From: a virus
Lineage: Duplodnaviria > Heunggongvirae > Uroviricota > Caudoviricetes
Reading direction: 5' to 3' (one strand)
Length of the DNA: 64,000 bases
IMG/VR virus record: IMGVR_UViG_3300010362_000014
Span: 10,740-74,739 of that record
Part shown: in pieces, positions 1-64,000 of the stretch
Position numbering within the stretch: position 1 is the first letter of the stretch
How the letters are laid out: the number at the start of each line of letters is the position of its first letter
The notes under the pieces: model-generated
Seen by the model: only the letters and a program-made list of their open reading frames with translations
What the model was told of the DNA's origin: nothing
The model's database searches: none
Position numbers and translations under genes: made by a program

Positions 1-2
1 CT

Positions 3-761
3 GTGGCGGGTAACTTCTATCCCGGCGGCGATATAGAGATGGAATCATTGGAGGATGTAGTCATATACTTCCTATATAACTCAAGAGTGACGATTGTAAA
101 GTCCGGCACCACCAACTTTACTTATACAATTACACCAGCACCGAACGCCATTCCCATCAAGACAATGTCAATAACAATTGTTAGAAACGGTATAGTATTT
201 GGTTATACCGGGATGGTAACAGGAAGCTTCAGCTTTGGCATTAGCGATGGGTTGTTAACATTCCGCACTTCCATGCTTGGAAGAGATGAAGCTGTCCAAA
301 CACTTCCTACTGCTACTTGGCCAACCACTGTACCATTCGGCGCTGGTCAGTATTCAATCGAAGTTCCCACAGCGACGCCCGTTCTCGATACGGATACATT
401 CGAATTTAGTGTAGAAGATAATCCGGAAGCTCAATTTAGATTAAAATCCACTGGGCGTGGCGCTACGTTTATCAATTTTGGTGAAAGAAATTCTACGTTG
501 AATTTACAGCGCGATTTCCTTGATCGTACTGATTATGATGCCTTTAAGGCAACGACCTCGCAATCGATTACGCTTACTGCTTCTAAGGGTGCCAATAATT
601 CCATATCGATGCTCGCCCCAGTGGCGATTAAGGATAGTTATGAAGTCGGGCTATCCGGTGAAGGTGATCTAGTTCGGGCTAATATTCAATATCAGAATGT
701 TATTGATGGTACCGGTAAATCTTGGCAAATCACTCTGAAGACTCAAGAAAGTGTTACGTGA
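3..761 (+). CDS. putative major tail protein (ORF open to window start, possibly 5'-partial)
   Basis: Sits directly upstream of the chaperone pair and tape measure gene, the conserved siphovirus order. No diagnostic motif seen. Confidence 0.4.
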   Translation: MAGNFYPGGDIEMESLEDVVIYFLYNSRVTIVKSGTTNFTYTITPAPNAIPIKTMSITIVRNGIVFGYTGMVTGSFSFGISDGLLTFRTSMLGRDEAVQTLPTATWPTTVPFGAGQYSIEVPTATPVLDTDTFEFSVEDNPEAQFRLKSTGRGATFINFGERNSTLNLQRDFLDRTDYDAFKATTSQSITLTASKGANNSISMLAPVAIKDSYEVGLSGEGDLVRANIQYQNVIDGTGKSWQITLKTQESVT

Positions 762-1249
762 AATATGTTCTATTCGTAGTATATATTATACTGATATTAT
801 TGGCTATTGATAGCATTTATAATATTTTGTGCGGCTTAGTTAGTATAGTTAGGAAGAGTAGAATGCCGATTGCGGTGAATCTTGTCGATGACGGAACAAG
901 ATTTGAATTAAAATCAGCTCCTCCCGATGGATTTGTTGTTATTAAACGAATGACTTATGGTCAATTTGTGAAGAGATCTAATCTTGGTACCAAGTTTCGT
1001 ATGTCTGGAAGTTCTGGAAAAGACAATTTTGGTGGCGAGCTAGATATCTCAGAATTAACCGAGTCCCTGGCCTTATATGATTTCGCAAATTGTATCACTG
1101 AACATAATCTGACCGATGTTGATGGAAGATTGCTTAACTTTTCCGATACAAAAGATGTTAGAAAATTAGACGGAAATATAGGCCAGGAGATAGGTAAATA
1201 TATAGATGAGGTTAATAGTTTTGAGAGTGATGAAAACGTAAAAAACTAA
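722..1249 (+). CDS. tail assembly chaperone (G-like)
   Basis: Small acidic ORF between the major tail and tape measure genes. Ends in the slippery heptamer followed by TAA. Confidence 0.5.
   Translation: MANHSEDSRKCYVKYVLFVVYIILILLAIDSIYNILCGLVSIVRKSRMPIAVNLVDDGTRFELKSAPPDGFVVIKRMTYGQFVKRSNLGTKFRMSGSSGKDNFGGELDISELTESLALYDFANCITEHNLTDVDGRLLNFSDTKDVRKLDGNIGQEIGKYIDEVNSFESDENVKN
1240..1246 (+). promoter_or_regulatory. -1 programmed ribosomal frameshift slippery site A_AAA_AAC
   Basis: Reads gtA AAA AAC TAA in the ORF 722..1249 frame. A -1 slip enters the frame of ORF 1249..1497. This is the canonical X_XXY_YYZ heptamer at the chaperone G/GT position. Confidence 0.5.
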
Positions 1250-1497
1250 TGCATGAGGTGCGAAAAGTAATATTCGCACCTAAGATTCGAGTCGATAGAT
1301 TACAATATAGAGAAACTGTTCAGTTAATAAACGATATTGTCGTTTGTAGAGAGTTTCATATTCTTCCACGTGCTGGTGGTCTATACGATCAAGATTCATT
1401 TTTTGTATACGTACTCCAGCATTATATTAGCTGGATTAGCGAAAAAGAGGAGCTTGATACAAAAGCCGCGCAAGCGATGAATAGAGGCGGCCGTTAA
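1249..1497 (+). CDS. tail assembly chaperone frameshift extension (T-like part of GT)
   Basis: In the -1 frame relative to 722..1249. Immediately precedes the tape measure gene. Confidence 0.45.
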   Translation: MHEVRKVIFAPKIRVDRLQYRETVQLINDIVVCREFHILPRAGGLYDQDSFFVYVLQHYISWISEKEELDTKAAQAMNRGGR

Positions 1498-4400
1498 ATG
1501 CCATTCAGTGCAACCCGCGATCTATGGCTCGTTTTAAAGGCGCGAGATGAGGCGACTCGCGCCTTAAGGTCGTTCTCTACTAATATTCGTGATGTTGGGC
1601 GTCAAGCGCAAATGGCGGAGGCGATAGCTGCCCGTGCTGACGCGCAACGTCTGCTAAGAATGCAAAGAGCACAAGGCGCAACAAAAGAGCAGATAGCAGC
1701 TACTCAGGGTCTTATTGATAAATACGATGCTCAGGCAAAAGCCCTTCGAGTATTAGATATGCGCCAGGAAGAGCATCGCCGTAAGATGCTTATTCTCGGT
1801 CAACAAATGCAGAGTGTTTCTTCCGTTGCCGCAACTATGGGGCTTACCATAACTGCTGTAGGTATCGGTGGACTTATTGCAACAAAAAAGCTGGTTGATG
1901 CATCTATTGAATATAACAGACAAGTTAAGTTGACCTTAACACAGACCGATGGGTTCAAGACTTCTGTTGAAGAATTGGCAAAAATTGGTACGGATGTGGC
2001 GCGCAGAATTGCTGTACCATTTGAGCAAATTCAAACAACAATGTATGATATTTTCTCATCAACGAATGCTAATGTAGCGCAAGCTAAAAAGCTAATTGAG
2101 GCATTTTCAAAGACCGCTGTAGCCGGACAAGTAGATCTCCAGGCTGCTTCTCGTGGCACTATGGCTATTTTAAATGCATTCCATATACCAATTGAAAAAG
2201 TCAACGATGTTCTTGATATCGAATTTCAGTTAGTCAGAAAAGGTGTCGGCACCTATGAGGAATTCGCTAAAGTTATTGGTAGGGTAGCTCCATCTGCAAA
2301 CCGTGCAGGTCAGTCGCTCACTACAATGTCGGCGATGCTGGTATTCCTGACTCGTAACGGCTTATCTACTGCGATGGCCGCGGCTTCTGCTGCCAGAGCA
2401 CTTGATGCCTTCTCTAATCCAAAGGCGGTAAATCAATTAGAGCAAATGGGTATCAAGATGAAGGATGCCCGCGGAGAATTCCTGCCATTGGTTGATATTT
2501 TAAGACAACTTGAGTCCAGACTTGGTAAGCTTGCTGCACCTGAGCGCGCGAAAATTATCGCTAATATATTTAAAGGCGCGGGTGGAACGATTCAGGCTAG
2601 GCGTTTCATTGATCAAGTTCTTAAACCCGGCCAATTCGAAGCATTTATTGGATTCCTTACCGATATGCAGCACTCTACGGGACAATTTGAGGCTGCATAT
2701 CAGAAAATGGCAAATACAACGGCTGCCAAGACACAACTTTTATCAAACCGTTGGAATGTACTCAAAGTTCTTGCTGGTGACGCACTAATTCCTATTTTTA
2801 CAAAAGTCGTTGATGCAATGAGTAAGGTATTTGAGTGGTTTAATAAGCTCAGTCCGAGTCAACAGAAGATGGTAGTTACAACATTATCGTTAGTCACCGC
2901 GTTTTCTGCGATACTTGGCGTTATACTGCTTGTTGTTTCCGGACTTGCTGCACTGGCTGCCGCCATTACGGTTGCAGGAAGCGGGTTCTTCATTGCAATT
3001 GGTGCGATCGCGGGGTTTACAGCAGGTATTATAGCATTAGGTGCTGCTATATTTATAGCCTGGAAGAAGAGTGAAACCTTCAGAAAGGCCATAATAGCAA
3101 TTGGCAACAAGGTAAGTGATGTTTATCATAATGCAATTATTCCAGCCTTCAATGCGTTAAAACCTGCCATAGCAGGGGTAAGCAAAGTAGTTGTAGATCG
3201 TTTGCTGCCTGCATTTAAAGAAATTGTTAACTTCGTAAAGATGTTATTCCTAAAAGCGTTCACCGCAATATCTAATGTTATTAAAACAGTCGTTATACCA
3301 GCATTTGAATATCTTGCTAAATTCTACGAAAAGCACAAAGTAGCAATTGGACAACTAGTAACGGGGTTTATATTTTTTGGTAAATGGGCGCTGAAGATAT
3401 CAATTGTCATAGGAGCTATTCTTGTTGCGGCATTAGGCGCATTCGTAATTGCTACAGCACTAGTAGTTGCTGCTATTATTGGCGTTGTTATGCTTATTGT
3501 CAAACTTATCGAATGGACTAAGACTCTTATACACTGGTTCAAGGTTGAGATTCCCAAGGCATGGAGTGCTACAAAAGACTTCTTTATAAATATATGGAAT
3601 GCGATAGTAGGTTTCTTTGTAGATGTTTGGAATCGTATCGTCGACATCTTTAAAGGTTTCAAAGATTCCTTTAATAAAGTATGGAATGCCTTCTGGGATT
3701 CTGATATAATGCAGTTTCTACGTTCAATTATTAATCTTATAGTATCATTAGTCAAGCTTGCATTCAACTTTATGTTATTAGCGGTTGAAACATTTATTAA
3801 ATTATTCATGACCGGATGGCGGACTTTATGGAATTTTGTAAAGTCCGTTGCACTTAGTTTCTGGAATTGGGCATTTCCATTCTTTAAGTTTATATGGAAT
3901 ACAATAGTCTCGGTTTTCAACGCCATTAAGAATGCAGTAATGTCGGCTTGGAATTGGCTATGGGATAACGTTATAGGAAAAGCAATAGTTGGAGCAAAGG
4001 TCATTATAGATAAAATTAAGTCGATGTGGTCTACTGTATTTAGTCATACTAAGCAAATATTAGAAGGAGTTTGGAATTTCATAAGAGATAAATTTAATGG
4101 TATAGTGGATTTTGTTAAGGGTCTTGGAACTAAGTTGTTTGACGCCGGAGCTAATATAATCAAGTCGCTCATTAATGGCATAAAGAGCAAAATTGATGAA
4201 GTCACAAGTACTATTAGTAGCTTAGCGGATAAGATAAAAAGCTTCCTTCCATTCTCTCCTGCCAAACGTGGACCATTTGCCGGGATGGGCAATCCGTATT
4301 ATTCTGGACAAGCTATTGCTACATTGCTTGCTAAGGGTATGCGTAGCAGGATGTCAATGTTAACACAAACCACAAGTATGTTAGCTGGAGGGTTAAATAC

Positions 4401-4539
4401 CGGAATGAATTCGAGTATACTCGGAATGTCTGGTGGGGGCGGATCTGGAACTAATCAGGTATTTAATATTGCGACACAGGAAATCGATCCGAGAAGACAT
4501 GCTGAAGAACTTGGTTTCTTAATCTCCTCAAGAGGTTAA
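1498..4539 (+). CDS. tail tape measure protein
   Basis: 1013 aa. The N-terminus is coiled-coil-like (Ala/Gln/Arg-rich), the centre holds long hydrophobic/TM segments, and the C-terminus is W/F-rich. It lies downstream of the chaperone pair. Confidence 0.8.
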   Translation: MPFSATRDLWLVLKARDEATRALRSFSTNIRDVGRQAQMAEAIAARADAQRLLRMQRAQGATKEQIAATQGLIDKYDAQAKALRVLDMRQEEHRRKMLILGQQMQSVSSVAATMGLTITAVGIGGLIATKKLVDASIEYNRQVKLTLTQTDGFKTSVEELAKIGTDVARRIAVPFEQIQTTMYDIFSSTNANVAQAKKLIEAFSKTAVAGQVDLQAASRGTMAILNAFHIPIEKVNDVLDIEFQLVRKGVGTYEEFAKVIGRVAPSANRAGQSLTTMSAMLVFLTRNGLSTAMAAASAARALDAFSNPKAVNQLEQMGIKMKDARGEFLPLVDILRQLESRLGKLAAPERAKIIANIFKGAGGTIQARRFIDQVLKPGQFEAFIGFLTDMQHSTGQFEAAYQKMANTTAAKTQLLSNRWNVLKVLAGDALIPIFTKVVDAMSKVFEWFNKLSPSQQKMVVTTLSLVTAFSAILGVILLVVSGLAALAAAITVAGSGFFIAIGAIAGFTAGIIALGAAIFIAWKKSETFRKAIIAIGNKVSDVYHNAIIPAFNALKPAIAGVSKVVVDRLLPAFKEIVNFVKMLFLKAFTAISNVIKTVVIPAFEYLAKFYEKHKVAIGQLVTGFIFFGKWALKISIVIGAILVAALGAFVIATALVVAAIIGVVMLIVKLIEWTKTLIHWFKVEIPKAWSATKDFFINIWNAIVGFFVDVWNRIVDIFKGFKDSFNKVWNAFWDSDIMQFLRSIINLIVSLVKLAFNFMLLAVETFIKLFMTGWRTLWNFVKSVALSFWNWAFPFFKFIWNTIVSVFNAIKNAVMSAWNWLWDNVIGKAIVGAKVIIDKIKSMWSTVFSHTKQILEGVWNFIRDKFNGIVDFVKGLGTKLFDAGANIIKSLINGIKSKIDEVTSTISSLADKIKSFLPFSPAKRGPFAGMGNPYYSGQAIATLLAKGMRSRMSMLTQTTSMLAGGLNTGMNSSILGMSGGGGSGTNQVFNIATQEIDPRRHAEELGFLISSRG

Positions 4540-5417
4540 TGGTGGCACTTACCTCTAATTATACCTATCGTTTGGATACAGCTACCAGTACCGGTACTGT
4601 ACTCAATGATGATTCATTGTCATTTCCGTTTGTTGATATACAAAAAGTCGTAGGATTAGATTCAGCACCATACAGAGAAACAATACGTGATCATGAAGGT
4701 ACCGATGGTGGATTTATAGATGCAGAATTCGAAAAGGGACGCGATATAATACTTGAGGGATTGGTATACTGCGATCCTAGCAATGTAGAATCATACATGG
4801 ATACTCTGAAGCTTAACTATGCACCAGTTACTACGCCAGTGGAGTTTCACTTTAAAGGTCCAGGTATTAGTGAGAGACTATTATATGTAAAGCCACGAGG
4901 TGTCAGATACGATATAGAACAATTAAGAAGAATTGGCATAACAGCGGCACAATTCTTATTATACGCAGAAGACCCAAGAGTCTATGATGCCACACTTACC
5001 ACCGTAGTTATATCATATGGTGGAGACGCTGGCAACGGTTTTGCATTCAGCTTTGGATTCAATTTAGATTTCGGTGGTGGAGCATCACCGGCCGGGCAAT
5101 TTGTAACGAATAGTGGGAATAGACCAGCTCCAGCGACATTAACAATTCAGGGACCTGTACAAAATCCATTAATTGCTAACGATACAAATGGTGGTTTGAT
5201 ATCGTTTTCTAATACACTATCATTGACTGGATCTGATTCTGTTGTTATAGATTTAAAAAATAGAACGGCAATACAAAACGGAAGTACTAATGTGAGATCC
5301 AAGATGGTAACGGCTAATTGGTTTATGTTAGACGTTGGTTCCAACTTTATTAGATACGGTGGAACTAGTGGTACAGGTAGCACGCTGACTGTGGCCTACA
5401 GGAATGCATGGAGATAA
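4539..5417 (+). CDS. putative distal tail protein
   Basis: First gene after the tape measure protein. Start overlaps the TMP stop (ATGGTGG). Confidence 0.35.
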   Translation: MVALTSNYTYRLDTATSTGTVLNDDSLSFPFVDIQKVVGLDSAPYRETIRDHEGTDGGFIDAEFEKGRDIILEGLVYCDPSNVESYMDTLKLNYAPVTTPVEFHFKGPGISERLLYVKPRGVRYDIEQLRRIGITAAQFLLYAEDPRVYDATLTTVVISYGGDAGNGFAFSFGFNLDFGGGASPAGQFVTNSGNRPAPATLTIQGPVQNPLIANDTNGGLISFSNTLSLTGSDSVVIDLKNRTAIQNGSTNVRSKMVTANWFMLDVGSNFIRYGGTSGTGSTLTVAYRNAWR

Positions 5418-5420
5418 CAC

Positions 5421-6617
5421 ATGGCTGCACTAAATCCACCCGGCTTTCTGCAGAATGCTGGTGCTACCCATACTGCGGAGCAGATGCGAAATTGGCTATC
5501 ATTAGCCTTTGCAGGAAACGTTAGTGGAACCTCCCTTATCGCGCAGGGAGGTGTACACGGGGCGCTTGGTAATAAGCTTTCAGTTACCCAGGCTGGATCG
5601 CCAAATATGACAGTGATTGTCAAAAGCGGCGGTGCCATGATTCCTGGAACTGAAGGTTCCAAACAGGCAATGTATGCTGTGCTTAATGATGCAGATAATA
5701 CAGTTAACATTGCCGCGGCTGACCCGACACTACCAAGAATTGACATAATTGTATACAAGGTTCAGGATCAGGCGTATTCCGGTGGTACAAATACATCCTC
5801 AATTGTAGCTGTTACTGGAACTCCTGCGGCATCACCATCGCCGCCCGCGGCTCCGGCCAACTCGATAACGCTGGCTCAAGTTGCTGTTGCGGCAAATGCT
5901 ACATCTATCGTCAATGCGAATATCACCGATAAGCGTACGTACCTAAATGGCGTTTCCAAATTACCCGACGTTCAAAAATTCACCGCTGGTGGAACTTGGA
6001 CAATGCCAACCGGTGCGCGATGGGTACATATAAAATGTGTTGGTGATGGTGGAGGTGGCGGTAGTACTGCCGCAACTGGTGCTAGTGAGGCGGCAGAAAG
6101 TTCTGGAGGTGGTGGCGGAGGTTATGCAGAAGCGTGGTTTGATGCATCCGCATTAACATCTACCGTTGCGGTAACAATTGGTACAGGTGGTGCAGGGGGC
6201 GCAGCCACCGGATCGAATTCTGGATCTGCGGGAACCGGATCCAGTTTTGGAGCATTCTTAACCTCCAATGGTGGTGGTGGGGGAGCGGGTGGCACAAATA
6301 CTACTACAAATGCAATTGCTGGATCCGGAACAGGTGGTACCGCCAGTGTAACCGGTGGAATTTCCAGTATAGCAATAACTGGCGATGATGGCGGGAATGG
6401 CAGAGTAATTTCCGCGGGTCCAGTATATGCGAATTACGGTGGCGCTGGCCCTCTTTCATCTTTGAGAAGAGCTGGCGCTTCTGGTACTACTGCTGGAAGC
6501 GGTGGCAGAATATATGGTGGTGGCGGTACTGGTGCCCGTGCTGGTGCCTCTCAAAGTTCACAAGCGGGCGGTGCTGGAGCCGCTGGATTAGTCCTCGTTG
6601 ATACATATTTTGGATGA
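5421..6617 (+). CDS. glycine-rich minor tail protein
   Basis: C-terminal two-thirds are dominated by G/A/S/T runs (GGGGG, GTGG). Sits in the tail module. Confidence 0.4.
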   Translation: MAALNPPGFLQNAGATHTAEQMRNWLSLAFAGNVSGTSLIAQGGVHGALGNKLSVTQAGSPNMTVIVKSGGAMIPGTEGSKQAMYAVLNDADNTVNIAAADPTLPRIDIIVYKVQDQAYSGGTNTSSIVAVTGTPAASPSPPAAPANSITLAQVAVAANATSIVNANITDKRTYLNGVSKLPDVQKFTAGGTWTMPTGARWVHIKCVGDGGGGGSTAATGASEAAESSGGGGGGYAEAWFDASALTSTVAVTIGTGGAGGAATGSNSGSAGTGSSFGAFLTSNGGGGGAGGTNTTTNAIAGSGTGGTASVTGGISSIAITGDDGGNGRVISAGPVYANYGGAGPLSSLRRAGASGTTAGSGGRIYGGGGTGARAGASQSSQAGGAGAAGLVLVDTYFG

Positions 6618-6793
6618 GATATGATTTATCACGTAGCAAACGAAAATGGTATATTGTGCGGTCAGTACGGAAGATTTGTGCTTATGGAAAAAGCATTAGA
6701 CCCAGATTCAAATGAACATTTCAATTGCGTGGAATGTCATAAAATATTGACAGGCGGGAATAAACACATGAGGCCGCAAAATGAGGAAGAAGA

Positions 6794-7741
6794 ATGACAG
6801 CATATGGATGGGATACTTCGCATTACGATGATCCCCCCACGTCGCGTGATGGACTAAGTTTTTATACACATAAATGTACCGATGGTGCACATTTCTATGC
6901 GGATGCAGAGTATCAATCAAGTATGAATGCGGCTAAGAATCTAGGTATTCCGGTACTTGGTGCATATCACGTGCTGTGGGACTCGAACGTAACGGCCCAA
7001 ATAGATTGGTTTTATGAAAAGGTAAATACGCTTACTCCATGGTGGAAAACTCATCTTAGTCCTGTTGATGGGGAACTATATCCATTTATTTGGCAGTTAG
7101 ACTGTGAGCCCTTTGACTACAACGGCGGTAAGCCTAGTAAAACATCAATACAGAATGCAGTAAATTACATGCAAACAAAATATAATATAGAATTGGTGTG
7201 TATTGAGGGATATTGTCCGAAATGGGCATATCAAGATACGCTAACCGGATTAACATGCCGCCTGTGGGCGTCGAGCTATGTGAGCGGCTCCGGACCGTAT
7301 GAAGATTTATATCCGGGCGATAATTCAATACGTTGGTCTTCGTATTCCGGACAATCTCCGATTTTTCTACAGTATACATCTAGTGCGGTAATAGCGGGAC
7401 AAACAACATGTGATGCTAATGCCTATAGGGGTACGGAACAAGAGCTTATTGATTATCTTAGAGGAGGATCGGTGAGTACATTTTCTGACGTTTGGAAGAC
7501 GGATGCACTCAAAAATCCATATGGAGATTCGGCCACTAATCCTGTTATAACAGCGGAGACGTACCTTTATGATATCGCAAAAGATCTTATGGCTGTAAAG
7601 GTGAAAGTCGCCACTCTCAGCAATACTACCATTGATTATGATGCGCTGGCAGATGCCATCGTTGCGAAGCTTCCTCCTACGAGCTTGACCAAACAAGATG
7701 TAGTGGATGCCCTTAATGCTACTAAGCTCCAGGTTGGTTAA
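6794..7741 (+). CDS. GH25-family muramidase domain protein (tail-associated lysin or endolysin)
   Basis: N-terminus GWDTSHYDD...FYTHKCTDGAHFYADAEY resembles the GH25 pattern G-x-D-x-S-x-xQ...KATEG...D. Embedded among tail genes. Confidence 0.5.
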   Translation: MTAYGWDTSHYDDPPTSRDGLSFYTHKCTDGAHFYADAEYQSSMNAAKNLGIPVLGAYHVLWDSNVTAQIDWFYEKVNTLTPWWKTHLSPVDGELYPFIWQLDCEPFDYNGGKPSKTSIQNAVNYMQTKYNIELVCIEGYCPKWAYQDTLTGLTCRLWASSYVSGSGPYEDLYPGDNSIRWSSYSGQSPIFLQYTSSAVIAGQTTCDANAYRGTEQELIDYLRGGSVSTFSDVWKTDALKNPYGDSATNPVITAETYLYDIAKDLMAVKVKVATLSNTTIDYDALADAIVAKLPPTSLTKQDVVDALNATKLQVG

Positions 7742-8826
7742 TGTCAGAGTATCGTTATGTATTTTCAACTCTTCGTACGGAATCAGTTGTCGAAGAGATT
7801 GATTTATATGGCGTCTACATGGATATGCAATTAAACGATGGTGGCACCTTTACCGGAACGTTCCAGCTCGATCAGACTGGTAAGCGAAATTACGATTTAA
7901 TGGCTGCAACAATACCTGGATTTACATTTATCGCTGTCGAAAGAAATGACATTCCAATATGGGCAGGACCTATAGTATCAAGAGTATATCAATCTCAGTC
8001 TAAGTCATGTCAGTTGGCGGCCGTCACCTTTGAAAAATATCCAGATAGGCAGATAATTGATACAGATATTACATATAACAATACAGAACAGAGGAATATT
8101 TTCAGGAATTTATGGACAACCATGCAATCAATTCCAGAGCGAAATCTAAATATTAACGTTCCAAGCTCGTTTACCACTGCGATACTTAAAACGATAAGCG
8201 TTCTATCTACCGATATGAAATACTATGGCGAGGTAATGTCATCGCTCGCCGATGCAGATAATGGATTTGACTGGTATATAGCATTATCGAAATCAGCATC
8301 TGGATATTATCGTAAGGATCTTTTGATTGGGTACCCACAACTAGGAACATTTTCGGACGCAACTGTTGTGATGGAGTATCCTGGATCAATATTAAATTAT
8401 TATATGACTGAATCGATTTCGAATGCAGCAACTAATGTATTTGTTGTTGGTAATGGAGAAGGCTCCTCCATGATATTGGGAAAATCTACGCAGACAGCAA
8501 TGTTGAATGCCGGGTGGCCAAGATGGGATATAGATATTTCTCGTAAGGATGTAAACAGTCAGGTTCATATTAATGGATTAGCCAATCAAGAGGGAGCAAA
8601 AAGAAAGCCGCCAATGCCTATAATTAAGGCAACTCTAAAAGCTAATTTGATACCAGTTTTCGGAAGTTTTGGGCTAGGAGACAGTGTAAAGATACAAATC
8701 AAGGATCCTAGAAATCCGACAGGGTTTACTGCTACTTCTCGTATGGTACGATGGGAATTAACACCACAATCATCAGACTCAACTGAAGAAGTTAACTATA
8801 TCTTTGAAGGTGATCCAGATGTCTAA
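7741..8826 (+). CDS. minor tail protein
   Basis: Translationally coupled within the tail module. No motif seen. Confidence 0.35.
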   Translation: MSEYRYVFSTLRTESVVEEIDLYGVYMDMQLNDGGTFTGTFQLDQTGKRNYDLMAATIPGFTFIAVERNDIPIWAGPIVSRVYQSQSKSCQLAAVTFEKYPDRQIIDTDITYNNTEQRNIFRNLWTTMQSIPERNLNINVPSSFTTAILKTISVLSTDMKYYGEVMSSLADADNGFDWYIALSKSASGYYRKDLLIGYPQLGTFSDATVVMEYPGSILNYYMTESISNAATNVFVVGNGEGSSMILGKSTQTAMLNAGWPRWDIDISRKDVNSQVHINGLANQEGAKRKPPMPIIKATLKANLIPVFGSFGLGDSVKIQIKDPRNPTGFTATSRMVRWELTPQSSDSTEEVNYIFEGDPDV

Positions 8827-9643
8827 ATATAGAACAAGTCCAATACCTGACCTGGGCGAAATTATAGATGATTTGGAAAGAAGAATATCAAAATTGGAAC
8901 GTACGCCGCAATTGGAAAGTGCATCTATTGACGGTGGAGAATTAGATTTGCTAGGGGCAAATTTCGTAACAAAAACCATAGACGAGCCGCAATCCAATCC
9001 GCTCTTCTTCGAAAAAGGAATTATAGAATTTGGCTCTGACATGATTGTGGCGCCTGCGGGATCTATTACATTTCATACGGCCAGATCTCAGTCGGTAGAA
9101 TCTAATGACCCAGCCTTTCCAGGATTTATTTCTACGAGATTTTCCAATGATGATAATGCAGTTCCTAAGGTAAGAACTATAGAAATTTTTGATAAAAATG
9201 GATCTTATTTACTATCCGATTCTCAGGCGGCTAGACAGGGAATGTCCGATCCAACACTTTGCTATCAATGGTCAAATCCAAATTCTTACAGCACAACAAC
9301 TAGTGGAACGTTTGCAGGATTCGCCCAGACTTTCTGGTATCAATATCATCCTCATCTGCTAATCGAAGTTGTAGCTAACAATCCGGCCTCAACAACTAGT
9401 GAGATTCAGATAGTAGACTTACTTAATGGTTCTGCGGTATTGGATTTGGTAACGGGACCTGCTGGAGCGGTAACTAATATCGAATTGGTAGTTGCCCGAT
9501 CAGCGATGCAAAATGGTAATTTTCCTAATGGTAATCTCAACTGGGTCGAAGTTCAACATCGAAGAGCATCTGGCGCAGGAACATGCTCGACGCGGGTTTT
9601 ACAGATGGTTGGTATAGATAAATCATTGACTGATCCATTTTAG
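8804..9643 (+). CDS. minor tail / putative receptor-binding protein, paralog 1
   Basis: Shares the N-terminus (DLGEIIDDLERRISKLERTPQL) and C-terminus (VEVQHRRASGAGTC...GID.SL.DPF) with 9653..10471. Confidence 0.4.
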   Translation: MKVIQMSKYRTSPIPDLGEIIDDLERRISKLERTPQLESASIDGGELDLLGANFVTKTIDEPQSNPLFFEKGIIEFGSDMIVAPAGSITFHTARSQSVESNDPAFPGFISTRFSNDDNAVPKVRTIEIFDKNGSYLLSDSQAARQGMSDPTLCYQWSNPNSYSTTTSGTFAGFAQTFWYQYHPHLLIEVVANNPASTTSEIQIVDLLNGSAVLDLVTGPAGAVTNIELVVARSAMQNGNFPNGNLNWVEVQHRRASGAGTCSTRVLQMVGIDKSLTDPF

Positions 9644-9652
9644 GAGAATTAT

Positions 9653-10471
9653 ATGAGTGAAAAATATAGAAATTATTCCATACCAGATCTTTTGGATATT
9701 ATTAAGTCATTGCAAGATAGGGTTTCCAGATTAGAGCGTACACCACAATTAACAAGTTCGGCAGTTAATACAAGTGGAATTACCGTAACAGGAGGCAGTG
9801 TCATTGTTAGAATGCCTAACGATCCACTCGCCCTGCAGGGTATTATTAATATTGGTTCAAATGCAACAATATATGACGAAACCGGAATGTCGATATATAT
9901 AATAAGATCCAATGCTGTTGAGGGTGGTGCTGGAGCATATGGTTCACTCTTAATGGAACTATTGACGGTCGAAGGAAGTGCAGCACCAAAAAATTCTACT
10001 ATAAAATTCTATGATAAAACAGGATCGACGATCTTTTCAGATTCTTTGAATGCGAGGCAGGGATTTGATCACCCGAGGTTAACAAATACGTGGTGGGATC
10101 CCACCAACGGATATATTTCAACAACAAGCGGAACCTTTGCCGGTATTGCGGATATAAGGTGGTACCAATATCATCCACATATAAGAATCAGAGTATACAC
10201 CAGTAATCCAGCAACAACAACAAGTGAAGTAAGAATAGTCGATGTAAATAATAGTAATGCAGTGATCTCTGGTCCGCAGACTGGGCCGGCTAACGCTACT
10301 ACATTACTTGAATTTGTTGTTGCTAGATCATCTATGCTGAACGGAGCTAATATAAATGGTATAACGGAGCTTATTGAGGTCCAGCATAGACGTGCGTCAG
10401 GGGCTGGTACGTGTACTACATTAATGACGGAGGCTATAGGTATAGATCTGTCATTATCTAATCCGTTCTAA
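9653..10471 (+). CDS. minor tail / putative receptor-binding protein, paralog 2
   Basis: Paralog of 8804..9643 with conserved termini and a divergent centre. Confidence 0.4.
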   Translation: MSEKYRNYSIPDLLDIIKSLQDRVSRLERTPQLTSSAVNTSGITVTGGSVIVRMPNDPLALQGIINIGSNATIYDETGMSIYIIRSNAVEGGAGAYGSLLMELLTVEGSAAPKNSTIKFYDKTGSTIFSDSLNARQGFDHPRLTNTWWDPTNGYISTTSGTFAGIADIRWYQYHPHIRIRVYTSNPATTTSEVRIVDVNNSNAVISGPQTGPANATTLLEFVVARSSMLNGANINGITELIEVQHRRASGAGTCTTLMTEAIGIDLSLSNPF

Positions 10472-10488
10472 ATTAGGGCAAGGATCAT

Positions 10489-10704
10489 GTGGAGCGCTGG
10501 ATTAAGTCCTTTGTCATGCTTGTAGTGTTAATTATATGGTCGGTTTATATGGTTGCTAATATGGTCATTTACCTATTTGGGAGAGGCCCCCTACCGGAAC
10601 CAGCATTATGGGGGGTTCCTGGCGGTATATGGTTAGCACTTAATCCACCTTTTCCACCACTACGTAAGCAACCAGAGGCGGAGTCTAAGAGTGAATTACC
10701 TTGA
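10489..10704 (+). CDS. small membrane protein
   Basis: Hydrophobic N-terminal segment. Confidence 0.25.
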   Translation: MERWIKSFVMLVVLIIWSVYMVANMVIYLFGRGPLPEPALWGVPGGIWLALNPPFPPLRKQPEAESKSELP

Positions 10705-10763
10705 GCAATCAATACTCTGGATAATCGTTTTCCTCGTCTTAGGGGGAAGTGTTGGATTAGTTA

Positions 10764-11147
10764 TTGAAAAGAGGAGAAATGATAAGGAAAATTAAGCAAA
10801 TATTACTAAGCCAACAATTGGATTTTTTATTCAGAATTGCCATACTACTTACTTTAGCGGCAAGTTTGTGGTTCGCATTTAAAGCTAGAGAGATTCAAGT
10901 TAGGCAAGAACAATTGGCCAGATGTCAGCTTTCGTATAATATAACAAATAATCGTATATCGTCGCTTAGGAATACAATTGCGCAAGCGGACAGAGATGCT
11001 GTTGACAATATGATAAAAACCGTTACAAATGCCAAAAGTAGAGATGTGGTTAGAAATGCATTAACAACATATATAAAAACAAGGGAAAACAATGATAGAC
11101 TAAGAGACGCTCATCCGGTTCCTATCATCTCCGATTTTTGTGGGTGA
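10764..11147 (+). CDS. membrane-anchored hypothetical protein
   Basis: TM segment near the N-terminus (FLFRIAILLTLAASLWFAF). Confidence 0.3.
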   Translation: MKRGEMIRKIKQILLSQQLDFLFRIAILLTLAASLWFAFKAREIQVRQEQLARCQLSYNITNNRISSLRNTIAQADRDAVDNMIKTVTNAKSRDVVRNALTTYIKTRENNDRLRDAHPVPIISDFCG

Positions 11148-11150
11148 GAT

Positions 11151-11510
11151 ATGACCGCAACCCGCCATGACATAGTTATAGAACAGGGCTCCGCATTCAC
11201 TATGAATGTGCAAGCATTGAATGAAAATAAAACGGTCAAAGACTTAACTGGCTATGATGCCAGGATGCAGATTCGTAGTAGTATTACGTCCTCGGGCACT
11301 TTATTGAGTGCGACGACAAGCGGGGGACAGATTACGATAAATGCTCCGGGCGGCATTGTCATGGTGCGGGTTGGTGCGGATGTAACTGCAGTATTAACGT
11401 TCAATGATGCGGTATATGACCTTGAGGTTTACAAATCAGGGGATGTAACAGAAGTAATTAGACTCGTGGAAGGTTTTGTATCACTCAGTCCGGAGGTCAC
11501 TAGACCATGA
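11151..11510 (+). CDS. hypothetical structural protein
   Basis: ORF in the tail module. Confidence 0.3.
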   Translation: MTATRHDIVIEQGSAFTMNVQALNENKTVKDLTGYDARMQIRSSITSSGTLLSATTSGGQITINAPGGIVMVRVGADVTAVLTFNDAVYDLEVYKSGDVTEVIRLVEGFVSLSPEVTRP

Positions 11511-12367
11511 CAGCATTATTCGAATTAGCACGGCAGAAATTTCTAGGTGCCACTCTTGACTGGGATGGGCAGACATTCTCCGCCGTGCTGCTAGACTTGA
11601 CTCCAACAATTTCCGATGCCGGAGTTCGACAAATTTCTAGCTCAACAAACGCAACTCCTATTGTCGTGACTACTGCAGTTGCACATGGTTTCACAAACGG
11701 CGATATTGTATATGTAGATGGTATAGCCACCGGCACTAGTGGTAATGGCATATGGGCAATTACCGCTGCATCGGGCTCAGTATTCTCTCTTACCGATCCC
11801 GTGTCAGGGGCTAACGCCGTCGGTAATGGTGTTGGTTCTGGAGGATTTTGCTTTAATCTCGGTCCGTCCACATCTGGCGATTTCTTTGATGATTTCGATG
11901 CAGCCTTGATAGGATCTAAAGTTAACCTTACCGGAAATACCATTGTATCTGGTGTTGCCGATGCCAATGATGTCACCTTTACGTCTGTTTCTGGAAACTC
12001 AGTTGAAGCCTGGGCAATTATACGCGATACCGGTACCAACTCAACATCTGAAATGGTATGTATCAATACCGGCAAGTTTATTGTTACCTGTAATACTCTA
12101 CTATCGGCTGGTACAACTTTACTCGTCGAACCGTTAAGGGCCGGAATACCGAATGGTACAGTGCTTGCTTTTTCCTCTGGTCAAAGTGCGACTTTAAGTG
12201 CCCTGGCCAATGCTGGTGACCGCTCAATCACGGTATCATCGACTACAATTAATGCTGCCTCTCGCGCCCTAGCACCAGCTACGGGTTCAGGTTTACCGGT
12301 AACTCCAAATGGTGGCAATATTATTCTAACGTTCGACAATGGGGTCAATAAGATCTTCAAGTTGTGA
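11507..12367 (+). CDS. minor tail protein
   Basis: Coupled ORF, G/S/T-rich. Confidence 0.3.
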   Translation: MTALFELARQKFLGATLDWDGQTFSAVLLDLTPTISDAGVRQISSSTNATPIVVTTAVAHGFTNGDIVYVDGIATGTSGNGIWAITAASGSVFSLTDPVSGANAVGNGVGSGGFCFNLGPSTSGDFFDDFDAALIGSKVNLTGNTIVSGVADANDVTFTSVSGNSVEAWAIIRDTGTNSTSEMVCINTGKFIVTCNTLLSAGTTLLVEPLRAGIPNGTVLAFSSGQSATLSALANAGDRSITVSSTTINAASRALAPATGSGLPVTPNGGNIILTFDNGVNKIFKL

Positions 12368-12376
12368 GGAGTTCGT

Positions 12377-14626
12377 ATGGCTGACATCGTGCAATATAAA
12401 TCGGGTAGTATTGATAACGCGGCTTCTGCGACGATCACCTTTGATAATGCCACCGATGCCGGCAATACAATATTTATTATTGGCGGCTCCGGCATAAATG
12501 CTCCTACCGGAGTAGTTGGATTTACTACACCTACCGGTGGTGCAGGTTCGTTTAGCGAACAGCCATTTACCGGGTCTGGGTCATCAACGTCGCGTGTGCT
12601 TATTCAAGCTTGGGCACAAAAAAATGTAGCTGCGGGGGAAACGTCTTATACTCTTCCTGCGAATACCTTATTAAATACCGGCTGCTGGATAGCAGTGGAA
12701 GTTACTGGTCTATGGGATGGATCATTTAGTAATGGTGTAGCTAGTAGTACGCTGGAGCCGCCGTACTATTCCACTACCTCTAAAGATGCATCGGATGCAA
12801 CAGGCGAAGTATCTTCAATTACTTCTCCAAATGTTCCATCCGATCTTGATACATTACAATCCACTAGATTTTATTTGTCACTTGGAATTAGTGCATTTTT
12901 AGCTAATGAGCCATCGTCAACACAGCCAGTTATTTCTGGGTATTCTACCGGACAGAATGAGTTAACACAAGTATCCATGACAGCTACTGCAGGTCACAGT
13001 CTCACTCTAGCCGTTACCTATCGTAAACATTATGACTTGGGACGATTCAATGCTAGCGCGAATGTATCACCAACATCTTACTTCACCGCCAATGAATTAA
13101 TATGGGCAGATGCGACTTCCAAGCACGCGCCCATCTTTGATGTTATGACTGGATTTGAAATGGGAACTACATCCGGTCTAACCTCAGTTAGTACCGCTGT
13201 TGCTGGAACTGGACCATTTGATAGTTCAGCGGGCAGCCCTGAAATAGTATCGACGTTTAAGCGTACGGGTAATTATGCATTGAAGCTTTCTTCTACGTCA
13301 GCGGCCGAATGGGTGGCGTGGACTGATACTGGAGTGCTGAGTGTTTGGCAGCCGAATGTTGCTAATCCAGCAACTTGTGCCATTACTGCTTTAGATCATT
13401 TTTATTTTGATACCTCGCTTCCTGGCAGTGACGTTGAGCTATTTTCTGTTGAAGCAGGTTCAACTAGTAACTCAGTGACCATTTGGTATCGCAGTTCCAG
13501 CCAAAAAATTGGTGTAAAAGTAGGTACTGGCACCGAGCAATTATCAGATGCTACCATTTCTGCGGATAAATGGGTCCAAATCAATATGCGATATTATTCC
13601 CGATCTACTACCCATACGTGCGATTGGCAGATCCGCTACGATAGTCTTGATTCAGCAACTTCACCCGTAAGTCAAACGCAAGCCAGCGCTACTGGCATGA
13701 CGGATAGTATGCCAAGCGCAGTAGTAATAGGTTCGAAATCTGCTCGAACCGTAACTGTATACCACGACGATGTATTTGTATGCAAACAACTTGGGCCGTA
13801 TCCTCTGGGTGACAGGAGAATTTCACCAGTATTACCGGACCAGACTGGGACACCCACCATTTCTGGTACTACTGCTAATTTCCAAACTTATTCAAGCAAT
13901 GGTACCGGTACGGCATGGAATGCAACTACTGCGCGCAGTTCTATAGATGATATGCCGCCTACTGTTGGTGCATCCGCGGATGGTATTATGCAAATCACTG
14001 CAGCCTCAAGTGATTATGTAGACATTCCAATGGATACATTAAATCTTGGGCAAACTATGTCACCAAAGGCAATACGTTGGTATGTTCCTATTTGGGCAGC
14101 ATCTGGAACGGCAGCTACTTTAGGCATCAAGGCTGTCGACGGCTCAAATACCCTATTTGATAGTACGGTAGCAGATCATGGTCAGGATTCTTCGGCAACC
14201 TTGTGGATCTGCGGCATGCATAGGCTATCAAATAATGGTCTTATCGCCCGTCTGTGGCAGCTTACTAAGACGCGCCTTGATGCTCTTTCATTGCGATTTG
14301 GATTCTCGACCGATGCTAACCCAGATGTTGGGATACATGCAGTTCTTGCCGAAGTTGCATGGGCTCCACCTGTAGAATTTGTAGTATCCGATTCATATGA
14401 TTCTCTAAATGGAGTGCATCGTGCGATTTTGCGCCAGGATCCTACAAGTGGTTCTGCATTAGGATTCTTGGTATCCACTCCTAATAATGGCAAGGGTGCC
14501 ACTTTCTCATGGAATGTGGATGGCACAGACAACAACCATTACGTTGCCACAAACTCCACTTGGACCGTTGATCTTAATCTTGATGGTGTAGGAAATCTTT
14601 TGAGTTATGGTCTTATTCCAGACTAA
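12377..14626 (+). CDS. large minor tail / tail fibre protein
   Basis: 749 aa, S/T/G-rich, in the tail module. Confidence 0.4.
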   Translation: MADIVQYKSGSIDNAASATITFDNATDAGNTIFIIGGSGINAPTGVVGFTTPTGGAGSFSEQPFTGSGSSTSRVLIQAWAQKNVAAGETSYTLPANTLLNTGCWIAVEVTGLWDGSFSNGVASSTLEPPYYSTTSKDASDATGEVSSITSPNVPSDLDTLQSTRFYLSLGISAFLANEPSSTQPVISGYSTGQNELTQVSMTATAGHSLTLAVTYRKHYDLGRFNASANVSPTSYFTANELIWADATSKHAPIFDVMTGFEMGTTSGLTSVSTAVAGTGPFDSSAGSPEIVSTFKRTGNYALKLSSTSAAEWVAWTDTGVLSVWQPNVANPATCAITALDHFYFDTSLPGSDVELFSVEAGSTSNSVTIWYRSSSQKIGVKVGTGTEQLSDATISADKWVQINMRYYSRSTTHTCDWQIRYDSLDSATSPVSQTQASATGMTDSMPSAVVIGSKSARTVTVYHDDVFVCKQLGPYPLGDRRISPVLPDQTGTPTISGTTANFQTYSSNGTGTAWNATTARSSIDDMPPTVGASADGIMQITAASSDYVDIPMDTLNLGQTMSPKAIRWYVPIWAASGTAATLGIKAVDGSNTLFDSTVADHGQDSSATLWICGMHRLSNNGLIARLWQLTKTRLDALSLRFGFSTDANPDVGIHAVLAEVAWAPPVEFVVSDSYDSLNGVHRAILRQDPTSGSALGFLVSTPNNGKGATFSWNVDGTDNNHYVATNSTWTVDLNLDGVGNLLSYGLIPD

Positions 14627-14644
14627 TGTGGAAGGCGGTATAGT

Positions 14645-15421
14645 ATGGCCGGAATGCCAACCGTTATTGGAGTTAGCGCCTCCGCTGCGGCGGGACAAGC
14701 AGCTATTACTCCGGCGTTTCCGTCTGGCTATACCGCCACTACAAATGATATAGCAATTACATTCTGCGAAACAGAAAATACAGATACTGTTACTCCTCCA
14801 AGCGGATGGTCTGCGGTAACGAATTCTACTGTATCTAGTGGTACCGTGACGCGCCTATGGGCTATTTGGAGACGTATACAGGCTGGGGATACTGCGCCAT
14901 CTATTGCCGATGCAGGTGATCACAATATTGGCAGAATGATTATAGTACGTGGGTGTGCTACATCTGGCAACCCATGGGATGTACTCGGAACTAGCACTGA
15001 GTTGGTAGCCGACACATCTGTATCCATTCCCGGTGTTACCACAACAGTTTCGAATTGTTTAGTATTATATGCAGTGAGTACAGGTCAAGACGGATCATCG
15101 TCTACAGCTGCATATTCAGGATGGGCAGATGCGACATTAGCCAATATTACCGAACAGATGGACAACTATACCGCATCAGGTCTAGGGGGCGGTTTTGGAA
15201 TGGCATCCGGAGAGATGGCTAGCGCTGGTGCGACAGGTGCAATGACCGCAACCCTTGCATTAACCGCAAATTTTAAGGCCCTAATGACAATTGCCCTCAG
15301 GGAAGAGCCCCCCGCTGCGGAACCAACGCACCCAACTATTCGTTCGCCAAGACCAATTGAAAATCCAGCATGGTCAGCACCGTACATTCCGACAAATCCA
15401 TCCACCCTTCTTGGAGGATAA
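14645..15421 (+). CDS. minor tail protein
   Basis: ORF in the tail module. Confidence 0.3.
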   Translation: MAGMPTVIGVSASAAAGQAAITPAFPSGYTATTNDIAITFCETENTDTVTPPSGWSAVTNSTVSSGTVTRLWAIWRRIQAGDTAPSIADAGDHNIGRMIIVRGCATSGNPWDVLGTSTELVADTSVSIPGVTTTVSNCLVLYAVSTGQDGSSSTAAYSGWADATLANITEQMDNYTASGLGGGFGMASGEMASAGATGAMTATLALTANFKALMTIALREEPPAAEPTHPTIRSPRPIENPAWSAPYIPTNPSTLLGG

Positions 15422-15424
15422 GTA

Positions 15425-15865
15425 ATGCGCCAGTCAGCCGGATATCGCACAACTGGTGCTGGATCATCTACCTTACCTATGGCCAGCTTATATGCTTCAT
15501 CGACTGGTGGCCTATGGCTGGTAGAAGTTGGCATAACAAACACCACAACCACTGCATTCGAATGCTCGCTGAAACGAGTTAGTACTGCTGGAACTCAGGG
15601 TACTGCCCAAACAGTGGTATACGAAGAGAATGACGTCAACTTTACTGCCAAAGGCGATCCACGAGATACTCATACGGTTGCGCCCACGCTCGTGGCTGGC
15701 GAGGTACGACGTGCATCAATTGGAGCATCCATCGGATCGGGTATCATATGGACGTTTGGTGGACGCGGTCTATTAGTTCCTTCTGGTACCGCCAATGGCG
15801 TAGCAGTAATGCCAATGACCGGTACCGGTCAGATTAGCGATGTTTATTGGAGCTGGGACGCCTAA
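15425..15865 (+). CDS. hypothetical structural protein
   Basis: ORF in the tail module. Confidence 0.3.
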   Translation: MRQSAGYRTTGAGSSTLPMASLYASSTGGLWLVEVGITNTTTTAFECSLKRVSTAGTQGTAQTVVYEENDVNFTAKGDPRDTHTVAPTLVAGEVRRASIGASIGSGIIWTFGGRGLLVPSGTANGVAVMPMTGTGQISDVYWSWDA

Positions 15866-15868
15866 ACT

Positions 15869-17029
15869 ATGGCAATTGCTGTTCGTCGCGCACCAACTAG
15901 GCAACCGCTGCCTGCGAGTCGTTTAGGCACTAGGCTGCTGCGTCCTTCAGCTATGTCCGGTCCTCCAGATCAGAATCTGAATGCATTTGCTGTAACATCT
16001 GAGGAAAAGTTTGGTAGCTCATCCATAACGCAAAATCTTGTAGCTGTTGGCATAACTTCCGAAGAGCGTTTCGGATTCACTGCAGTAGCTATGGCCATAA
16101 GTGTTCCAGGCATAGTGTCTCAAGAAAAATTTGGCAATACGCTAGTCGCTCAAGCAATTACTACACCAGGCATTAGTTCTGAGGAAAAATTTGGAAACTT
16201 TGTTGTATCGACAACATATACAGTTACTGCTTTTGCTGTACAATCCGAAGAACGATTCGGAAGCGCTGCTGTTGGACAATCTATCGTTGCATTTGCTATA
16301 ACGTCTGAAGAAAAATTTGGTAGTTCATCAATTACACAGAATATTGTAGCTGTTGGCGTAGGCTCAGAAGAACGCTTTGGTATAACATTCACTAGTTCAG
16401 TTATAACTTCTGCATCCATAGCCGGAGCAGAGCGGTTCGGCAGTTCATCACTAGCTCAGGGCGTACTTGGTATATCAATTTATTCGGAAGAGAAACTTGG
16501 TAATTCATCAATAACATCAATATATACAATAAGTGCGATTCCTATAGTATCTGAAGAAAGATTTGGCAATACGCTAGTATCTGCGACATATAACGTTGCA
16601 GCGGCTAGTATTACATCTGCCGAACAATTTGGGAATGGTTCAATAACTCAGAATCTTATTGCATTCCCAATAAGATCAGAAGAAAAGTTTGGGAATGCTA
16701 ATACTGTATTGATAATAACGGCTACACCGATTGGACCATCCGAAAAATTTGGTGTATCGGTATTAACTGCGGGTTCGGTAACAATAACAGCAGCATCAAT
16801 TCAGTCTGAGGAACGTTTTGGATTAACCGTAACTAGTCTCGGATTCCTTCAATTAATAATACTACCATTTTCGATCAAGTCCGAGGAAAGATTTGGTCCC
16901 ACTACATATATAGGCAACAGAATTGATATTGATGTAATATATACGCCCGCTCCTATACTATCATGGATTGATACATCCTCACCAGTAATTTCCATAGTTG
17001 GTGAATCAGTAGCCGCACTAGTTACGTAA
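15869..17029 (+). CDS. tandem-repeat protein (about 17 copies of a 22-aa SEE(K/R)FG repeat)
   Basis: The protein is almost entirely ...SEEKFG(S/N)xxxxQxhhAhxI(T/S)... repeats. Last gene of the plus-strand block. Confidence 0.5.
   Translation: MAIAVRRAPTRQPLPASRLGTRLLRPSAMSGPPDQNLNAFAVTSEEKFGSSSITQNLVAVGITSEERFGFTAVAMAISVPGIVSQEKFGNTLVAQAITTPGISSEEKFGNFVVSTTYTVTAFAVQSEERFGSAAVGQSIVAFAITSEEKFGSSSITQNIVAVGVGSEERFGITFTSSVITSASIAGAERFGSSSLAQGVLGISIYSEEKLGNSSITSIYTISAIPIVSEERFGNTLVSATYNVAAASITSAEQFGNGSITQNLIAFPIRSEEKFGNANTVLIITATPIGPSEKFGVSVLTAGSVTITAASIQSEERFGLTVTSLGFLQLIILPFSIKSEERFGPTTYIGNRIDIDVIYTPAPILSWIDTSSPVISIVGESVAALVT
15990..16900 (+). repeat. 66-bp in-frame tandem DNA repeat (about 14-17 copies) encoding the SEEKFG repeats
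   Basis: Periodic gaagaaaaatttgg / gaagaacgttttgg motif visible every 66 nt. Confidence 0.5.
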
Positions 17030-17494
17030 TAGTTCCACTTTTTCATTGAACCAATTTTTATCGTTTTTCATTAACCATACACACAGCACTCTTACAGCAT
17101 CCATGCCATGGGATACTCCTCGCTTATAATATCCTATGGCCTTTAACTTTTCATTATTCCAAAACGCTTTATTTTCAGATGATGAAATAGATGAAATAGA
17201 ATCAATATTGATACTGGATTCTTGTGCAACGAGTCTGATAACCCCGATCATCTCGATTGCCGTCAGGACAATGCCAGTCATTCCCTGACGGAATCGAAAC
17301 TCTTCAAATGTGACAATGTTTGGATTCACATCCCTAATGAAATTAGATAATGTGAAGTGTGGGTATAAGGACTTGGGCAGAGTTAATTCATCAGCATTAA
17401 TTAGGCCGTTTTGATATATCGCATATCCTGTTGTTGCTCCTGGGTCCAGCGATAATATTCTCATGGAGTTCCTGGAGGTATCCTCCATTGCCAT
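17018..17494 (-). CDS. RuvC-like Holliday junction resolvase
   Basis: N-terminal ILSLDPGATTGYAIY matches the RuvC catalytic motif (G-[IL]-D-P-G-x-x-x-G-[WY]-A). Confidence 0.55.
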   Translation of the reverse strand: MAMEDTSRNSMRILSLDPGATTGYAIYQNGLINADELTLPKSLYPHFTLSNFIRDVNPNIVTFEEFRFRQGMTGIVLTAIEMIGVIRLVAQESSINIDSISSISSSENKAFWNNEKLKAIGYYKRGVSHGMDAVRVLCVWLMKNDKNWFNEKVELLRN

Positions 17495-17694
17495 CCTACC
17501 TGTTCAATATGTAATGCTTTATTAAGACAATCACCACATCCGCATATTTCCTCGACAGACATCGACATATGACACCTATAACAATGATGTCGTAAATTTG
17601 AATTATTTTTTGTTCTTTTTCTGAGATTGTAAGTACAGCATTTGCATTGTGAACAATCTAACAATATATCTTCACCATTAATAGAATATGTCAT
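17461..17694 (-). CDS. small zinc-ribbon protein
   Basis: Multiple CxxC pairs (CSQCKCC...CYRCH...CGCGDC). Confidence 0.3.
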   Translation of the reverse strand: MTYSINGEDILLDCSQCKCCTYNLRKRTKNNSNLRHHCYRCHMSMSVEEICGCGDCLNKALHIEQVGWQWRIPPGTP

Positions 17695-17918
17695 TTCACT
17701 AGACTCGCAGAACTATTATCTCCAACCTTCAACGAAGCAAGAGACATTAATATTGACAATGTCATTGCACCAAGACCGAACCCTACTAAGTTCATCCAGG
17801 TTGTTTCAAATATATTAAAAGGGCCGGTGTCACTTACACCTAAATTTAGAAGTACTCCTTGAGCAAACGATTTGATTGCACGTTCAGCCAAATCCATCCA
17901 AAATTTCTTACTCCACAT
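17691..17918 (-). CDS. putative holin-like small membrane protein
   Basis: 75 aa with two hydrophobic segments and a charged C-terminus. Not assigned to any holin family. Confidence 0.25.
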   Translation of the reverse strand: MWSKKFWMDLAERAIKSFAQGVLLNLGVSDTGPFNIFETTWMNLVGFGLGAMTLSILMSLASLKVGDNSSASLVK

Positions 17919-18405
17919 TTATCGCACCCTTGCTCGGATCCAATCTATTGGCTATGGAGCGAAGTATATTTGCCGCAGTTTTTGCATCTTCGGTACTCGC
18001 CTCATCGGTAGTAATCAATTCTTGAATTACGCTAGCACTTGGATGGTCGTTGTCTAAGATTCTCTTCCTGGATTCCTGAAAAACGATTCTATAGATAGTC
18101 ATCGCAAATTTTTCTGGATAAAGGAATTACCATTCATTAGGCATCCTAGATATAATTTGCTTGATTTCTAGATTTCTATGTCCCATCCACGGCCCGCCGC
18201 TGGTTACTTTATCCCAACCAGAGCCATCTTCATTGTCTATGTAGAACGTTTGACCGTTTTGATAAATCTCTACGGCAAACCTCTCTTGTCCTATATATGG
18301 ACGTGCCCAATATTGAGGGAATTGTGGAGCATCTGCAACTATAACAGTCACTCTCTGTGCTCTGGCTGGCTCCCAATTCCATTCTGTTTTCATAGGCATT
18401 TACTC

Positions 18406-18675
18406 CTATGGATATGGAGGGTTATCTCCTATTAGCCATATTGGCCTATTCATTTCATTTGATCTAGATCGTGGATTTTTAGGATTGAGCCCCCAGATAT
18501 ATCCGGGCCACAGGCAATCTTCATCCTCACAATGAATATCCCATGCCGAATCGCACGGCATACACGCAGCCCAGTGCCCATTTTGGAAAAATGTATGGCA
18601 AGTAAGAATCATGTGAGTTTGTTTATTACAGATTGGACATAATCCAAGATCTTCTATAGTTGTTACAATTTTCAT
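18406..18675 (-). CDS. Cys/His-rich hypothetical protein
   Basis: CPICNK...CH...CMPCD...HCEDEDC. Confidence 0.25.
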   Translation of the reverse strand: MKIVTTIEDLGLCPICNKQTHMILTCHTFFQNGHWAACMPCDSAWDIHCEDEDCLWPGYIWGLNPKNPRSRSNEMNRPIWLIGDNPPYP

Positions 18676-19133
18676 TTAATTTCCTTTATGGAACCACTTA
18701 TTATTGCGCTCCATCCCCTTTTCTCTCTACTTCTTACAAGTTCTATCATAACTTCGTCGAGCATTCGGAATTCTCTAAGGTACATATCCATTATCCATTC
18801 GATGGCTTTGTCGATAGTATTCAAATCGTTATCTTCGCTATTTAGTATCGTCGTACGTATCATATAGCACGATCCTTTTCTTTTGGTGGAGGCGATAGCA
18901 CCTTAAATCCTGACGACATGTCAGTGGTATATAACCTAAGTATCCTCCAAATATCTTCTTATGTATTTTTTCTAGAACTAACATTATGGGTGTGCTAGGT
19001 CGTTCCCACAGGTGATGATACGCCCACGCAATAACATAGTATCTTGTTGGCTGCGAGATGATTTGATAATAGTAATCCTTTTCCTTTTCGCCATCATTTA
19101 TTTTTGTTACTGAATAAAGTCTATCAAAGGTAA

Positions 19134-19466
19134 TCATGATAATCTTTGTATCTCGCTAGCTAGAAATTCGTTCCAATCTGCGTAGATTTCAGTTGCCGGA
19201 TGGCAATGAAATATATTCTCCCGCTCACCGATTACAATGATACGATACATGTTATTGAACGTATGCAGTGCGATTCCGATACCATGTTCTATGTGCCTAC
19301 CGCCCTTGCCGCCGTTGCCAGTGAAGGATACAATTGCACCTGCGGTCATAAGATCGTTCAAATCGTGACTGCCAAATTTCCAGCATCCTGCGGGTCTGCC
19401 GCTAATTCTTGCGGTGTAAAGGATGCTGTTAATCCTCCGGTTATATCCTGATGTATATCGATCCAT
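19134..19466 (-). CDS. hypothetical protein
   Basis: ORF only. Confidence 0.25.
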   Translation of the reverse strand: MDRYTSGYNRRINSILYTARISGRPAGCWKFGSHDLNDLMTAGAIVSFTGNGGKGGRHIEHGIGIALHTFNNMYRIIVIGERENIFHCHPATEIYADWNEFLASEIQRLS

Positions 19467-19643
19467 CGTGATATAACTCGTGCATTAGGAAATGTTGATA
19501 TTAATTCATCTCGATATTTACGTAATTCAGCATTGCGGGAATATCTACCAGCGAAGTAATACCACATCCACATCACTTATATTCTCCTCGATCAAATATA
19601 TTAATGATGTTCACTAGTTCCGAATAGTCGAGAGAATAATTAA

Positions 19644-21941
19644 TTACGAGCATTCCGCCCAATTCTTTCCAACTTTGACGTCAACAGTAAATGGAACGTA
19701 ATCTGTAAACTGGTTACCGGCGCCCGTCATGGATTTACACATCATATCTATTACGGTTTCTTGATCTTCTTCAAGGCATTCTGCGTACAGGGCATCATGA
19801 ACAGTAAGTCTAAGTTTTGCAACTCCACGCAACATACGTTCGAGATCTATGGCTGCGGTCAGGCATATGTCAGATGCAATGGATTGTGGCAGGAATGATA
19901 ATGCTTCATTGAGCACATCTGCCTTATTAGAATCTGTAATCAGGTAGAACGATCTCTTCCTACCAAACGGTGTAATGAGATCATTACCTGATAATACAGT
20001 GTGGGTGACCGATGCCTGCCACGCCACCGTCGCCGGTATGAGCGCCTTGAAGTTGCGAACAAGTTCACGGGATTCTGCCTCTGATATAGAGAGCTCTTGA
20101 GCGATTGCAACTGGACCACGACCATAAGCAAGACCATAAAATACGGTCTTAATTTTAACTCTTTCTTCTACCCCCCAGTTACTCAATCCCCAAATCTGAT
20201 CACAGAAATCATTAAATATATCTTTTGTCGGATCACTAAACAATACCGCTAAGTATTCATCACGTGCCAATGCCGTTATAACTCGCCCTTCGGCTTGTTT
20301 ATAATCTACTTGAATTAGTACATTGTTTTCATCTTCAACCGTGAATTGTCGCTTAATAGATTTGGATCGCTTAATATTCTGAAGATTAGGCGCCTTTGAT
20401 GAAAGCCGACCCGACGTCGTACTGTGCAGCGAATATGTAGTGAATATCTTTCCGTTATGTACTCGCTTTGCTAATCCCTTTACGTAAGTGCCGTATTCCT
20501 TTGCCTTGCGCCTGTGGAGCAGTAATAGCTCGGTGAAGGCTCTTGGATTGCCGTGCATATATGGCAGCACCGCATTTAGTGTGTCCGCGTCGGTAGAAGT
20601 TAAGGTCAATCCGCTGTCTGAATAATAGCGAAGTATCTGTTGCCAGGAATTTGGATTAATTGGCCTCTCGGCAGTTTCTTCAATTTCAGTGCGAATATTA
20701 AACAATTCGCCACTGTATTTTTTATTTAAATCTTCATTGTATTCAACATCAAATGTGATACCATTTCGTTCAATTTTTCTAAGTGTATTAGACGCGGCGA
20801 TCAGAAAGTTGTGTTCTTTTTGTGCTCTTTCATCCATATTGGCCAGGAAGTGCCAATATAAATCCCATGTGACGCAGACGTCCATGGCGTTGTAAGCATA
20901 TAATTTATCAGGCGGTATGTCAGCATAAGAGCCGCCTCTTGGTATATATTCCTTGATTTCTTTTTTCCAATTTGGAGCATTTAGTATCTCAATTCCAAGT
21001 TCTTCTAATGTATGGTGACCTGGTCTTTCATCCAACGTATAATGTTGCAGCATGGTATCGGCGAATAGTTCTAATTCGCCAAAGTGCGGATATAAGCCAG
21101 CTAAGTCTGATTTTCCGTTGTGAGCGATAATTGATTTTCTTCGTAGTAACTCACCGAAATCGTCGCCTGTGGCGCCCGATCTAATGAGATCTCCAGGGAA
21201 TACGATTGCCTTTCCGCTTGCAAAGCAGACTCCCACGCAGAGCAGATTATAGTTTTCTGCATGGTCGACAGTCGTGTCTTTGTCAAAGCCAGTTTCAATA
21301 TCAATAACGATAGGTCCTTCCAGCTCTGACAATCGCTGGATTGCTTTTCTAATATCAGCCTCAGTGAGAGGTACTGCGTATCTTGGTTTAAGGTAAGGTG
21401 CTCTGGAGGCATTTTCTAGCTTTCTAATATCATTGACGAAATCAATGAATGAATCCGGAGTACGAAGGCAAAATGCTGGATGCCAGGTACTGACAACTTC
21501 AATACTTTCGTCATTCTTATATGGCTGCGGCGGCCCTACCCTGATTTTGGTAATTTTTTGCTTCGTGTTAATAAGGTTGGTGGCCGCCGTACCACCCAGG
21601 GCAAGGATCTGTTCTATGCCGGCAGCGGCGATCTCATGGGCCAATCGTGGTGCACAGGCACGCACGGCGCTTGCCGGCGGATCGTCATTGTTGTCTGGGC
21701 GACACGAGCAAATATTGCTCACCATCAATTCGTTACGGTTATATCCATAATTGGATAGTACTTGATCTAGAAGCTTACCCGACGGTCCGGTGAATGGAAT
21801 TCCACGCTGTGCCTCATATGCACCCGGAGCTTCACCAATTACCGCCAACTTAATCTTTGGATTAAGATTTTGTGTTGGCACGTAAGGGGCATCGGCAAAC
21901 GGACATTTTTCGCATTCAGCTAATGGATGTTTCCTCACCAT
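19644..21941 (-). CDS. DNA polymerase I family (family A) with N-terminal uracil-DNA glycosylase family-4-like domain
   Basis: N-terminus GEAPGAYEAQRGIPFTGPSGKLL is the UDG family-4 motif. Pol A motif A is VDYKQAEGRV, motif B is KIKTVFYGLAYG, motif C is TVHDALYAE. Confidence 0.85.
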   Translation of the reverse strand: MVRKHPLAECEKCPFADAPYVPTQNLNPKIKLAVIGEAPGAYEAQRGIPFTGPSGKLLDQVLSNYGYNRNELMVSNICSCRPDNNDDPPASAVRACAPRLAHEIAAAGIEQILALGGTAATNLINTKQKITKIRVGPPQPYKNDESIEVVSTWHPAFCLRTPDSFIDFVNDIRKLENASRAPYLKPRYAVPLTEADIRKAIQRLSELEGPIVIDIETGFDKDTTVDHAENYNLLCVGVCFASGKAIVFPGDLIRSGATGDDFGELLRRKSIIAHNGKSDLAGLYPHFGELELFADTMLQHYTLDERPGHHTLEELGIEILNAPNWKKEIKEYIPRGGSYADIPPDKLYAYNAMDVCVTWDLYWHFLANMDERAQKEHNFLIAASNTLRKIERNGITFDVEYNEDLNKKYSGELFNIRTEIEETAERPINPNSWQQILRYYSDSGLTLTSTDADTLNAVLPYMHGNPRAFTELLLLHRRKAKEYGTYVKGLAKRVHNGKIFTTYSLHSTTSGRLSSKAPNLQNIKRSKSIKRQFTVEDENNVLIQVDYKQAEGRVITALARDEYLAVLFSDPTKDIFNDFCDQIWGLSNWGVEERVKIKTVFYGLAYGRGPVAIAQELSISEAESRELVRNFKALIPATVAWQASVTHTVLSGNDLITPFGRKRSFYLITDSNKADVLNEALSFLPQSIASDICLTAAIDLERMLRGVAKLRLTVHDALYAECLEEDQETVIDMMCKSMTGAGNQFTDYVPFTVDVKVGKNWAECS

Positions 21942-22464
21942 ACCTCGCTAATTTATAGTTTTGGGAATATGAAGATTTTACTCTTGATTTTATTTATAGA
22001 AGATCTAAGTCCAACTTCTATTTCTATAGCCAGACCACCGGCTTGAAATACCAATTCCCAAATTAGCGTAACTAGATGATTAGGCATGCTATGACGGGAA
22101 TTATGACGATACTTCTTATACCATGGTGTGTCGGTAACGGTCCATGTCCTTGCAGATGTCGCATACGAATGACTACTCATAATGACGTTTCCTTTACGGC
22201 GCCCATACAATATTCACCAGTATCTATTATGCATTCGGCCCAGACAACATCGTCATTGTTACCAAAGCGCTCTATGGCTCTTCCGGCCAATATTGAGCAA
22301 AATATGGCTGTATTTTTTCTTGATTCCCTCGCTGCTGGTTCTATTTCAACATCCATGAAATCTTTTAATTTTGTTACTTCAACGTTTGGTATTCCTGGAC
22401 CATGTAGCTTTATCTCTATGGTGATAGCATTTCTTTTATGCCTCACCCCAAGATAGGACATTAT

Positions 22465-24678
22465 TCACCTCATGTTATCCACATATCTATATTCTTTTCT
22501 CCAGCTTAATCTTCTAATTAGTCCCCTCTGTTCCATTGTAGTAAACAATAGATCAGCCCGTTTGGAATCTAAATGAAAAACCCGCATAAGCTCGGATCTT
22601 GGAATTCCTAGGTCTCCTGTATCGGAGATCATATTCATGAGAGAATCTATCATTCTCTCATCGTTAGTCTTTCCAACATTATTTACTATCTCGCTTGCAT
22701 ATTTAAACCAATTACGACAATAGTAAATGGCATGTATGAGATCTGCAAGCTCTACGGTTACCGAACCATTAAGAGTTCTGGAAGCAGCAATCAGAACTGC
22801 CGACTTCAAGGTCGACTTCGCAAGTCTATCATATACCGGTGTTAGGTGAAGTAATCCGGATTCCAACGCATTAGATGTCAATATTGTTTCTAGTTGATTA
22901 TATCTTATCCAAGCCTCTCTTGTTAATTTTACCTCAAATGAGGGAGCATTTTTCCCGATTCCAGAGAATATGACTGGTTCGTTATAGCGCTTATTGATAA
23001 CATGAAGTTCGTTTAATAACGACTCCCTAGCTTCATAATCTTCTTGGATTGGAGGTCCAACTGGTCTCACGTTTTGAATGTCGGGATTAGCAGTAATGAA
23101 GACAAATCTTGGTATAAATCCACTACTGATCATTTCTTCTGTTATAGTTAATTGCGTCTTCGTTTTGGGTCCACCAACAAACATAATAAATACGGGATCA
23201 GTTACTCTAATCTCTTCACGTCTTAATATCCGTTTTAAATCATCGCCATCGTACAATTTGGTGAACATTTCAGCCATACCAGACATGTATTCTTTGTGGA
23301 TCATAGAATCCAAGAGACCAGTAAATTCATCCTTATGATATACCGATGCCCGTTTTGGTCTACTAGATAATGCAGTTATTATTCCTTCTGGTGATCCATC
23401 GGTTGCGAATATTGCATCAGAATCTACCTCTTGTAATAGCCTGTTGCCTATCTTCATCGCTGTAGTTTTTCGCGTTACGGTGGAGTCGCCACATATATAA
23501 AACCATAAATTTGGTTTAATCGTACCAAATGATGTCGGAAGGTACACATTACTTGAGATGATGGAGCTAAGAATAATGAAAGCACTTGCTTGATGATATT
23601 GAACCGCCGCATCAGTTACTCCTGATGCATACTTGATATATCTTTCCACAAAAGTTTCGCGGAGTTGTGCCTCTTTTATTTCTTCTTCACTGATTATCTC
23701 TGGTATCTTTGCTGTGGGAGTCGGTATTAAATCTCTTTCTTGTAAGACTTCCAGATATGCTTTTCGTATCTCGATCCACAGATCTTCCTGCGGTCTTCCA
23801 TCTCGTTTATATTTATTGCATCCGGCATTCCATAATACCTTGAATGCTTCTTCTTGGGTTAATCCTGCTTCTGCAAACCATTTTTCAATACTCCATAGTA
23901 TTTCTGACCAGTCTTCTTCTCGATTTGGAATATCTCTGATTCTGCCGAAGATATCTACTGGTAATGATTTACTATAGCGTTTTAAAATTTCCTCAGGATC
24001 TTCATCTGGGAGATTTTCTGCATGTGGTAACTCTATCTTGAATGTTTTGAATACCTCAATTTCCGGATAGACTTTGAAGTCTGATGGCCTATAAAGAGAT
24101 GGAGATGTGGCTGTGACTATAACCACTGGGGCGGTGTTTATGTCGCCATATTTATAATTGGGTGTATATGGAATGCGGAGAATTCTTGATCTGTTCCAAC
24201 ATCCTTTATCTGAACCTTGATCGGAGTGGAAATATGCTATCTTTCGGGATATATCCTCTGCAACCTCAACGGGTTGAGTTTCCTCAAATCTCCACAAGGC
24301 TTGCCATCTGGCTCTCGATGTCTGGATAACAATACTTGGATCTACCTGCATCAATAATGGACTACAAGTATCGAGATCACACCAGGCGACTGTTGATTTA
24401 ACTATATTTGATTCATCTCTATTACGCTTTGGATTCTCTAGAAGATTAATGCCAAAGTATGCATGTATAAGATTTTGGCAATTGTCATCAATATCTTTGC
24501 ACATTCTATTGAGATGAACAGGATATTCATAATAATATTCTCCAGCCTTCTTACTAAGATGGCTGATGTACGTAATACAAACAAATCCGGTTTCTTCGCC
24601 GAAGACTAATCTGAAAAAGTCACGCCGCTGTTGCACGGTATGTTCAATAACATTCCGGAACGAGGCGTAATTTGCCAT
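22465..24678 (-). CDS. putative DNA primase/helicase (D5-like replication protein)
   Basis: 737 aa sitting between the polymerase and the RecA-like ATPase. Has a P-loop-like segment (ICGDSTVTRKTTA) and a C-terminal HTH-like region. Assigned by context and weak motifs only. Confidence 0.45.
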   Translation of the reverse strand: MANYASFRNVIEHTVQQRRDFFRLVFGEETGFVCITYISHLSKKAGEYYYEYPVHLNRMCKDIDDNCQNLIHAYFGINLLENPKRNRDESNIVKSTVAWCDLDTCSPLLMQVDPSIVIQTSRARWQALWRFEETQPVEVAEDISRKIAYFHSDQGSDKGCWNRSRILRIPYTPNYKYGDINTAPVVIVTATSPSLYRPSDFKVYPEIEVFKTFKIELPHAENLPDEDPEEILKRYSKSLPVDIFGRIRDIPNREEDWSEILWSIEKWFAEAGLTQEEAFKVLWNAGCNKYKRDGRPQEDLWIEIRKAYLEVLQERDLIPTPTAKIPEIISEEEIKEAQLRETFVERYIKYASGVTDAAVQYHQASAFIILSSIISSNVYLPTSFGTIKPNLWFYICGDSTVTRKTTAMKIGNRLLQEVDSDAIFATDGSPEGIITALSSRPKRASVYHKDEFTGLLDSMIHKEYMSGMAEMFTKLYDGDDLKRILRREEIRVTDPVFIMFVGGPKTKTQLTITEEMISSGFIPRFVFITANPDIQNVRPVGPPIQEDYEARESLLNELHVINKRYNEPVIFSGIGKNAPSFEVKLTREAWIRYNQLETILTSNALESGLLHLTPVYDRLAKSTLKSAVLIAASRTLNGSVTVELADLIHAIYYCRNWFKYASEIVNNVGKTNDERMIDSLMNMISDTGDLGIPRSELMRVFHLDSKRADLLFTTMEQRGLIRRLSWRKEYRYVDNMR

Positions 24679-24746
24679 GCATTGCCTCCCTCCGCAAAAA
24701 ATAACTGCCTATAACTTATATAGTTATAGGCAGTCATAAGCTTTAT

Positions 24747-25223
24747 TTATGGGAGGTATGAGCTATCTGCGCTTGCTCCTTGAGCCTTGGATGCCACAGT
24801 ATAGCCCTTTACTTCAAATCTCTCGGGCAGATCGTTACCATTGGCCGAAGTCGCAGGCTTCTTTTGGCCACGAACGTAGATTGATTCCTTCTTGTCAAGG
24901 AGATCATCAAGTGATGGTACTTGTAATTCGCCGGGTCCATTGACCTCATACCCATATGCACGAAGTAGCTGCACTAACGAATAAAGTGCGCCTTCGAAGA
25001 GCATTACGGTTGCGAAAATATTACGTCCTGCATGTGGACCCTCTTGCACAACGAATTGAAGACTCCAGAATGGCTTTCCGACGTGCTTGCGTCCTGGCTT
25101 TACCTCTCGAATTTGTCCGTCAACGAGATTGCAAAGATATTTACCAGTCGGCAAAGGGTCTAAAGTTCGCGACTCTGCTTCTTCTGATGTTAGATTAACT
25201 CTCATTGACATTGGAGACGTCAT
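24747..25223 (-). CDS. hypothetical protein (possible ssDNA-binding partner of the RecA-like ATPase)
   Basis: Overlaps the start of the RecA-like gene. No motif seen. Confidence 0.2.
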   Translation of the reverse strand: MTSPMSMRVNLTSEEAESRTLDPLPTGKYLCNLVDGQIREVKPGRKHVGKPFWSLQFVVQEGPHAGRNIFATVMLFEGALYSLVQLLRAYGYEVNGPGELQVPSLDDLLDKKESIYVRGQKKPATSANGNDLPERFEVKGYTVASKAQGASADSSYLP

Positions 25224-25962
25224 TTGGCGATCCTTCTCTTACCGCTTTCCAGATTTCAGACATTATTGGATTGGCTATTACAGTGGTCAATTTACCAGTT
25301 CTATCTTTAGCAACCGTATCTTCCGTTTGACCACATAATAACATTCGTGTATTTGTTCCGTCTATCTCCTTAAGGTATAAATAAGTGACGATGTCAAGGA
25401 AACCAGCTACCTCGTCTGCTACCTTACCAGACAAAGATGGCTTTCGTTTAATCGCTCCGGTTCTCAGGTTTTTGTCTGTTTTTACTAATGCGGTAAAAAT
25501 CGTATTTACGGGAAGGTCGCGAAATGCTCTTACAAATTTTCTTGTTTGTTCGATGTTAATGTTCCATTCACGGATTCCAGGAACATCAGCATCTCTATCT
25601 TCATATTCGTCCACAACTTTTTTCATAATGCGATCCATACTGATCTTCTGGGTTTCAGTAAGGCTATCAATTACTATTGTACTAAACCCATGGTTTCCAG
25701 CATAAAGCTCGTTGTAGACTTCCTGCATTTCTTGCCAGGATTTTACACGGACAACCTCAACGTCTGGATATGTTGCCTTGAGTGAGAGTGTGCCGCCCTC
25801 AATGTCAATGAATAAGACACGTCGCATCTGCGGCACAGCATCGGCAGAACCGGCTAGTGTAGTTTTTCCAGACCCAGATTCGCCATACACTAACATATTA
25901 AATTGATTCTGCCTTTGAGATACTCTACGAATTTCTAAACCCGCAATAGTAGCCAACGACAC
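25195..25962 (-). CDS. RecA-like recombination ATPase (Sak4-type)
   Basis: Walker A motif MLVYGESGSGKTTLAG. 255 aa. Confidence 0.65.
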   Translation of the reverse strand: MSLATIAGLEIRRVSQRQNQFNMLVYGESGSGKTTLAGSADAVPQMRRVLFIDIEGGTLSLKATYPDVEVVRVKSWQEMQEVYNELYAGNHGFSTIVIDSLTETQKISMDRIMKKVVDEYEDRDADVPGIREWNINIEQTRKFVRAFRDLPVNTIFTALVKTDKNLRTGAIKRKPSLSGKVADEVAGFLDIVTYLYLKEIDGTNTRMLLCGQTEDTVAKDRTGKLTTVIANPIMSEIWKAVREGSPNDVSNVNES

Positions 25963-26393
25963 ATTATTCCCTTTTGTCCCGATTTGTCCGAATATGTAGC
26001 ATCATTTAAAATAAATCGGATTGATTAGGACATCGTATCGCATGCCGGTTTGCTTGTCAAGACCTGGCGAGCCCTATTGATTGGTATCAATTCGTAAATA
26101 AACTAATCTCTTGCCCCAATGAGTAATCTGAATTTTAGTAAGGAATTCCTTACCGGAGGACTCATCCACGAAAGTCACTTTGTCTCCGGTCATTGGATAT
26201 ATTGGCGGATCGAAGTCATCAAATGATACGACAACAAAACTGCCAATAGTATTGTCGATATTCCCCTTGGCTCTATGCATCATCCTCCTCATTACAATCG
26301 CATGGATCATGCTCTAAACAACTATCACAATCCGCGCAGAATTCACAAAAACATGAACTATTATCTGGATATAGTTCACACTCTCCACAACAA

Positions 26394-26816
26394 TCAAGGA
26401 ATGGGTCCAACTCCAATTCCTGCACTGCATACCTCTTTTGCAATTTGAGTGAGTCCATCTTCTATGTCAAATAGCAGCTCATTGCAGGATATGCAATAGC
26501 ATAAGGTTGGATCTACATATTGTCTATATTCCGGTGTATGAGAGTCATGTACTTCCCGCTTAAATCTTTTCCTAGTCCACCATATATTCCTACAATAGAT
26601 ACCAGCTTCGCCGCATCTTTCGCATCTACATCCAAAGTCGAAATATCCGGCGCGAGTTCCATGTCGAGGATCATCGTTATTCAATGTGGTCTTATGAGAT
26701 CGTAGGCGTTGACGGCGCTTTTCTTTAGTATTTGCAGCAGTACAAATTTTACACCTACAACCATGAACGGTATACCCACGACGTCCATGACTGCGAATTT
26801 TTAGTTTACGTCTCAT
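26394..26816 (-). CDS. tandem zinc-ribbon module protein
   Basis: Two copies of HGT(R)xGYxxxGCRCxxCxxA(N). Paralogous to 27673..27957. Confidence 0.4.
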   Translation of the reverse strand: MRRKLKIRSHGRRGYTVHGCRCKICTAANTKEKRRQRLRSHKTTLNNDDPRHGTRAGYFDFGCRCERCGEAGIYCRNIWWTRKRFKREVHDSHTPEYRQYVDPTLCYCISCNELLFDIEDGLTQIAKEVCSAGIGVGPIP

Positions 26817-27117
26817 TATTATTCTCGTTTATAAATAAAGATGTTATCCATTTTCTTCGTTGTCGCTCAGCTCTACCACGCTGAATCTTAGTCTTCGCAC
26901 GTGCCATATGCCAGCCGCCGCACCAACGGCAGCAATACCTGATAACAGGATTATGATATGCTTTAGCCGCATTTAACTCCCTTACCCAATCGTCTGCTTC
27001 CTGAACGGATGAAAATCTTATCTTTCTGTTACAAGTTTCTCTACTCCGACCACACTGCCAGCAAATGTCAAATTCGCCAGAATGTTTAGACTTGTGATTT
27101 TGCTCGGGAGTCAACAT
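26806..27117 (-). CDS. Cys-rich small protein
   Basis: CWQCGRS...C...CCRWCGGWH. Confidence 0.3.
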   Translation of the reverse strand: MLTPEQNHKSKHSGEFDICWQCGRSRETCNRKIRFSSVQEADDWVRELNAAKAYHNPVIRYCCRWCGGWHMARAKTKIQRGRAERQRRKWITSLFINENNNET

Positions 27118-27672
27118 ATTTCATGCCGCAACAGCAAAAATGTTCATGTTCTTGTTCGTAAACAGCACTTCTTGCACAGCAGTGATCGTCCCAATGGAAA
27201 TTGCATATTGATGGATGTTCTGGACACCCATTTTCCGGAATTCTAAATTGCTTATAGTATCTTCCATTAACAAATGCATCCGCAATGGGAGTACATGTAC
27301 AGGTTTCCATGGTGTCACCTATATTCCATTACGAATTCTGATCGTTTGATATTTTTTGGCTCGATATCTTTTATGGCGGCAGTTATAGTTTCACACTCCG
27401 GATTATCACAACAGCAATAATAGATAGTACAATAGCCATTACGTATTATTTCTACCCGCTGAGCAATTATTGTTTTATTTCGTTGACTAGATTTCGTCTT
27501 CATCTATAGCTTCCTTTATACACTTAAAGAATTTGTTGGCCGCTGGGCTCCAACCATCATGAGGTTGCCAACATCTAAGGCTATCGTAAAGATCGCGTAA
27601 TTCGTCTCTATGTTCGAATGTCAAATGAATATCAATGGGGCTCGGTTGAATCACTATTACATATTCCATCTC

Positions 27673-27957
27673 TTAACTTTCTGTTAAGTTAGACTTATCT
27701 ATTCTTTTCTCTTTAAGCCGGATCCTTCTGGCTCGCTGATATTCAGTATTCGCCTTCTTACATCTTTCACATCTACATTTCATGTTCATATAGGCATTTC
27801 GCGTTCCGTGCAAATGTGAATCATCGGTAAGTTTGGCTAGCTTTCTAATACGCGATAACCGTAAGTAATCCGTATTCGCTGCTCTGCATTTATCACATCT
27901 ACACTTATATTTATTATAGGTACTTCTTTTGCCATGTTCACTTTCAGGAATCTCCAT
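27673..27957 (-). CDS. tandem zinc-ribbon module protein (paralog)
   Basis: YNKYKCRCDKCRAANTDY and HGTRNAYMNMKCRCERCKKANTEY. Confidence 0.4.
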   Translation of the reverse strand: MEIPESEHGKRSTYNKYKCRCDKCRAANTDYLRLSRIRKLAKLTDDSHLHGTRNAYMNMKCRCERCKKANTEYQRARRIRLKEKRIDKSNLTES

Positions 27958-27959
27958 AT

Positions 27960-29183
27960 CTATTCCGTAGATGGGGATTCAGTTTCATAGTAATGCTTTT
28001 CACGCCGTTCGAATAGTTCATTTAACAAGTACTGCGGATCGCCGCCGTCGTTGGCACTAATACATGGCTGTTGGAATAAACATGTAGGACAGCTAAACCG
28101 CCCCGGTTGTGGGTATATCCTGGGGTCCTGAACGATATCCATACATTCTAAAGCAATGTTTATGCCGGCATTTCTAAGTTCTGTCTCGTTACGGTGAATT
28201 TGATGGCGTTGAGTAAACTTTGGCCCTTCATCTTGCAGCCATGTTAAATAATCGTCATAATATCCCATAACATACGCTTCATAATCTTCATTACTTACTG
28301 TCCGTTTTACAAGTTTTGGCGTTGTCATGAATTGCTTATTAGTACTGAATCGCTTACCCTTGTAGGGACGAGCTAACAACTCAGGTGAGCGAGGATATGC
28401 CTTTTTAAATTCTACATAAACAAATCCGGCTACCTTGATTCCCATGGTCCATAGTGCCCAAGCGTATGAGGTAATTTGATCGTCAAGTTGGAGGAATGAT
28501 GATTCTTTATCTTCATCTAGGATTCTACTGGCACTCTTCCAATCGACCAGCCATAGTCTTTTTATCTCGTCTTCGAATATGGCATCTATTCTGCCACCAT
28601 AGGTTACCGGTAATCCTTGCCAATCACTCTGGATATGAGGACTTAACACATTATCCGGATACGGCTCGTTACCGCCAGCTTTTGTCCACCTTCTCCTACA
28701 TCTATTGCATTTACACATTAATGGTTCGTTAATACTTGGATCTATTACAGCTACTTCGAACGGAACTTCTACCTCTACTGGTGTCCAGTTTCTATCATAT
28801 GACGGAGCGACATCATTAAAATAATACTTTAACATGTTAAGACCAAGAGTAACTCTACTACTATAGTCTTCAATGATATCGTAACTTGGTTCTCCGTTTA
28901 ACTTCTTATAATTTCTAAATTGCTCATCACATGTTTGCTTAAACGCTACAAGAGCGAGTTGTGCGGATGTTTCCTTATCGTGCCATGTTTCTGGAGTATA
29001 GTATAATTCTAACGCTTTGTGGAAAGCAACACCAAATTCCAATGGAGGTGGGGTTACCATTGGATAGTACATCTGCCTATATGACCAATCCCAACGGCGC
29101 CGGCAACCTCTAAAAGCGCGCCGTTCAGAGGTATGAACTGAATGTGTTAATCCATTTTGTATGTACCATTGGACATCAATCAC
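27960..29183 (-). CDS. PD-(D/E)XK exonuclease, Cas4/RecB-like
   Basis: D...LWLVDWKS ((D/E)xK motif) plus a C-terminal Cys cluster (SCPTCLFQQPC) and an internal CKCNRC. This matches the Cas4-like Fe-S nuclease pattern. Confidence 0.6.
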   Translation of the reverse strand: MIDVQWYIQNGLTHSVHTSERRAFRGCRRRWDWSYRQMYYPMVTPPPLEFGVAFHKALELYYTPETWHDKETSAQLALVAFKQTCDEQFRNYKKLNGEPSYDIIEDYSSRVTLGLNMLKYYFNDVAPSYDRNWTPVEVEVPFEVAVIDPSINEPLMCKCNRCRRRWTKAGGNEPYPDNVLSPHIQSDWQGLPVTYGGRIDAIFEDEIKRLWLVDWKSASRILDEDKESSFLQLDDQITSYAWALWTMGIKVAGFVYVEFKKAYPRSPELLARPYKGKRFSTNKQFMTTPKLVKRTVSNEDYEAYVMGYYDDYLTWLQDEGPKFTQRHQIHRNETELRNAGINIALECMDIVQDPRIYPQPGRFSCPTCLFQQPCISANDGGDPQYLLNELFERREKHYYETESPSTE

Positions 29184-29605
29184 ATTTCACTTCCGTTGGA
29201 ATATACCTTCTAATAAGGTAGAATCCCTTATTATGCCATCTACCAATAGGCTTATAACCAATAACGCGCATTCTTTTGGTGATTTCTTGTTCTGCGCCCT
29301 TAACGCATTTTGATCTCAGAATCACCTCAATGTTCTTGGCGCCATAATATATTTTACCATATAAAAATTCATCTTTATAATGAATTGTAGCGTGAATCAC
29401 GATTGTCGTTCACTCTCCATAATCATACGGTCATAGGCATCACGTCCGTGATCTCCATATTCTCTGAATGCCAGCGTTCTATCGGTGGTGGGTGTAGCTG
29501 TCCAACCACAGCTACACCCAACCTGATATTGCCAAAGATGTGGCCCCAGATGTTCTTTAGATATTTCCATATTGTGAGTTTCCATAAATAGGGCCACTTT
29601 CTATA

Positions 29606-30172
29606 CTAATCTTCAACTAAGGCTATTTTCTCCATCATAGCCTTATCGGACTCTTTCCACGAACCGTCGCCATGTACTGCATGTGCCCATCCTTGAGTGT
29701 ATGAACAGCTAGGACATTTCCATCCATCAGACCTAGCGATGAGTTTTGGAGAATATTTACAATTTGGACATGTATATGGGTGGCCAAGACCGATCGTTTG
29801 ATAACTATTCAAATTTTCAACTACAGAATCGGACCATGGCGTAATTACCGAATGAAAATCTCCATCGGTTTGGAATACTACTTTTTGATTGTAGATATCG
29901 TCAGTGGTAATTACTGCAACTGGCTCATCAATACTAATATCCGGACTAACAACTTCAATTCTACTGGCAACAATGGAATTCCATTCATCACATTTCGTCC
30001 AAGACCTGCAATCGCAGCCTGGTGAATTGTTCATTGGATTCCAATGTGATGTTACGTGTTTTATCCAAACCTTGTCATACCCAAAAAATTCGGTAAGAAA
30101 ATCATACCAATGATCATTGGTAATCATAGAAGTACTTCTCCAATAGCTCACGCGCCATTTGAGATAATTCAC
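29606..30172 (-). CDS. hypothetical zinc-ribbon protein
   Basis: C-terminal CPNC...CPSC. Confidence 0.3.
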   Translation of the reverse strand: MNYLKWRVSYWRSTSMITNDHWYDFLTEFFGYDKVWIKHVTSHWNPMNNSPGCDCRSWTKCDEWNSIVASRIEVVSPDISIDEPVAVITTDDIYNQKVVFQTDGDFHSVITPWSDSVVENLNSYQTIGLGHPYTCPNCKYSPKLIARSDGWKCPSCSYTQGWAHAVHGDGSWKESDKAMMEKIALVED

Positions 30173-30496
30173 TATTATCCGAGGCGCGGATGTTTCGAAG
30201 TTCGTCTATTATGTTAGAACTTACCAAAGTAAATCCAAGCTCTTGCATTGTCTCAAATGCAATTGGGAAATCTTGAATCTGCTCATATGGGTTGGTAGTG
30301 GTCATCTATGGGATCCTCGTATATATGCCATGAGCGTATTACTTCTGGATGTCCGAGTTCGGAAATATCTATTTCACCCTTCTCTACATCCGCTCTATCA
30401 AGCTCCATGGCATCATTGATTGTTGTAATATTTTTGCTTTGATATACTTCGGAAGTTAAATCTGGAATATATACCACGATTCGTTGTTCAATAACT

Positions 30497-30892
30497 TTAA
30501 TCTTTAATGTCAAATTCGCCATCCTTAGCACCTAGCAGGAATGCCTCCCACTCGGCTTTGTTGAATTTTAATACAGGTCCGCTCGGGTCCTTACTGTCGC
30601 GCACCAATATAGCAAGTTCCTCAGGCCGATTAACTTCCACGCAACTAGCGCTATCAGCACTTGCTTCTGATTTTAACCAATCTCCACTAACCTGAAGACA
30701 CTCTCCGCCTGAATAACTAGATTTATTCCAGGCCCCCACTTCTACACAATTCCCATTACCGCCTGAATAACTAGATTTATTCCACACACCTATCTCCACA
30801 CAATCGCCAGGAACGCAGAAACTAGATTTTACCCAATCTACTTCTACGCAAGCTCCATTATCCGCTGAATAGCTGGATTTCCTAAAACTCAT
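30497..30892 (-). CDS. DUF397 (BldB-like) domain protein
   Basis: C-terminus SCVEVNRPEELAILVRDSKDPSGPVLKFNKAEWEAFLLGAKDGEFD matches the DUF397 consensus. The N-terminus holds 3 extra partial KSSYSGGNGNCVEV repeats. Confidence 0.65.
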   Translation of the reverse strand: MSFRKSSYSADNGACVEVDWVKSSFCVPGDCVEIGVWNKSSYSGGNGNCVEVGAWNKSSYSGGECLQVSGDWLKSEASADSASCVEVNRPEELAILVRDSKDPSGPVLKFNKAEWEAFLLGAKDGEFDIKD

Positions 30893-31191
30893 TTAACTAT
30901 CTCCTTTAATCTATTTGCGGATTCTTTTGCACGCGCAAGAGACTTATCCCATGAATCGTCAAGGCCCATTATTGGTGGATCTAATTCCTCGGCTATCACT
31001 GCATGGGCGAAATCAGCAATGTCCTTGACATCATCTGGTGTTACGGCCTGAGTCCATACATGCACAAAACATGCTTGTCTGATCCACCGCAGTCCAGATT
31101 TCAGACGCGATATCTCCGTGTCTCTCCGCTCAATCAATCTCCCTAATTGTTCAACTGAAGCATCAGTTTCTCTAATCATAATTACCACCAA
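30889..31191 (-). CDS. hypothetical protein
   Basis: Coupled ORF. Confidence 0.25.
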   Translation of the reverse strand: MVVIMIRETDASVEQLGRLIERRDTEISRLKSGLRWIRQACFVHVWTQAVTPDDVKDIADFAHAVIAEELDPPIMGLDDSWDKSLARAKESANRLKEIVK

Positions 31192-31392
31192 CTAAGTTTG
31201 CTTAAAAAGTTCTATCTCGTATATATTTGAACATATCCAGTCTTTAGTTGATTTGCCTTTTTTATTGTAAACACGTATCATCGCACGCTTATTGGACCCA
31301 TCGGGAAATATTTGGATACTTATTTTATAACCCGTGAATTCCTTTGTCACTGTTGTGGAATCACCAGCTCCATATACTGCAACCGCCCTCAT

Positions 31393-32742
31393 TTAATTGT
31401 CTCCTATTAACTTTTTGATCCATTCTCGCTTGAGGAGAATCTGATTGGCTCTTGAATTATCAATTGTATGTGCGGATTTAATGTGAATTACCTGGACTGC
31501 ATTCGCTTGGCCAATTCTATGACATCTGTCTTCAGCCTGGGAATTTATTGAATGTGACCAACTAAGATCAATAAATATAACCGTCGATGAACGAGTTAGG
31601 GTGATACCTACACCGCCAGCGCTTATTGTGCCAGCGAATACTTTAAGCTTTCCATCCTGAAAATCTTCGATTATTCTTTCACGTTCCTTAGCAGGTGTTT
31701 TGCCGATGTAAAGGCCATGTGGAATACCAGCTCTCTGCAGACGTTTTCCTAGTAGCTCGATCATTTGCGAGAACTGAGAAAATACTACTACTGGCTCTGT
31801 ACTTTCGTCAATAAGTTCCATCACCGCATCGAGCTTGCTCGATGGTTCGGTGAGTTTTACCTGACCTGTCTCCTCGTCAAATTCTGCAAATGCATCTGAA
31901 AATTGCTGAAGACGTGTCAGTTGTGCGATCACGACCGGTGCTGTTAGAGGTTCACGTTCATTTTCGCCCAACCAGGCTATCATAGTTTTACGCATAGACT
32001 CGTAGGCACGTTCTTGTTCCGTAGTTAAATCAACAACGATATCCGTATAATATTTATCTGGTAAGTCCGGAAGTACTTCTTCTTTCTTGCGACGAAGATA
32101 AAATCCGCTCATTAATGACTGAAGTTTCTCCGGATTTTGAATACCAACAATTTGCTTATATCCAGTGTGCTCTACAACAATTAGATATTCATTAACGTAG
32201 CGCCAATAACTGCTCCAATATCTTGGATATAGCCAATTCAGGATACTCCATAAATCGTCCGGTTTATCGAATGCTGGTGTTCCGGATAACCCAGTCTTGT
32301 AGTCCGTTTTAATCTTCTTAAATGCTATTGACTGCTTGGTTTTTCTATTTTGAATAGCATGTATCTCATCGCCAATAACATGAAACCAATGTCTATTTGC
32401 AAGTTCTGGAATTAAGCGAATAGCTTGCCAATGGCAGATATAGACATCGGCATCCCCGTTAACAACGGAATCCACGAACGGCGTCCTGTTTTTGTTGTTG
32501 ATTACTGATATTTTAAGGTGCGGTGCGAGCATTCGCCAGTGATTCGTCCAGGATCCTACCACAGCAAGCGGGGTGACAATAAGAGTCTTAGGAGAATCTT
32601 TTGGTAAAAGAAGGTTCCTACGTTCCAAATCCATTACAATGGCCTGTACCGTTTTTCCTAGACCCATGTCGTCGCCCAATAAAATGCATCTCGTTGTTTT
32701 AAAAGTGTCTACCCAATATTGCTGAAAGGGAAACAATTCCAT
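31393..32742 (-). CDS. SNF2-family DEAD/H helicase
   Basis: Motif I LGDDMGLGKTVQAI, motif II DEIHAIQN, motif VI QAEDRCHRIGQ. Confidence 0.8.
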   Translation of the reverse strand: MELFPFQQYWVDTFKTTRCILLGDDMGLGKTVQAIVMDLERRNLLLPKDSPKTLIVTPLAVVGSWTNHWRMLAPHLKISVINNKNRTPFVDSVVNGDADVYICHWQAIRLIPELANRHWFHVIGDEIHAIQNRKTKQSIAFKKIKTDYKTGLSGTPAFDKPDDLWSILNWLYPRYWSSYWRYVNEYLIVVEHTGYKQIVGIQNPEKLQSLMSGFYLRRKKEEVLPDLPDKYYTDIVVDLTTEQERAYESMRKTMIAWLGENEREPLTAPVVIAQLTRLQQFSDAFAEFDEETGQVKLTEPSSKLDAVMELIDESTEPVVVFSQFSQMIELLGKRLQRAGIPHGLYIGKTPAKERERIIEDFQDGKLKVFAGTISAGGVGITLTRSSTVIFIDLSWSHSINSQAEDRCHRIGQANAVQVIHIKSAHTIDNSRANQILLKREWIKKLIGDN

Positions 32743-33005
32743 CTTATTATCACCTCCTAAAAATCATAGTTACATGGATTTCCTAAAAATCTACAACATC
32801 GTCGTTCATATTATCTAGATTTTCTAGGTCATTCCATCTAAATGGTATCGGCCATGAAGCAGAAGCACATGCAAAATCTACTCTAATATCAAAGAAAAAT
32901 ACTCTGCTTTCGTCATCCACAATATCATAGTGAGATATTATTTCATCAACAACAAAATCGCACGATATAATATCATCTTCCCATTGATCTACATTTGTAA
33001 AATCG

Positions 33006-33314
33006 TTACCTACCTCTGACTTCATCCTTCCTCAATGTCTGCTCGTATAATCCCTGGTAGTAGTTTTGCCATTCATCTGTTCTATCAGCAACAGTCTTGA
33101 AGCTCTTATCATGACCCTGTGGCTGCACAATGGTACCATCGCGTCGAACTTGTACCACCCAACCTGATTTACGGTACCATTTGCAGCGTGCATTTAGACA
33201 TTCAAAAACATGTAGCATATCGCCGCGCCGCCCTGTGGGGCTAGCAGAGGCAAAGCGCCCCTGCTCGCCACATCTAGGACATCTCTTTGCTTCCTCCAGA
33301 GTTGTATCTGGCAT
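33006..33314 (-). CDS. small zinc-ribbon protein
   Basis: CPRCG...CLNARC. Confidence 0.3.
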   Translation of the reverse strand: MPDTTLEEAKRCPRCGEQGRFASASPTGRRGDMLHVFECLNARCKWYRKSGWVVQVRRDGTIVQPQGHDKSFKTVADRTDEWQNYYQGLYEQTLRKDEVRGR

Positions 33315-33852
33315 CTAACTCCGCCACCACCGATCTAATATCTTCTACTGCAATACGGAGGCCGTCAACTATTTGCCTCAATTGCTTTATCTCATCCGTA
33401 AGATTTATTATTTTTGCCTTTTGATCGGTTTGTTGCTGCAGAATTACATTTGTACGACTCGGATGTACCCTTGGAGTATCTCTAATTTGCTTCTGGTGAA
33501 CTTTTTCAATCTGAGTTATTGTTGGTCTGAAATTTAATTGTATTATGCCGGGTAAGATACGGTTCGACGCAGATAATCTAGTCATGGCTCCAACGTCGTA
33601 AAGATGCTTTGCGACCTGAGTAGCCTGCAGCGGTTTTAACCCAAGCTTTGCTGCAGTAGCTTTGATGTAGCCATCAAAAATTCTAATATCCGCGCTTGGC
33701 TGATTTTGTGGATAATTTATACCAATCAGATCAATTGGCTTAACAAGTTTTGATTCAGAATATAGCATGTCCCATAATTGGACGGCTGTCTGAATAGTTA
33801 ATAATGGTTGTTTATCGGGCATTTTCTGCCCAACCAATTGGACGTATAACAC
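33274..33852 (-). CDS. hypothetical protein
   Basis: ORF, C-terminus coiled-coil-like. Confidence 0.25.
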   Translation of the reverse strand: MLYVQLVGQKMPDKQPLLTIQTAVQLWDMLYSESKLVKPIDLIGINYPQNQPSADIRIFDGYIKATAAKLGLKPLQATQVAKHLYDVGAMTRLSASNRILPGIIQLNFRPTITQIEKVHQKQIRDTPRVHPSRTNVILQQQTDQKAKIINLTDEIKQLRQIVDGLRIAVEDIRSVVAELDARYNSGGSKEMS

Positions 33853-34723
33853 CTTGACTACGGTTCCAGTTCATTTGGAACCGTCGTACTCCATTTACAT
33901 AATCATTCCAGCCCTTGATATAGCAGAAAAAGTGCTTGAATGATTGTCTAGTCCTTATCGTTTTGTGTTGAGAGTTACGGATCATATATTCGCGAAGTGA
34001 GAAGATTGGATTGCCCTTGAGATTCTCAGGACTATCTTCGTATTCACCATTTTTAAGTTGGTCGATAAATTTTTCGTGTGGACCATCCGGTAGCGCCCTA
34101 TGGCATACGTGCATGGCCGCTACTGCGGATGATATAATCATCCCAACTCGTCCGACACCGTTCGCATCGTATAGATAATCGCCGAGATTTTCCTGTTGTG
34201 TAAGCTCACGAATATCGTGAGGTGTAATGAGTGCCCTATTCCATTGAGTAATCTCTGGGTAGTTATCGAATAGACTAACTATCCGGCCTGCTGCCCCCAA
34301 GGTTGTACCATTGCGGACTCCAGACATGGCAAGTATCTGACCGGTAGTGCGGTTTCGTCCGACATCAATATGATCAAAGACATCAGGCTGAAGTCCGCGA
34401 GTCACTAAAGTGGTAAATGTAATGTTGGGATCTGGTTCAAGTCCTCGAACAGTCTCGGTTGCTGCCATAACGAGTGCCATTAATCTTTGCTGACCATCGG
34501 TAAGATCGCCATTAATATCAAACCCGATGCCCTGTGGAGTTAATTTCCACTGGCCCCGCCGCATGTCAAAGGCATAACGCTGGATAGAAGTCATGCTGAT
34601 CGGACGGTTAGTACGTTCGGTATTATCGTAGGAAAAAAGTTTGTTATGCTCAAGATATTCAAGAGCTTTCTTCAGGCTGATTACCTCAACCCTTGTTTGA
34701 GTTTGCATCCTCACTGCTTTCAT
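33812..34723 (-). CDS. ParB-like nuclease domain protein
   Basis: GDLTDGQQRLMAL resembles the ParB/Srx DGxHR box. Confidence 0.5.
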   Translation of the reverse strand: MKAVRMQTQTRVEVISLKKALEYLEHNKLFSYDNTERTNRPISMTSIQRYAFDMRRGQWKLTPQGIGFDINGDLTDGQQRLMALVMAATETVRGLEPDPNITFTTLVTRGLQPDVFDHIDVGRNRTTGQILAMSGVRNGTTLGAAGRIVSLFDNYPEITQWNRALITPHDIRELTQQENLGDYLYDANGVGRVGMIISSAVAAMHVCHRALPDGPHEKFIDQLKNGEYEDSPENLKGNPIFSLREYMIRNSQHKTIRTRQSFKHFFCYIKGWNDYVNGVRRFQMNWNRSQGVIRPIGWAENAR

Positions 34724-34910
34724 ATATTTTTATAAGCCAATATATCTTAGGTCTAGTCATCCCGAATAACCTTGATAGATCGCTTGGGTTTGTACCTAGG
34801 CGAATTAATGATTTTAATGCTCTTCCCGCATCTATTCTAGCGTTTTCTATATCTCTTTCTAATCGCTGCAATCTATATACTGTCTCCCTATGTGTAGTCT
34901 GTTTATCCAT
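34686..34910 (-). CDS. small HTH DNA-binding protein
   Basis: LSRLFGMTRPKIYWLIK is helix-turn-helix-like. Confidence 0.3.
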   Translation of the reverse strand: MDKQTTHRETVYRLQRLERDIENARIDAGRALKSLIRLGTNPSDLSRLFGMTRPKIYWLIKIYESSEDANSNKG

Positions 34911-34914
34911 AGTA

Positions 34915-35439
34915 TCAGCTCACTGAGAATTCATTAGAAATCAAATTATTAATCTGTTCTAAATCCGTCGGAAAGTCTTCAGTGAGCTCATCTAAACTCT
35001 CATAAAATGGAACATTGAAACATTCCGAAACGAGTTTAGTTCCGTCTCGAATCCAAGTAAAATTCGGAGCAAGCGCAACCACTCTCGCCTTCTCCGCACG
35101 AAATCCGGATGTTCCAAGGATAATTCTTCCATAAGCTTCAATTACCCCGAATACAGGAATCCTTGTTGTTGGTATAATAGGCGGCATATACAGTCCATAC
35201 AATCCACATTTACATGCAAGTTCAGGAGCTAGAGTGTCATGATATAAACAACGTTCATAAAAATTCGATGTAGACCTATAATAGCGAGAATGACAATGCG
35301 CCAAATTTTCGCCTATGGACCATATATTAATGGGATATCCACCAATAGACATTAATTTATTGTCCCGCAAGAACCAGCTTCTATATCCTCTGAGTACCCC
35401 AGGAATGAGTTCTATTTCTTTATTGCTATATTCAGACAC
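34915..35439 (-). CDS. hypothetical protein, RGYR-W/GFRAE family paralog A
   Basis: Shares LxPGxLRGYRxW, CxCGxYGxY and ILGxSGFRAExA blocks with 37223..37972. Confidence 0.4.
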   Translation of the reverse strand: MSEYSNKEIELIPGVLRGYRSWFLRDNKLMSIGGYPINIWSIGENLAHCHSRYYRSTSNFYERCLYHDTLAPELACKCGLYGLYMPPIIPTTRIPVFGVIEAYGRIILGTSGFRAEKARVVALAPNFTWIRDGTKLVSECFNVPFYESLDELTEDFPTDLEQINNLISNEFSVS

Positions 35440-35685
35440 TAACAGGTTCCTTTTCCGTTTCAGGAACTACCGGCTCAGGGTCTTGAATGGGCTCAGGAAT
35501 CTCGATCGGTTCGAATTCCACCTCTTTGATGATTTCGCCTATATTCATTTCTTACCTCCATTATTATGAGAGCCATTGATATTATAGCGATATATACATA
35601 TGCAATCTTGATATACCAAGCATGGGCTGATAGTATACAAAAGATACTAAATCCTAATGCTAAAATGAATCCCATCATTTTAGCA

Positions 35686-36297
35686 TTAATGGAACCAATT
35701 ATAATAGTTTTCACGTTCCTCGAACCTTATGAACGTCGGTTGTGTGCCTTGTAACATCTGTTGGTGCCACATAAGCATTCTACCAACTCTACCATTACCA
35801 TCTATGAATGGATGAATTTTCTCAAATTCAATATGTAAAATTTTTGGATCTTCACCAGAATTGTACAACTTGATCCAGTCGTCCATAAGATCTGGAATAT
35901 CATTCGGATCTGCCACTCTGGATTGAGTCCCAGTTATATAAACCTTACACTTACGATATTGGCCTATTTCCGGTCCGTGAAGGAAATTAAGCATAATTAG
36001 GCGATGAACTCTTAGTATTATTTCTGTTGTTAGAGTCTTACGTATCCTAAGATAAAACCATGCATCTAGACTTTGATCAATTTCCTTAAGGGAAACAACT
36101 CCCTCAATCATATTAGAATGGCGAATAAGGCTTGCCATATCTGGACCGTTTGTCTTAATCGGCATCGACCTATAGCTTCCATCTGGATTGACAAATGCTC
36201 TTGTTGGCCGATGACAGCATGGCTTTACCCACAAGTTGAGATAATGCGAATATGCAAAACCGAAGCTTGGCTTTGCACAACTACACCATGAAGTCAT
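35686..36297 (-). CDS. Fic/Doc family protein
   Basis: Canonical Fic motif HPFIDGNGRVGR. Confidence 0.75.
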   Translation of the reverse strand: MTSWCSCAKPSFGFAYSHYLNLWVKPCCHRPTRAFVNPDGSYRSMPIKTNGPDMASLIRHSNMIEGVVSLKEIDQSLDAWFYLRIRKTLTTEIILRVHRLIMLNFLHGPEIGQYRKCKVYITGTQSRVADPNDIPDLMDDWIKLYNSGEDPKILHIEFEKIHPFIDGNGRVGRMLMWHQQMLQGTQPTFIRFEERENYYNWFH

Positions 36298-36565
36298 CTC
36301 TTTCCAAAAAATTTTCTAAGTAATTTCTGAGAGCTATTCCATCTGGGAGATCACCAATATCATACATTAGATTTTTCAATTTTTTAGCAGATATCCATCC
36401 CAGGTCATATTCTTCCGGAAAATAAATATCAGGTTCTATTAGAACTCTTACTTTCCGTTTACTCCAAAATCTCTTATATGTTAGTATAAGTATCCCTACG
36501 TTTTCTTTGGGTATTTCGTAACTTTTATGGAATAGGTCGTACCATATATACCTCATCCATTTCAT
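36281..36565 (-). CDS. small protein upstream of and overlapping the fic start (possible Fic partner)
   Basis: 17-nt overlap with the fic start codon region. 94 aa. Confidence 0.3.
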   Translation of the reverse strand: MKWMRYIWYDLFHKSYEIPKENVGILILTYKRFWSKRKVRVLIEPDIYFPEEYDLGWISAKKLKNLMYDIGDLPDGIALRNYLENFLERDDFMV

Positions 36566-36587
36566 TTTGCCTCCTATTTCTATCTTG

Positions 36588-36660
36588 CGCCCCTAGTAGG
36601 ACTCGAACCTACAGCCTACGGATTAGAAGTCCGTTGTTCTATCCCTTGAACTATAGAGGC
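36588..36660 (-). tRNA. tRNA-Arg (anticodon TCT)
   Basis: Hand-folded cloverleaf. Acceptor GCCTCTA/TAGGGGC, D stem GTTC/GAAC, anticodon stem ACGGA/TCCGT with loop CTTCTAA, T arm GTAGG-TTCGAGT-CCTAC. Confidence 0.75.
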
Positions 36661-36674
36661 ACTGAATCCATATT

Positions 36675-36968
36675 CTATCCTAACGTTATATTTGCTCCAT
36701 AATGACTACTAAGTTCTTCTTGATACATATCACGCTCACGTTCCATAGATTCCGCTAGCGCTTCGAAGTACTCTTCTTGTGTAATTATTCCCCTAGCCAT
36801 GAGGACTGCGACTAACGCCGAATGGTCCACCATTGCCGAATTTACACCAACTCTAAGATGCTTTGGCGATGTTTCTGCCCCATCAAGTTCCATCTTTGCT
36901 GTTACACCGGATTGCATCGCATGCAGAGCATCATGGTACCTTTGTATAGAGGATTCCATATCCGTCAT
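36675..36968 (-). CDS. hypothetical protein
   Basis: ORF. Confidence 0.3.
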   Translation of the reverse strand: MTDMESSIQRYHDALHAMQSGVTAKMELDGAETSPKHLRVGVNSAMVDHSALVAVLMARGIITQEEYFEALAESMERERDMYQEELSSHYGANITLG

Positions 36969-37222
36969 TCGCTCTCCTTCCCACCACCAGCATCAATGAT
37001 AAGCAATAGGTTATCAGGCTCGCCAAGCCTTTTCCACCAACTCTTCCTGATGTAAATTGTATCAACAACCGGATAAGTCTCATCATCTATGACGGCCTTA
37101 AACTGTACTGTATTCTTCGTTTCCTTCTGCCAAACCATAGTAACTTCTGCAGCACTTTTCATATCTAATCAATCCTTAGTTCCTTAGTTCCTTACATGCT
37201 ACAAGTACAATTCATTAGTTTC

Positions 37223-37972
37223 TTAATATGGTAGTCTATTAATCAATGGCATACGATATCCACAATTTCTACAAACAATACAAGAAACCGCCATCGTCGA
37301 TTCAATCTCTTTTTGTGATTGATACGACACCAAGCCACACCTACATTTGCGACTAATTATATCATGTTCGGACTCGTGTTTAGGTTCGGATAGAATCGCA
37401 TTGATATTTTGTAGAGGAAATTCCGTTTCTAAGTATCTGAGTCCCAGATAACACGGGACCTTATATAGCCCGGCAATATGCCGGAGTAGTGAACCTTGCG
37501 TATTATTACCACAAATGGCCGTAATTTTAGCATATTCGGCTCTGAATCCACTTTCACCTAATATTACCTTTCCCCACGCATCAAAGCATCCATATATTGC
37601 ATACGGGCTCCTACAATGCGCAAAAATATTAGTGGGATTATAAACACCATATACACCACAAGTGCAATCTATTGCAGGAGCAGGATGGTCAAAGTGTGGA
37701 TTATTACGATTCTTTCCAGAAGCGTACAAGCACCTAGCCTTTATTTTTGTAACTGGCCACTTAATCCGATAATCGTTGACAGACGTTAGATAGGAATATT
37801 CTCCCCATGAAGTATGATCCCATGGGATATGATCCCAATCCTGGGCATCCCAATAGGACTTCACATCAAGGTGTTGTAGCTTTGGCATCCATGCCCGATA
37901 TCCTCGTAGCTTGCCTGGGACTAATAATCTCTCTGGTCCGGTAAATGTCATTAGATATCCCTTAGATTTCAT
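37223..37972 (-). CDS. hypothetical protein, RGYR-W/GFRAE family paralog B with C-terminal zinc ribbon
   Basis: Paralog of 34915..35439, plus a C-terminal CRCG...CIVCRNCG. Confidence 0.4.
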   Translation of the reverse strand: MKSKGYLMTFTGPERLLVPGKLRGYRAWMPKLQHLDVKSYWDAQDWDHIPWDHTSWGEYSYLTSVNDYRIKWPVTKIKARCLYASGKNRNNPHFDHPAPAIDCTCGVYGVYNPTNIFAHCRSPYAIYGCFDAWGKVILGESGFRAEYAKITAICGNNTQGSLLRHIAGLYKVPCYLGLRYLETEFPLQNINAILSEPKHESEHDIISRKCRCGLVSYQSQKEIESTMAVSCIVCRNCGYRMPLINRLPY

Positions 37973-38396
37973 ATTTTTCTTTAAATCGGACCTGCTGGCC
38001 TCCCGTTACGCCTATTACCAAGCCCGTGATCGGTAAATTGGACTAAGTAACCAGCAGATCCTTTATTTTGAGAGGGGGAAATAATAGGTTAATCTAGAAT
38101 CCCCTACCATCCAGGGCGCCCGCCCAAAGTTTGCCTGTCAAGATTCGAACTTGAATTTTCAGATCCATGATCTCAGGCAAATACCTTAGACGCTGATCTT
38201 ATGTATAGAACATTCATTTTCCGGATCAAGCATGTCGATATATAGGCTACGCCCGGTTTCGTCATCTGGAATAAATACTATTGGACATATACACTTGGGA
38301 TTCTTAATTCTATAAATCATCTCTTGGACTTCATCGAGTCTATCGTGAATTTTATCGATATAATCTAATGAACTGTAATTAAATAAATCGAGAAAC

Positions 38397-38939
38397 CTAC
38401 GTAACCTTTGAAACATAATTTTCCATCGCTATCTCGAATTGTTCCGGAAGATCCCAACCTAACTCTATAAGTCTTCTTATTGCCTTAACTGTTGCGCCGG
38501 CGCCTTGACCGTCGAAAACAGCACTGTTCATTACGTAATCTAGGGCATCGGTATATCCGCGATCTATAACCAGGAACGGTAGCACATTATGAAGTATTAC
38601 TGCCATTGATGCGCCAGTCATTGTCCACTTAGATGTATTTACTATTCCGCCTTTGGCAAGAAATGGATATTCATCATGCATTGCCCATACATGCACATGA
38701 GGCTCGGGACAATGTTCGTTACATGCCCGCCGCATCCAATCCTTGGTAGCTCTCGACTCAGAAATCTCCGGTTTTGTTCCAGTAAGCGACGAGAGTTTGC
38801 GAACCACGGCAAGCTCTTTAGTTTGAACATATAAAGTTAACTGTCTTGTATTACGTGTTTTATTTCGTTTTTCGACAATTCTTCCTTTAAGGTCGATGAC
38901 TCCTGCCATCCACCCAAGCTGTTGAGCTGGAATACTCAT
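38397..38939 (-). CDS. hypothetical protein
   Basis: ORF. Weak resemblance to LAGLIDADG (GWMAGVIDLKG) is not relied on. Confidence 0.25.
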   Translation of the reverse strand: MSIPAQQLGWMAGVIDLKGRIVEKRNKTRNTRQLTLYVQTKELAVVRKLSSLTGTKPEISESRATKDWMRRACNEHCPEPHVHVWAMHDEYPFLAKGGIVNTSKWTMTGASMAVILHNVLPFLVIDRGYTDALDYVMNSAVFDGQGAGATVKAIRRLIELGWDLPEQFEIAMENYVSKVT

Positions 38940-39477
38940 GTCTTCTCAATCTTATTTTCCGTCTTCCAAGAATTGAAGGTATCACTGGATACCCTTCTGG
39001 GTATCATTACATCACCATATACATACATGAGCAGCCAATACTCACCGCACTCACACTGCCAAATAGTTCTATCTTCTCTATTGCTGATTCCTGATACATC
39101 GCACTTATGCAATTTTCCTATTATCTTACCGCTCATTTGCCCATCTTCTTTAACAGGACCTGTGATAGTATAACTTTCAGGCGATTCTTTTTCTCATCAT
39201 CATCGAGATGAATGCCAGAATTATCTATAGCGTATGATAATGCTAGATCCAATAACTGCAAGTCCTGGTAATCCAGATTCGCAAGCTTGTATCGTTTACC
39301 GATCATTCATGCCTCGATCTACTTTTCATTTTTTCTTGTATTTTCACTATCCGATCTAGATCTACAGGTAGCGTAGATCTAAACTCTACCGGAGCATAGT
39401 TGAAATAGAAGTCTATGATACTTACGAGTGCCCTTACATCATCTTTGGTTAAACTTAAACTCAATCTATCGGTCATG

Positions 39478-39551
39478 TGGGACAGGTGAGACTTGAACTC
39501 ACGATTACCATTTTATAAGAATGGGGCCTTAACCATCTTGGCCACTGTCCC
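39478..39551 (-). tRNA. tRNA-Ile (anticodon TAT)
   Basis: Hand-folded. Acceptor GGGACAG/CTGTCCC, anticodon stem CCATT/AATGG with loop CTTATAA, T arm GTGAG-TTCAAGT-CTCAC. Confidence 0.65.
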
Positions 39552-39862
39552 TGGGCTAGCCTAAGCTAGCTTTTAATCATATAAATGCTTGTATTTCCGT
39601 CTAACTTGGCGTCTAATCTTACGCTTAAGTCTAAAAACTCTAAACTTTCGTAACAGGTAGTATCCATATGCTACTATAATTATCATAGTAGCAACAAATA
39701 CAGCCTGGAGTACGCTCACTTACGCTTCTTCGATTTTGACAAAAAACTCGGTGCCATCTTGTGTTTCCACCGCGATCTCGTTTTCACTAATGATTTCAAC
39801 AGTGTTGAGTTGATTTGAATCAAGTAGAAGACTCTCCAATTCCCTAAGTAGCTGCTTTAACG

Positions 39863-40342
39863 TCATCTTAGACAACCAATCTGTTCGACCTTCTCAGATA
39901 GCGTAGGAGCCTGTCTCGGAACATCAGGTGGCTTGACTAGCTTTGCCTTGAAAGCATTTGCAAGTTCGGCATTGTATCTAGCCTGTATGCTATTGTAGTT
40001 TGCTTCTCGCGCTAATGTTTGCGAAACTCGCTGTACTTTGATAGCCGGATCTGTCTCTGCATCTTCGGCCTTCTTAGCCGAACACCAATTCAGCGCCGAT
40101 GCCGTCAATGACTTATCGTAGGTGTAAGCAAAATCCCATTCAGAACTGACATGCTGTGGACTTATGATGTTTGCACCCGTGCTAAACCAACCACTAAGTA
40201 ATCCGATTACGGTAAATATTATACCAAAAATCAGAAATACTCCAATAGTTTTAAAGAGTAATCCAATTGGAGTCTGACGACGAAACCACCCAACTTCAGA
40301 CGAGTACTCATCGTCATGCATTTGTCCGAATGTTCTACCCAC
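39863..40342 (-). CDS. membrane protein
   Basis: N-terminal TM helix (IGVFLIFGIIFTVIGLLSGWF). Confidence 0.35.
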   Translation of the reverse strand: MGRTFGQMHDDEYSSEVGWFRRQTPIGLLFKTIGVFLIFGIIFTVIGLLSGWFSTGANIISPQHVSSEWDFAYTYDKSLTASALNWCSAKKAEDAETDPAIKVQRVSQTLAREANYNSIQARYNAELANAFKAKLVKPPDVPRQAPTLSEKVEQIGCLR

Positions 40343-40988
40343 TATGCACCAACCCTAGCAGTGCCGCCGCAGCAGGACATGGTGAGTCTGGCCTTGGATC
40401 TTTTGCCCTACACTTCTTTAATTCCGTCTGAACTTGTGCATCAATCGTATGCAAATCTACACCAGATGATACGGTAATATCAATCTTTGTAGACTGTTTT
40501 TGAATCACATCTGGAACATTGGTGCAATACATTTCTAGATTTGTAAAATCGTGATAGTTCCCGGCAGGGTCATATCCATATCTATATTCAGAACTTGTTC
40601 CATACATGCCTTGATCGTCAGGCAGTTCAGGATTGTACTTATATAGATAAGTGTTGTTATCTCCGTTATCGACCTCAGTAGTTGGCTTAGGCCGCTTATT
40701 GCTTGATGTTAACTTTCCAGCAATTGGCACTGTAAATGCTGCTGCATTTGGATTAGATGGATATGCAGTACACCAAATTAGTGCTGATGGATCATCAGAT
40801 TGAATGAGACGTGCGTTGTAATTGTGACCTTCGACATCATTCTTTGGTATATAATTCTTTCGATTATCTGCTACGTCCTTCGCTGTTGGGTTTTTAACAG
40901 TGTTATCCGATGTGCAAGCGCAACTAACCGTCAATAAAATTGGGATAGATGCTACTGCCACAATTTTCATCAATCTCGCAATGTTCAA
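40335..40988 (-). CDS. putative lipoprotein
   Basis: Signal peptide with a lipobox-like LTVSC(AC). Confidence 0.4.
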   Translation of the reverse strand: MNIARLMKIVAVASIPILLTVSCACTSDNTVKNPTAKDVADNRKNYIPKNDVEGHNYNARLIQSDDPSALIWCTAYPSNPNAAAFTVPIAGKLTSSNKRPKPTTEVDNGDNNTYLYKYNPELPDDQGMYGTSSEYRYGYDPAGNYHDFTNLEMYCTNVPDVIQKQSTKIDITVSSGVDLHTIDAQVQTELKKCRAKDPRPDSPCPAAAALLGLVHSG

Positions 40989-40991
40989 GTT

Positions 40992-41912
40992 CTATCCTTT
41001 TGTCGTTGGTACGTTCACTAATCCACTATTCATCATACAAAGACCGGGCGCAATTCCCATCTCCCGAGAATATTCAATACACTTGTTCTGGACATATTCG
41101 GGTGTTAGAACCGGACGCAGTTTGTCCGATACTGCCTTTTCCTTGTCAGCATTCAATCTCTGCTGATCAAGAATTCTCGATTGTAGAACAACATCCTGGA
41201 ATTTCTTGATGTTCTCTTCAGTCTTGGCGTCATGATGCACAATGGGAATAGCAACTGTATAAATTTTAATGCCAAATTGCTCAACTGCCTCAGACAGCCG
41301 CCGCTTCATGTCCTCTGCAAGTTTAGCACCATCGAACGTAGTTTGTCCAGTACGAATGTCAACTTGGGCCAATGGGTTATAAGTTGCAAAAGTAGCATTT
41401 AGGGCATTTTGAATTTCTAGATCTACAAAGTTTGCCTTAAGGTTATTAAAATCTCCCTTATATGTCTTATACAAAATCGGGGCCTGATCGCCTACTACCT
41501 GCCACTGAATCCGATTTTCTACACATGCAGTGGCAAGAGAACCGATACGAACTACCGTACAGCCATGATCCCAATCACCAATATGGTTTTCAGTGATCCT
41601 AGACGCATCAAAGTCAGCGACTCGCTGCCACGGCCATACAAACTTTAGTCCATTACCTGTTACGCGACCTGTTGGAGCGCTAAAACTAGTAACAATTCCA
41701 ATGTTGTTGACCGGTACTTGATAAGCACATGCAAAGAATAGAAAAATTACCGCGATGAATCCCAAACCTAATGATACAATTTTGCTGGTAGATTTCCATG
41801 GAATATCGTCTCTACGACTTCTTTCTTCATCTGGCTTCGCCTTAATCGCAACACTTACAAAAGCTACGGCTAAAATAAGAAAGAATATGAATGCAATGAA
41901 TTCAAATGACAT
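40992..41912 (-). CDS. SPFH/band-7 (prohibitin/HflK-like) domain membrane protein
   Basis: N-terminal TM segments followed by VPVNNIGIVTSFSAPTGRVTGNGLKFVWPWQRV, which is SPFH-like. Confidence 0.55.
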   Translation of the reverse strand: MSFEFIAFIFFLILAVAFVSVAIKAKPDEERSRRDDIPWKSTSKIVSLGLGFIAVIFLFFACAYQVPVNNIGIVTSFSAPTGRVTGNGLKFVWPWQRVADFDASRITENHIGDWDHGCTVVRIGSLATACVENRIQWQVVGDQAPILYKTYKGDFNNLKANFVDLEIQNALNATFATYNPLAQVDIRTGQTTFDGAKLAEDMKRRLSEAVEQFGIKIYTVAIPIVHHDAKTEENIKKFQDVVLQSRILDQQRLNADKEKAVSDKLRPVLTPEYVQNKCIEYSREMGIAPGLCMMNSGLVNVPTTKG

Positions 41913-42263
41913 TTGTGGTCGTTTTCTCCTTATTGTATTATAGCCCGATTTGACTATAGTAGGCCGCCAGGGTATTGATCCCTGTTCTCTAGATTAAAAG
42001 TCTAGAGCATCACCTTAATGCTTGCGGCCCAATCAAATTATGAGTTAAATGGATTTACGTACCCATTCGGGTCCTGCGTCATTAATATCATATTCGATTT
42101 TTCCTTCGACGCCGGTTATGCCTCTGAAAGCCGCTGTAGCAGGTTCATCTGGCCTATCCATTGTATTATGAAATCCAGCATTACGCTCGATTCTAACGTA
42201 TTCTTCTTTGGGAACTTCCATCCATTCCAAATCGGTTGAAATTTTTATAAAATATTTATTCAT

Positions 42264-42985
42264 TTATTCTTCTCGTTCCTTCTTGTGCTCTTCTTCAAAG
42301 AAGTCTACTACCGCTGCACCTGTACTCTGCCCACTAGCATATGATTTTGTGGCAGACCTTAACGTTGTAAATGTTGTATTATATGATGCAGCACTTCCGG
42401 TTGTACCAACGGTATTTGCTGCACCAACCAGGCCAACACCTTGACTCCAAGCATCTGCCCCGGCACCTAGATAAACGAATGTCCACTTATCGGTTGCCTG
42501 AAGCTCACTAATCAACTTGCGAACCGTATCAAAGTCATATTCCTGACTTGCATTTTCCAAGCCGTCTGTCTGGATAACAACAAGAACTTTATCATCGTCT
42601 TGTAATACGGTAGATTTACGGAATTCATTTATCGTTTTGCCTACCGCATCGAATAATGCGGTAAAACCGGCGGAACATAATTACTATTATTTAATTCAGG
42701 CACTTCAGCTGGAACCTTGTTCATGCATAAAGTTACAAAATCAGTATCAAATAACGTTGCCGTAACTAAGCATTCAGTTTGGTCCTCAATAAGACCTTTA
42801 ATATATGAATTGAAGCCACCTCGAACATCCTTCGCCACAGGCGACATGGATCCTGACATATCAGTGATGGTTAAAATATAGGTTGTCATATTATCTCCAT
42901 TCAATATTTTCCTTAGATGGAAAGAATGTGGGCGATCGTGTTTCCAGTTCACGAGTATCCAAAATATCTTCTTCCCAACGATCAA
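42264..42985 (-). pseudogene. von Willebrand factor A domain gene split into two ORFs (42641..42985 N-terminal part with the MIDAS motif DMSGSM, and 42264..42560 C-terminal part)
   Basis: The MIDAS motif is in the upstream ORF and the rest of the vWA-like fold in the downstream ORF. The two are separated by an 80-nt frame break. Confidence 0.4.
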
Positions 42986-43632
42986 CGATTTTTCGAATTA
43001 TTTCCATATCGACAACGCGAATAGCTCCTCGAAATCCGTCATAGTTAACATCGAAGACTTGACGAACGAATTTCATACGTGCTTCATTATCCATCTTTAT
43101 TCTCTTCTAATTTGGATTCGTATACAACTTCCGGAAGGGGCTCACGCGCTTCGTACATAATTTATTCCGTTATCGAGCCACATATCAAAGTGAATCGCCT
43201 GACCATCCGTCAAGTAGCAGCACAGCCATATACGATCGTTATCCATCCGTTCCATACGGAATGTCTCAACATAGTTTATAACGACATCATCGAGGCCGAG
43301 ATCATCATACCTTAGCGCAATTCGATAGTCATCACTCATCTTTATCCTTATTCGGATCTAATGAGTCGCTAGATGGTATTTTTGTAGTATTCACTTCTTG
43401 CCATATCTCAATCAGATGTCTAGCTTCGTCAATGGCAATCAAATGGTGATCAGGGGATCCTGCTTCATCACACAGGTCATAGTAGATCCGTAACATTAAT
43501 GGTAATAGCTTGTCTTGTGCTCGAAATACTACAACTGGTTCGTCATCCGCAATGGTTCCGCGTTCTGTTGTTACGCTTCCATATTTCGAATCAATTGCCA
43601 CTACTTTCCTCATTTCTCTTAGTACGTGTTTG

Positions 43633-43705
43633 TACCCCTGACAGGATTTGAACCTGCGACATGCGATTTAGGAAACCGCTGCTCTATCCACTGAGCTACA
43701 GAGGT
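43633..43705 (-). tRNA. tRNA-Arg (anticodon CCT)
   Basis: Hand-folded. Acceptor ACCTCTG/CAGGGGT, D arm GCTC-AGTGGATA-GAGC, anticodon stem GCGGT/ATCGC with loop TTCCTAA, T arm GCAGG-TTCAAAT-CCTGT. Confidence 0.75.
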
Positions 43706-43886
43706 AGTGCTAGAATGAATCTCATCGAGGTGGCACCTGTATCAGAATGCGCAACGAGGCTTACGATCCATTCTAGCTTTAGAAGCAAAATCTTAGCCTT
43801 TACTACAAGAGCAACCGAATACAAGACAATCGAAATTGCTTCTAGCTTCAATCGTCCGTTTTATGTATCTATATCGTTTAGATTGC

Positions 43887-43945
43887 TACATATGATGAGG
43901 TTATAACTACATATGATGAGGTTATAACTACATATGATGAGGTTC
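43887..43945. repeat. tandem repeat, about 2.8 x 21 bp (ctacatatgatgaggttataa)
   Basis: Read directly. Overlaps the stop codon of 43928..44305. Confidence 0.75.
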
Positions 43946-44305
43946 TAGATAGAAACGCCTCTTTGGTAGAGAACTTCCTATATGATTACATTTGTAGAAC
44001 GATTTTGCATTACAGCATGGGCGAATTCCATCAATCATGGTAGTACCATGTTCGTCAATAACAGAAATCTTGACGATATAATTTCCACCTTGACTTATTA
44101 TTATAGGTAGATTCTTGTTGTTCTTAGCTCTGCGCTCGGCGGCTTGGGTTAGTTTTAATTCATGACCCGTCGGCTCACCACGGGTACGGGCAGTTTTATT
44201 AGCGGCCTCACGAAGCTCCTGAGCGGCCTTGCGCTGTGCCTTACGAGCCGCAGTGTGCGCACGTGCCTGCGCCGCGTCCTTCTTTTTCGGTGGATTATTT
44301 GCCAT
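43928..44305 (-). CDS. basic (K/R/A-rich) protein, possible DNA-binding
   Basis: The N-terminal 60 aa are highly basic. Confidence 0.3.
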   Translation of the reverse strand: MANNPPKKKDAAQARAHTAARKAQRKAAQELREAANKTARTRGEPTGHELKLTQAAERRAKNNKNLPIIISQGGNYIVKISVIDEHGTTMIDGIRPCCNAKSFYKCNHIGSSLPKRRFYLEPHHM

Positions 44306-44766
44306 ATATGATCAATTCCTTTCAAGAATTATAGTTTTCTATTGATTCGTAATATTATTAAACCAATTAATACTCCTAAGATAAAGGCTATTGCATCAAT
44401 AACTATTCGTTCTAGAGTCATTTTATTACCGGCTCTCATAATCCGGCTAATTGGCTTTGGCTGCAGGAAGTCAATCCAACCTTATCCTTTTCGTGTATGG
44501 CAATCTGGCTAACTATCTCCATCGCTAACCTTTCCAGTCGTAAAATATACATTCTACGAAATGTATATTCTAGCCTGTCAGGCAATCTCTTTCGCCGCCA
44601 AGTAGTTGCCTAATCACCTTGATCTCCGCCAATCTCGGAGGACAAATCCTCTTTAGAAGTTAAAACATTACCCCCCTAGAAGATAAATCTTCCAGACTGT
44701 AACTGCGACGCATATGTTATTTATGCCTACACTATTAAGACTGACATATATTATTTAAGCATTTAT

Positions 44767-45249
44767 TTATGTCCTAATGCCTAATTTTTCTAATTCTATC
44801 AGATACTGCTGACGTACTGCTCGTGCGATCACGAAAATTTCTTCTTCATACTCCGGAAGGAGAGTTACATCTTCGAATTTCGGATCACTTCGCGATTCAA
44901 GAGCCGCCAACGATGTTGTATTGCTAAGATTCACGGCCACGTGTGGCACACCGTCCGGAATGAAAATAGACTCATATTTCCCATGAATCATGGAAATCCA
45001 TTTTTTATCATCAAAAATTAATGTTGCTGCTGTGCCCTCTAAACAGGTAACTATAATTTCACTATGCTCATGAACATGAGCCTTAGATACACCCCCAGGT
45101 TGCATAATGATTAACCCCTGAGAGATAAATTCAGATCCAGATGTTTCTTCAGTAATTAAAGGGTAAACCTTTTGCCCCTGTGGAGATGTAACCGGTTGAA
45201 TCTTGTGTGCTGAAATTATAGTTACTCGTTTAGTCATGGTTTTATCCAA
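44767..45249 (-). CDS. cupin-domain protein
   Basis: G(x)5HxH(x)3E ... G ... H ... N pattern (QPGGVSKAHVHEHSE ... PDGVPHVAVN). Confidence 0.5.
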   Translation of the reverse strand: MDKTMTKRVTIISAHKIQPVTSPQGQKVYPLITEETSGSEFISQGLIIMQPGGVSKAHVHEHSEIIVTCLEGTAATLIFDDKKWISMIHGKYESIFIPDGVPHVAVNLSNTTSLAALESRSDPKFEDVTLLPEYEEEIFVIARAVRQQYLIELEKLGIRT

Positions 45250-45638
45250 TCCGTTAAAGTTGCTAATTAGCTCATTCGTCGTCTACATTCATCTTCACCC
45301 AAATCGGATTCCAATATACACGATCCCATTGAAGATTACCATCTTCGTCATAACCGCGGAGAGTTATGCGTTTATTTTTGGCTCTCCATCTAATATTATA
45401 CGCGGAAAGGTTGACGACTTCTAGAACAACTACAGATTTGTAAAAAAGCTTAACTCTCATATTTACTTATACTCCACAATCGGTACAAAGATTGGTATCA
45501 AATTCTAAATCCTATCTTTTTCACCTTAAGCTATTACTCACGGTCAGCCCCCGGAGTTGTTGTTAAACTTCTCCATAGACCTAATAGCACCAGCCGGCTT
45601 TTGTATAAGGTCCGAAAAGATAGGGAGAAACGTGGCAG

Positions 45639-45721
45639 CGGAAGATAAAGGAATCGAACCCTCATGTTGTTAACATGGCACGGTTTTCAAGACCGATTGA
45701 GCACCTTGCTCGCTATCTTCC
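45639..45721 (-). tRNA. tRNA-Ser (anticodon TGA), type II
   Basis: Acceptor GGAAGAT/ATCTTCC with a G discriminator, D stem GAGC/GCTC, anticodon stem CGGT/ACCG with loop CTTGAAA, long variable arm CATGTT-AAC-AACATG, and a TTCGATT T loop. Confidence 0.6.
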
Positions 45722-45988
45722 TAATATGGTTCTTCATATCGTGGTATTATATCCTGAAATTGTATGGACAGAATATTAGACAAAATATTCTCCACTATTT
45801 TAGCTTACTAATAATTTCTGTCATATTCCTTCCCTAATAAATTTCTCATACTCTTTGGCTGCATCTAGTACCTTATTCATAAGCTGAATCGAATTCAGCT
45901 GATTCGCATTTCCAGATAGTGCTATTGCAGCTACCCTTAACGCGATAGCTCTAATTTTTTGATCTGTCATATCTAATCCAATCCAATT

Positions 45989-46050
45989 ATATTTATTCGT
46001 GATTTAGTCATAATCTTCCTATATTTATTCGTGATTTAATCATAATCTTC
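45989..46050. repeat. 30-bp direct repeat, 2 copies with 1 mismatch (atatttattcgtgatttaRtcataatcttc)
   Basis: Read directly. Intergenic, downstream of 46036..46329. Confidence 0.7.
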
Positions 46051-46329
46051 AAATCCTGATGTGAACTCATCAGGATTTACTTTTATAGCTCGACAAATTT
46101 TTACCCAAAACTCATTTGCATGTTTCGTACATAAATCTCGATGATGTTTATAGTTCACGCATAGCTCCGGATTTAAGTAAATAATAAGCTCTTGTCGATC
46201 ATCATTATCATCATATGGATCATCAGATATATCAGTACCACATACATCACATTTATATGTGGCTTCCTTGACATAAATAGTCTCAACTTTCTCGGAAATT
46301 CTGATCTGCCGACTCATACTATTCCTCAA
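46036..46329 (-). CDS. small zinc-finger protein
   Basis: CDVCG...C...H...C. Confidence 0.3.
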   Translation of the reverse strand: MRNSMSRQIRISEKVETIYVKEATYKCDVCGTDISDDPYDDNDDRQELIIYLNPELCVNYKHHRDLCTKHANEFWVKICRAIKVNPDEFTSGFEDYD

Positions 46330-46645
46330 GATTATTTGTTCGATCCGTATGTCTATCCACCCATGACCAGAAAAGGTTAGTATTACTTATGAGATTCAAT
46401 CCCCAATGACCATTCTTCATGTATCTCCACTGGGGTCTAGTTTCCGTTTTATGAGTTTTAGAATCCCATTTATATAATCTGCCATATCTAGGAATGTTAT
46501 TTAATATGCCAATTAAGTTGACAATTTTATCTTGAGTCCGTATACTACATTTTTCTTCAATTTCGTTCGCAACATATGTGATTATCGGTTGAGTTAGCTT
46601 ACGGGGAGTTCTTAATATTATACTTAATATACGATTGAAATTCAT
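46319..46645 (-). CDS. hypothetical protein
   Basis: ORF. Confidence 0.25.
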   Translation of the reverse strand: MNFNRILSIILRTPRKLTQPIITYVANEIEEKCSIRTQDKIVNLIGILNNIPRYGRLYKWDSKTHKTETRPQWRYMKNGHWGLNLISNTNLFWSWVDRHTDRTNNLEE

Positions 46646-47565
46646 CTCAATCTCGATCTAATCGGCAAGCAAGCCTCACCCTGCTCAGATATCAATCTAG
46701 ACATTGCCGATCTTTTAATCTTTGCACATCCGTTTATTCCCCAACCTGGTCCCCACGAATTATGTAAGATATAGCAATCTTCCTTGAGATTGATACCCTT
46801 GGCCAAAATACAATGTCCGCCGGCCAATGATCCTGTGGGCTTTATATAGCCATTAATATCTGGCTTGAACATTCCCGTATACCAATTTATGCCAAGAACT
46901 ACTGGACCATGGTATGCAATTGCAGATGCAATCTCTTGTTCGGTATCTGCCCAGTGATACGACAAATAAAAGCTTAATGATGTCAAGACTTTGGCACCAG
47001 CAAGTACAGAGGTGCCTTCATAGAAGGGCACGGCGCCGGGATATGCACCGCCTGGCCATTCATCATTTTGTTGGAATTGAAAATAAAGCGCATTATTCTT
47101 AATAAGATTTGATACCGTATCAAATTTGACCAGGACTGGTCTAGCTAGAAGCTCATGTGAAAATCCATATTGGACACATGTGCCTTCATTACCTTGGTCT
47201 AGATGATATTGGTTTACTTTACTAAAACCAACCGACCAAGTGTAAGACCTAAGTGGAGCTGCAACATCTATGATAGCCGATATTCTGAAATTCCGGCTAC
47301 GAATGTCGGATTGCAAGATTCTACCAAGACGAGGATCAGAAACTACAGATCCATCCTTCAGTCTGGTTCCAGTTCTAGCCATTCTGACCAAGATTCTATC
47401 AAATAGGACCAAGAATTCATATAATATAAAGTGACTACCCCAACGATTGGGGGACTCAGCCTGGGGACAACTGGTATAATCGTTGGGGTAGTCACGTCTT
47501 GTTGTTACTATTCGTAATCTGTCCAATTTGATATGATATTCTGGAAGAATTAATATTCCATGCAC
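46642..47565 (-). CDS. papain-like cysteine peptidase (C1 family-like)
   Basis: Order of triad segments: NEGTCVQYGFSH (Cys) ... GGHCILAKG (His) ... ILHNSWGPGWGINGCAKI (Asn-Ser-Trp-Gly...Trp-Gly). Confidence 0.5.
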   Translation of the reverse strand: MHGILILPEYHIKLDRLRIVTTRRDYPNDYTSCPQAESPNRWGSHFILYEFLVLFDRILVRMARTGTRLKDGSVVSDPRLGRILQSDIRSRNFRISAIIDVAAPLRSYTWSVGFSKVNQYHLDQGNEGTCVQYGFSHELLARPVLVKFDTVSNLIKNNALYFQFQQNDEWPGGAYPGAVPFYEGTSVLAGAKVLTSLSFYLSYHWADTEQEIASAIAYHGPVVLGINWYTGMFKPDINGYIKPTGSLAGGHCILAKGINLKEDCYILHNSWGPGWGINGCAKIKRSAMSRLISEQGEACLPIRSRLR

Positions 47566-47729
47566 GACATTTGGAAGTATAGCGAGATCATCGCGAAGAG
47601 CACCTTGTTGATATATTGAGACATCGTTTAATCTTTACCATCTAATTAAAGTGTATCATTTGATTAAGACAGGTTTACTAGAGCTCAATCCTTTTCACTC
47701 AGTAACACGCTCTCCCTCGCTATACTTCG

Positions 47730-47801
47730 AGACCCTGACAGGATTTGAACCCGCATAAAGACGATTTGCAATCGTCTGCCTATCCATTCGGCCACAGGAT
47801 C
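47730..47801 (-). tRNA. tRNA-Cys (anticodon GCA)
   Basis: Acceptor GATCCTG/CAGGGTC with discriminator U, D arm GCC-GAATGGATA-GGC, anticodon stem GACGA/TCGTC with loop TTGCAAA, and a TTCAAAT T loop. Confidence 0.65.
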
Positions 47802-48145
47802 ATAGTTGTCCGGCAGATCTAACTCCCAGAAATAAATCTTATTTCTGATCATGACTAGTCTTGGCTTAGGAGGGTGCTTTAACCAGACAACGTTGTACTA
47901 CCACATTGATGTACTCAGACCGCAGACCAGCGAGGGCCTACGTCTAATATTGTCCATTTTATTGTTCGTTATCCGTTTTATTATCCACAATTTCTGATGT
48001 TATTCTAGCATAATTCTGGAATTGACTATCTGTCAGGGTTCTAATCTTTTTACCAAGTTCGTTTTGCCGTCTAGTTAGTAGATTTTCTGCTCGAATAACA
48101 AGTCTGAAAGCCTCAACGGCATTTGCAACTTCAGGATCCATCATG

Positions 48146-48229
48146 TGCGGACGACGAGACTTGAACTCGTATGCTCTCTAGAGCGGAAACTTTTAAGGTT
48201 TCTGTGTATGCCGATTCCACCACGCCCGC
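48146..48229 (-). tRNA. tRNA-Leu (anticodon TAA), type II (bldA-like specificity)
   Basis: Acceptor GCGGGCG/CGTCCGC with discriminator A, anticodon stem GAAAC/GTTTC with loop CTTAAAA, variable arm GCTCT-AGA-GAGC, and T arm ACGAG-TTCAAGT-CTCGT. Confidence 0.7.
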
Positions 48230-48710
48230 AGTTATATATTTTTACTGGCTTTGGCGGGGAGGAGCCGATACCCTTCGACCCCTCCCCTTTTTCTCGGATA
48301 AGAAACTATGATTTTCTACCGAAAATTGGGTCAGTATCCCACCAACGCCGTTTAAAGATGCAAATCAATCTTTAAGACTTTGCGTACTGCCATTATACGA
48401 TTTCCCCATGGGTATAGTCTTTAGAGTATATGAATATAATTTTGCAGGAATGAATATAATTTTGGAGGGGAAACCAGGATTCGAACCTGGACACAAATGT
48501 CACTGTATGCATCTGCTCGATTTGGTGTTCGTGCCTTTGTTACCACGAGACTAGAGCGATAATCTCAATCTTACATGGATTTATTTTGCCAATTAAACTA
48601 CTGCGGCACGACTTAAAGCCGCAGGATGGATTCGAACCACCATCTAATCCTGATGAGTTAGACTGATAATGAGTCTAACTATGTAACCCGTGCGCTCTAA
48701 TCACGGGAGT

Positions 48711-49448
48711 CTATGCGAAAAGATATCCAAAGACTACGTTAGATACCTTGACATTATCAACTTCTGTTGAATTTGCTCGTTCTCTGGCTACCTTTACGGC
48801 ATCGGTAAGCTTACGTACTCGTTCAAGTAATTCACTTGAACGAGTAGCCGGAATAGCACCCGAGAATCGTGTGGTATCCCAATAGCCGACGAGCACGTCT
48901 TCTTGATAGGGCTGAACCTGAGCCGGATGTTTTTCGGTCGCCTCATAGAGCACAAAAGCTTTCGGTACTTTCTTGCTTTTAACAGTAGTAGTTACCGGGG
49001 AGCGGTATGTTCCGGTAGTAGAATCAAATTCCCATTCAACCGAAGGATCAAGAAGTGGAAGCTTACTAACGAATGTGCTAATATCAACCAGCTTCTTTTC
49101 CAAGAAGAGAAGATATGTCACCGGCACATTTGCTAATAAAACGGTGCCGTCGATGATAACATCGGCTTTAGCTGCTGTATTACCAGTCTCTAAGGTGGCC
49201 GTCAAATCGAAAAGTCGAGAAAGTGACTTTGATGCTCTATCTAAAAGATTATCTACCGTTATCTGAACCGCATTGCCCTCATTTGGATAGACATCGCCCT
49301 CGTCATCCTTACGACGATAGACTCTGGTCAGTCCGCTTAGTGGTTCTGCCCGCTGTGAATCGTGGTGAACTTTGGTAAATGATGTTTCTGCTCTGTTCTT
49401 TTCACCCTTAACTAGGGCGATAACCTGATTAAGTAAGGCCATTCTCAT
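48711..49448 (-). CDS. hypothetical protein
   Basis: 245-aa ORF. Confidence 0.35.
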   Translation of the reverse strand: MRMALLNQVIALVKGEKNRAETSFTKVHHDSQRAEPLSGLTRVYRRKDDEGDVYPNEGNAVQITVDNLLDRASKSLSRLFDLTATLETGNTAAKADVIIDGTVLLANVPVTYLLFLEKKLVDISTFVSKLPLLDPSVEWEFDSTTGTYRSPVTTTVKSKKVPKAFVLYEATEKHPAQVQPYQEDVLVGYWDTTRFSGAIPATRSSELLERVRKLTDAVKVARERANSTEVDNVKVSNVVFGYLFA

Positions 49449-49654
49449 CCTTATCCAATAACAATTTTAAATTAATCGTATGGTACATCGTAGCCTCGCC
49501 GGGAATCGAACCCGGTCTTAACGCAGACCGACAGAGCGCAAAGCTAACCAATACTCAACAAGGCCAAGCGGCTAATATAGTGGCAGGCAGTCCCACTCAT
49601 CCTGCACTTTGGGCAAGGGCTAATTAGGAATCCCCTCGCACTATATTAGCCTCG

Positions 49655-49728
49655 TGGCTGGTAAGAGAATCGAACTCCTAACGTCCACCGTTCATAAACG
49701 GATTTGACGCCTCACCCAATATCCAGCC
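49655..49728 (-). tRNA. tRNA-like gene, anticodon arm non-canonical (possible tRNA pseudogene or unusual tRNA)
   Basis: Acceptor GGCTGGA/ACCAGCC, D stem TTGG/TCAA and T arm AGGAG-TTCGATT-CTCTT are fine. The anticodon region CCGTT-TATGA-AACGG gives a 5-nt loop. Confidence 0.3.
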
Positions 49729-49841
49729 TGTTCTCGGGTAGCGAGTATAACGCTGGTGCCGGCCAAAATTCCCATACCCGAATAGGGGACCCTCATGAAT
49801 TTCACATATTTCCCCACCTTCTCAGATGAGAGTTCTATATA

Positions 49842-50258
49842 TTACAGATTTGCAACAAGTCCATTAGTTGTATCGGTCACGGTAATATCTACAAAACTAA
49901 CCGTCATGGGAGGATCGCAGCTAGGACTAAGTTCCGCAGTTAAAGTCAAGGTAAAGTCCGCTTTTCCGTTTTGTACCGGGAAATCGCCTTCTGCTGTAAG
50001 ATCTTCTTTGTTAACTGCTTTAGGATGGTTACCGCCACCGTTTATACATAATGCCGTAGCGCTTACTACAACATGAATTTGTTCTTCATCGCCGAGACCT
50101 GCTTCTTTGCCGACCACAGTCAATGTGGTGTCTGTTTGTGTTGCTGAGAAAGCCGAGTCGATGAAATGTGGACTTCCAGCGAACGCCGGGATTGGAACGA
50201 GCAGGACCATGATTATACCAGAAATCATGATTAGTCCGACTCGACCGATACCTTTCAT
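49842..50258 (-). CDS. secreted/exported protein with N-terminal signal peptide
   Basis: MKGIGRVGLIMISGIIMVLLVPIPAFA followed by a T/S-rich beta-like sequence. Confidence 0.4.
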   Translation of the reverse strand: MKGIGRVGLIMISGIIMVLLVPIPAFAGSPHFIDSAFSATQTDTTLTVVGKEAGLGDEEQIHVVVSATALCINGGGNHPKAVNKEDLTAEGDFPVQNGKADFTLTLTAELSPSCDPPMTVSFVDITVTDTTNGLVANL

Positions 50259-50296
50259 AGAGCCTCCATATAGTATATGAAGGAGAAATCCTTCGT

Positions 50297-50370
50297 GGCG
50301 GGTAACGGATTTGAACCGCTGATCTTCGGCTTATGAGGCCGACGGGAACGACCGAGCTTCCCCAACCCGC
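50297..50370 (-). tRNA. tRNA-Met (anticodon CAT; initiator, elongator or Ile-lysidine type not resolved)
   Basis: The 3' half GTCGGCCTCATAAGCCGAAGATCAGCGGTTCAAATCCGTTACCCGCCA closely parallels bacterial tRNA-fMet. Anticodon stem TCGGC/GCCGA with loop CTCATAA, D stem GGAA/TTCC. End coordinates are +/-2 nt. Confidence 0.6.
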
Positions 50371-50494
50371 TTTGAGGTAGTCAATTAGATTGCCTACCGA
50401 ACTGCGCCACCCCGCTTTGGATTAATTCACGGTATTATTTATACTATAATCTTTGATTAATATTATGTGATTGAATCGAATACTTATATTTGCT

Positions 50495-50749
50495 TTACCA
50501 CCATAGCCACTGCGCGATATGACGGTGTTGATAAGATGGCGTTTCTATATCAGTTTCACTGTTTGCTCTATAATCCTTGATTGCATTTACTACATCTATG
50601 CGCACCTTCGCACGCTGCGGGCCGTACCATACGTGATTTATGTACCATTTCGGTGGGCTTCGAAACCAATGATATGGATAGACTTCTCTGTTTCTAAGAC
50701 GATATGGTACATCTTTGTCTGTTCTGGACATAACGTAGGCTCCTTTCAT
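50495..50749 (-). CDS. hypothetical protein
   Basis: ORF. Confidence 0.25.
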   Translation of the reverse strand: MKGAYVMSRTDKDVPYRLRNREVYPYHWFRSPPKWYINHVWYGPQRAKVRIDVVNAIKDYRANSETDIETPSYQHRHIAQWLWW

Positions 50750-50764
50750 GAACCTTACGTCATA

Positions 50765-51109
50765 TCAATCACCTCCAAGGTCTATATTACCATGAACTGA
50801 ACACGCCTCTTTAGGACAAAGGAAATTGTCATCATCAGGCCATAGTTTATTCGCTACTTCGCAGGGATTAGAAATTGGTTGTCTATAACGAAGTTTTTCG
50901 TATTTACATTCCAGACTCATGGCTGCGGATATTATACGCCATCCTATGTAATCCAAGAATTGAATTTTATAGGGTAGTTTCATTAATGAATTACATTGCG
51001 AACACAATATTTTTTCTGTTAGATACGAAACCGTGAGAGCCCAAAATGGAACATCGACAATTCTAATATCGGCGCCATCTTTATGATATGATACGTGAAC
51101 CTTTAGCAT
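50765..51109 (-). CDS. hypothetical Cys-rich protein
   Basis: ORF. Confidence 0.3.
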   Translation of the reverse strand: MLKVHVSYHKDGADIRIVDVPFWALTVSYLTEKILCSQCNSLMKLPYKIQFLDYIGWRIISAAMSLECKYEKLRYRQPISNPCEVANKLWPDDDNFLCPKEACSVHGNIDLGGD

Positions 51110-51120
51110 ATAAAACCCCT

Positions 51121-51194
51121 ATTTAACCCCAACTAGACACAGATTGTGGTTTAACTAACCCTACCGCCCATGGAGATCTGTGTCTAGTTGGGGA
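51121..51194. terminator. perfect 18-bp inverted repeat hairpin (CCCCAACTAGACACAGAT ... ATCTGTGTCTAGTTGGGG)
   Basis: Read directly from the sequence, immediately upstream of (5' to) the minus-strand gene 50765..51109. Terminator versus operator role is unresolved. Confidence 0.4.
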
Positions 51195-51590
51195 GTGTAT
51201 CATTTCTGTATACTTTGGTACATATTAATTATGTGTGGGACCAGGCCAATCATATGTCGGGCCGGGCCAGTCAGTGAATTCCCAATCCATAATAATCCTT
51301 AAAGTTAACATTAATATTATAGCCGCTTTACATTACGTTGGGTTCTCCACGAATGGATTTACAATTCAGACTTTTTGGGTCTAATGAGCCTCAATTATAA
51401 AGGGAAATAGGTGTGGTGGTGCCATTCCTAACCCCTACCTGTAAAAAGCTACCTTATTCATCCTAAGCTTGTTCTTAATTTATCCTAAATCAAGCCCCGC
51501 ACGAAAGGAATACATTATTCAATCGCAGAGGTTTAAACAAGCTCCTGTCCGGCATTTGTATAGGATCCGAAAGATAGCAAAACGTGAACG

Positions 51591-51665
51591 AGCCTTGCGT
51601 GAGGTTCGAACTCACAACCTAATCCCTACAATGGATTTGCTCTGACCAATTAGAGCTAGCAAGGC
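51591..51665 (-). tRNA. tRNA-Thr (anticodon TGT)
   Basis: Acceptor GCCTTGC/GCAAGGC, D arm GCTC-TAATTGGTCA-GAGC, anticodon stem AATCC/GGATT with loop ATTGTAG, T arm GTGAG-TTCGAAC-CTCAC. Confidence 0.75.
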
Positions 51666-53243
51666 AGCGTCCAGATGGCGATATAGAGCCCTAGCAGTCA
51701 TACGAAGGATAATCGCCATCTGGACTAATCCGGATCATATGCCAGGGAGAGCACGGATCCGGAAACTTACTTGTGGTAATCCACTAAGACCGACTGAGAA
51801 TCAGTCTTAGGATGCGGTGTTCGGATTATTCCTATGCACCTATATCTACAGCGGTATCCCTTGTCTCTAGTATTTCTTAGAAACAAGGATGGTGGGCACA
51901 CATTTGTCGTTTAAGACAGGCATACTGGCGATCAACCCTTCTGCCAGCCCCCACCATGAAATCTCATTGATAAATGAGATTCCTGAAACCTAACCCCAGA
52001 AGAAGTTAGGTGGTAAACCTGTTTTAGATGTCTGAGATCAATGTGATTTCCGGTCTGTAGTATTCTTTAACAGAGAAGTAGCCGTTAATCTTCACACCAG
52101 ACACCTAAAGTTGTTCAATATATTTGGGTTCTCAAAGTTGAGGGTGGGTGGGGATATATCAAGAGTAGTGGTTCTCGATACATTGCCCCACCCTGGATGA
52201 AATTAGATTCACTGTTTCCATAAAATGGAACCCCTCACAAAATTTATGAAAACAGCAGGGCCAGACCTCCATAATTTCATCCATCTGGGTGAAGAACATC
52301 ATATTCACGTGTGGTAGCAGCCATACGTGAATATACCAAACAGATGATATCTTCACCCATTTGATGAAGATATGCACTCACTTATTCGGTTCCACGAAAC
52401 CACGAATTTCGTGGAGGGTGTGATCCGGGTATAAGCAGTGTCCAACCATATCTTCATCTTGGTAATGCTAAGGACCGGACATAATAGTCCCAGGCATCAC
52501 CCAGACACGGTCGCGACTGATGAATGTAAAACGGACAGAAAAACATTCAACGCGGCTGACCGTATCATCAACAAAAGCTTTTTACAATCTAGAAATCTTA
52601 TTTATCCGTTTTATATAAAGATGTCGCACATGGAATTATCAAGTAGACAAGTCGATGCCGGGAGTAAGCCGATCAGGTCTGTCCTTCCCGTCGACGCCAT
52701 CAGTCTACCAAGGTGATCATGGTCTGTCAATGGTCTGACAAAATGTCCGAAAAATGATGATTTGTTCCATGATTTCTATATCTATTTCCTCATTTCTCTA
52801 ATTCTGATAGGAATTGTCTTTATTGGTTTGTGTCCGCCATTATCGGGGTTCTTATCACACTTACGATGACCCATGGAGTCAGTCCAATAGGTAAAATCTG
52901 CTCCGATTCGGATATCAACACCACAATATTGACATTGGCTAATTGGTCTTGCCAATTTCACCTCCTGGCGAAAATTGCCTCATTTGATCAAAAAAGGCAG
53001 CACCGATCTTTGATGCTATACTCACATTATGAGCTAGCTCCTCTAATCTGGTTGAATCACCAGATCCTTCATACAAATCCATATCATGCTCCAATAGACT
53101 TATTATATAACTCGCTTCATCTACAGTTAATACCAAATGTAAATTCATATAATCTCCTTAAGATTCTATTTCTTATAAACAATCGTAACCATAGACATAC
53201 TATTTTGTATATCTATGATTAAAACTATTCACATCCAAACTTA

Positions 53244-53603
53244 TTATAAATCACGTTCGATTATATTTGCTATTTCCTCGAACGATGCTCCAGAGTCATT
53301 AAATCCTGCTAATGTATTGCTCGAATTAGCGATCCATGGATTATTAGATCTTAACTCAGCCCAATCAATAACTTCATCTGGCAGATAGGAATGAGATTTA
53401 GAACTACCATAATTCCCGTCATAATCATCCATTGGTGACAGACTCGAATTAATAACACCATCCGCTACCGCGATTTCATACAGGACTCCGAGGCAGCAAT
53501 AATGATATGATCCATCCTGGAACTCTGCAAGATAACCATCACCTTGTTTGTATTCTCCGCTTCTTAGAGCTGCAATCCAACGTTGCTTAATATTCTGATT
53601 CAT
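53244..53603 (-). CDS. hypothetical protein, tandem paralog 1 (IKQRWIAALRSG...CCLGVL family)
   Basis: Shares the N-terminus and the C-terminal FEEIANII motif with 53634..53981. Confidence 0.4.
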   Translation of the reverse strand: MNQNIKQRWIAALRSGEYKQGDGYLAEFQDGSYHYCCLGVLYEIAVADGVINSSLSPMDDYDGNYGSSKSHSYLPDEVIDWAELRSNNPWIANSSNTLAGFNDSGASFEEIANIIERDL

Positions 53604-53633
53604 ATTTTATCCTTCTTATATCTATTTATATAT

Positions 53634-53981
53634 CTATAATTCCGAATCGATCAGGTTAGCTATCTGCTCGAATGTATATCCAGCATCATTAATTGCTGCA
53701 AGAGTATTTTCCTCGGTCTCGATATATGGATCGTCAGAATCTAAACCCGCCCACCGTTGAACAGCCGCGGGAAGTGTTGTGCATTCTTCATCGTAATTAT
53801 TACCATACCAGCGGATGTTGCTAATATCGTCGTATTTATTAATAATTACGTCTGCGACTGCCAATTCGCATAGCACACCAAGACAGCAAAATTTATGTCC
53901 GGTAGCAAGATACCCTTTACCTTGAGCATAATCTCCGGATCTCAGCGCTGCTATCCATCTTTGTTTAATATCATCTTTCAT
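53634..53981 (-). CDS. hypothetical protein, tandem paralog 2
   Basis: Paralog of 53244..53603. Confidence 0.4.
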   Translation of the reverse strand: MKDDIKQRWIAALRSGDYAQGKGYLATGHKFCCLGVLCELAVADVIINKYDDISNIRWYGNNYDEECTTLPAAVQRWAGLDSDDPYIETEENTLAAINDAGYTFEQIANLIDSEL

Positions 53982-54349
53982 ATTTCACCTCTGCGAATTT
54001 TAACAACTCGTATCCATTTTTCTTGCAATAATGTCCACGGTGTTTGCCAACCGTTGCTTCGTGACCATTCAACAAGCTCATTATTATATGCAACAAGCCA
54101 ATTATCCATGCCAAAGGATGCCGCACTATGTTCTGACATCCCAGCCATAGCTAGTGTATGAGTATAATCTTCGCGCTGAGGATCATCTTCATCGACGAAA
54201 ATTTGAGTCAATAGTCCGTTTCCGTCCTCAGATGCCAAATCAAGTGCGAATAAATTTACTCTATTCCACCACTGCTGCGGACCGTGCTCGTCTAGCCAAC
54301 ATACGCCGTCGTAGACTGATTGGGCGACCAGTTCTTCTACCGTCTTCAT
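53978..54349 (-). CDS. hypothetical protein
   Basis: Coupled ORF. Confidence 0.3.
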   Translation of the reverse strand: MKTVEELVAQSVYDGVCWLDEHGPQQWWNRVNLFALDLASEDGNGLLTQIFVDEDDPQREDYTHTLAMAGMSEHSAASFGMDNWLVAYNNELVEWSRSNGWQTPWTLLQEKWIRVVKIRRGEI

Positions 54350-54777
54350 ATTTCATCTCCCTCTCTAAGTTCTCTATTCGTTTAATTAGATCGTAAATCT
54401 TTCCGGATAATCTTTCTATCTCGGCTGTATGCACCAAGGTGGTTCTATATACCATCTCGGGATCTATAAGCTCTTTCAACAAGAACCTCCCTTTTAGGAA
54501 TAGGATAATGATTTTTCTATAATACTCCTATTAATTTTATCATCGAATCTCGAAATCTCCCACCTACTGATAATTATATATTATCTTTCATTCTCCTCAT
54601 TATCCAAGTCTTCGATAAATCTGCGCTGATCATCTCTAAGGTATTCAGCAGTTTCAGTTCGAGAGAAACCAATCTTTACTTTGGTTTTATGTCCAGGACG
54701 CGAATAGTCAGGACAATATTTCTTATGAGTAATGAAACCGTCATTTTCTCGCTCGAAGCATATTATACATCTCTGCA

Positions 54778-55122
54778 TTATTCATTTTCTCCTTCGGGAT
54801 CTCCTGTTTTAAAATTAGAGTTATACGGAATAACGTAATTATTCAAATACGCAACTTCTGCGGATAATAGCAATGACCACATATTTGCACGAGCCGTATA
54901 AAACTGATTATCAGAGATATATCCATTACGCTCTGCATCATCTGCAGCCACGGCCATGCGCTTGGCTTGAGTTACCGATAACTTAGGATAATCTGTTGTA
55001 ATAACCGCAATTTGTTGCATAAGTCTTCTATTAGCACGTTGTCTAAATTCTTCAGCCTTAATCGTACACCAATGTGCTTGTTTGCGTAAATAATCTAAGC
55101 TGTAGAACTTATGGATTGTCAC
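54778..55122 (-). CDS. hypothetical protein
   Basis: ORF. Confidence 0.3.
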   Translation of the reverse strand: MTIHKFYSLDYLRKQAHWCTIKAEEFRQRANRRLMQQIAVITTDYPKLSVTQAKRMAVAADDAERNGYISDNQFYTARANMWSLLLSAEVAYLNNYVIPYNSNFKTGDPEGENE

Positions 55123-55300
55123 ATCTATGTCCGATTCTCAGGAGAATTAGCATTGAGCTTGAGTTCTATGATAATAGCATCATCTTCAGCTATAATCTCT
55201 ATAATATCATAGTCGAGGACCCATCTAGCTTTGACCTGAGAAATCCATGATCCAGTTTCCTGAAGTCTTTTGATAAGCTCATCCCTGGTCAATTTCTACT

Positions 55301-55351
55301 CCATACCTATTTCTAGCCCATACCTATTTCTAGCCCATACCTATTTCTAGC
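55301..55351. repeat. perfect tandem repeat, 3 x 17 bp (ccatacctatttctagc)
   Basis: Read directly. Confidence 0.8.
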
Positions 55352-55693
55352 CTCATCTAACGCGGCATTGTAGGCCGATCCCCACGTCTCACCGACATCC
55401 TGAAAAGCCTGTGCAACATCTAAAATGTTACAAAGTTCACTCGGCAATCCAAGATCAAGGCAAATCCAAAAAGCTGATCTGTTTTCGAAACGAATAAGCT
55501 CGTCAAGAGTTAGCGTTCCGGCAGTAATAAGAACGTGGCCGATGAGGCAATGCGGTTCACCATCATACACATATTTGCATCTACCGTGTATGGTTTGATA
55601 TACGTAATCCTCACCAAACTCTGGTAATTCAATAATTCCCTTCATAATACCCAGATAAAATATAATTTCGTCTTTCGTCTTCTGTGAAATCAT
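55313..55693 (-). CDS. hypothetical protein whose C-terminus is encoded by a 17-bp x3 tandem repeat
   Basis: The C-terminal GLEIGMG... is encoded by the repeat 55301..55351. Confidence 0.3.
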   Translation of the reverse strand: MISQKTKDEIIFYLGIMKGIIELPEFGEDYVYQTIHGRCKYVYDGEPHCLIGHVLITAGTLTLDELIRFENRSAFWICLDLGLPSELCNILDVAQAFQDVGETWGSAYNAALDEARNRYGLEIGMG

Positions 55694-55955
55694 AGTAATA
55701 TACTCCTGTCTTGACCTTTGGTTTGTTTACCCATATAATATTTGGATTGTCTAGAATTGAATCTGGAAATACATAATAGCCGGAATTCAGGTTTATATGA
55801 TGTTCGCTGATAAACCAGTAATAAAATTCACCCAAATCTAGGCTAAATTGCCCATTTTCGAATGCACAAATACCATCATCGTCTATGATCCAAAGGACAT
55901 TACCGCATACATCATAACCACTATAAATTGCGTCGACAATCATGGCTTTGATCAT
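55629..55955 (-). CDS. hypothetical protein
   Basis: ORF. Confidence 0.3.
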   Translation of the reverse strand: MIKAMIVDAIYSGYDVCGNVLWIIDDDGICAFENGQFSLDLGEFYYWFISEHHINLNSGYYVFPDSILDNPNIIWVNKPKVKTGVYYYDFTEDERRNYILSGYYEGNY

Positions 55956-56826
55956 TTATACTCCATAAATTCCAATTTGGCTTGTGTTTATAATAGTTTG
56001 AATCTCATTTATGTCTTATAATTCCAGGACCGTGAGATCCGCTACCAAGACGCGAACATGCTGCTTGCCATAAATTAGAAATATCAAAAGGGATTCTTCC
56101 GAATTCAAAAGGGATTCTTCTAAATCCGCATTGAGATACTAAGTCTAATCCTAGATAAAATGTCATGTCTCCTCGTCTTCGTGATTCCTGTGTTCGGTCC
56201 AACCTGTATAGAATCCAAAACAAAATCCCACTAGACTAGAGATAATTATCCAAAATGCCAACCAAACAGCATTTGCATTAATCATATCTCATTCTTTCTG
56301 ACGATACTTAGATTAATCATGTTTTATTCTTCCTGATCAAGTTAGGTTTTTGTTCGACAACTCTACGCTCGACTTCCTGACGTACTTGCGCCACAGGAGG
56401 GGCAGTTAACGCAGAAATGACGCCGCAATCTGCTTCGAGATAATGCTGCATTCTAAGGGATAGACTAGCATTATGATCATATTGAAGCTGACAAATTCTT
56501 GCATCTAGTGACTAGGTCTATATAGTTTGAATTCATTATTTTCCTTGATATTTGTTATATTCAAATACATAACGATATAGTCGAACACATTACAATTATG
56601 TAAGTTGGCTCAACTATGCCGTTAAATATTTGATATAAATTCTTATGTTTAATATTTACGTACTTTTAATTATTGTTGGACGTAGTTTTCCAATTTTCTA
56701 ATACTATTTGTATTTTTTCGGTACTCTGCGTTAACCTTGTAATTGTAAGGATAATTGAAATTAACTCATCCTTTGAATACTGTAGAAGTGTTATCGCTAA
56801 TGTTTTCTCAATCTCACTCAAATCCA

Positions 56827-57126
56827 TTAATATCTACGCACCTTTAGTTTGGCCGCATCCAGGTCGGCCGCGCGGCGGACTTTCCACTCATGCTCCACAG
56901 GAACGGGGATCATGTAGGCCATTCTTGCATCTGCATGATTGCAATTCTCATTCAAACAATGGCGAACCTGTATAAGCTGAGTATACTTATGGTGGTACAT
57001 GTTGGCCTCAAATCCGGGTAGTCCAGTTTCTTGTTCAACCCAGAAATCTTCCCACGCAGACCAACCAGGCAACCGCCCCCGCGCGCCGCATGATGGACAT
57101 TTATGACGTTTTCTAAACATGCTCAT
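56827..57126 (-). CDS. small zinc-ribbon protein
   Basis: CPSCG...C...C. Confidence 0.3.
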   Translation of the reverse strand: MSMFRKRHKCPSCGARGRLPGWSAWEDFWVEQETGLPGFEANMYHHKYTQLIQVRHCLNENCNHADARMAYMIPVPVEHEWKVRRAADLDAAKLKVRRY

Positions 57127-57549
57127 GGTCTATGTCCGTTTTATCATTCATGAACAATCGACCATATACGGTACATCTATGTCCTTTATTAGAAAATCGA
57201 CGGGTCTCTACTAATAGAAACTTATCATCTCCTATTGATATACGGTCGTATTTCTGTGGGACATCCTCGGCTAATGGCCAAGTTTCTAATTGCTTTGTTC
57301 CTGAGTCGTATATTGCAACGATATCTACTCTCATGTCCGTTTTATCCTATTCGTCTAGATATGAATGATTACATATTGTCGAAAGTATAGAACTCCCATA
57401 TGATCAAAACAAGTACCCGCCGGAAGGCCAGGCACTGGGGCCAGCGCTTACACGCCATGGGTTCCTGGGGCCAATGCGACAGATCCGGGCAAACCGCTGC
57501 CGAGGTGGGCACTTAAAGACACCGCACACTCCCGGGGGCACTTAATAAA

Positions 57550-57840
57550 CTAGTCATCCTTGCAATGTTGTGAGATATGAGTACCACGTGACCTAAGAAG
57601 ATACTCCAAATAGTCTACTCTGGCTTCTGGAGAAATAGACTTAGCCACATAAGGCGAATCCCCCGCCACCTGTGGAGATCTGTCTACATGATGTGATCGA
57701 GAATTCCTACAATCTTCACATCTAAACTGCGGTCTGCCACGTGTGATCCTAACAGTGAATGTATTTGGACAATCCACACACTGTCTGGTTTCATATCTGG
57801 GTTCTGATTTCTTGATATTTATTGTTTTACGAGTGACCAT
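57550..57840 (-). CDS. small zinc-ribbon protein
   Basis: CVDCPN...CEDC. Confidence 0.3.
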   Translation of the reverse strand: MVTRKTINIKKSEPRYETRQCVDCPNTFTVRITRGRPQFRCEDCRNSRSHHVDRSPQVAGDSPYVAKSISPEARVDYLEYLLRSRGTHISQHCKDD

Positions 57841-57866
57841 TTTTTATGCTCCTTATATTATGTATA

Positions 57867-58508
57867 TTAGAAATCCTTAGTCTTGATTTTAACCATAATT
57901 CTATCGCCAGATCTGTCTAGTAGACCGATTGAGGTTACACCTACTAGTCCTTCGATTACTTGGTCTGAATTTGAATTTGAATTTATGGTAATCTTTTTAG
58001 ATTTTACTGCACTAATTGCTTCATGAATTGTTCCAACTTTAGAAATATCCATGATGGGAACACAATCTATGCCAAGACTTTTGGCTATATCTTCTATCGA
58101 GCTTCGAAGTAGCCAGAACCCTCCAATTAGTACATCAAATAAAATAAAGCTCATATCGGGTCGATAAACTCCACCCTTTTGTATACCGGCTCCATAACCC
58201 TCACCGTAAAGAATTGCCGAAGTATTCCCAAAGGTTTGCTCTAGCAATTCCTCCGGAAGAAGAGAATCTAGAACGGTAATGAGCTTGGCTGGTATCTGCG
58301 CATTATCCGTACGACCACCATAGGTAATCTTATAACCATCCCAGGATATGCGTATGTTGGTACCGTCAATTTTTTCTGTCCAAACCCAGTTGCTATTTTG
58401 TAGATATTCGAGTTCTGGAGTTGCCCAATCGCCTATAATAAACTTATTACGATTGGGACCATCGGTATGTCTTTTATATGGACTAGGAATCTTTGGATAT
58501 GTTCTCAT
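57867..58508 (-). CDS. putative RNA ligase (nucleotidyltransferase KxDG superfamily)
   Basis: Motif I WTEKIDGTNIR (K-x-D-G) near the N-terminus. Size and motif spacing resemble small Rnl-type ligases. A DNA ligase is not excluded. Confidence 0.45.
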   Translation of the reverse strand: MRTYPKIPSPYKRHTDGPNRNKFIIGDWATPELEYLQNSNWVWTEKIDGTNIRISWDGYKITYGGRTDNAQIPAKLITVLDSLLPEELLEQTFGNTSAILYGEGYGAGIQKGGVYRPDMSFILFDVLIGGFWLLRSSIEDIAKSLGIDCVPIMDISKVGTIHEAISAVKSKKITINSNSNSDQVIEGLVGVTSIGLLDRSGDRIMVKIKTKDF

Positions 58509-58547
58509 TTTATTCTCCTTATTCGAGATTCTTAGTTGTATTCTGTA

Positions 58548-59702
58548 CTAGATATGACAATCCAGCATTACGATGATTGTATCCTTGGGCAAGGATTCTA
58601 AGTACCGATTGGCGAATTCCTTGTAATTTCTAGTGGAGTCTTCGGTCGCATCGCTTATTGCCCAAAAGCCCATCTTGCCAGCTTCGGCCCATTTGCCATC
58701 AAGTGTTATCAGTGCCCAACCAGGTACAGCATCACGGCGAGCGTTATCTGCAAATTCATCCCGATTGAGACCAAATTCCTCTTCTGGGCTTCTAGACATG
58801 AAACTGTAGATTTCTGCTTTTCCAGCAGCAACAATTGCCGGATGCTCATTATATAGCCTACGTGCATCGTCGATTTCCATCTCGCCAACTTCGACGAGAG
58901 ATCGTAAATGTTGCCACGCCGGCGGACTGCCGTGCTGAGCAACAATGCTTTGCCATGTATCGTATCGCTCTAATTGTCTAGTTGCTTCATTTTCGCGTAT
59001 TGTATGAAAATCAAGCAACTCAACAGGTCCGCCATCGCAGAAAATTCTATTATCAGAGTCTAAATATGGATTGTCATTATCTCCGAATACGCCTGGTACG
59101 CCGTGAATAAGCAAATGTGGATCTGCGTCAGAAATACTGACGAGGCTACGCTGCCAACGTCCACCAATAAGCCACCAATCCCACTTGCTATCGGGATTAT
59201 ATGTACTCATTGTATAAGCTCTATCTAGTTCCTCGTCATAATACAGTCTGTCACTATCATTTTCGCTGTTGTTGTCGGGGGGATATAGTGATAAAGCAGA
59301 GGAATAGTATCGCTCATTTTGGAGTTCGACGACATCTTTCCAGGTTGGATTATCGCCCAACTTCGTATCATAGCTTGCGTCTTCTTCCCATTCGCCGGAT
59401 TGCTCAATGGCAGCGATTCCTTTTTCCATAGTATCTTCGCGCCAGTTTACTACTTTATTTTCCAAACGACGGCGTACTAATTCGCATGGACCCAGTTCTT
59501 GTAGGGCTCTAAAGCTCTCGGCACCACGCCGCATCGACGATACAAACCAGTGATCTGATGGCGATCCCTCTTCATATACACGATAGGGCTCGACATCTTT
59601 ATTTTCATCGTACGGTGCTAATATAGCGTTGAGAGCATGCACTATGCCAAGCTCAGATACGATTTTAGGATCTAGGCATGCTGTTACGGTGAAGTGACTC
59701 AT
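58548..59702 (-). CDS. hypothetical protein adjacent to the ligase
   Basis: 384-aa ORF, acidic, no motif recognised. Confidence 0.3.
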   Translation of the reverse strand: MSHFTVTACLDPKIVSELGIVHALNAILAPYDENKDVEPYRVYEEGSPSDHWFVSSMRRGAESFRALQELGPCELVRRRLENKVVNWREDTMEKGIAAIEQSGEWEEDASYDTKLGDNPTWKDVVELQNERYYSSALSLYPPDNNSENDSDRLYYDEELDRAYTMSTYNPDSKWDWWLIGGRWQRSLVSISDADPHLLIHGVPGVFGDNDNPYLDSDNRIFCDGGPVELLDFHTIRENEATRQLERYDTWQSIVAQHGSPPAWQHLRSLVEVGEMEIDDARRLYNEHPAIVAAGKAEIYSFMSRSPEEEFGLNRDEFADNARRDAVPGWALITLDGKWAEAGKMGFWAISDATEDSTRNYKEFANRYLESLPKDTIIVMLDCHI

Positions 59703-60390
59703 TTACGTCCAATCTTAGTGTGTTTATGGTTCATATGTTATATCCATTTACGATAGCGTATATAATAGTAACAATAACTACAATCGCAAAATAGCCTATA
59801 TCCCTTATTATAATTTAGATCATGAGGTTCTCTATCGGTCTTGGTTTTGATAATATCATGCCAAAATTTAGAGCGAGATATTATCTCATCACCTCGTGCT
59901 AGATACCATGTATCCAGATACTTAGCGATTCTAAACTTTGGCATCATACTACCTCCAGAAGATGCTGCTATTCTGGCCACAAGTCCGTCTTGATCGGTTT
60001 TTCCTTAGGTATGTCCTTAGATGTAACAGATATCAACTCGCCATATATATTATTAATATATTGCAGTAGCGCAGCCTTGTTATATGACCAAATATCACCT
60101 ATCCATGGAATGGATATCGCATAATATACTTGACCACTTGAGTCCTTATCGACTATAACCTCAAAACCAAATACATTCTTACCTGTAATCTCATACCCAG
60201 TATCTGGCATAATAATACCTTTCCATTTTGTATATTATTTTTGCCGGTTATTTTAGACTATCGGCAAGTCTTATAAGTATTGTTCTTGATTGTACATGAC
60301 GATATACATTCTGGAACCGCCGCCTCGACCGCGTTAGCATCTCCTTGGAGTCTCACCGTCGTCGACTAGGGCGTGGATCGCACTTGTGCG

Positions 60391-61209
60391 TCACGACCGT
60401 ACTTTTGTCGCCCATTCCTCATCGAGCGCCTTGCGGAGTTGCCTGACAAACGTGGTCGGGTCATCGCGCTCGAAAATCTGGCGACCATACGCGACGCCAG
60501 CAGCGCCCGCTTGGATCGCAGATCGCGCCTTTGCGATGGCTGCGCCGGCGTCGACGAGCGCTTCGCCTGCGATTACGAGCGGCACTCCCATCGCGGCGTC
60601 GATCACCGTCCGGAAGGACTCCACGGAACCGGTGTACATGGTCTTCACGACACTCGCGCCCAGTTCTACCGAGGTTCGTACGCAGTGGCGGACCAGCCTC
60701 GCGTAGGAATCTGGATCGTCCGATCGCAGCTCGAGGTAGTTGTTGTCGCCACCGTCAGACGTGCGACCCCGTGGGTACGCCATCGCAACGACGGGGATGT
60801 CCACTCCGGTCGCCTTGCTGGCCAGCTGAGCGAGCTGCCGAGTCGCCTGTCGTTCGTACGGCGAGGTGTAGTTCACGTGAAAGGCGACGGCGGCTGCGTC
60901 GAGCCGTACCGCATCTCTCATTCGGCCGATCGGCACCTTTTGCGTGTGTTCGACGAGCGTGGTGCTGCCACTCATGTTGAGGATGAGGGGAACGTCCAGC
61001 AGCTGGTCGGCGCAGGCGGCAAAAGTACCTCGGAAGCCGATGACAGCATCGATGTGGTGGACGAGTTCGGCTTGAAGTAGGACGCGTGGGCGGCGCAGGC
61101 CTACTTCCGGACCGGCGATCAGTGAATCATCAAGCGGAAGCCAAAGGGCAGCTTGTCCTGCCGGCAGCAGCCGATGGAGTCGTCGTCGGACCCCAGTCGC
61201 ATCTGACAC
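60391..61209 (-). CDS. class I aldolase, DhnA/FbaB-type (DeoC/LacD TIM-barrel aldolase family)
   Basis: 272 aa with overall similarity to the archaeal-type fructose-bisphosphate aldolase / ADH synthase family (VVAMAYPRG, VKTMYTG Lys region, VIAGEA). Local GC is about 65% against a flanking value near 40%. Confidence 0.6.
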   Translation of the reverse strand: MSDATGVRRRLHRLLPAGQAALWLPLDDSLIAGPEVGLRRPRVLLQAELVHHIDAVIGFRGTFAACADQLLDVPLILNMSGSTTLVEHTQKVPIGRMRDAVRLDAAAVAFHVNYTSPYERQATRQLAQLASKATGVDIPVVAMAYPRGRTSDGGDNNYLELRSDDPDSYARLVRHCVRTSVELGASVVKTMYTGSVESFRTVIDAAMGVPLVIAGEALVDAGAAIAKARSAIQAGAAGVAYGRQIFERDDPTTFVRQLRKALDEEWATKVRS

Positions 61210-61566
61210 GGAATCTCCTCATTCCTGTAATGGGTCTACCTTCATGTCGTAGGCAGCAAATAATACCAATGCATTAATCGGACATGATAGTATACATTCT
61301 GTCAAAGAATGTATACTGTCAAATCTAACTAATCCGTTTTTATGTCCTCACGCAGTTCCGGAATCGAATTACGTCTCTTATGCTTCAAGATTTCCTCAGC
61401 TAATTTTACGAGTTGATCTCCAAATTGCTCATGTAGATTCCTGTTCGTTTATTCTAACAGATAAGGATTCTCTAGATCCGTTTAGTCAAACATAGCAAAA
61501 TAGGGGTTCTTATGAACCCCTATTCTACTAAACTCGACTAACCATGAGGTGTCAAGTTTGTGTCAC

Positions 61567-62337
61567 CTATTCGTCAGAATTGTCTGAACTGTCAGACTTC
61601 TCGCCGTTACGGCCCTCTTTGGCATCGACCTTAGCTTGCTCAGCCTCTGCGAAACTGCGCTTAGCGTTAGTTTCAAGCTCATCAATCTCAGCAGCGGTAA
61701 TACCAGCCTCACGCATCCAGCGACGATATTTCTCGACTAGACCGCGCTTTGTGGTAGCTCGCTGTTCCCACAGGTCGGCGCGGGATTCGGCATACAGTGC
61801 CTGAGCCACCGGACCCGTATCGGGCCGAACAAACAGCTCACGCAGCTCATCAGGAGTGCGCTTAGAAGCACTCACCCCGGTAGCCGAGCCACGGGTAGAA
61901 AGCCGTTGCGCACGCTCGGTCCAGAAATCCAATCCTTGAGGCATCAGAACGTAAATAGTTGGCTTTACGTCTGGGCCATCATCGGGGTGGCGAACCTTAA
62001 CATGCGGAAGAGGCTCACGCTTGGCATTAGCAGCCTGATATACATTAGGCGGCAAAACCATACCAAACTTGTGCTTGCCATCATCACCCACATAATAGGT
62101 CAGAAACTCGGCAAACTCGCCAACCTTCATACTACCTTCGGGTGCCTGCGGCAATACCTCTTCTGTTTCATCGGCTTCTTGCTCATCATTATCTGAGACA
62201 GAATCCTCGGCTTCGTCGAAGCCATCGCCGTTATCTTCATCAGGAGTAGTATCCTGAATCTGAGTTTGCTGCGGACCAACGAGTTCATCAAAAACAGCAT
62301 CCACAGACGATAGGGTGTTATCCATGATTATCTCCAA
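61567..62337 (-). CDS. acidic hypothetical protein
   Basis: ORF with D/E-rich termini. Confidence 0.35.
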   Translation of the reverse strand: MEIIMDNTLSSVDAVFDELVGPQQTQIQDTTPDEDNGDGFDEAEDSVSDNDEQEADETEEVLPQAPEGSMKVGEFAEFLTYYVGDDGKHKFGMVLPPNVYQAANAKREPLPHVKVRHPDDGPDVKPTIYVLMPQGLDFWTERAQRLSTRGSATGVSASKRTPDELRELFVRPDTGPVAQALYAESRADLWEQRATTKRGLVEKYRRWMREAGITAAEIDELETNAKRSFAEAEQAKVDAKEGRNGEKSDSSDNSDE

Positions 62338-62641
62338 TTTAATTAAGAAATGACTAGAAAGTTAAAAAGTTGAAATTACTAAAACTAGTAGGGATAAAAC
62401 TATATTACTATAACCTGTCCGTTACACGGTAGGTGTGCTGGTGCACTGCACCACAGGCGATACGGGTTTAGGTGTTAATCCTTGTTATGCTAGTTTGGGT
62501 ATAATATGTTAATATCGCCCGTATGTCTAGTTTGTACTATATGTCATGTATGTGCACCTTGGACAACCCACCGGCAGGAGGTTGTGGTGTACACCACATC
62601 CACCCGGCGCCGGCTGGATCATCCGAGCTACACATCTAATT

Positions 62642-63724
62642 CTAACTCGCTAACCAACCTTTGTCAACAAGCTCAGACAGGAAATTCTTTCCATTTTCGT
62701 TGATCATGAGTGCCAGTTTGGCCCGTCCACGTGTGCCATCCCGAATGGTACGCACGTCAAGTAAACCGTAGCGAGCAAGGCTACGCCAGTCTGTACGTGC
62801 CTTACCCACACCAAGAGAGGCAACCGTTACGTAGGTGATGATCTCGTCTGCTGGACTACGAACAATCAGAGGTTTCATGTCCTCAACATAGTATTTCCTA
62901 TCGGATTGTTCAATAACCCCAGAACCTATGATACCACTATTTAACTGCCTAATATAGTTTAATGCAAATTCTGATGTCATGACTTGAGCTGTATCAGATG
63001 TTAGTAAATCATGTGAAACAGTCCCGGACTCAGTATTAGCTGAGTGGTCTATCGGATTTGGAATTATGGTAATTCCTTCTAGTTCCTCTAGGTCCATCTG
63101 ATATTCTTGTTGTTGTTGAGTATTTGTAGTATCAGATGTTAGTAAGTCAGATTCTGGTATATCTGAAACATCTTGCTGTTGTGAATCCTGTATATAGCTT
63201 TGTGCCATCTTAGCATAGAACTTCTTTACCGCACGAGATATCGCCAAGTCTAGTACTTGGAGCAAATATACCGCTCTCCAAGTTATCTCGGCATTTATCA
63301 TCATGTGCTCAATCTCGCCCTGTGAACTCTGAGGGTTCTGTGAGTCCTGAGTATTAGCATTATATAGTGTTGATGTAGAGCTTGTATTTTTGCAAGCTAT
63401 CTTAATATCGTGCACCTGCTCGGCGACCCTGGCGCCGTAGGGGGTTAGGTCACGTCCCACAGAGGCAAGGGGTAATTTATAACATCTTGTTGCGGCAAAA
63501 TGAGATCTCAGAGAAATTGGGTTGACTTCACGCTTGATCCTATTGAGTAGATTTTGTTGCATTTCAGGGTTGGGTGCACTATTAGCAATATTGTATGCAT
63601 CTAGCCAATAGAACATCTCTCTGGACATACCTATGAGGTCAGTTCTTACTGCTTCATCTCCAAAAATAGGATTAATGATTACCAAGCCTTCTGGTTGACG
63701 ATAGACAGGCATTTTAGCTACCAA
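62642..63724 (-). CDS. hypothetical protein
   Basis: 360-aa ORF. Confidence 0.35.
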   Translation of the reverse strand: MVAKMPVYRQPEGLVIINPIFGDEAVRTDLIGMSREMFYWLDAYNIANSAPNPEMQQNLLNRIKREVNPISLRSHFAATRCYKLPLASVGRDLTPYGARVAEQVHDIKIACKNTSSTSTLYNANTQDSQNPQSSQGEIEHMMINAEITWRAVYLLQVLDLAISRAVKKFYAKMAQSYIQDSQQQDVSDIPESDLLTSDTTNTQQQQEYQMDLEELEGITIIPNPIDHSANTESGTVSHDLLTSDTAQVMTSEFALNYIRQLNSGIIGSGVIEQSDRKYYVEDMKPLIVRSPADEIITYVTVASLGVGKARTDWRSLARYGLLDVRTIRDGTRGRAKLALMINENGKNFLSELVDKGWLAS

Positions 63725-64000
63725 TCTCGTTATACGTTGATGATCTTGGATGCCTCACGGCCGAGTTGCAGAGAGTGACGGTAGTACGAGGTATAAAGTA
63801 CAGAGTACATCGTGAGGCCAAAACAGGGTAGTCAGCCGAACGGCTTGATAAGGCTGTTTAAATTAGAAAATGTCCTAGGACAAACCTGGCAAACTGGGGC
63901 CTTACTATATATAAACAACCGTCGATATAGGCTGACTACCACGGATGATCTTTAAATCAGGGTAGTCAGAAGTATAAATTCAAAGTTTGAGGTTGAAAAT

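Follow-up and report, generated by a model that had tools for sequence, protein, structure and literature searches.

A non-coding array of abutting hairpins beside tRNA-Thr in a tailed phage: most likely an undescribed structured RNA

Introduction

GOLLD, ROOL and the Kayvirus lncRNAs are examples of large structured RNAs whose genes lie next to phage tRNA islands. Such RNAs are abundant in infection, and we know of no function for any of them. Phage T4 has the small structured RNAs rnaC and rnaD (species 1 and 2), which lie in the tRNA operon and are released by the tRNA-processing machinery; to our knowledge, no function has been assigned to these RNAs either.

GOLLD and ROOL are large ornate non-coding RNAs of phages and prophages. 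They are found beside tRNA islands, reach lengths of 0.6-0.9 kb or beyond and are folded into very extensive structures; their function is not known (PMC12286853). The Kayvirus transcripts lnc001 and lnc002 of phage K (0.6-1.15 kb) are non-coding and intergenic, adjoin tRNA genes and were defined by RNA-seq (PMC9241854). Y RNAs are smaller (80-130 nt), with a long terminal stem made of the 5' and 3' ends and a large internal loop, and some of them are processed with the help of RNase P and arise together from a shared precursor (PMC4201824). TIGR arrays, which occur in phage/MGE loci, consist of ~13 tandem stem-loops with variable, always palindromic closing stems and no shared repeats, and are processed in their linkers (PMC12045711).

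Here, we analyzed a stretch of 64,000 nt (hereafter the window) from a virus of the Caudoviricetes (IMG/VR record IMGVR_UViG_3300010362_000014, positions 10,740 to 74,739). An original prediction had described positions 51110-52830 of this window as devoid of convincing ORFs and rich in long perfect hairpins, and had proposed structured ncRNAs, a replication origin, a packaging site or a regulatory hub. It is most likely that the region corresponds to an undescribed structured RNA made together with the phage tRNAs, because ~1 kb of it encodes no protein and is predicted to form about a dozen very stable back-to-back hairpins that end 3 nt before tRNA-Thr.

The array resembles GOLLD and ROOL in being phage-encoded, of similar size, tRNA-adjacent, non-coding and very highly structured: about 900 nt of hairpins lie immediately before tRNA-Thr in a phage region with 11 tRNAs. 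However, the fold of GOLLD and ROOL is multi-junction and pseudoknotted, whereas simple hairpins in linear succession are predicted for the array, for which no homologue family is known. With lnc001 and lnc002 it shares a long non-coding stretch between genes that adjoins phage tRNA genes, but those transcripts are known from RNA-seq and have no described structure, whereas the array is predicted from the sequence and showed no similarity to any phage record searched. Like rnaC and rnaD, it places structured RNAs with phage tRNAs, although T4 has two such RNAs and the array is a chain of 14, and the two would not be expected to be homologous.

Results

Structure and coding capacity of the region

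The structured core could be narrowed to 51667-52566 on the minus strand, a segment of 900 nt in which ~14 stem-loops (H4-H19) abut with linkers of 0-3 nt and 67% of the bases are paired in the predicted structure. Its tRNA-proximal end stops 3 nt short of tRNA-Thr(UGU). Perfect inverted repeats were counted with arms within 120 nt, with expectations derived from 200 shuffles; the region had six of at least 10 bp (0.135 expected) and four of at least 12 bp (0.01 expected). Folding z-scores of 300-nt tiles over 51550-52600 ranged from -4.4 to -7.4 on both strands. In a 200-nt scan of the whole window, core tiles had z between -4 and -10, with -10.3 for 52001-52200, and eight consecutive tiles with z < -4 were observed nowhere else in the 64 kb. 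The minimum free energy of the core was -351 kcal/mol over 905 nt, compared with -204 to -247 kcal/mol in same-length coding controls, and 76% of its pairs had a probability >0.9 versus 25-33% in these controls. The centroid structure retained the local hairpins, and neither long-range pairs nor a multi-way core were left in it. The GC content of the region (0.42-0.43) is equal to that of the rest of the genome.

The exceptional structure is narrower than the interval named in the original prediction (51110-52830). Exceptional folding was found at ~51667-52566 and in one hairpin at 51127-51193, but not in 51250-51550 or 52600-52830, both of which folded at shuffle level (z = +0.1 for tile 51250-51549 and +0.4 for tile 52600-52899).

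The claim that no convincing ORF is present was borne out. The longest ORFs are 92 aa (plus strand) and 72 aa (minus strand), every frame is closed by 16-43 stops, recoding of any single stop codon opens none of them, and the gene calls in three records left the region empty. ORFs in this region had also been called short and low-complexity; they are indeed short, but not of low complexity. The longest ORFs had no Pfam match and no homologues, the sole match being an artefact caused by a protein that carries 10 tandem repeats. The prediction itself had named a conserved protein gene of homologous phages in this place as evidence against it; no such gene was found as far as the comparison could be run, and the collections searched held no close relative of this phage.

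Organization of the array

All four inverted repeats named in the original prediction are present, and three of them fall into a longer series of hairpins, which is described here from 5' to 3' along the minus strand. The core begins with H4 (52504-52566; 63 nt, 9-bp closing stem, -23.0 kcal/mol) and, after a 2-nt linker, H5 (52461-52501; 41 nt, 8-bp closing stem, -18.5 kcal/mol). The arms of the next three hairpins had been missed before. H6 (52363-52458; 96 nt, -38.2 kcal/mol) is closed by a perfect 12-bp stem (52363-52374/52447-52458) and contains 36 bp in total; H7 (52286-52359; 74 nt, -32.6 kcal/mol) has a perfect 10-bp closing stem (52286-52295/52350-52359) and an inner perfect 10-bp stem (52301-52310/52325-52334); and H8 (52194-52283; 90 nt, -28.7 kcal/mol) has a perfect 12-bp closing stem (52194-52205/52272-52283) and two inner arms. 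With zero linker to H8, H9 (52146-52193; 48 nt, -28.0 kcal/mol) represents the fourth of the predicted repeats, in which GGGTGGGG/CCCCACCC (52146-52153/52186-52193) form 8 bp around an inner 11-bp helix. It is followed by H10 (52014-52117; 104 nt, 13-bp stem, -28.2 kcal/mol) and by two short hairpins with 10-11 bp and 4-nt loops that together occupy 51958-52011, namely H11 (52011-51988) and H12 (51983-51958).

The second part of the series starts with H13 (51889-51957; 69 nt, 8-bp closing stem, -27.6 kcal/mol), a three-way junction with zero linker to both H12 and H14 (51859-51888; 30 nt, 11-bp stem, -13.3 kcal/mol). H15-H18 (51729-51840) are small hairpins, including one of 11 bp at 51809-51785 and one at 51763-51729 that contains the predicted CCGGATC...GATCCGG repeat (TCCGGATC/GATCCGGA, 51729-51736/51756-51763, 8 bp). 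The last member is the leader hairpin H19 (51669-51725; -29.0 kcal/mol). Its stem had been listed as a 12-bp repeat right next to tRNA-Thr and is in fact a perfect stem of 14 bp (51669-51682/51712-51725) that encloses a 29-nt interior and is followed by the linker GCU and the tRNA 5' end. The tRNA-Thr (anticodon UGU) lies where it was expected, at 51590-51665 on the minus strand (ARAGORN; Rfam tRNA, 51.8 bits). The two independent assemblies were 100% identical.

No shared motif or paralogous hairpins were found within the array, direct repeats and iterons were at shuffle level, and complementarity of the array to the phage's own tRNAs, its Y-like RNAs or the remaining window was rejected. An integron attC-like core seen by eye in H11 (CCTAAC...GTTAGG) was dismissed, as this hairpin is only 24 nt long and the annotated neighbours include no integrase. 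With regard to tRNAs or tRNA remnants in the array, only tRNA-Thr scored, and ARAGORN at thresholds of 70-80% gave results no richer than shuffles.

Strand, promoter and flanking elements

From 17 to 64 kb, the minus strand carries every gene and each of the 11 tRNAs, and it also gives the better fold of the core (-349 versus -309 kcal/mol for the plus strand), with 28 versus 20 G-U pairs and 1 versus 5 A-C mismatches. The minus strand is therefore favoured as the transcribed one, although the thermodynamic preference is modest and locally reversed (in 52150-52600 the plus-strand z is slightly stronger).

A candidate sigma-70-type promoter was found at 52702-52730 on the minus strand (TTGACA-17 nt-TGnTAGACT; 10/12 matches, with a perfect -35 and a TG extension). 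Transcription would start from it near 52695, directly 5' of the first hairpins. The candidate is a weak one, because it is a consensus match and the region is no richer in promoter-like sites than shuffles are. Its -35 hexamer is overlapped by a tandem 11-mer at 52719-52740 (ATGGTCTGTCA/ATGGTCTGACA in plus-strand letters), which, judging from the sequence, may be a regulator binding site. Between the promoter and the core, a weakly structured 5' segment (52569-52698, minus strand) contains three small hairpins at 52690-52659, 52658-52628 and 52626-52569 (-8.3, -6.6 and -4.8 kcal/mol, respectively). At the 80% threshold, ARAGORN reported a marginal tRNA-Val-like match at 52698-52619, for which shuffles expect 0.75 such matches. 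The scan for intrinsic terminators reported a few weak candidates (one position being 52505, others within H7), none with a proper U-tract, and the large hairpins have no U tails.

On the other side of tRNA-Thr, the minus-strand spacer to the next gene (51194-51589) has no ORF, moderate structure and one GGTAGGGGTTAGG motif (51445-51425). The z-score of -2.3 for 51105-51590 is mainly due to the terminal hairpin. This isolated hairpin (51127-51193, minus strand; -35.0 kcal/mol) is the predicted 18-bp perfect inverted repeat, with arms at 51127-51144 and 51176-51193 and 31 nt between them. It lies 17 nt upstream of the ATG (51109) of a 114-aa ORF, has no trailing U-tract, and may serve as a 5'-UTR stabiliser or RNase III site. 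A twin of this hairpin is present at 47431-47495.

Since inverted repeats fold alike as DNA on either strand and the plus-strand z is nearly as strong, we considered whether the region is a DNA-level element, such as an origin of replication, a site of cruciform formation or recombination, or a group of palindromes bound by proteins, and the tandem 11-mer at 52719-52740 would fit such an element. However, the arms are 29-72 nt apart, unlike those of operators, and two further features, the G-U asymmetry and the placement in register with the 5' end of the tRNA, are RNA properties. The proposed replication origin found no support either, given that there is no excess of iterons or direct repeats, no AT-rich unwinding region and no skew change or turning point in the cumulative GC skew. 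A packaging site is not supported, as the structural and packaging module lies past the opposite end of the window, at a distance of >50 kb. Taken as a whole, a DNA-level element is very unlikely. The proposal of structured ncRNA fared better, being supported by the extreme and well-defined folding, the lack of a coding frame and the fact that, on the strand taken to be transcribed, the array is in register with the 5' end of a tRNA.

Hairpins preceding tRNA genes

H19 is one instance of a recurrent module, which we defined as a stem of 9 bp or more, free of interruptions, whose end lies 2-5 nt ahead of the 5' end of the mature tRNA and whose linker has U as its last base. In the window, stems of this kind precede five of the 11 tRNAs, against a background of 5% (P = 1.2e-4). 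Three of the five stems are 13-14 bp long, and the linkers (ACU, UAU, GCU, AGU and GCUU) are U-terminal in all cases; H19 belongs here with its 14-bp stem and GCU linker. Bacterial RNase P prefers a U at position -1. Enrichment of stems before tRNAs was also observed in the distant relatives L008 (3/7), L009 (5/18) and L022 (7/23), each with P < 0.01, and was absent in the unrelated L003. In all, strong hairpins precede tRNAs far more often than expected by chance in four phages. All four have DUF7873 together with Y-RNA-like RNAs, and three have a Ro60 gene as well. This suggests that a hairpin before the tRNA is a general rule for processing or protecting transcripts that mix ORFs and tRNAs. 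Within the array, only the last of the ~14 hairpins is tied to a tRNA in this way, and the other 13 are left without explanation by it.

Comparison with Y RNAs and TIGR arrays

Two YrlA-like permuted tRNA-like RNAs are located next to a DUF7873 gene, 2-3 kb from the array, and in relatives DUF7873 adjoins a Ro60/TROVE gene. It is thus conceivable that the array yields Y-RNA-like or Ro60-related small RNAs, each a long end-to-end stem with a short 3' tail, made by tRNA-processing enzymes and acting with the DUF7873/Y-RNA module or with host Ro60. The size of Y RNAs, their long terminal stem, their cutting by RNase P and their shared precursor would be in line with this (PMC4201824), and the array has in common with YrlA, YrlB and Yrn RNAs a long stem built from the RNA's own 5' and 3' ends around an irregular interior. 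On the other hand, the GNCGAAN0-1G motif is absent from both strands of 51110-52830, the only T arm in this interval is that of tRNA-Thr, so that the array itself has none, and the unit sizes spread from 24 to 104 nt. Moreover, tblastn with two phage TROVE proteins detected no Ro60 (TROVE) gene or pseudogene below E = 2 in the 64 kb window of the 88.6 kb contig. We consider Y-RNA-like products quite improbable.

The array also looks superficially like the stem-loop arrays of phage/MGE loci (PMC12045711), as it consists of tandem stem-loops in a phage locus with variable palindromic closing stems and no shared or separating repeats. A TIGR-type guide array would carry two short spacers per unit for use by a Nop-domain Tas protein. 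In contrast, the dual CCA-N8-12-UG arrangement expected of box C and box D was found in 0/20 units (core 0 versus 0.38 expected in shuffles; diverged box motifs could escape this count), the interiors are mostly base-paired, unlike open spacers, and unit length is irregular (24-104 nt). No Tas protein was found: neither Pfam searches of the 10 nearest proteins nor the precomputed Pfam assignments of all genes in 40.8-63.6 kb revealed a Nop/IS110-type domain in the neighbours, and the DUF7873 model has no match to a Nop-like fold. The TIGR-type reading is largely refuted, with only a very slight chance left to it.

Homologue searches and conservation

The Rfam/Infernal check suggested in the original prediction returned no known RNA family apart from tRNA, the other matches being chance miRNA-like hairpins; GOLLD and ROOL thus do not match. 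Their covariance models had no match at the gathering threshold, nor at E up to 10 with permissive filters (50700-53200 and 51090-51600).

These searches bear on whether the array could be one large ornate RNA akin to GOLLD and ROOL, at least ~1 kb long, with tertiary contacts and perhaps self-assembling, of which the hairpins would be peripheral helices. Its size, phage origin and tRNA-side position match those of GOLLD and ROOL (PMC12286853) and of lnc001 and lnc002 (PMC9241854), and the structure is very stable and well defined. Some GOLLD RNAs have a tRNA in a linker region, which is reminiscent of the order observed here (array, tRNA-Thr and 480 nt more of non-coding sequence). Nevertheless, besides the missing covariance match, the prediction is a linear chain of local hairpins whose centroid keeps no multi-way core, long-range complementarities are weak (75-88%), no GNRA tetraloop or receptor-like motif was seen on sequence inspection, and no exceptional structure was found on the 3' side of the tRNA. 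An RNA of this kind therefore appears rather unlikely, if still worth keeping in mind.

Searches for homologues of the region itself gave no match with blastn and megablast against 50,697 phage records and nothing with nhmmer and blastn against 195 kb of related loci; as no homologue of the array was found, there is no support from covariation. Exact two-arm patterns of two hairpins had no match in viral contigs or 185,579 genomes, which argues against a MITE or a host-derived repeat. The neighbourhood is similarly isolated. The 114-aa and 69-aa neighbours had no homologue among 5.8 billion proteins, the only relatives of a DUF8296 neighbour were at 32-42% identity (IMG/VR, JGI metagenomes), and the best DUF7873 relative was at 67% identity. 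Nine of the 10 nearest proteins had no Pfam match and the tenth matched DUF7873 only, whose structure model (pLDDT 89.7) had no significant PDB neighbour and gave no functional lead. In L008, one of the related loci, two tRNAs are surrounded by abutting hairpins that fill a non-coding gap of 1.4 kb, and a contiguous array of ~1 kb was not seen in L009, L021 or L022.

The lack of homologues or conservation in the searches run would also be expected of non-functional filler, either palindromes generated by replication template switching and quasipalindrome correction, or orphan leader hairpins left after tRNA loss from a denser array. The hairpins have no common motif, and their closing stems are perfect Watson-Crick duplexes, which DNA-level palindrome correction could equally maintain. 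In addition, the tRNA arrays of relatives are far denser (24-25 per 20 kb in L009 and L022 versus 11 per 15 kb here). Yet the window has no second 900-nt run at z -4 to -10, the compact genomes of phages seldom retain 1 kb of junk, and the abutting spacing of 0-3 nt together with the excess of G-U over A-C points to constraint on the RNA itself. It is also implausible that 13 tRNAs were each deleted exactly, and no unit scores as a tRNA remnant. Filler is on balance unlikely. If the region nevertheless turns out to be untranscribed filler, it would be a caution that extreme folding scores alone do not establish function.

Discussion

Our preferred explanation, to which we assign a probability of about one half, is that the array is a non-coding minus-strand leader of ~1 kb that is co-transcribed with tRNA-Thr(UGU) and cut by tRNA-processing enzymes. 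Transcription would enter from upstream genes or start at the candidate promoter at 52730-52702. The nascent, untranslated RNA would then fold hairpin after hairpin, leaving little single-stranded RNA for Rho or single-strand-specific endonucleases. Based on the geometry of H19 and the U at position -1, we infer that RNase P cuts at the tRNA 5' end, which would release an upstream RNA whose 3' end is the 14-bp hairpin with a GCU tail. The rest of the chain may persist as one stable RNA of 0.9-1.0 kb, or may be cut into hairpin RNAs of 25-105 nt, either at the 0-3 nt linkers or inside the long stems by RNase III.

With respect to function, the most defensible proposal is that the released RNA plays a structural and protective role for a mixed ORF/tRNA transcript, and a trans-acting protein decoy or scaffold is possible. 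A more far-reaching version of this leader RNA, which we put forward tentatively and regard as rather unlikely, is that the array is the first member of a new RNA class in phages. As a polycistronic cassette of hairpins, it would release a dozen different stable stem-loop RNAs via the tRNA-processing machinery, or a single nanostructure of ~1 kb. In infection, such RNAs might act in trans, for instance by serving as decoys or sponges that occupy host RNases, defence proteins that bind dsRNA, or factors for RNA repair, alongside the phage Y-RNA-like RNAs, DUF7873 and RNA ligase.

The array shares the genomic niche of GOLLD, ROOL and the Kayvirus lncRNAs, but its architecture is far simpler, a plain chain of hairpins in register with a predicted RNase P site. 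Because of this simplicity, it could make the question of what such RNAs do easier to approach. The by-product of this analysis, the association of hairpins with tRNAs in phages that carry DUF7873 and Y-RNA-like RNAs, may matter more widely than the array itself.

The gene-free region and its hairpin array

The source contig (88.6 kb, of which the window is a part) belongs to an uncultured tailed phage, and the genes recognised include those for a tape-measure protein, family A DNA polymerase, primase, helicase and RNA ligase. The DNA polymerase has 29% identity to the best phage record, and the phage is far from anything cultured. From 17 kb to 64 kb all genes are on the minus strand, as are all 11 tRNAs, which are dispersed among small ORFs at 36.5-51.7 kb. 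In the source records the gene callers left 1.83 kb empty here. The absence of convincing ORFs that had been predicted for 51110-52830 was borne out: no open reading frame was found in the region, each frame has 16-43 stops, and stop-codon recoding was rejected since no frame opens when any single stop codon is recoded. The region is 100% identical between two assemblies from different samples; it is real, statistically extreme, unannotated, structured and non-coding. An uncalled candidate ORF of 59 aa with a CxxC...C pattern (52782-52961, minus) overlaps the end of a 69-aa gene and the start of the gene-free region.

The sequence contains each of the four inverted repeats listed in the original prediction: a perfect 18-bp repeat (51127-51144/51176-51193), a perfect repeat at 51669-51682/51712-51725 whose length is 14 bp and not 12 bp as first given, an 8-bp CCGGATC-type stem (51729-51763) and the GGGTGGGG/CCCCACCC hairpin (52146-52193). 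Four additional perfect repeats of 10-12 bp were located at 52194-52283, 52286-52359, 52301-52334 and 52363-52458. Perfect inverted repeats that span 10 bp or more within 120 nt numbered six, compared with 0.135 in shuffles (200 shuffles). The exceptional folding is likewise real, but it is narrower than the 1.7 kb originally proposed: in 300-nt tiles, minus-strand z was -4.5 to -6.8 between 51550 and 52600, and about 0 at 51250-51549 and 52600-52899. When the whole window was scanned in 200-nt tiles, eight consecutive tiles with z < -4 occurred only at this array (minima -10.3 and -8.1).

Folding with limited base-pair span resolved the minus strand of the core (51667-52566) into a chain of stem-loops with linkers of 0-3 nt and lengths, in order, of 63, 41, 96, 74, 90, 48, 104, 24, 26, 69, 30, 25, 25, 35 and 57 nt. 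Each unit is closed by an uninterrupted stem of 8-14 bp and has an interior of 3-72 nt. The core (905 nt) has an MFE of -351 kcal/mol, whereas length-matched coding controls range from -204 to -247; 67% of the core bases are paired, and pairs with probability >0.9 make up 76%, versus 25-33% in the coding controls. In the centroid structure, local hairpins were retained and long-range pairs were lost. No common sequence was found among the hairpins, direct-repeat counts being at shuffle level, nor any similarity or complementarity to the phage tRNAs or the rest of the window.

A second perfect 18-bp inverted repeat, with a 29-nt interior, is present at 47431-47495. It has CCCCAAC/GTTGGGG in common with the hairpin at 51127-51193, and each lies 17-19 nt 5' of a potential start codon; for 47431-47495 the candidate is TTG at 47412, in frame with a peptidase C1 gene that as called would span the hairpin.

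Comparison with known RNA families and related phages

Apart from the tRNA, searches of the region against Rfam gave nothing but chance matches to microRNA-like hairpins, and the array units do not qualify as tRNA remnants. The array is outside every described family, yet in the genomic niche of the enigmatic large phage RNAs. This niche would suit a single ornate RNA of the GOLLD or ROOL kind; neither of these large phage RNAs matched even at E up to 10 in Rfam, and we consider such an RNA unlikely. TIGR stem-loop guide arrays of phages consist of tandem stem-loops whose closing stems are variable but always palindromic, a description that on paper also fits the array here (PMC12045711). In contrast to TIGR, no unit has the pair of spacers bordered by CCA and UG, unit interiors are mostly paired, unit length is irregular and no Nop-domain protein is detectable near the array, which leaves a TIGR-like system extremely improbable.

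The array itself has no detectable relatives. The two small flanking proteins had no homologues among 5.8 billion proteins, two-arm hairpin patterns had no match in viral or genome collections, and the nearest relatives, recognisable only via DUF7873 (identity at most 67%), showed no nucleotide similarity to the region. Its architecture is partly shared: in one related locus (L008), abutting hairpins surround two tRNAs within a gene-free gap of 1.4 kb, and no comparable contiguous array was found in L009, L021 or L022. L008 also carries a hairpin element of ~65 nt (GGGTCGGACGAAAATCCGTTATCTT...AATGGATTTTCACTTAATATATCCA) in two copies upstream of tRNA genes (4660-4730 and 5387-5451), one of them holding a TTGACA...TAATAT promoter-like pair, and G-rich telomere-like motif runs (GGTAGGG / GGGTTAGG) on its sense strand (4770-4860 and 9722-9793), one directly 3' of its tRNA-Thr. 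In the window, a single short copy of the G-rich motif is at 51425-51445 (minus), ~150 nt past tRNA-Thr.

The DUF7873 gene (48711-49448, minus) has a confident AF2 model (pLDDT 89.7) with no significant PDB fold match. Directly downstream (48370-48700, minus) we observed two YrlA-like, permuted tRNA-like domains, both unannotated and missed by Rfam. The first combines a T arm (48641-48625) with an acceptor-like hairpin (48624-48601) and a D-arm-like segment (48600-48582). In the second, the T arm is at 48490-48474, the D-arm-like segment is at 48399-48381, and a TTTCCCC...GGGGAAA stem encloses a loop of ~60 nt. A YrlA-like pair is also 3' of DUF7873 in L008 (9132-9209, 9242-9398) and L009 (T arms 10257, 10402). 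In relatives DUF7873 adjoins or is near a Ro60/TROVE gene (L008 6236-7843, L009 7339-8976, L022 1-1629). The 64 kb window has no TROVE gene, and therefore within it the phage retains Y-like RNAs and DUF7873 without Ro60. With such neighbours, the array could itself represent Y-RNA-like small RNAs; its lack of a T arm and of the GNCGAAN0-1G motif, together with the missing TROVE gene in the window, makes this very unlikely.

An RNA ligase gene (PF09414, phrog_548; 57867-58508, minus), located 5 kb upstream from the array, combines with the tRNAs and Y-like RNAs to mark an RNA-repair/RNA-metabolism neighbourhood. In kind, we place the array with the structured RNAs that accompany tRNA islands in phages. 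Elsewhere in the window, 60000-62000 has local GC up to 0.51-0.54 (0.41 elsewhere), overlapping ORFs on both strands around a DeoC-like gene, and two strong hairpins (61263-61343, 61482-61541). Beyond window position 1 on the same contig (L020 422-634), a 70-aa gene directly upstream of the portal gene matches Pfam Acb5 (PF26761); the Acb families are anti-CBASS proteins.

Strand, tRNA register and a possible leader

Thermodynamics by itself does not distinguish RNA from DNA or between the two strands, and perfect palindromes could also act at the DNA level. The replication origin suggested earlier is not supported, with no iterons, AT-rich element or skew turn in the region, and neither is the suggested packaging site, the packaging genes being located past the other end of the window; we regard a DNA-level element as highly improbable. 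The evidence points to a minus-strand RNA element because the entire neighbourhood is read from this strand, because it folds better (-349 vs -309 kcal/mol for the core) with more G-U pairs (28 vs 20) and fewer single A-C mismatches (1 vs 5), and because of its register with tRNA-Thr. This tRNA-Thr(UGU) does stand beside the hairpins as predicted (51590-51665, minus), and the final hairpin (51725-51669), with a perfect stem of 14 bp, stops exactly 3 nt (GCU) short of the tRNA 5' end.

We propose, at roughly even odds (about 0.5), that tRNA-Thr is co-transcribed with the array, which would form its untranslated leader. Beyond the structure, missing coding capacity, strand bias and tRNA register observed for the array, its geometry suggests how such a leader might be processed. 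A candidate promoter (52730-52702; TTGACA, 17 nt, TGnTAGACT; a consensus match only) is just upstream of the first hairpins. Each hairpin could fold once transcribed, so that Rho and single-strand-specific nucleases would find hardly any single-stranded RNA. Cleavage by RNase P at 51665/51666 would give an upstream RNA ending in the 14-bp hairpin plus GCU, the kind of end that resists 3' exonucleases, and the chain might then stay whole or be cleaved at linkers or long stems. This model does not explain the dozen additional hairpins before the last one. The array might instead be filler without a function, rich in palindromes, or a set of leader hairpins left as orphans, as the absence of a common sequence might suggest; given the extreme folding confined to this array, we find that quite unlikely.

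The register of the last hairpin is not an isolated coincidence, because the same module precedes other tRNAs and recurs in relatives. A hairpin of 57-96 nt that has a perfect closing stem of 9-14 bp, joined by a linker of 3-4 nt with U as its last base, also precedes tRNA-Arg(UCU), tRNA-Arg(CCU), tRNA-Cys and tRNA-Asp, the hairpin-bearing 5' flanks being 36664-36752, 43709-43777, 47805-47891, 49563-49658 and 51669-51725. U at position -1 is the preference of bacterial RNase P. A 13-bp-stem hairpin occupies the entire gap between tRNA-Asp and an ARAGORN 'tRNA-???' (49654-49728; the whole at 49563-49728, minus) whose acceptor stem and T arm are normal and whose anticodon loop is aberrant. Stems of at least 9 bp ending 2-5 nt upstream were found at 5 of 11 tRNAs, versus 5% of all positions (P = 1.2e-4). 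The module was not enriched in an unrelated tRNA-rich phage (L003). In three distant relatives located through the DUF7873 gene, it was enriched at 3/7 (L008), 5/18 (L009) and 7/23 (L022) tRNAs, all P <0.01. The transferable result is a hairpin-then-tRNA module common to the DUF7873 phage group.

Follow-up and report, generated by a model that had tools for sequence, protein, structure and literature searches.

Foreign, bacterial-derived DNA that carries a class I aldolase of the DhnA/ADH-synthase type is present in the early-gene region of an uncultured, tRNA-carrying, siphovirus-like phage of 88.6 kb and 41% GC. We consider it probable that about 912 bp of Micromonosporaceae-like actinomycete DNA was captured by illegitimate recombination into the early region of this low-GC phage, that the duplication flanking the insert has since decayed, and that the gene has ameliorated under selection and functions as an aldolase. 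The kind of event is ordinary (a moron or auxiliary metabolic gene), and the junctions are unusually easy to read: microhomology, the stub of a neighbouring gene, a duplication ending at a hairpin apex and measurable amelioration can all be seen in this natural example of a lytic-type phage capturing a host gene. Coordinates refer to the whole stretch of DNA analysed here, 64,000 nucleotides of the phage genome (the window).

A GC-rich island with a single gene

The window has a mean GC content of about 0.416 (standard deviation 0.044, 300-nt windows) and contains one high-GC island of about 912 bp and 62-66% GC, from 60314 to about 61227, delimited by the step in GC content together with nucleotide homology to a soil contig of 69% GC (L003). 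In 200-nt windows, GC content is 0.59 to 0.66 over 60300-61199 as opposed to 0.33 to 0.39 directly outside, and no 300-nt window above 0.58 was found outside the island in the whole 64 kb. With a GC content of 0.63 compared with 0.42 for the phage background, the island is atypical in composition for the phage genome, and the sliding-window analysis bears out the initial annotation, which had described a GC-rich island of about 0.9 kb in a phage of about 40% GC. The left edge is abrupt (60313/60314), and the right edge lies somewhere between 61209 and about 61255. We also agree with the annotation that a minus-strand aldolase is the only real gene inside; the plus-strand ORFs had been called GC artefacts and, consistent with this, none of the four gave a match in a Pfam search. 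A transposon or insertion sequence was considered and rejected: the aldolase being the only gene, there is no transposase, the two ends of the island do not pair as inverted repeats, and the flanking repeat is at least 28 nt long and only 79% identical, as opposed to a short and perfect target-site duplication.

That soil actinomycete reads were joined into a phage contig during assembly is a highly improbable explanation, even though the contig is metagenomic, the jump in composition is extreme and short repeats lie at both edges. A MEGAHIT k141 contig and a Logan contig, built by two assemblers with very different k, show the same junctions, and the 64-kb window is a third version of the contig that differs by a 17-nt repeat unit elsewhere. 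Since the exact repeat is only 11 nt long, far below a k of 31 or 141, it is too short to have misled the assembly. A chimera would, furthermore, not produce the degenerate duplication of a neighbouring leader described below, and it sits badly with a gene that is co-oriented with its neighbours and has an intermediate GC3 with directional drift.

The aldolase and its predicted function

The intact gene (60391..61209, minus strand) encodes a class I (Schiff-base) aldolase of 272 aa, assigned to the DhnA/ADH-synthase/LsrF superfamily on the basis of Pfam, NCBIfam, PDB and AF2 results. It is preceded by a ribosome-binding site (GAGGAG, 61215..61220, minus strand) 5 nt before the GTG start, which aligns with the GGGAGA preceding the GTG in L003 and, judging from this alignment, is inherited from the donor. 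Pfam PF01791 (DeoC/LacD) matches with E = 6.5e-27 and 95.1 bits (gathering cut-off, 23.8), residues 39-247 corresponding to profile positions 21-228 of 229; the similarity to DeoC/LacD-family aldolases on which the initial annotation had made its reading depend is present. All curated cut-offs for specific enzymes are missed: the best NCBIfam match, the ADH synthase subfamily NF005556, scores 187 bits (cut-off, 241), followed by the ADH synthase (AroA') equivalog TIGR01949 (159.2 versus 299.45), archaeal class I FBA NF040816 (143 versus 430), LsrF NF006081 (125 versus 297), BagB/FevI NF041223 (102.5 versus 500) and FbaB-type NF006704 (39.7 versus 277). The earlier description as a DhnA/FbaB-type aldolase holds for the superfamily (PF01791, fold and residues) but not for the specific enzyme family, and we rejected the FBA label as unjustified.

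With respect to structure, the best PDB sequence match is 2qjg (E = 1.9e-28), and the AF2 model (pLDDT 93.8, pTM 0.93) has a predicted TIM-barrel (beta/alpha)8 fold, for which Foldseek returns TM scores of 0.80-0.83 to 2qjg, 4p2v and 1ok6 with E values down to 7e-22. Residues D27, Y145 and K189 align with D33, Y153 and K184 of MJ0400 and are invariant among 30 homologues, and all 29 clade-invariant residues are retained in the phage protein. K189 is predicted to be the catalytic Schiff-base lysine, with D27 and Y145 as acid/base residues.

MJ0400, the ADH synthase of Methanocaldococcus jannaschii (2qjg/2qjh/2qji), is the best match in both sequence and structure (about 30% identity, TM 0.83). 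The two enzymes share the positions of the Asp, the Tyr and the Schiff-base Lys as well as the GR phosphate-binding motif, but the phage aldolase has a 13-residue insertion after the YPRG strand, PLDDS in place of PMDHG and AGE in place of AGG. Actinomycetes use the standard shikimate route, so that the same reaction as that of ADH synthase is unlikely. Escherichia coli LsrF (a thiolase acting on a phospho-AI-2 breakdown product; 3glc/4p2v) and the archaeal class IA FBA (1ojx) have the same fold and the same position of the catalytic lysine (E = 1e-21 and 4e-19; TM about 0.80), but their identities are 24-26% and both equivalog scores given above are well under the cut-offs.

The aldolase would be expressed together with the co-oriented early genes, would act through Lys189 on a phosphorylated keto-sugar and could in this way redirect host sugar-phosphate metabolism during infection. 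A scan of 61210-61480, between the terminator of the upstream gene and the aldolase, found no sigma-70-like promoter, a type that does not cover the promoters of actinomycetes, and a simple terminator scan found no minus-strand terminator after the aldolase.

Origin of the captured DNA

The protein closest to the phage aldolase is 76% identical and is encoded on L003, and the next relatives (55-62% identity) come from Phytohabitans, Actinoplanes, Paractinoplanes and Catenuloplanes, all of the Micromonosporaceae type. In an NJ tree, the phage aldolase is nested inside the actinomycete clade on a branch of ordinary length, which points to a Micromonosporaceae-like actinomycete as the donor. The aldolase, used as a single query sequence, gave no matches in genome and viral collections; a profile scan picked up relatives in genomes, and none in viral contigs. 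We found no phage homologue: PHROG has no family for it, and neither GenBank phages nor IMG/VR yielded a relative. Of three tblastn matches labelled as phage, one lies in a Salmonella genome contig and two in unannotated records, an "Escherichia phage" entry of 2.3 kb and a faecal one of 9.9 kb; all three were discarded, as they look cellular (LsrF-like) and not like genuine phage genes.

Nucleotide homology to L003 runs from 61227 to 60412 (77% identity) and resumes in the 3' tail (60370-60313). In this alignment, the tail appears as a remnant of the donor's convergent neighbour (60314..60367, plus strand), comprising its last 17 codons and stop (…AASTALASPWSLTVVD*) and cut off by the left junction. 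The neighbour protein in L003 ends in …DASTRLELTVD*, and the nucleotide alignment between the remnant and the sequence downstream of the L003 aldolase has a score of 31, which was reached in 0 of 500 shuffles. The same convergent neighbour family adjoins the aldolase in eight actinomycete loci. Because the last 17 codons of the donor's neighbour gene have been retained, we read the island as captured chromosomal DNA, and on these alignments it is an actinomycete chromosome fragment made up of a 5' leader, the aldolase gene and the 3' end of the neighbour gene.

The actinomycete orthologues of the aldolase are themselves uncharacterised. In bacteria, this aldolase clade is consistently linked to a protein of about 1000 aa with an FGE-sulfatase domain.

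The junctions and the flanking duplication

In the 64 kb, the 11-nt sequence TATACATTCTG has just two exact copies (60303-60313 and 61291-61301), and both lie within a 28-nt direct repeat with a 20-nt core, ACATGAYRRTATACATTCTG. Copy B (60286..60313, plus strand) abuts the left end of the island and starts the leader of the next phage gene, and copy A (61274..61301, plus strand), which matches copy B at 79% identity, serves as one arm of a palindrome. The initial annotation had reported 11-bp direct repeats at the island flanks, which form the core of the 28-nt repeat: the repeats are real and present in exactly two copies, but they had been placed about 4-8 nt off and at 11 instead of 28 nt. 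The right copy, which had been assigned to a 10-bp inverted-repeat hairpin, does form a hairpin arm, but the perfect stem is 11 bp long (GTATACATTCT / AGAATGTATAC, with a 5-nt loop at 61301-61305) and lies inside an imperfect palindrome of 81 nt (61263..61343, no strand assigned). The arms of this palindrome are 38 nt long and 74% complementary, and its predicted RNA fold of -31.9 kcal/mol is more stable than that of shuffled sequences (z = -3.6, 0 of 200 shuffles).

The repeat is real, though not overwhelming when taken alone: shuffling gave an equal flank-to-flank local alignment 8 times out of 2000, and of 105 pairs of real control sequences taken from this window, one did so as well. When collinear extra matches are included, the chain alignment score of 39.5 was reached in 0 of 2000 shuffles, and the chain without the 28-nt repeat, a weak signal by itself, in 13 of 2000. 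The collinear matches, directly upstream of the aldolase (61220..61273, minus strand), appear to be a decayed duplicate of the end of the leader of p80a (AATGCATTGGTATTATT) and of about its first 10 codons (…ATTACAGG). p80a is the 80-aa phage ORF directly downstream (59968..60210, minus strand), whose leader at 60211-60313 would be the source of the duplication and which matched only itself among 5.8 billion proteins. At one end, a CAGG overlap of 4 nt (61224-61227) joins the decayed duplicate to the donor homology; at the other, the similarity between copies A and B ends 1 nt inside the palindrome loop. From these alignments, the 28-nt repeat is the best-preserved piece of a duplication of the p80a leader that has become degenerate (83 nt versus 139 nt) and ends at the apex of the palindrome.

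No further copy of the repeat motif was found in 72.5 kb of the genome outside the island flanks, and a genome-wide regulatory motif was ruled out on this ground. The same result, together with the longer duplication of the downstream leader to which the motif belongs, contradicts the proposal that the gene was inserted at a pre-existing repeated motif. In its sequence context, the repeat is better explained as the scar of a capture event, or as a duplicated gene module, than as a target motif.

We also weighed the possibility that the repeats are functional sites, that is, an operator or terminator palindrome before the aldolase and a half-site before p80a, with a flanking position that is incidental to the acquisition. 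Three copies of the motif, two of which form a dyad with the 11-bp perfect stem, and the stability of the hairpin relative to shuffles are what such sites would predict, and each direct copy stands at the beginning of a gene leader, in a similar place relative to the RBS-proximal GGTATTATT. We nevertheless hold this to be unlikely, since the similarity of the copies halts exactly at the island edge and the hairpin loop and runs past the leader into about the first 10 codons of p80a, which a binding site does not need. Neither a sigma-70 promoter nor a canonical terminator was found at the repeats, and no known RNA family was found in the leader. A reading as functional sites is compatible with the capture model, as a duplicated leader can remain functional.

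In the capture model, the piece taken up would comprise 18 nt of donor leader with the donor RBS, the intact aldolase and the last 17 codons of the neighbour. Upstream of the aldolase, it would have been joined at about codon 10 of the p80a copy, at the CAGG overlap, and the downstream join would lead back into phage DNA precisely at the apex of the intergenic palindrome, some 137 nt further upstream. These joins would leave the insert between direct duplicates of the p80a leader, and the duplication would then have decayed, losing 60 nt by deletion as well as the start codon and diverging by 21% in the core.

Neighbouring phage genes and a relative lacking the insert

The upstream phage gene, p256 (61567..62337, minus strand), retrieved its sole relative in a protein search, a gene on contig L019 with 47% amino-acid identity. 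L019 ends 110 nt after this gene, and its 110-nt tail aligns collinearly to 61531-61478 and then straight to 60287-60243, with no insert. Two elements are kept in it: a terminator-like hairpin after p256 (AGGGGTTC-ATAA-GAACCCCT, then a T-rich tail) with the next 22 nt (61478..61541, minus strand; alignment score 27, 1 of 500 shuffles), which a simple terminator scan did not flag, and, directly after this terminator region, the leader element "Y" (…ATAAGACTTGCCGATAGTCTAAAATAACCGGC; 60243..60287, minus strand; score 34, 0 of 500 shuffles). L019 also lacks the 224-nt AT-rich stretch at 61254-61477, so that the insertion relative to L019 is larger than the island (1,190 nt, 60288-61477). Within these 1,190 nt lies an open frame of 39 codons with no start codon (TNRNLHEQFGDQLVKLAEEILKHKRRNSIPELREDIKTD*; 61329..61448, minus strand), which from its sequence may be a gene remnant.

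For the empty-site check that the initial annotation had proposed, L019 carries the only relative of the upstream gene and is without the insert, but it is too distant for the exact site to be recovered; with no close phage relative, no precise empty site was obtained. Among 50,697 phage records, megablast found no match for 59000-62500; a scan of JGI metagenomes with p256 also came back empty, and an IMG/VR scan with a neighbouring 384-aa protein returned only distant relatives (at most 40%) with no shared neighbours.

The size of the block relative to L019, including its 224 nt of AT-rich, phage-like DNA, raises the question of an exchange between phages, in which the whole 1.19 kb (AT-rich leader with the startless frame, palindrome, aldolase and copy B) came from another phage by recombination within a short repeated leader or stem-loop, on the lines proposed for the PeSL cassettes of T4-type phages, the bacterial gene having been captured earlier and in that different phage. 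A repeat with a stem-loop does resemble a module boundary, and partial amelioration would fit a long stay in AT-rich phage genomes. We regard such an exchange as rather improbable, however, given that the motif has no other copy in 72.5 kb, that no phage or viral contig was found with a related aldolase, and that the DNA preceding the aldolase was copied from this phage's own p80a, being a decayed version of its leader and opening codons, which argues for a local duplication; L019 is too distant to tell which bases are ancestral.

Amelioration and selection

The GC3 of the phage aldolase is 0.69, compared with 0.89 and 0.95 in orthologues and 0.28-0.40 in phage genes. Lineage-specific third-position changes in the phage aldolase comprise 33 S>W, 17 S>S and 0 W>S, as opposed to 6 S>W, 20 S>S and 3 W>S in the sister lineage, and the numbers of unique amino-acid changes are similar (19 versus 18). 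The dN/dS relative to L003 is about 0.18. This one-directional synonymous drift from GC to AT without an excess of amino-acid change indicates that the aldolase has been kept by selection and is partly ameliorated. The gene has been under purifying selection since its capture, with synonymous sites drifting from about 90% toward the 35% GC3 of the phage and now at 69%.

The intermediate GC3 could alternatively reflect a donor of about 63% GC. A recent transfer from such a bacterium, not a host of the phage, with no amelioration and the gene as a neutral passenger, seems to us quite doubtful. It would account for the edges of the island, which are still sharp, for the non-coding tail, which is as GC-rich as the gene itself, and for a best match of only 76% identity. 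Against it, all relatives of at least 47% identity with known DNA have a GC content of 66-73%, and the two whose GC3 was measured are at 0.89-0.95. The GC>AT bias is confined to the phage-aldolase lineage, which has not a single change in reverse; its amino-acid changes have not sped up, and no invariant residue has been lost. The decay of the flanking duplicate (21% in the core and a 60-nt deletion) argues for age, and several phage genes indicate actinomycete hosts. The description of the gene as recently acquired thus finds no support, with GC3 down from about 0.9 to 0.69, 33 GC>AT and 0 AT>GC changes, and repeat copies that differ at 6 of 28 positions.

Relation to known systems

Known morons and auxiliary metabolic genes include the morons carried by lambdoid phages and by mycobacteriophages, and talC, the transaldolase of cyanophages. 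The aldolase shares with them that it is a single extra, co-oriented gene between two phage genes, of aberrant composition, encoding an enzyme of the bacterial central-metabolism type and apparently absent at this site in the sole, distant relative, L019. It differs from them in that no promoter or terminator of its own was detected, that the enzyme family is new to the phages searched (PHROG, GenBank phages and IMG/VR), and that a remnant of the donor's neighbour and a flanking duplication are still visible, which is uncommon. Its designation as a moron or auxiliary metabolic gene is in line with the atypical GC content, the cellular relatives, the nesting in a cellular clade and the neighbour remnant.

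PeSLs are units of a promoter and a stem-loop that occur in many copies across a genome. In T4-type phages they reportedly form "mobile regulatory cassettes", a description attributed to Arbiol et al. 2010. The present phage resembles them in having a novel gene within a plastic early region, bordered by short repeated leader sequences and a stem-loop, but its motif copies are at the aldolase locus only and no promoter consensus was found.

The finding adds a DhnA/ADH-synthase-like class I aldolase to the enzymes carried by phages and leaves current concepts unchanged. A bolder interpretation, which we put forward as a long shot, is that the aldolase is no generic carbon-flux auxiliary metabolic gene but the first viral representative of an actinomycete enzyme clade without a characterised member, and that the phage makes or destroys a specific phosphorylated keto-sugar metabolite or signal of filamentous actinomycetes, much as phospho-AI-2 is destroyed by LsrF; or, as a second option, that lytic phages generally leave a recognisable signature when they pick up host genes, namely capture at the apex of a palindrome between genes together with a flanking duplication. 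Because the phage has retained the gene, the uncharacterised Micromonosporaceae aldolase clade merits biochemical study.

The phage and its likely host

By megablast of 59000-62500, no deposited phage has nucleotide similarity to this one, and at the protein level identity is only 25-52%. Among its genes is one for a DUF397/BldB-like protein whose only phage homologues are in Streptomyces and Saccharomonospora phages, and the DUF397 family is unique to filamentous actinomycetes (PMC10364602). Furthermore, its DUF7873 protein, primase and RNA ligase match mostly actinophages, and its DNA polymerase carries no host signal. The phage tRNAs read AGA, AUA, AAA, AGG, UCA, UUA and ACA, and tRNAs for A-ending codons are counted here among the actinophage hallmarks. 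Judged by gene content only, the host is probably a filamentous actinomycete. These hallmarks make a host origin of the aldolase plausible, and the term "host-derived" used in the initial annotation is a reasonable one for a gene from a Micromonosporaceae-like clade in a phage that resembles actinophages.

There is a precedent for low-GC phages on high-GC actinomycetes in Coruscant, with a GC content of 48% on a Streptomyces host of 72% GC (PMC7650747). The present phage, at 41%, is lower still than the value reported for Coruscant, and an unusually low-GC actinophage lineage without close relatives is indicated. It shares with Coruscant and the cluster BE Streptomyces phages (PMC7650747, PMC5764925) a GC content far below that of the (presumed) host, many tRNA genes, the siphovirus type and many orphan genes.

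Composition and integrity of the island

The GC-rich island (60314 to ~61227) is a phage moron or auxiliary metabolic gene, an already known kind of element, with junctions that are unusually legible. The initial annotation proposed a host-derived aldolase gene, recently acquired by insertion at a repeated motif; foreign origin, probable host derivation and the aldolase assignment stand, and the recency and the target motif do not, nor can the enzyme be assigned to fructose-bisphosphate aldolase (FBA). In 200-nt windows, GC content rises from 0.33 (60100-60299) to 0.59-0.66 (60300-61199) and falls back to 0.36-0.40 (61200-61499). In 300-nt windows over the whole window, the island peaks at 0.647, against a mean of 0.416 (sd 0.044) and a maximum never above 0.58 outside it. 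The left edge is abrupt (60313/60314) and the right edge gradual (61209 to ~61255). The only credible gene inside, as had been proposed, is a minus-strand ORF (60391..61209; 272 aa, GTG start, GAGGAG 5 nt upstream), which runs in the same direction as all its neighbours and has a Pfam DeoC/LacD match of 95 bits; none of the four plus-strand ORFs within the island has a Pfam match. The second most GC-rich stretch of the window is the 3' two-thirds (61601-62050; 56-60% GC, GC1 0.67, GC3 0.48) of p256, the phage gene upstream of the aldolase (61567..62337, minus strand), whose protein has a single relative, at 47% identity, in 5.8 billion proteins.

The exact protein and both junctions were recovered in two contigs, one from ENA (MEGAHIT, k141; 88,602 bp) and one from Logan (8,679 bp), which are 100% identical to each other and differ from the window solely by one 17-nt tandem unit, additional in the window and ~5 kb from the island. 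That the island is an assembly artefact or chimera is very unlikely, given identical junctions in two assemblies, an exact repeat that at 11 nt is too short to connect paths in de Bruijn graphs with k = 31-141, and evolutionary signals in the gene (directional GC>AT drift with a conserved protein) unlike those of a chimera. The tandem repeat itself (GCTAGAAATAGGTATGG, minus strand; 55301-55351) has three copies here and two in the otherwise identical ENA contig. In the ORF whose 3' end it occupies (55313..55693, minus strand), a unit length not divisible by 3 means that copy number alters the C-terminus of the product.

Donor of the island

The nearest protein (76% identical) lies on L003, a soil metagenome contig from JGI (1.5 kb, 69% GC); proteins of Phytohabitans, Actinoplanes, Paractinoplanes and Catenuloplanes come next at 55-62%. 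With one genome per species searched, all matches of at least 55% are from Micromonosporaceae, and below these come Pseudonocardia (47%) and scattered matches of at most 42%. A neighbour-joining tree (no bootstrap) places the window gene and the soil-contig protein inside a Micromonosporaceae-type clade, with an unremarkable branch length. At the DNA level, homology to L003 starts at 61227, 18 nt upstream of the GTG, spans the gene at 77% identity and, past a short break, resumes to cover the 3' tail up to the island edge (0/500 shuffles as good for the tail). On the plus strand this tail ends in AASTALASPWSLTVVD and a stop, and the convergent gene adjoining the L003 aldolase ends in DASTRLELTVD and a stop; the same convergent neighbour family adjoins the aldolase in 8 actinomycete loci. 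Clade placement, together with L003 homology of leader, gene and neighbour-gene tail, thus indicates a piece of actinomycete chromosome, which, judged from these alignments, is a donor leader with its ribosome-binding site, the aldolase gene and the final 17 codons of its neighbour. The Micromonosporaceae relatives and the actinophage-type genes of this phage make a host origin probable.

On the other side of the aldolase, a ~1000-aa FGE-sulfatase-domain protein is encoded in 11 of 12 loci (actinomycete genomes; L020/L021 3646-6657, L022-L031 flanks). This is a conserved pairing in actinomycetes, of which the phage acquired the aldolase alone.

Age and selection

GC1/GC2/GC3 of the window gene are 0.71/0.49/0.69, compared with 0.71/0.46/0.89 in the L003 orthologue, 0.77/0.50/0.95 in Catenuloplanes, and GC3 of 0.28-0.40 in phage genes (0.48 in p256). 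When lineage-specific changes are polarised with Catenuloplanes as outgroup, third positions in the window lineage show 33 S>W, 17 S>S and 0 W>S changes (19 unique amino-acid changes), against 6, 20 and 3 in the L003 lineage (18 unique amino-acid changes). The dN/dS between the two genes is ~0.18, and in a 30-sequence alignment the window protein keeps 29/29 invariant and 37/37 near-invariant positions; its AlphaFold model has high confidence (pLDDT 93.8). Together, these results indicate AT-biased mutation of the gene with the protein conserved. The gene is best read as a long-term resident of the phage under selection, contrary to the recent acquisition first suggested. Alternatively, the intermediate GC3 might have been inherited from a donor near 63% GC, but no such donor is known in the aldolase's actinomycete clade.

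Empty site and junctions

The sole detectable relative of p256 is on L019, a 1.2-kb Logan contig (50% GC). The 110-nt tail of this contig matches the terminator region of p256 (61531-61478; 1/500 shuffles) and then, without a gap, the leader element (60287-60243; 0/500 shuffles) of p80a, the 80-aa phage ORF downstream of the island (59968..60210, minus strand). This distant relative (47% amino acid identity in p256) thus has no insert between the two, and its arrangement supports an insertion into the window phage. The window has 1,190 nt more, consisting of the island, the left repeat copy and 224 nt of AT-rich DNA containing a palindrome and a 39-codon startless open frame. Given the distance of L019, the AT-rich DNA may or may not have come in along with the island. 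The open frame (61329-61448, minus strand; TNRNLHEQFGDQLVKLAEEILKHKRRNSIPELREDIKTD and a stop, with no ATG, GTG or TTG) runs into the left palindrome arm and may be a 3' remnant of a lost gene.

Direct repeats do bracket the island, with TATACATTCTG occurring exactly twice in 64 kb (60303-60313 and 61291-61301) within a 28-nt repeat of 79% identity (60286-60313 and 61274-61301); a flank-to-flank match as good was found in 8/2000 shuffles and 1/105 real control pairs. The right copy lies, as initially annotated, in a hairpin: with a third, inverted copy (61305-61324) it forms an 81-nt imperfect palindrome (perfect stem 11 bp, loop 5 nt, fold z = -3.6). No further copy of the 28-nt motif was found in 72.5 kb of genome; the motif is therefore no general site of insertion, and a pre-existing repeated target is not borne out. 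Instead, 61301 down to 61220, upstream of the aldolase, repeats the p80a leader and about its first ten codons (60313 down to 60175) in degenerate, shortened form and lacks a 60-nt element and the ATG. Common to both copies are, in order, the 28-nt repeat, AATG....GGTATTATT just 5' of the p80a ATG, and ATTACAGG in p80a codons 8-10 (chain score 39.5, 0/2000 shuffles; without the 28-nt repeat, 13/2000). Similarity ends at 60313/61301, in the upstream copy 1 nt inside the palindrome loop, and the p80a-like remnant overlaps donor homology by CAGG (61224-61227). In the simplest model, one illegitimate join would have exited phage DNA at about p80a codon 10 and a second would have re-entered it ~137 nt farther upstream, at the apex of the palindrome, where breakage is plausible; the flanking duplication would be an automatic outcome of both joins.

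Enzyme function

The gene product is a class I aldolase with a TIM-barrel fold, nearest to M. jannaschii ADH synthase (TM 0.83) and then to LsrF and archaeal FBA class IA, with catalytic positions occupied by Asp27, Tyr145 and Lys189. Of the proposed DhnA/FbaB type, class I membership holds and an FBA assignment does not; the protein falls below every curated equivalog cut-off, and we therefore name no substrate. No relatives were found in PHROG families, GenBank phages or IMG/VR contigs, nor an Rfam element in the leader, nor a sigma-70-like promoter upstream (61210-61480), a consensus that may not suit actinomycetes. Our best guess, held with moderate confidence, is a putative functional Schiff-base aldolase whose substrate would be a phosphorylated ketose, with predicted expression alongside the early genes.

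The phage and its likely host

The window encodes a tape-measure protein, tail genes, family A DNA polymerase, primase, helicase, exonuclease and RNA ligase, and a further piece of the same contig carries portal and tail-tube genes. No nucleotide match to 59000-62500 was found by megablast among 50,697 phage records, and protein identity to anything deposited is only 25-52%. A 131-aa protein (30497-30892, minus strand) has three DUF397 (BldB-like) stretches (E 1.9e-36), with phage homologues only in Streptomyces and Saccharomonospora phages; PMC10364602 describes the BldB-like family as exclusive to filamentous actinomycetes. Its gene has the phage's usual low GC. A DUF7873 protein has its best matches in Rhodococcus, Arthrobacter and Gordonia phages, ~67/80 primase matches are from actinophages, and 40/66 RNA-ligase matches are from Streptomyces phages. 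The 11 tRNA genes serve mostly A-ending or AGR codons (AGA, AUA, AAA, AGG, UCA, UUA, ACA), which are rare in high-GC hosts. There is precedent in a phage of 48% GC with 41 tRNAs on a Streptomyces host of 72% GC (PMC7650747). Several genes thus point to an actinomycete as the probable host, and the phage appears to be a very divergent low-GC actinophage.

The tRNA genes are dispersed singly among small ORFs (36587-51665, minus strand), and one (49654-49728) has an abnormal anticodon loop and no ARAGORN assignment. The early region also encodes, all on the minus strand, an accessory-looking set of Fic/DOC protein (35686-36297), SPFH/Band 7 protein (40992-41912), cupin (44767-45249) and papain-like cysteine peptidase (46642-47565). 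On the same contig, a 70-aa gene (L102, 422-634) that lies upstream of the portal gene, ~8 kb past the start of the window, has a precomputed Pfam match to PF26761 (Acb5).
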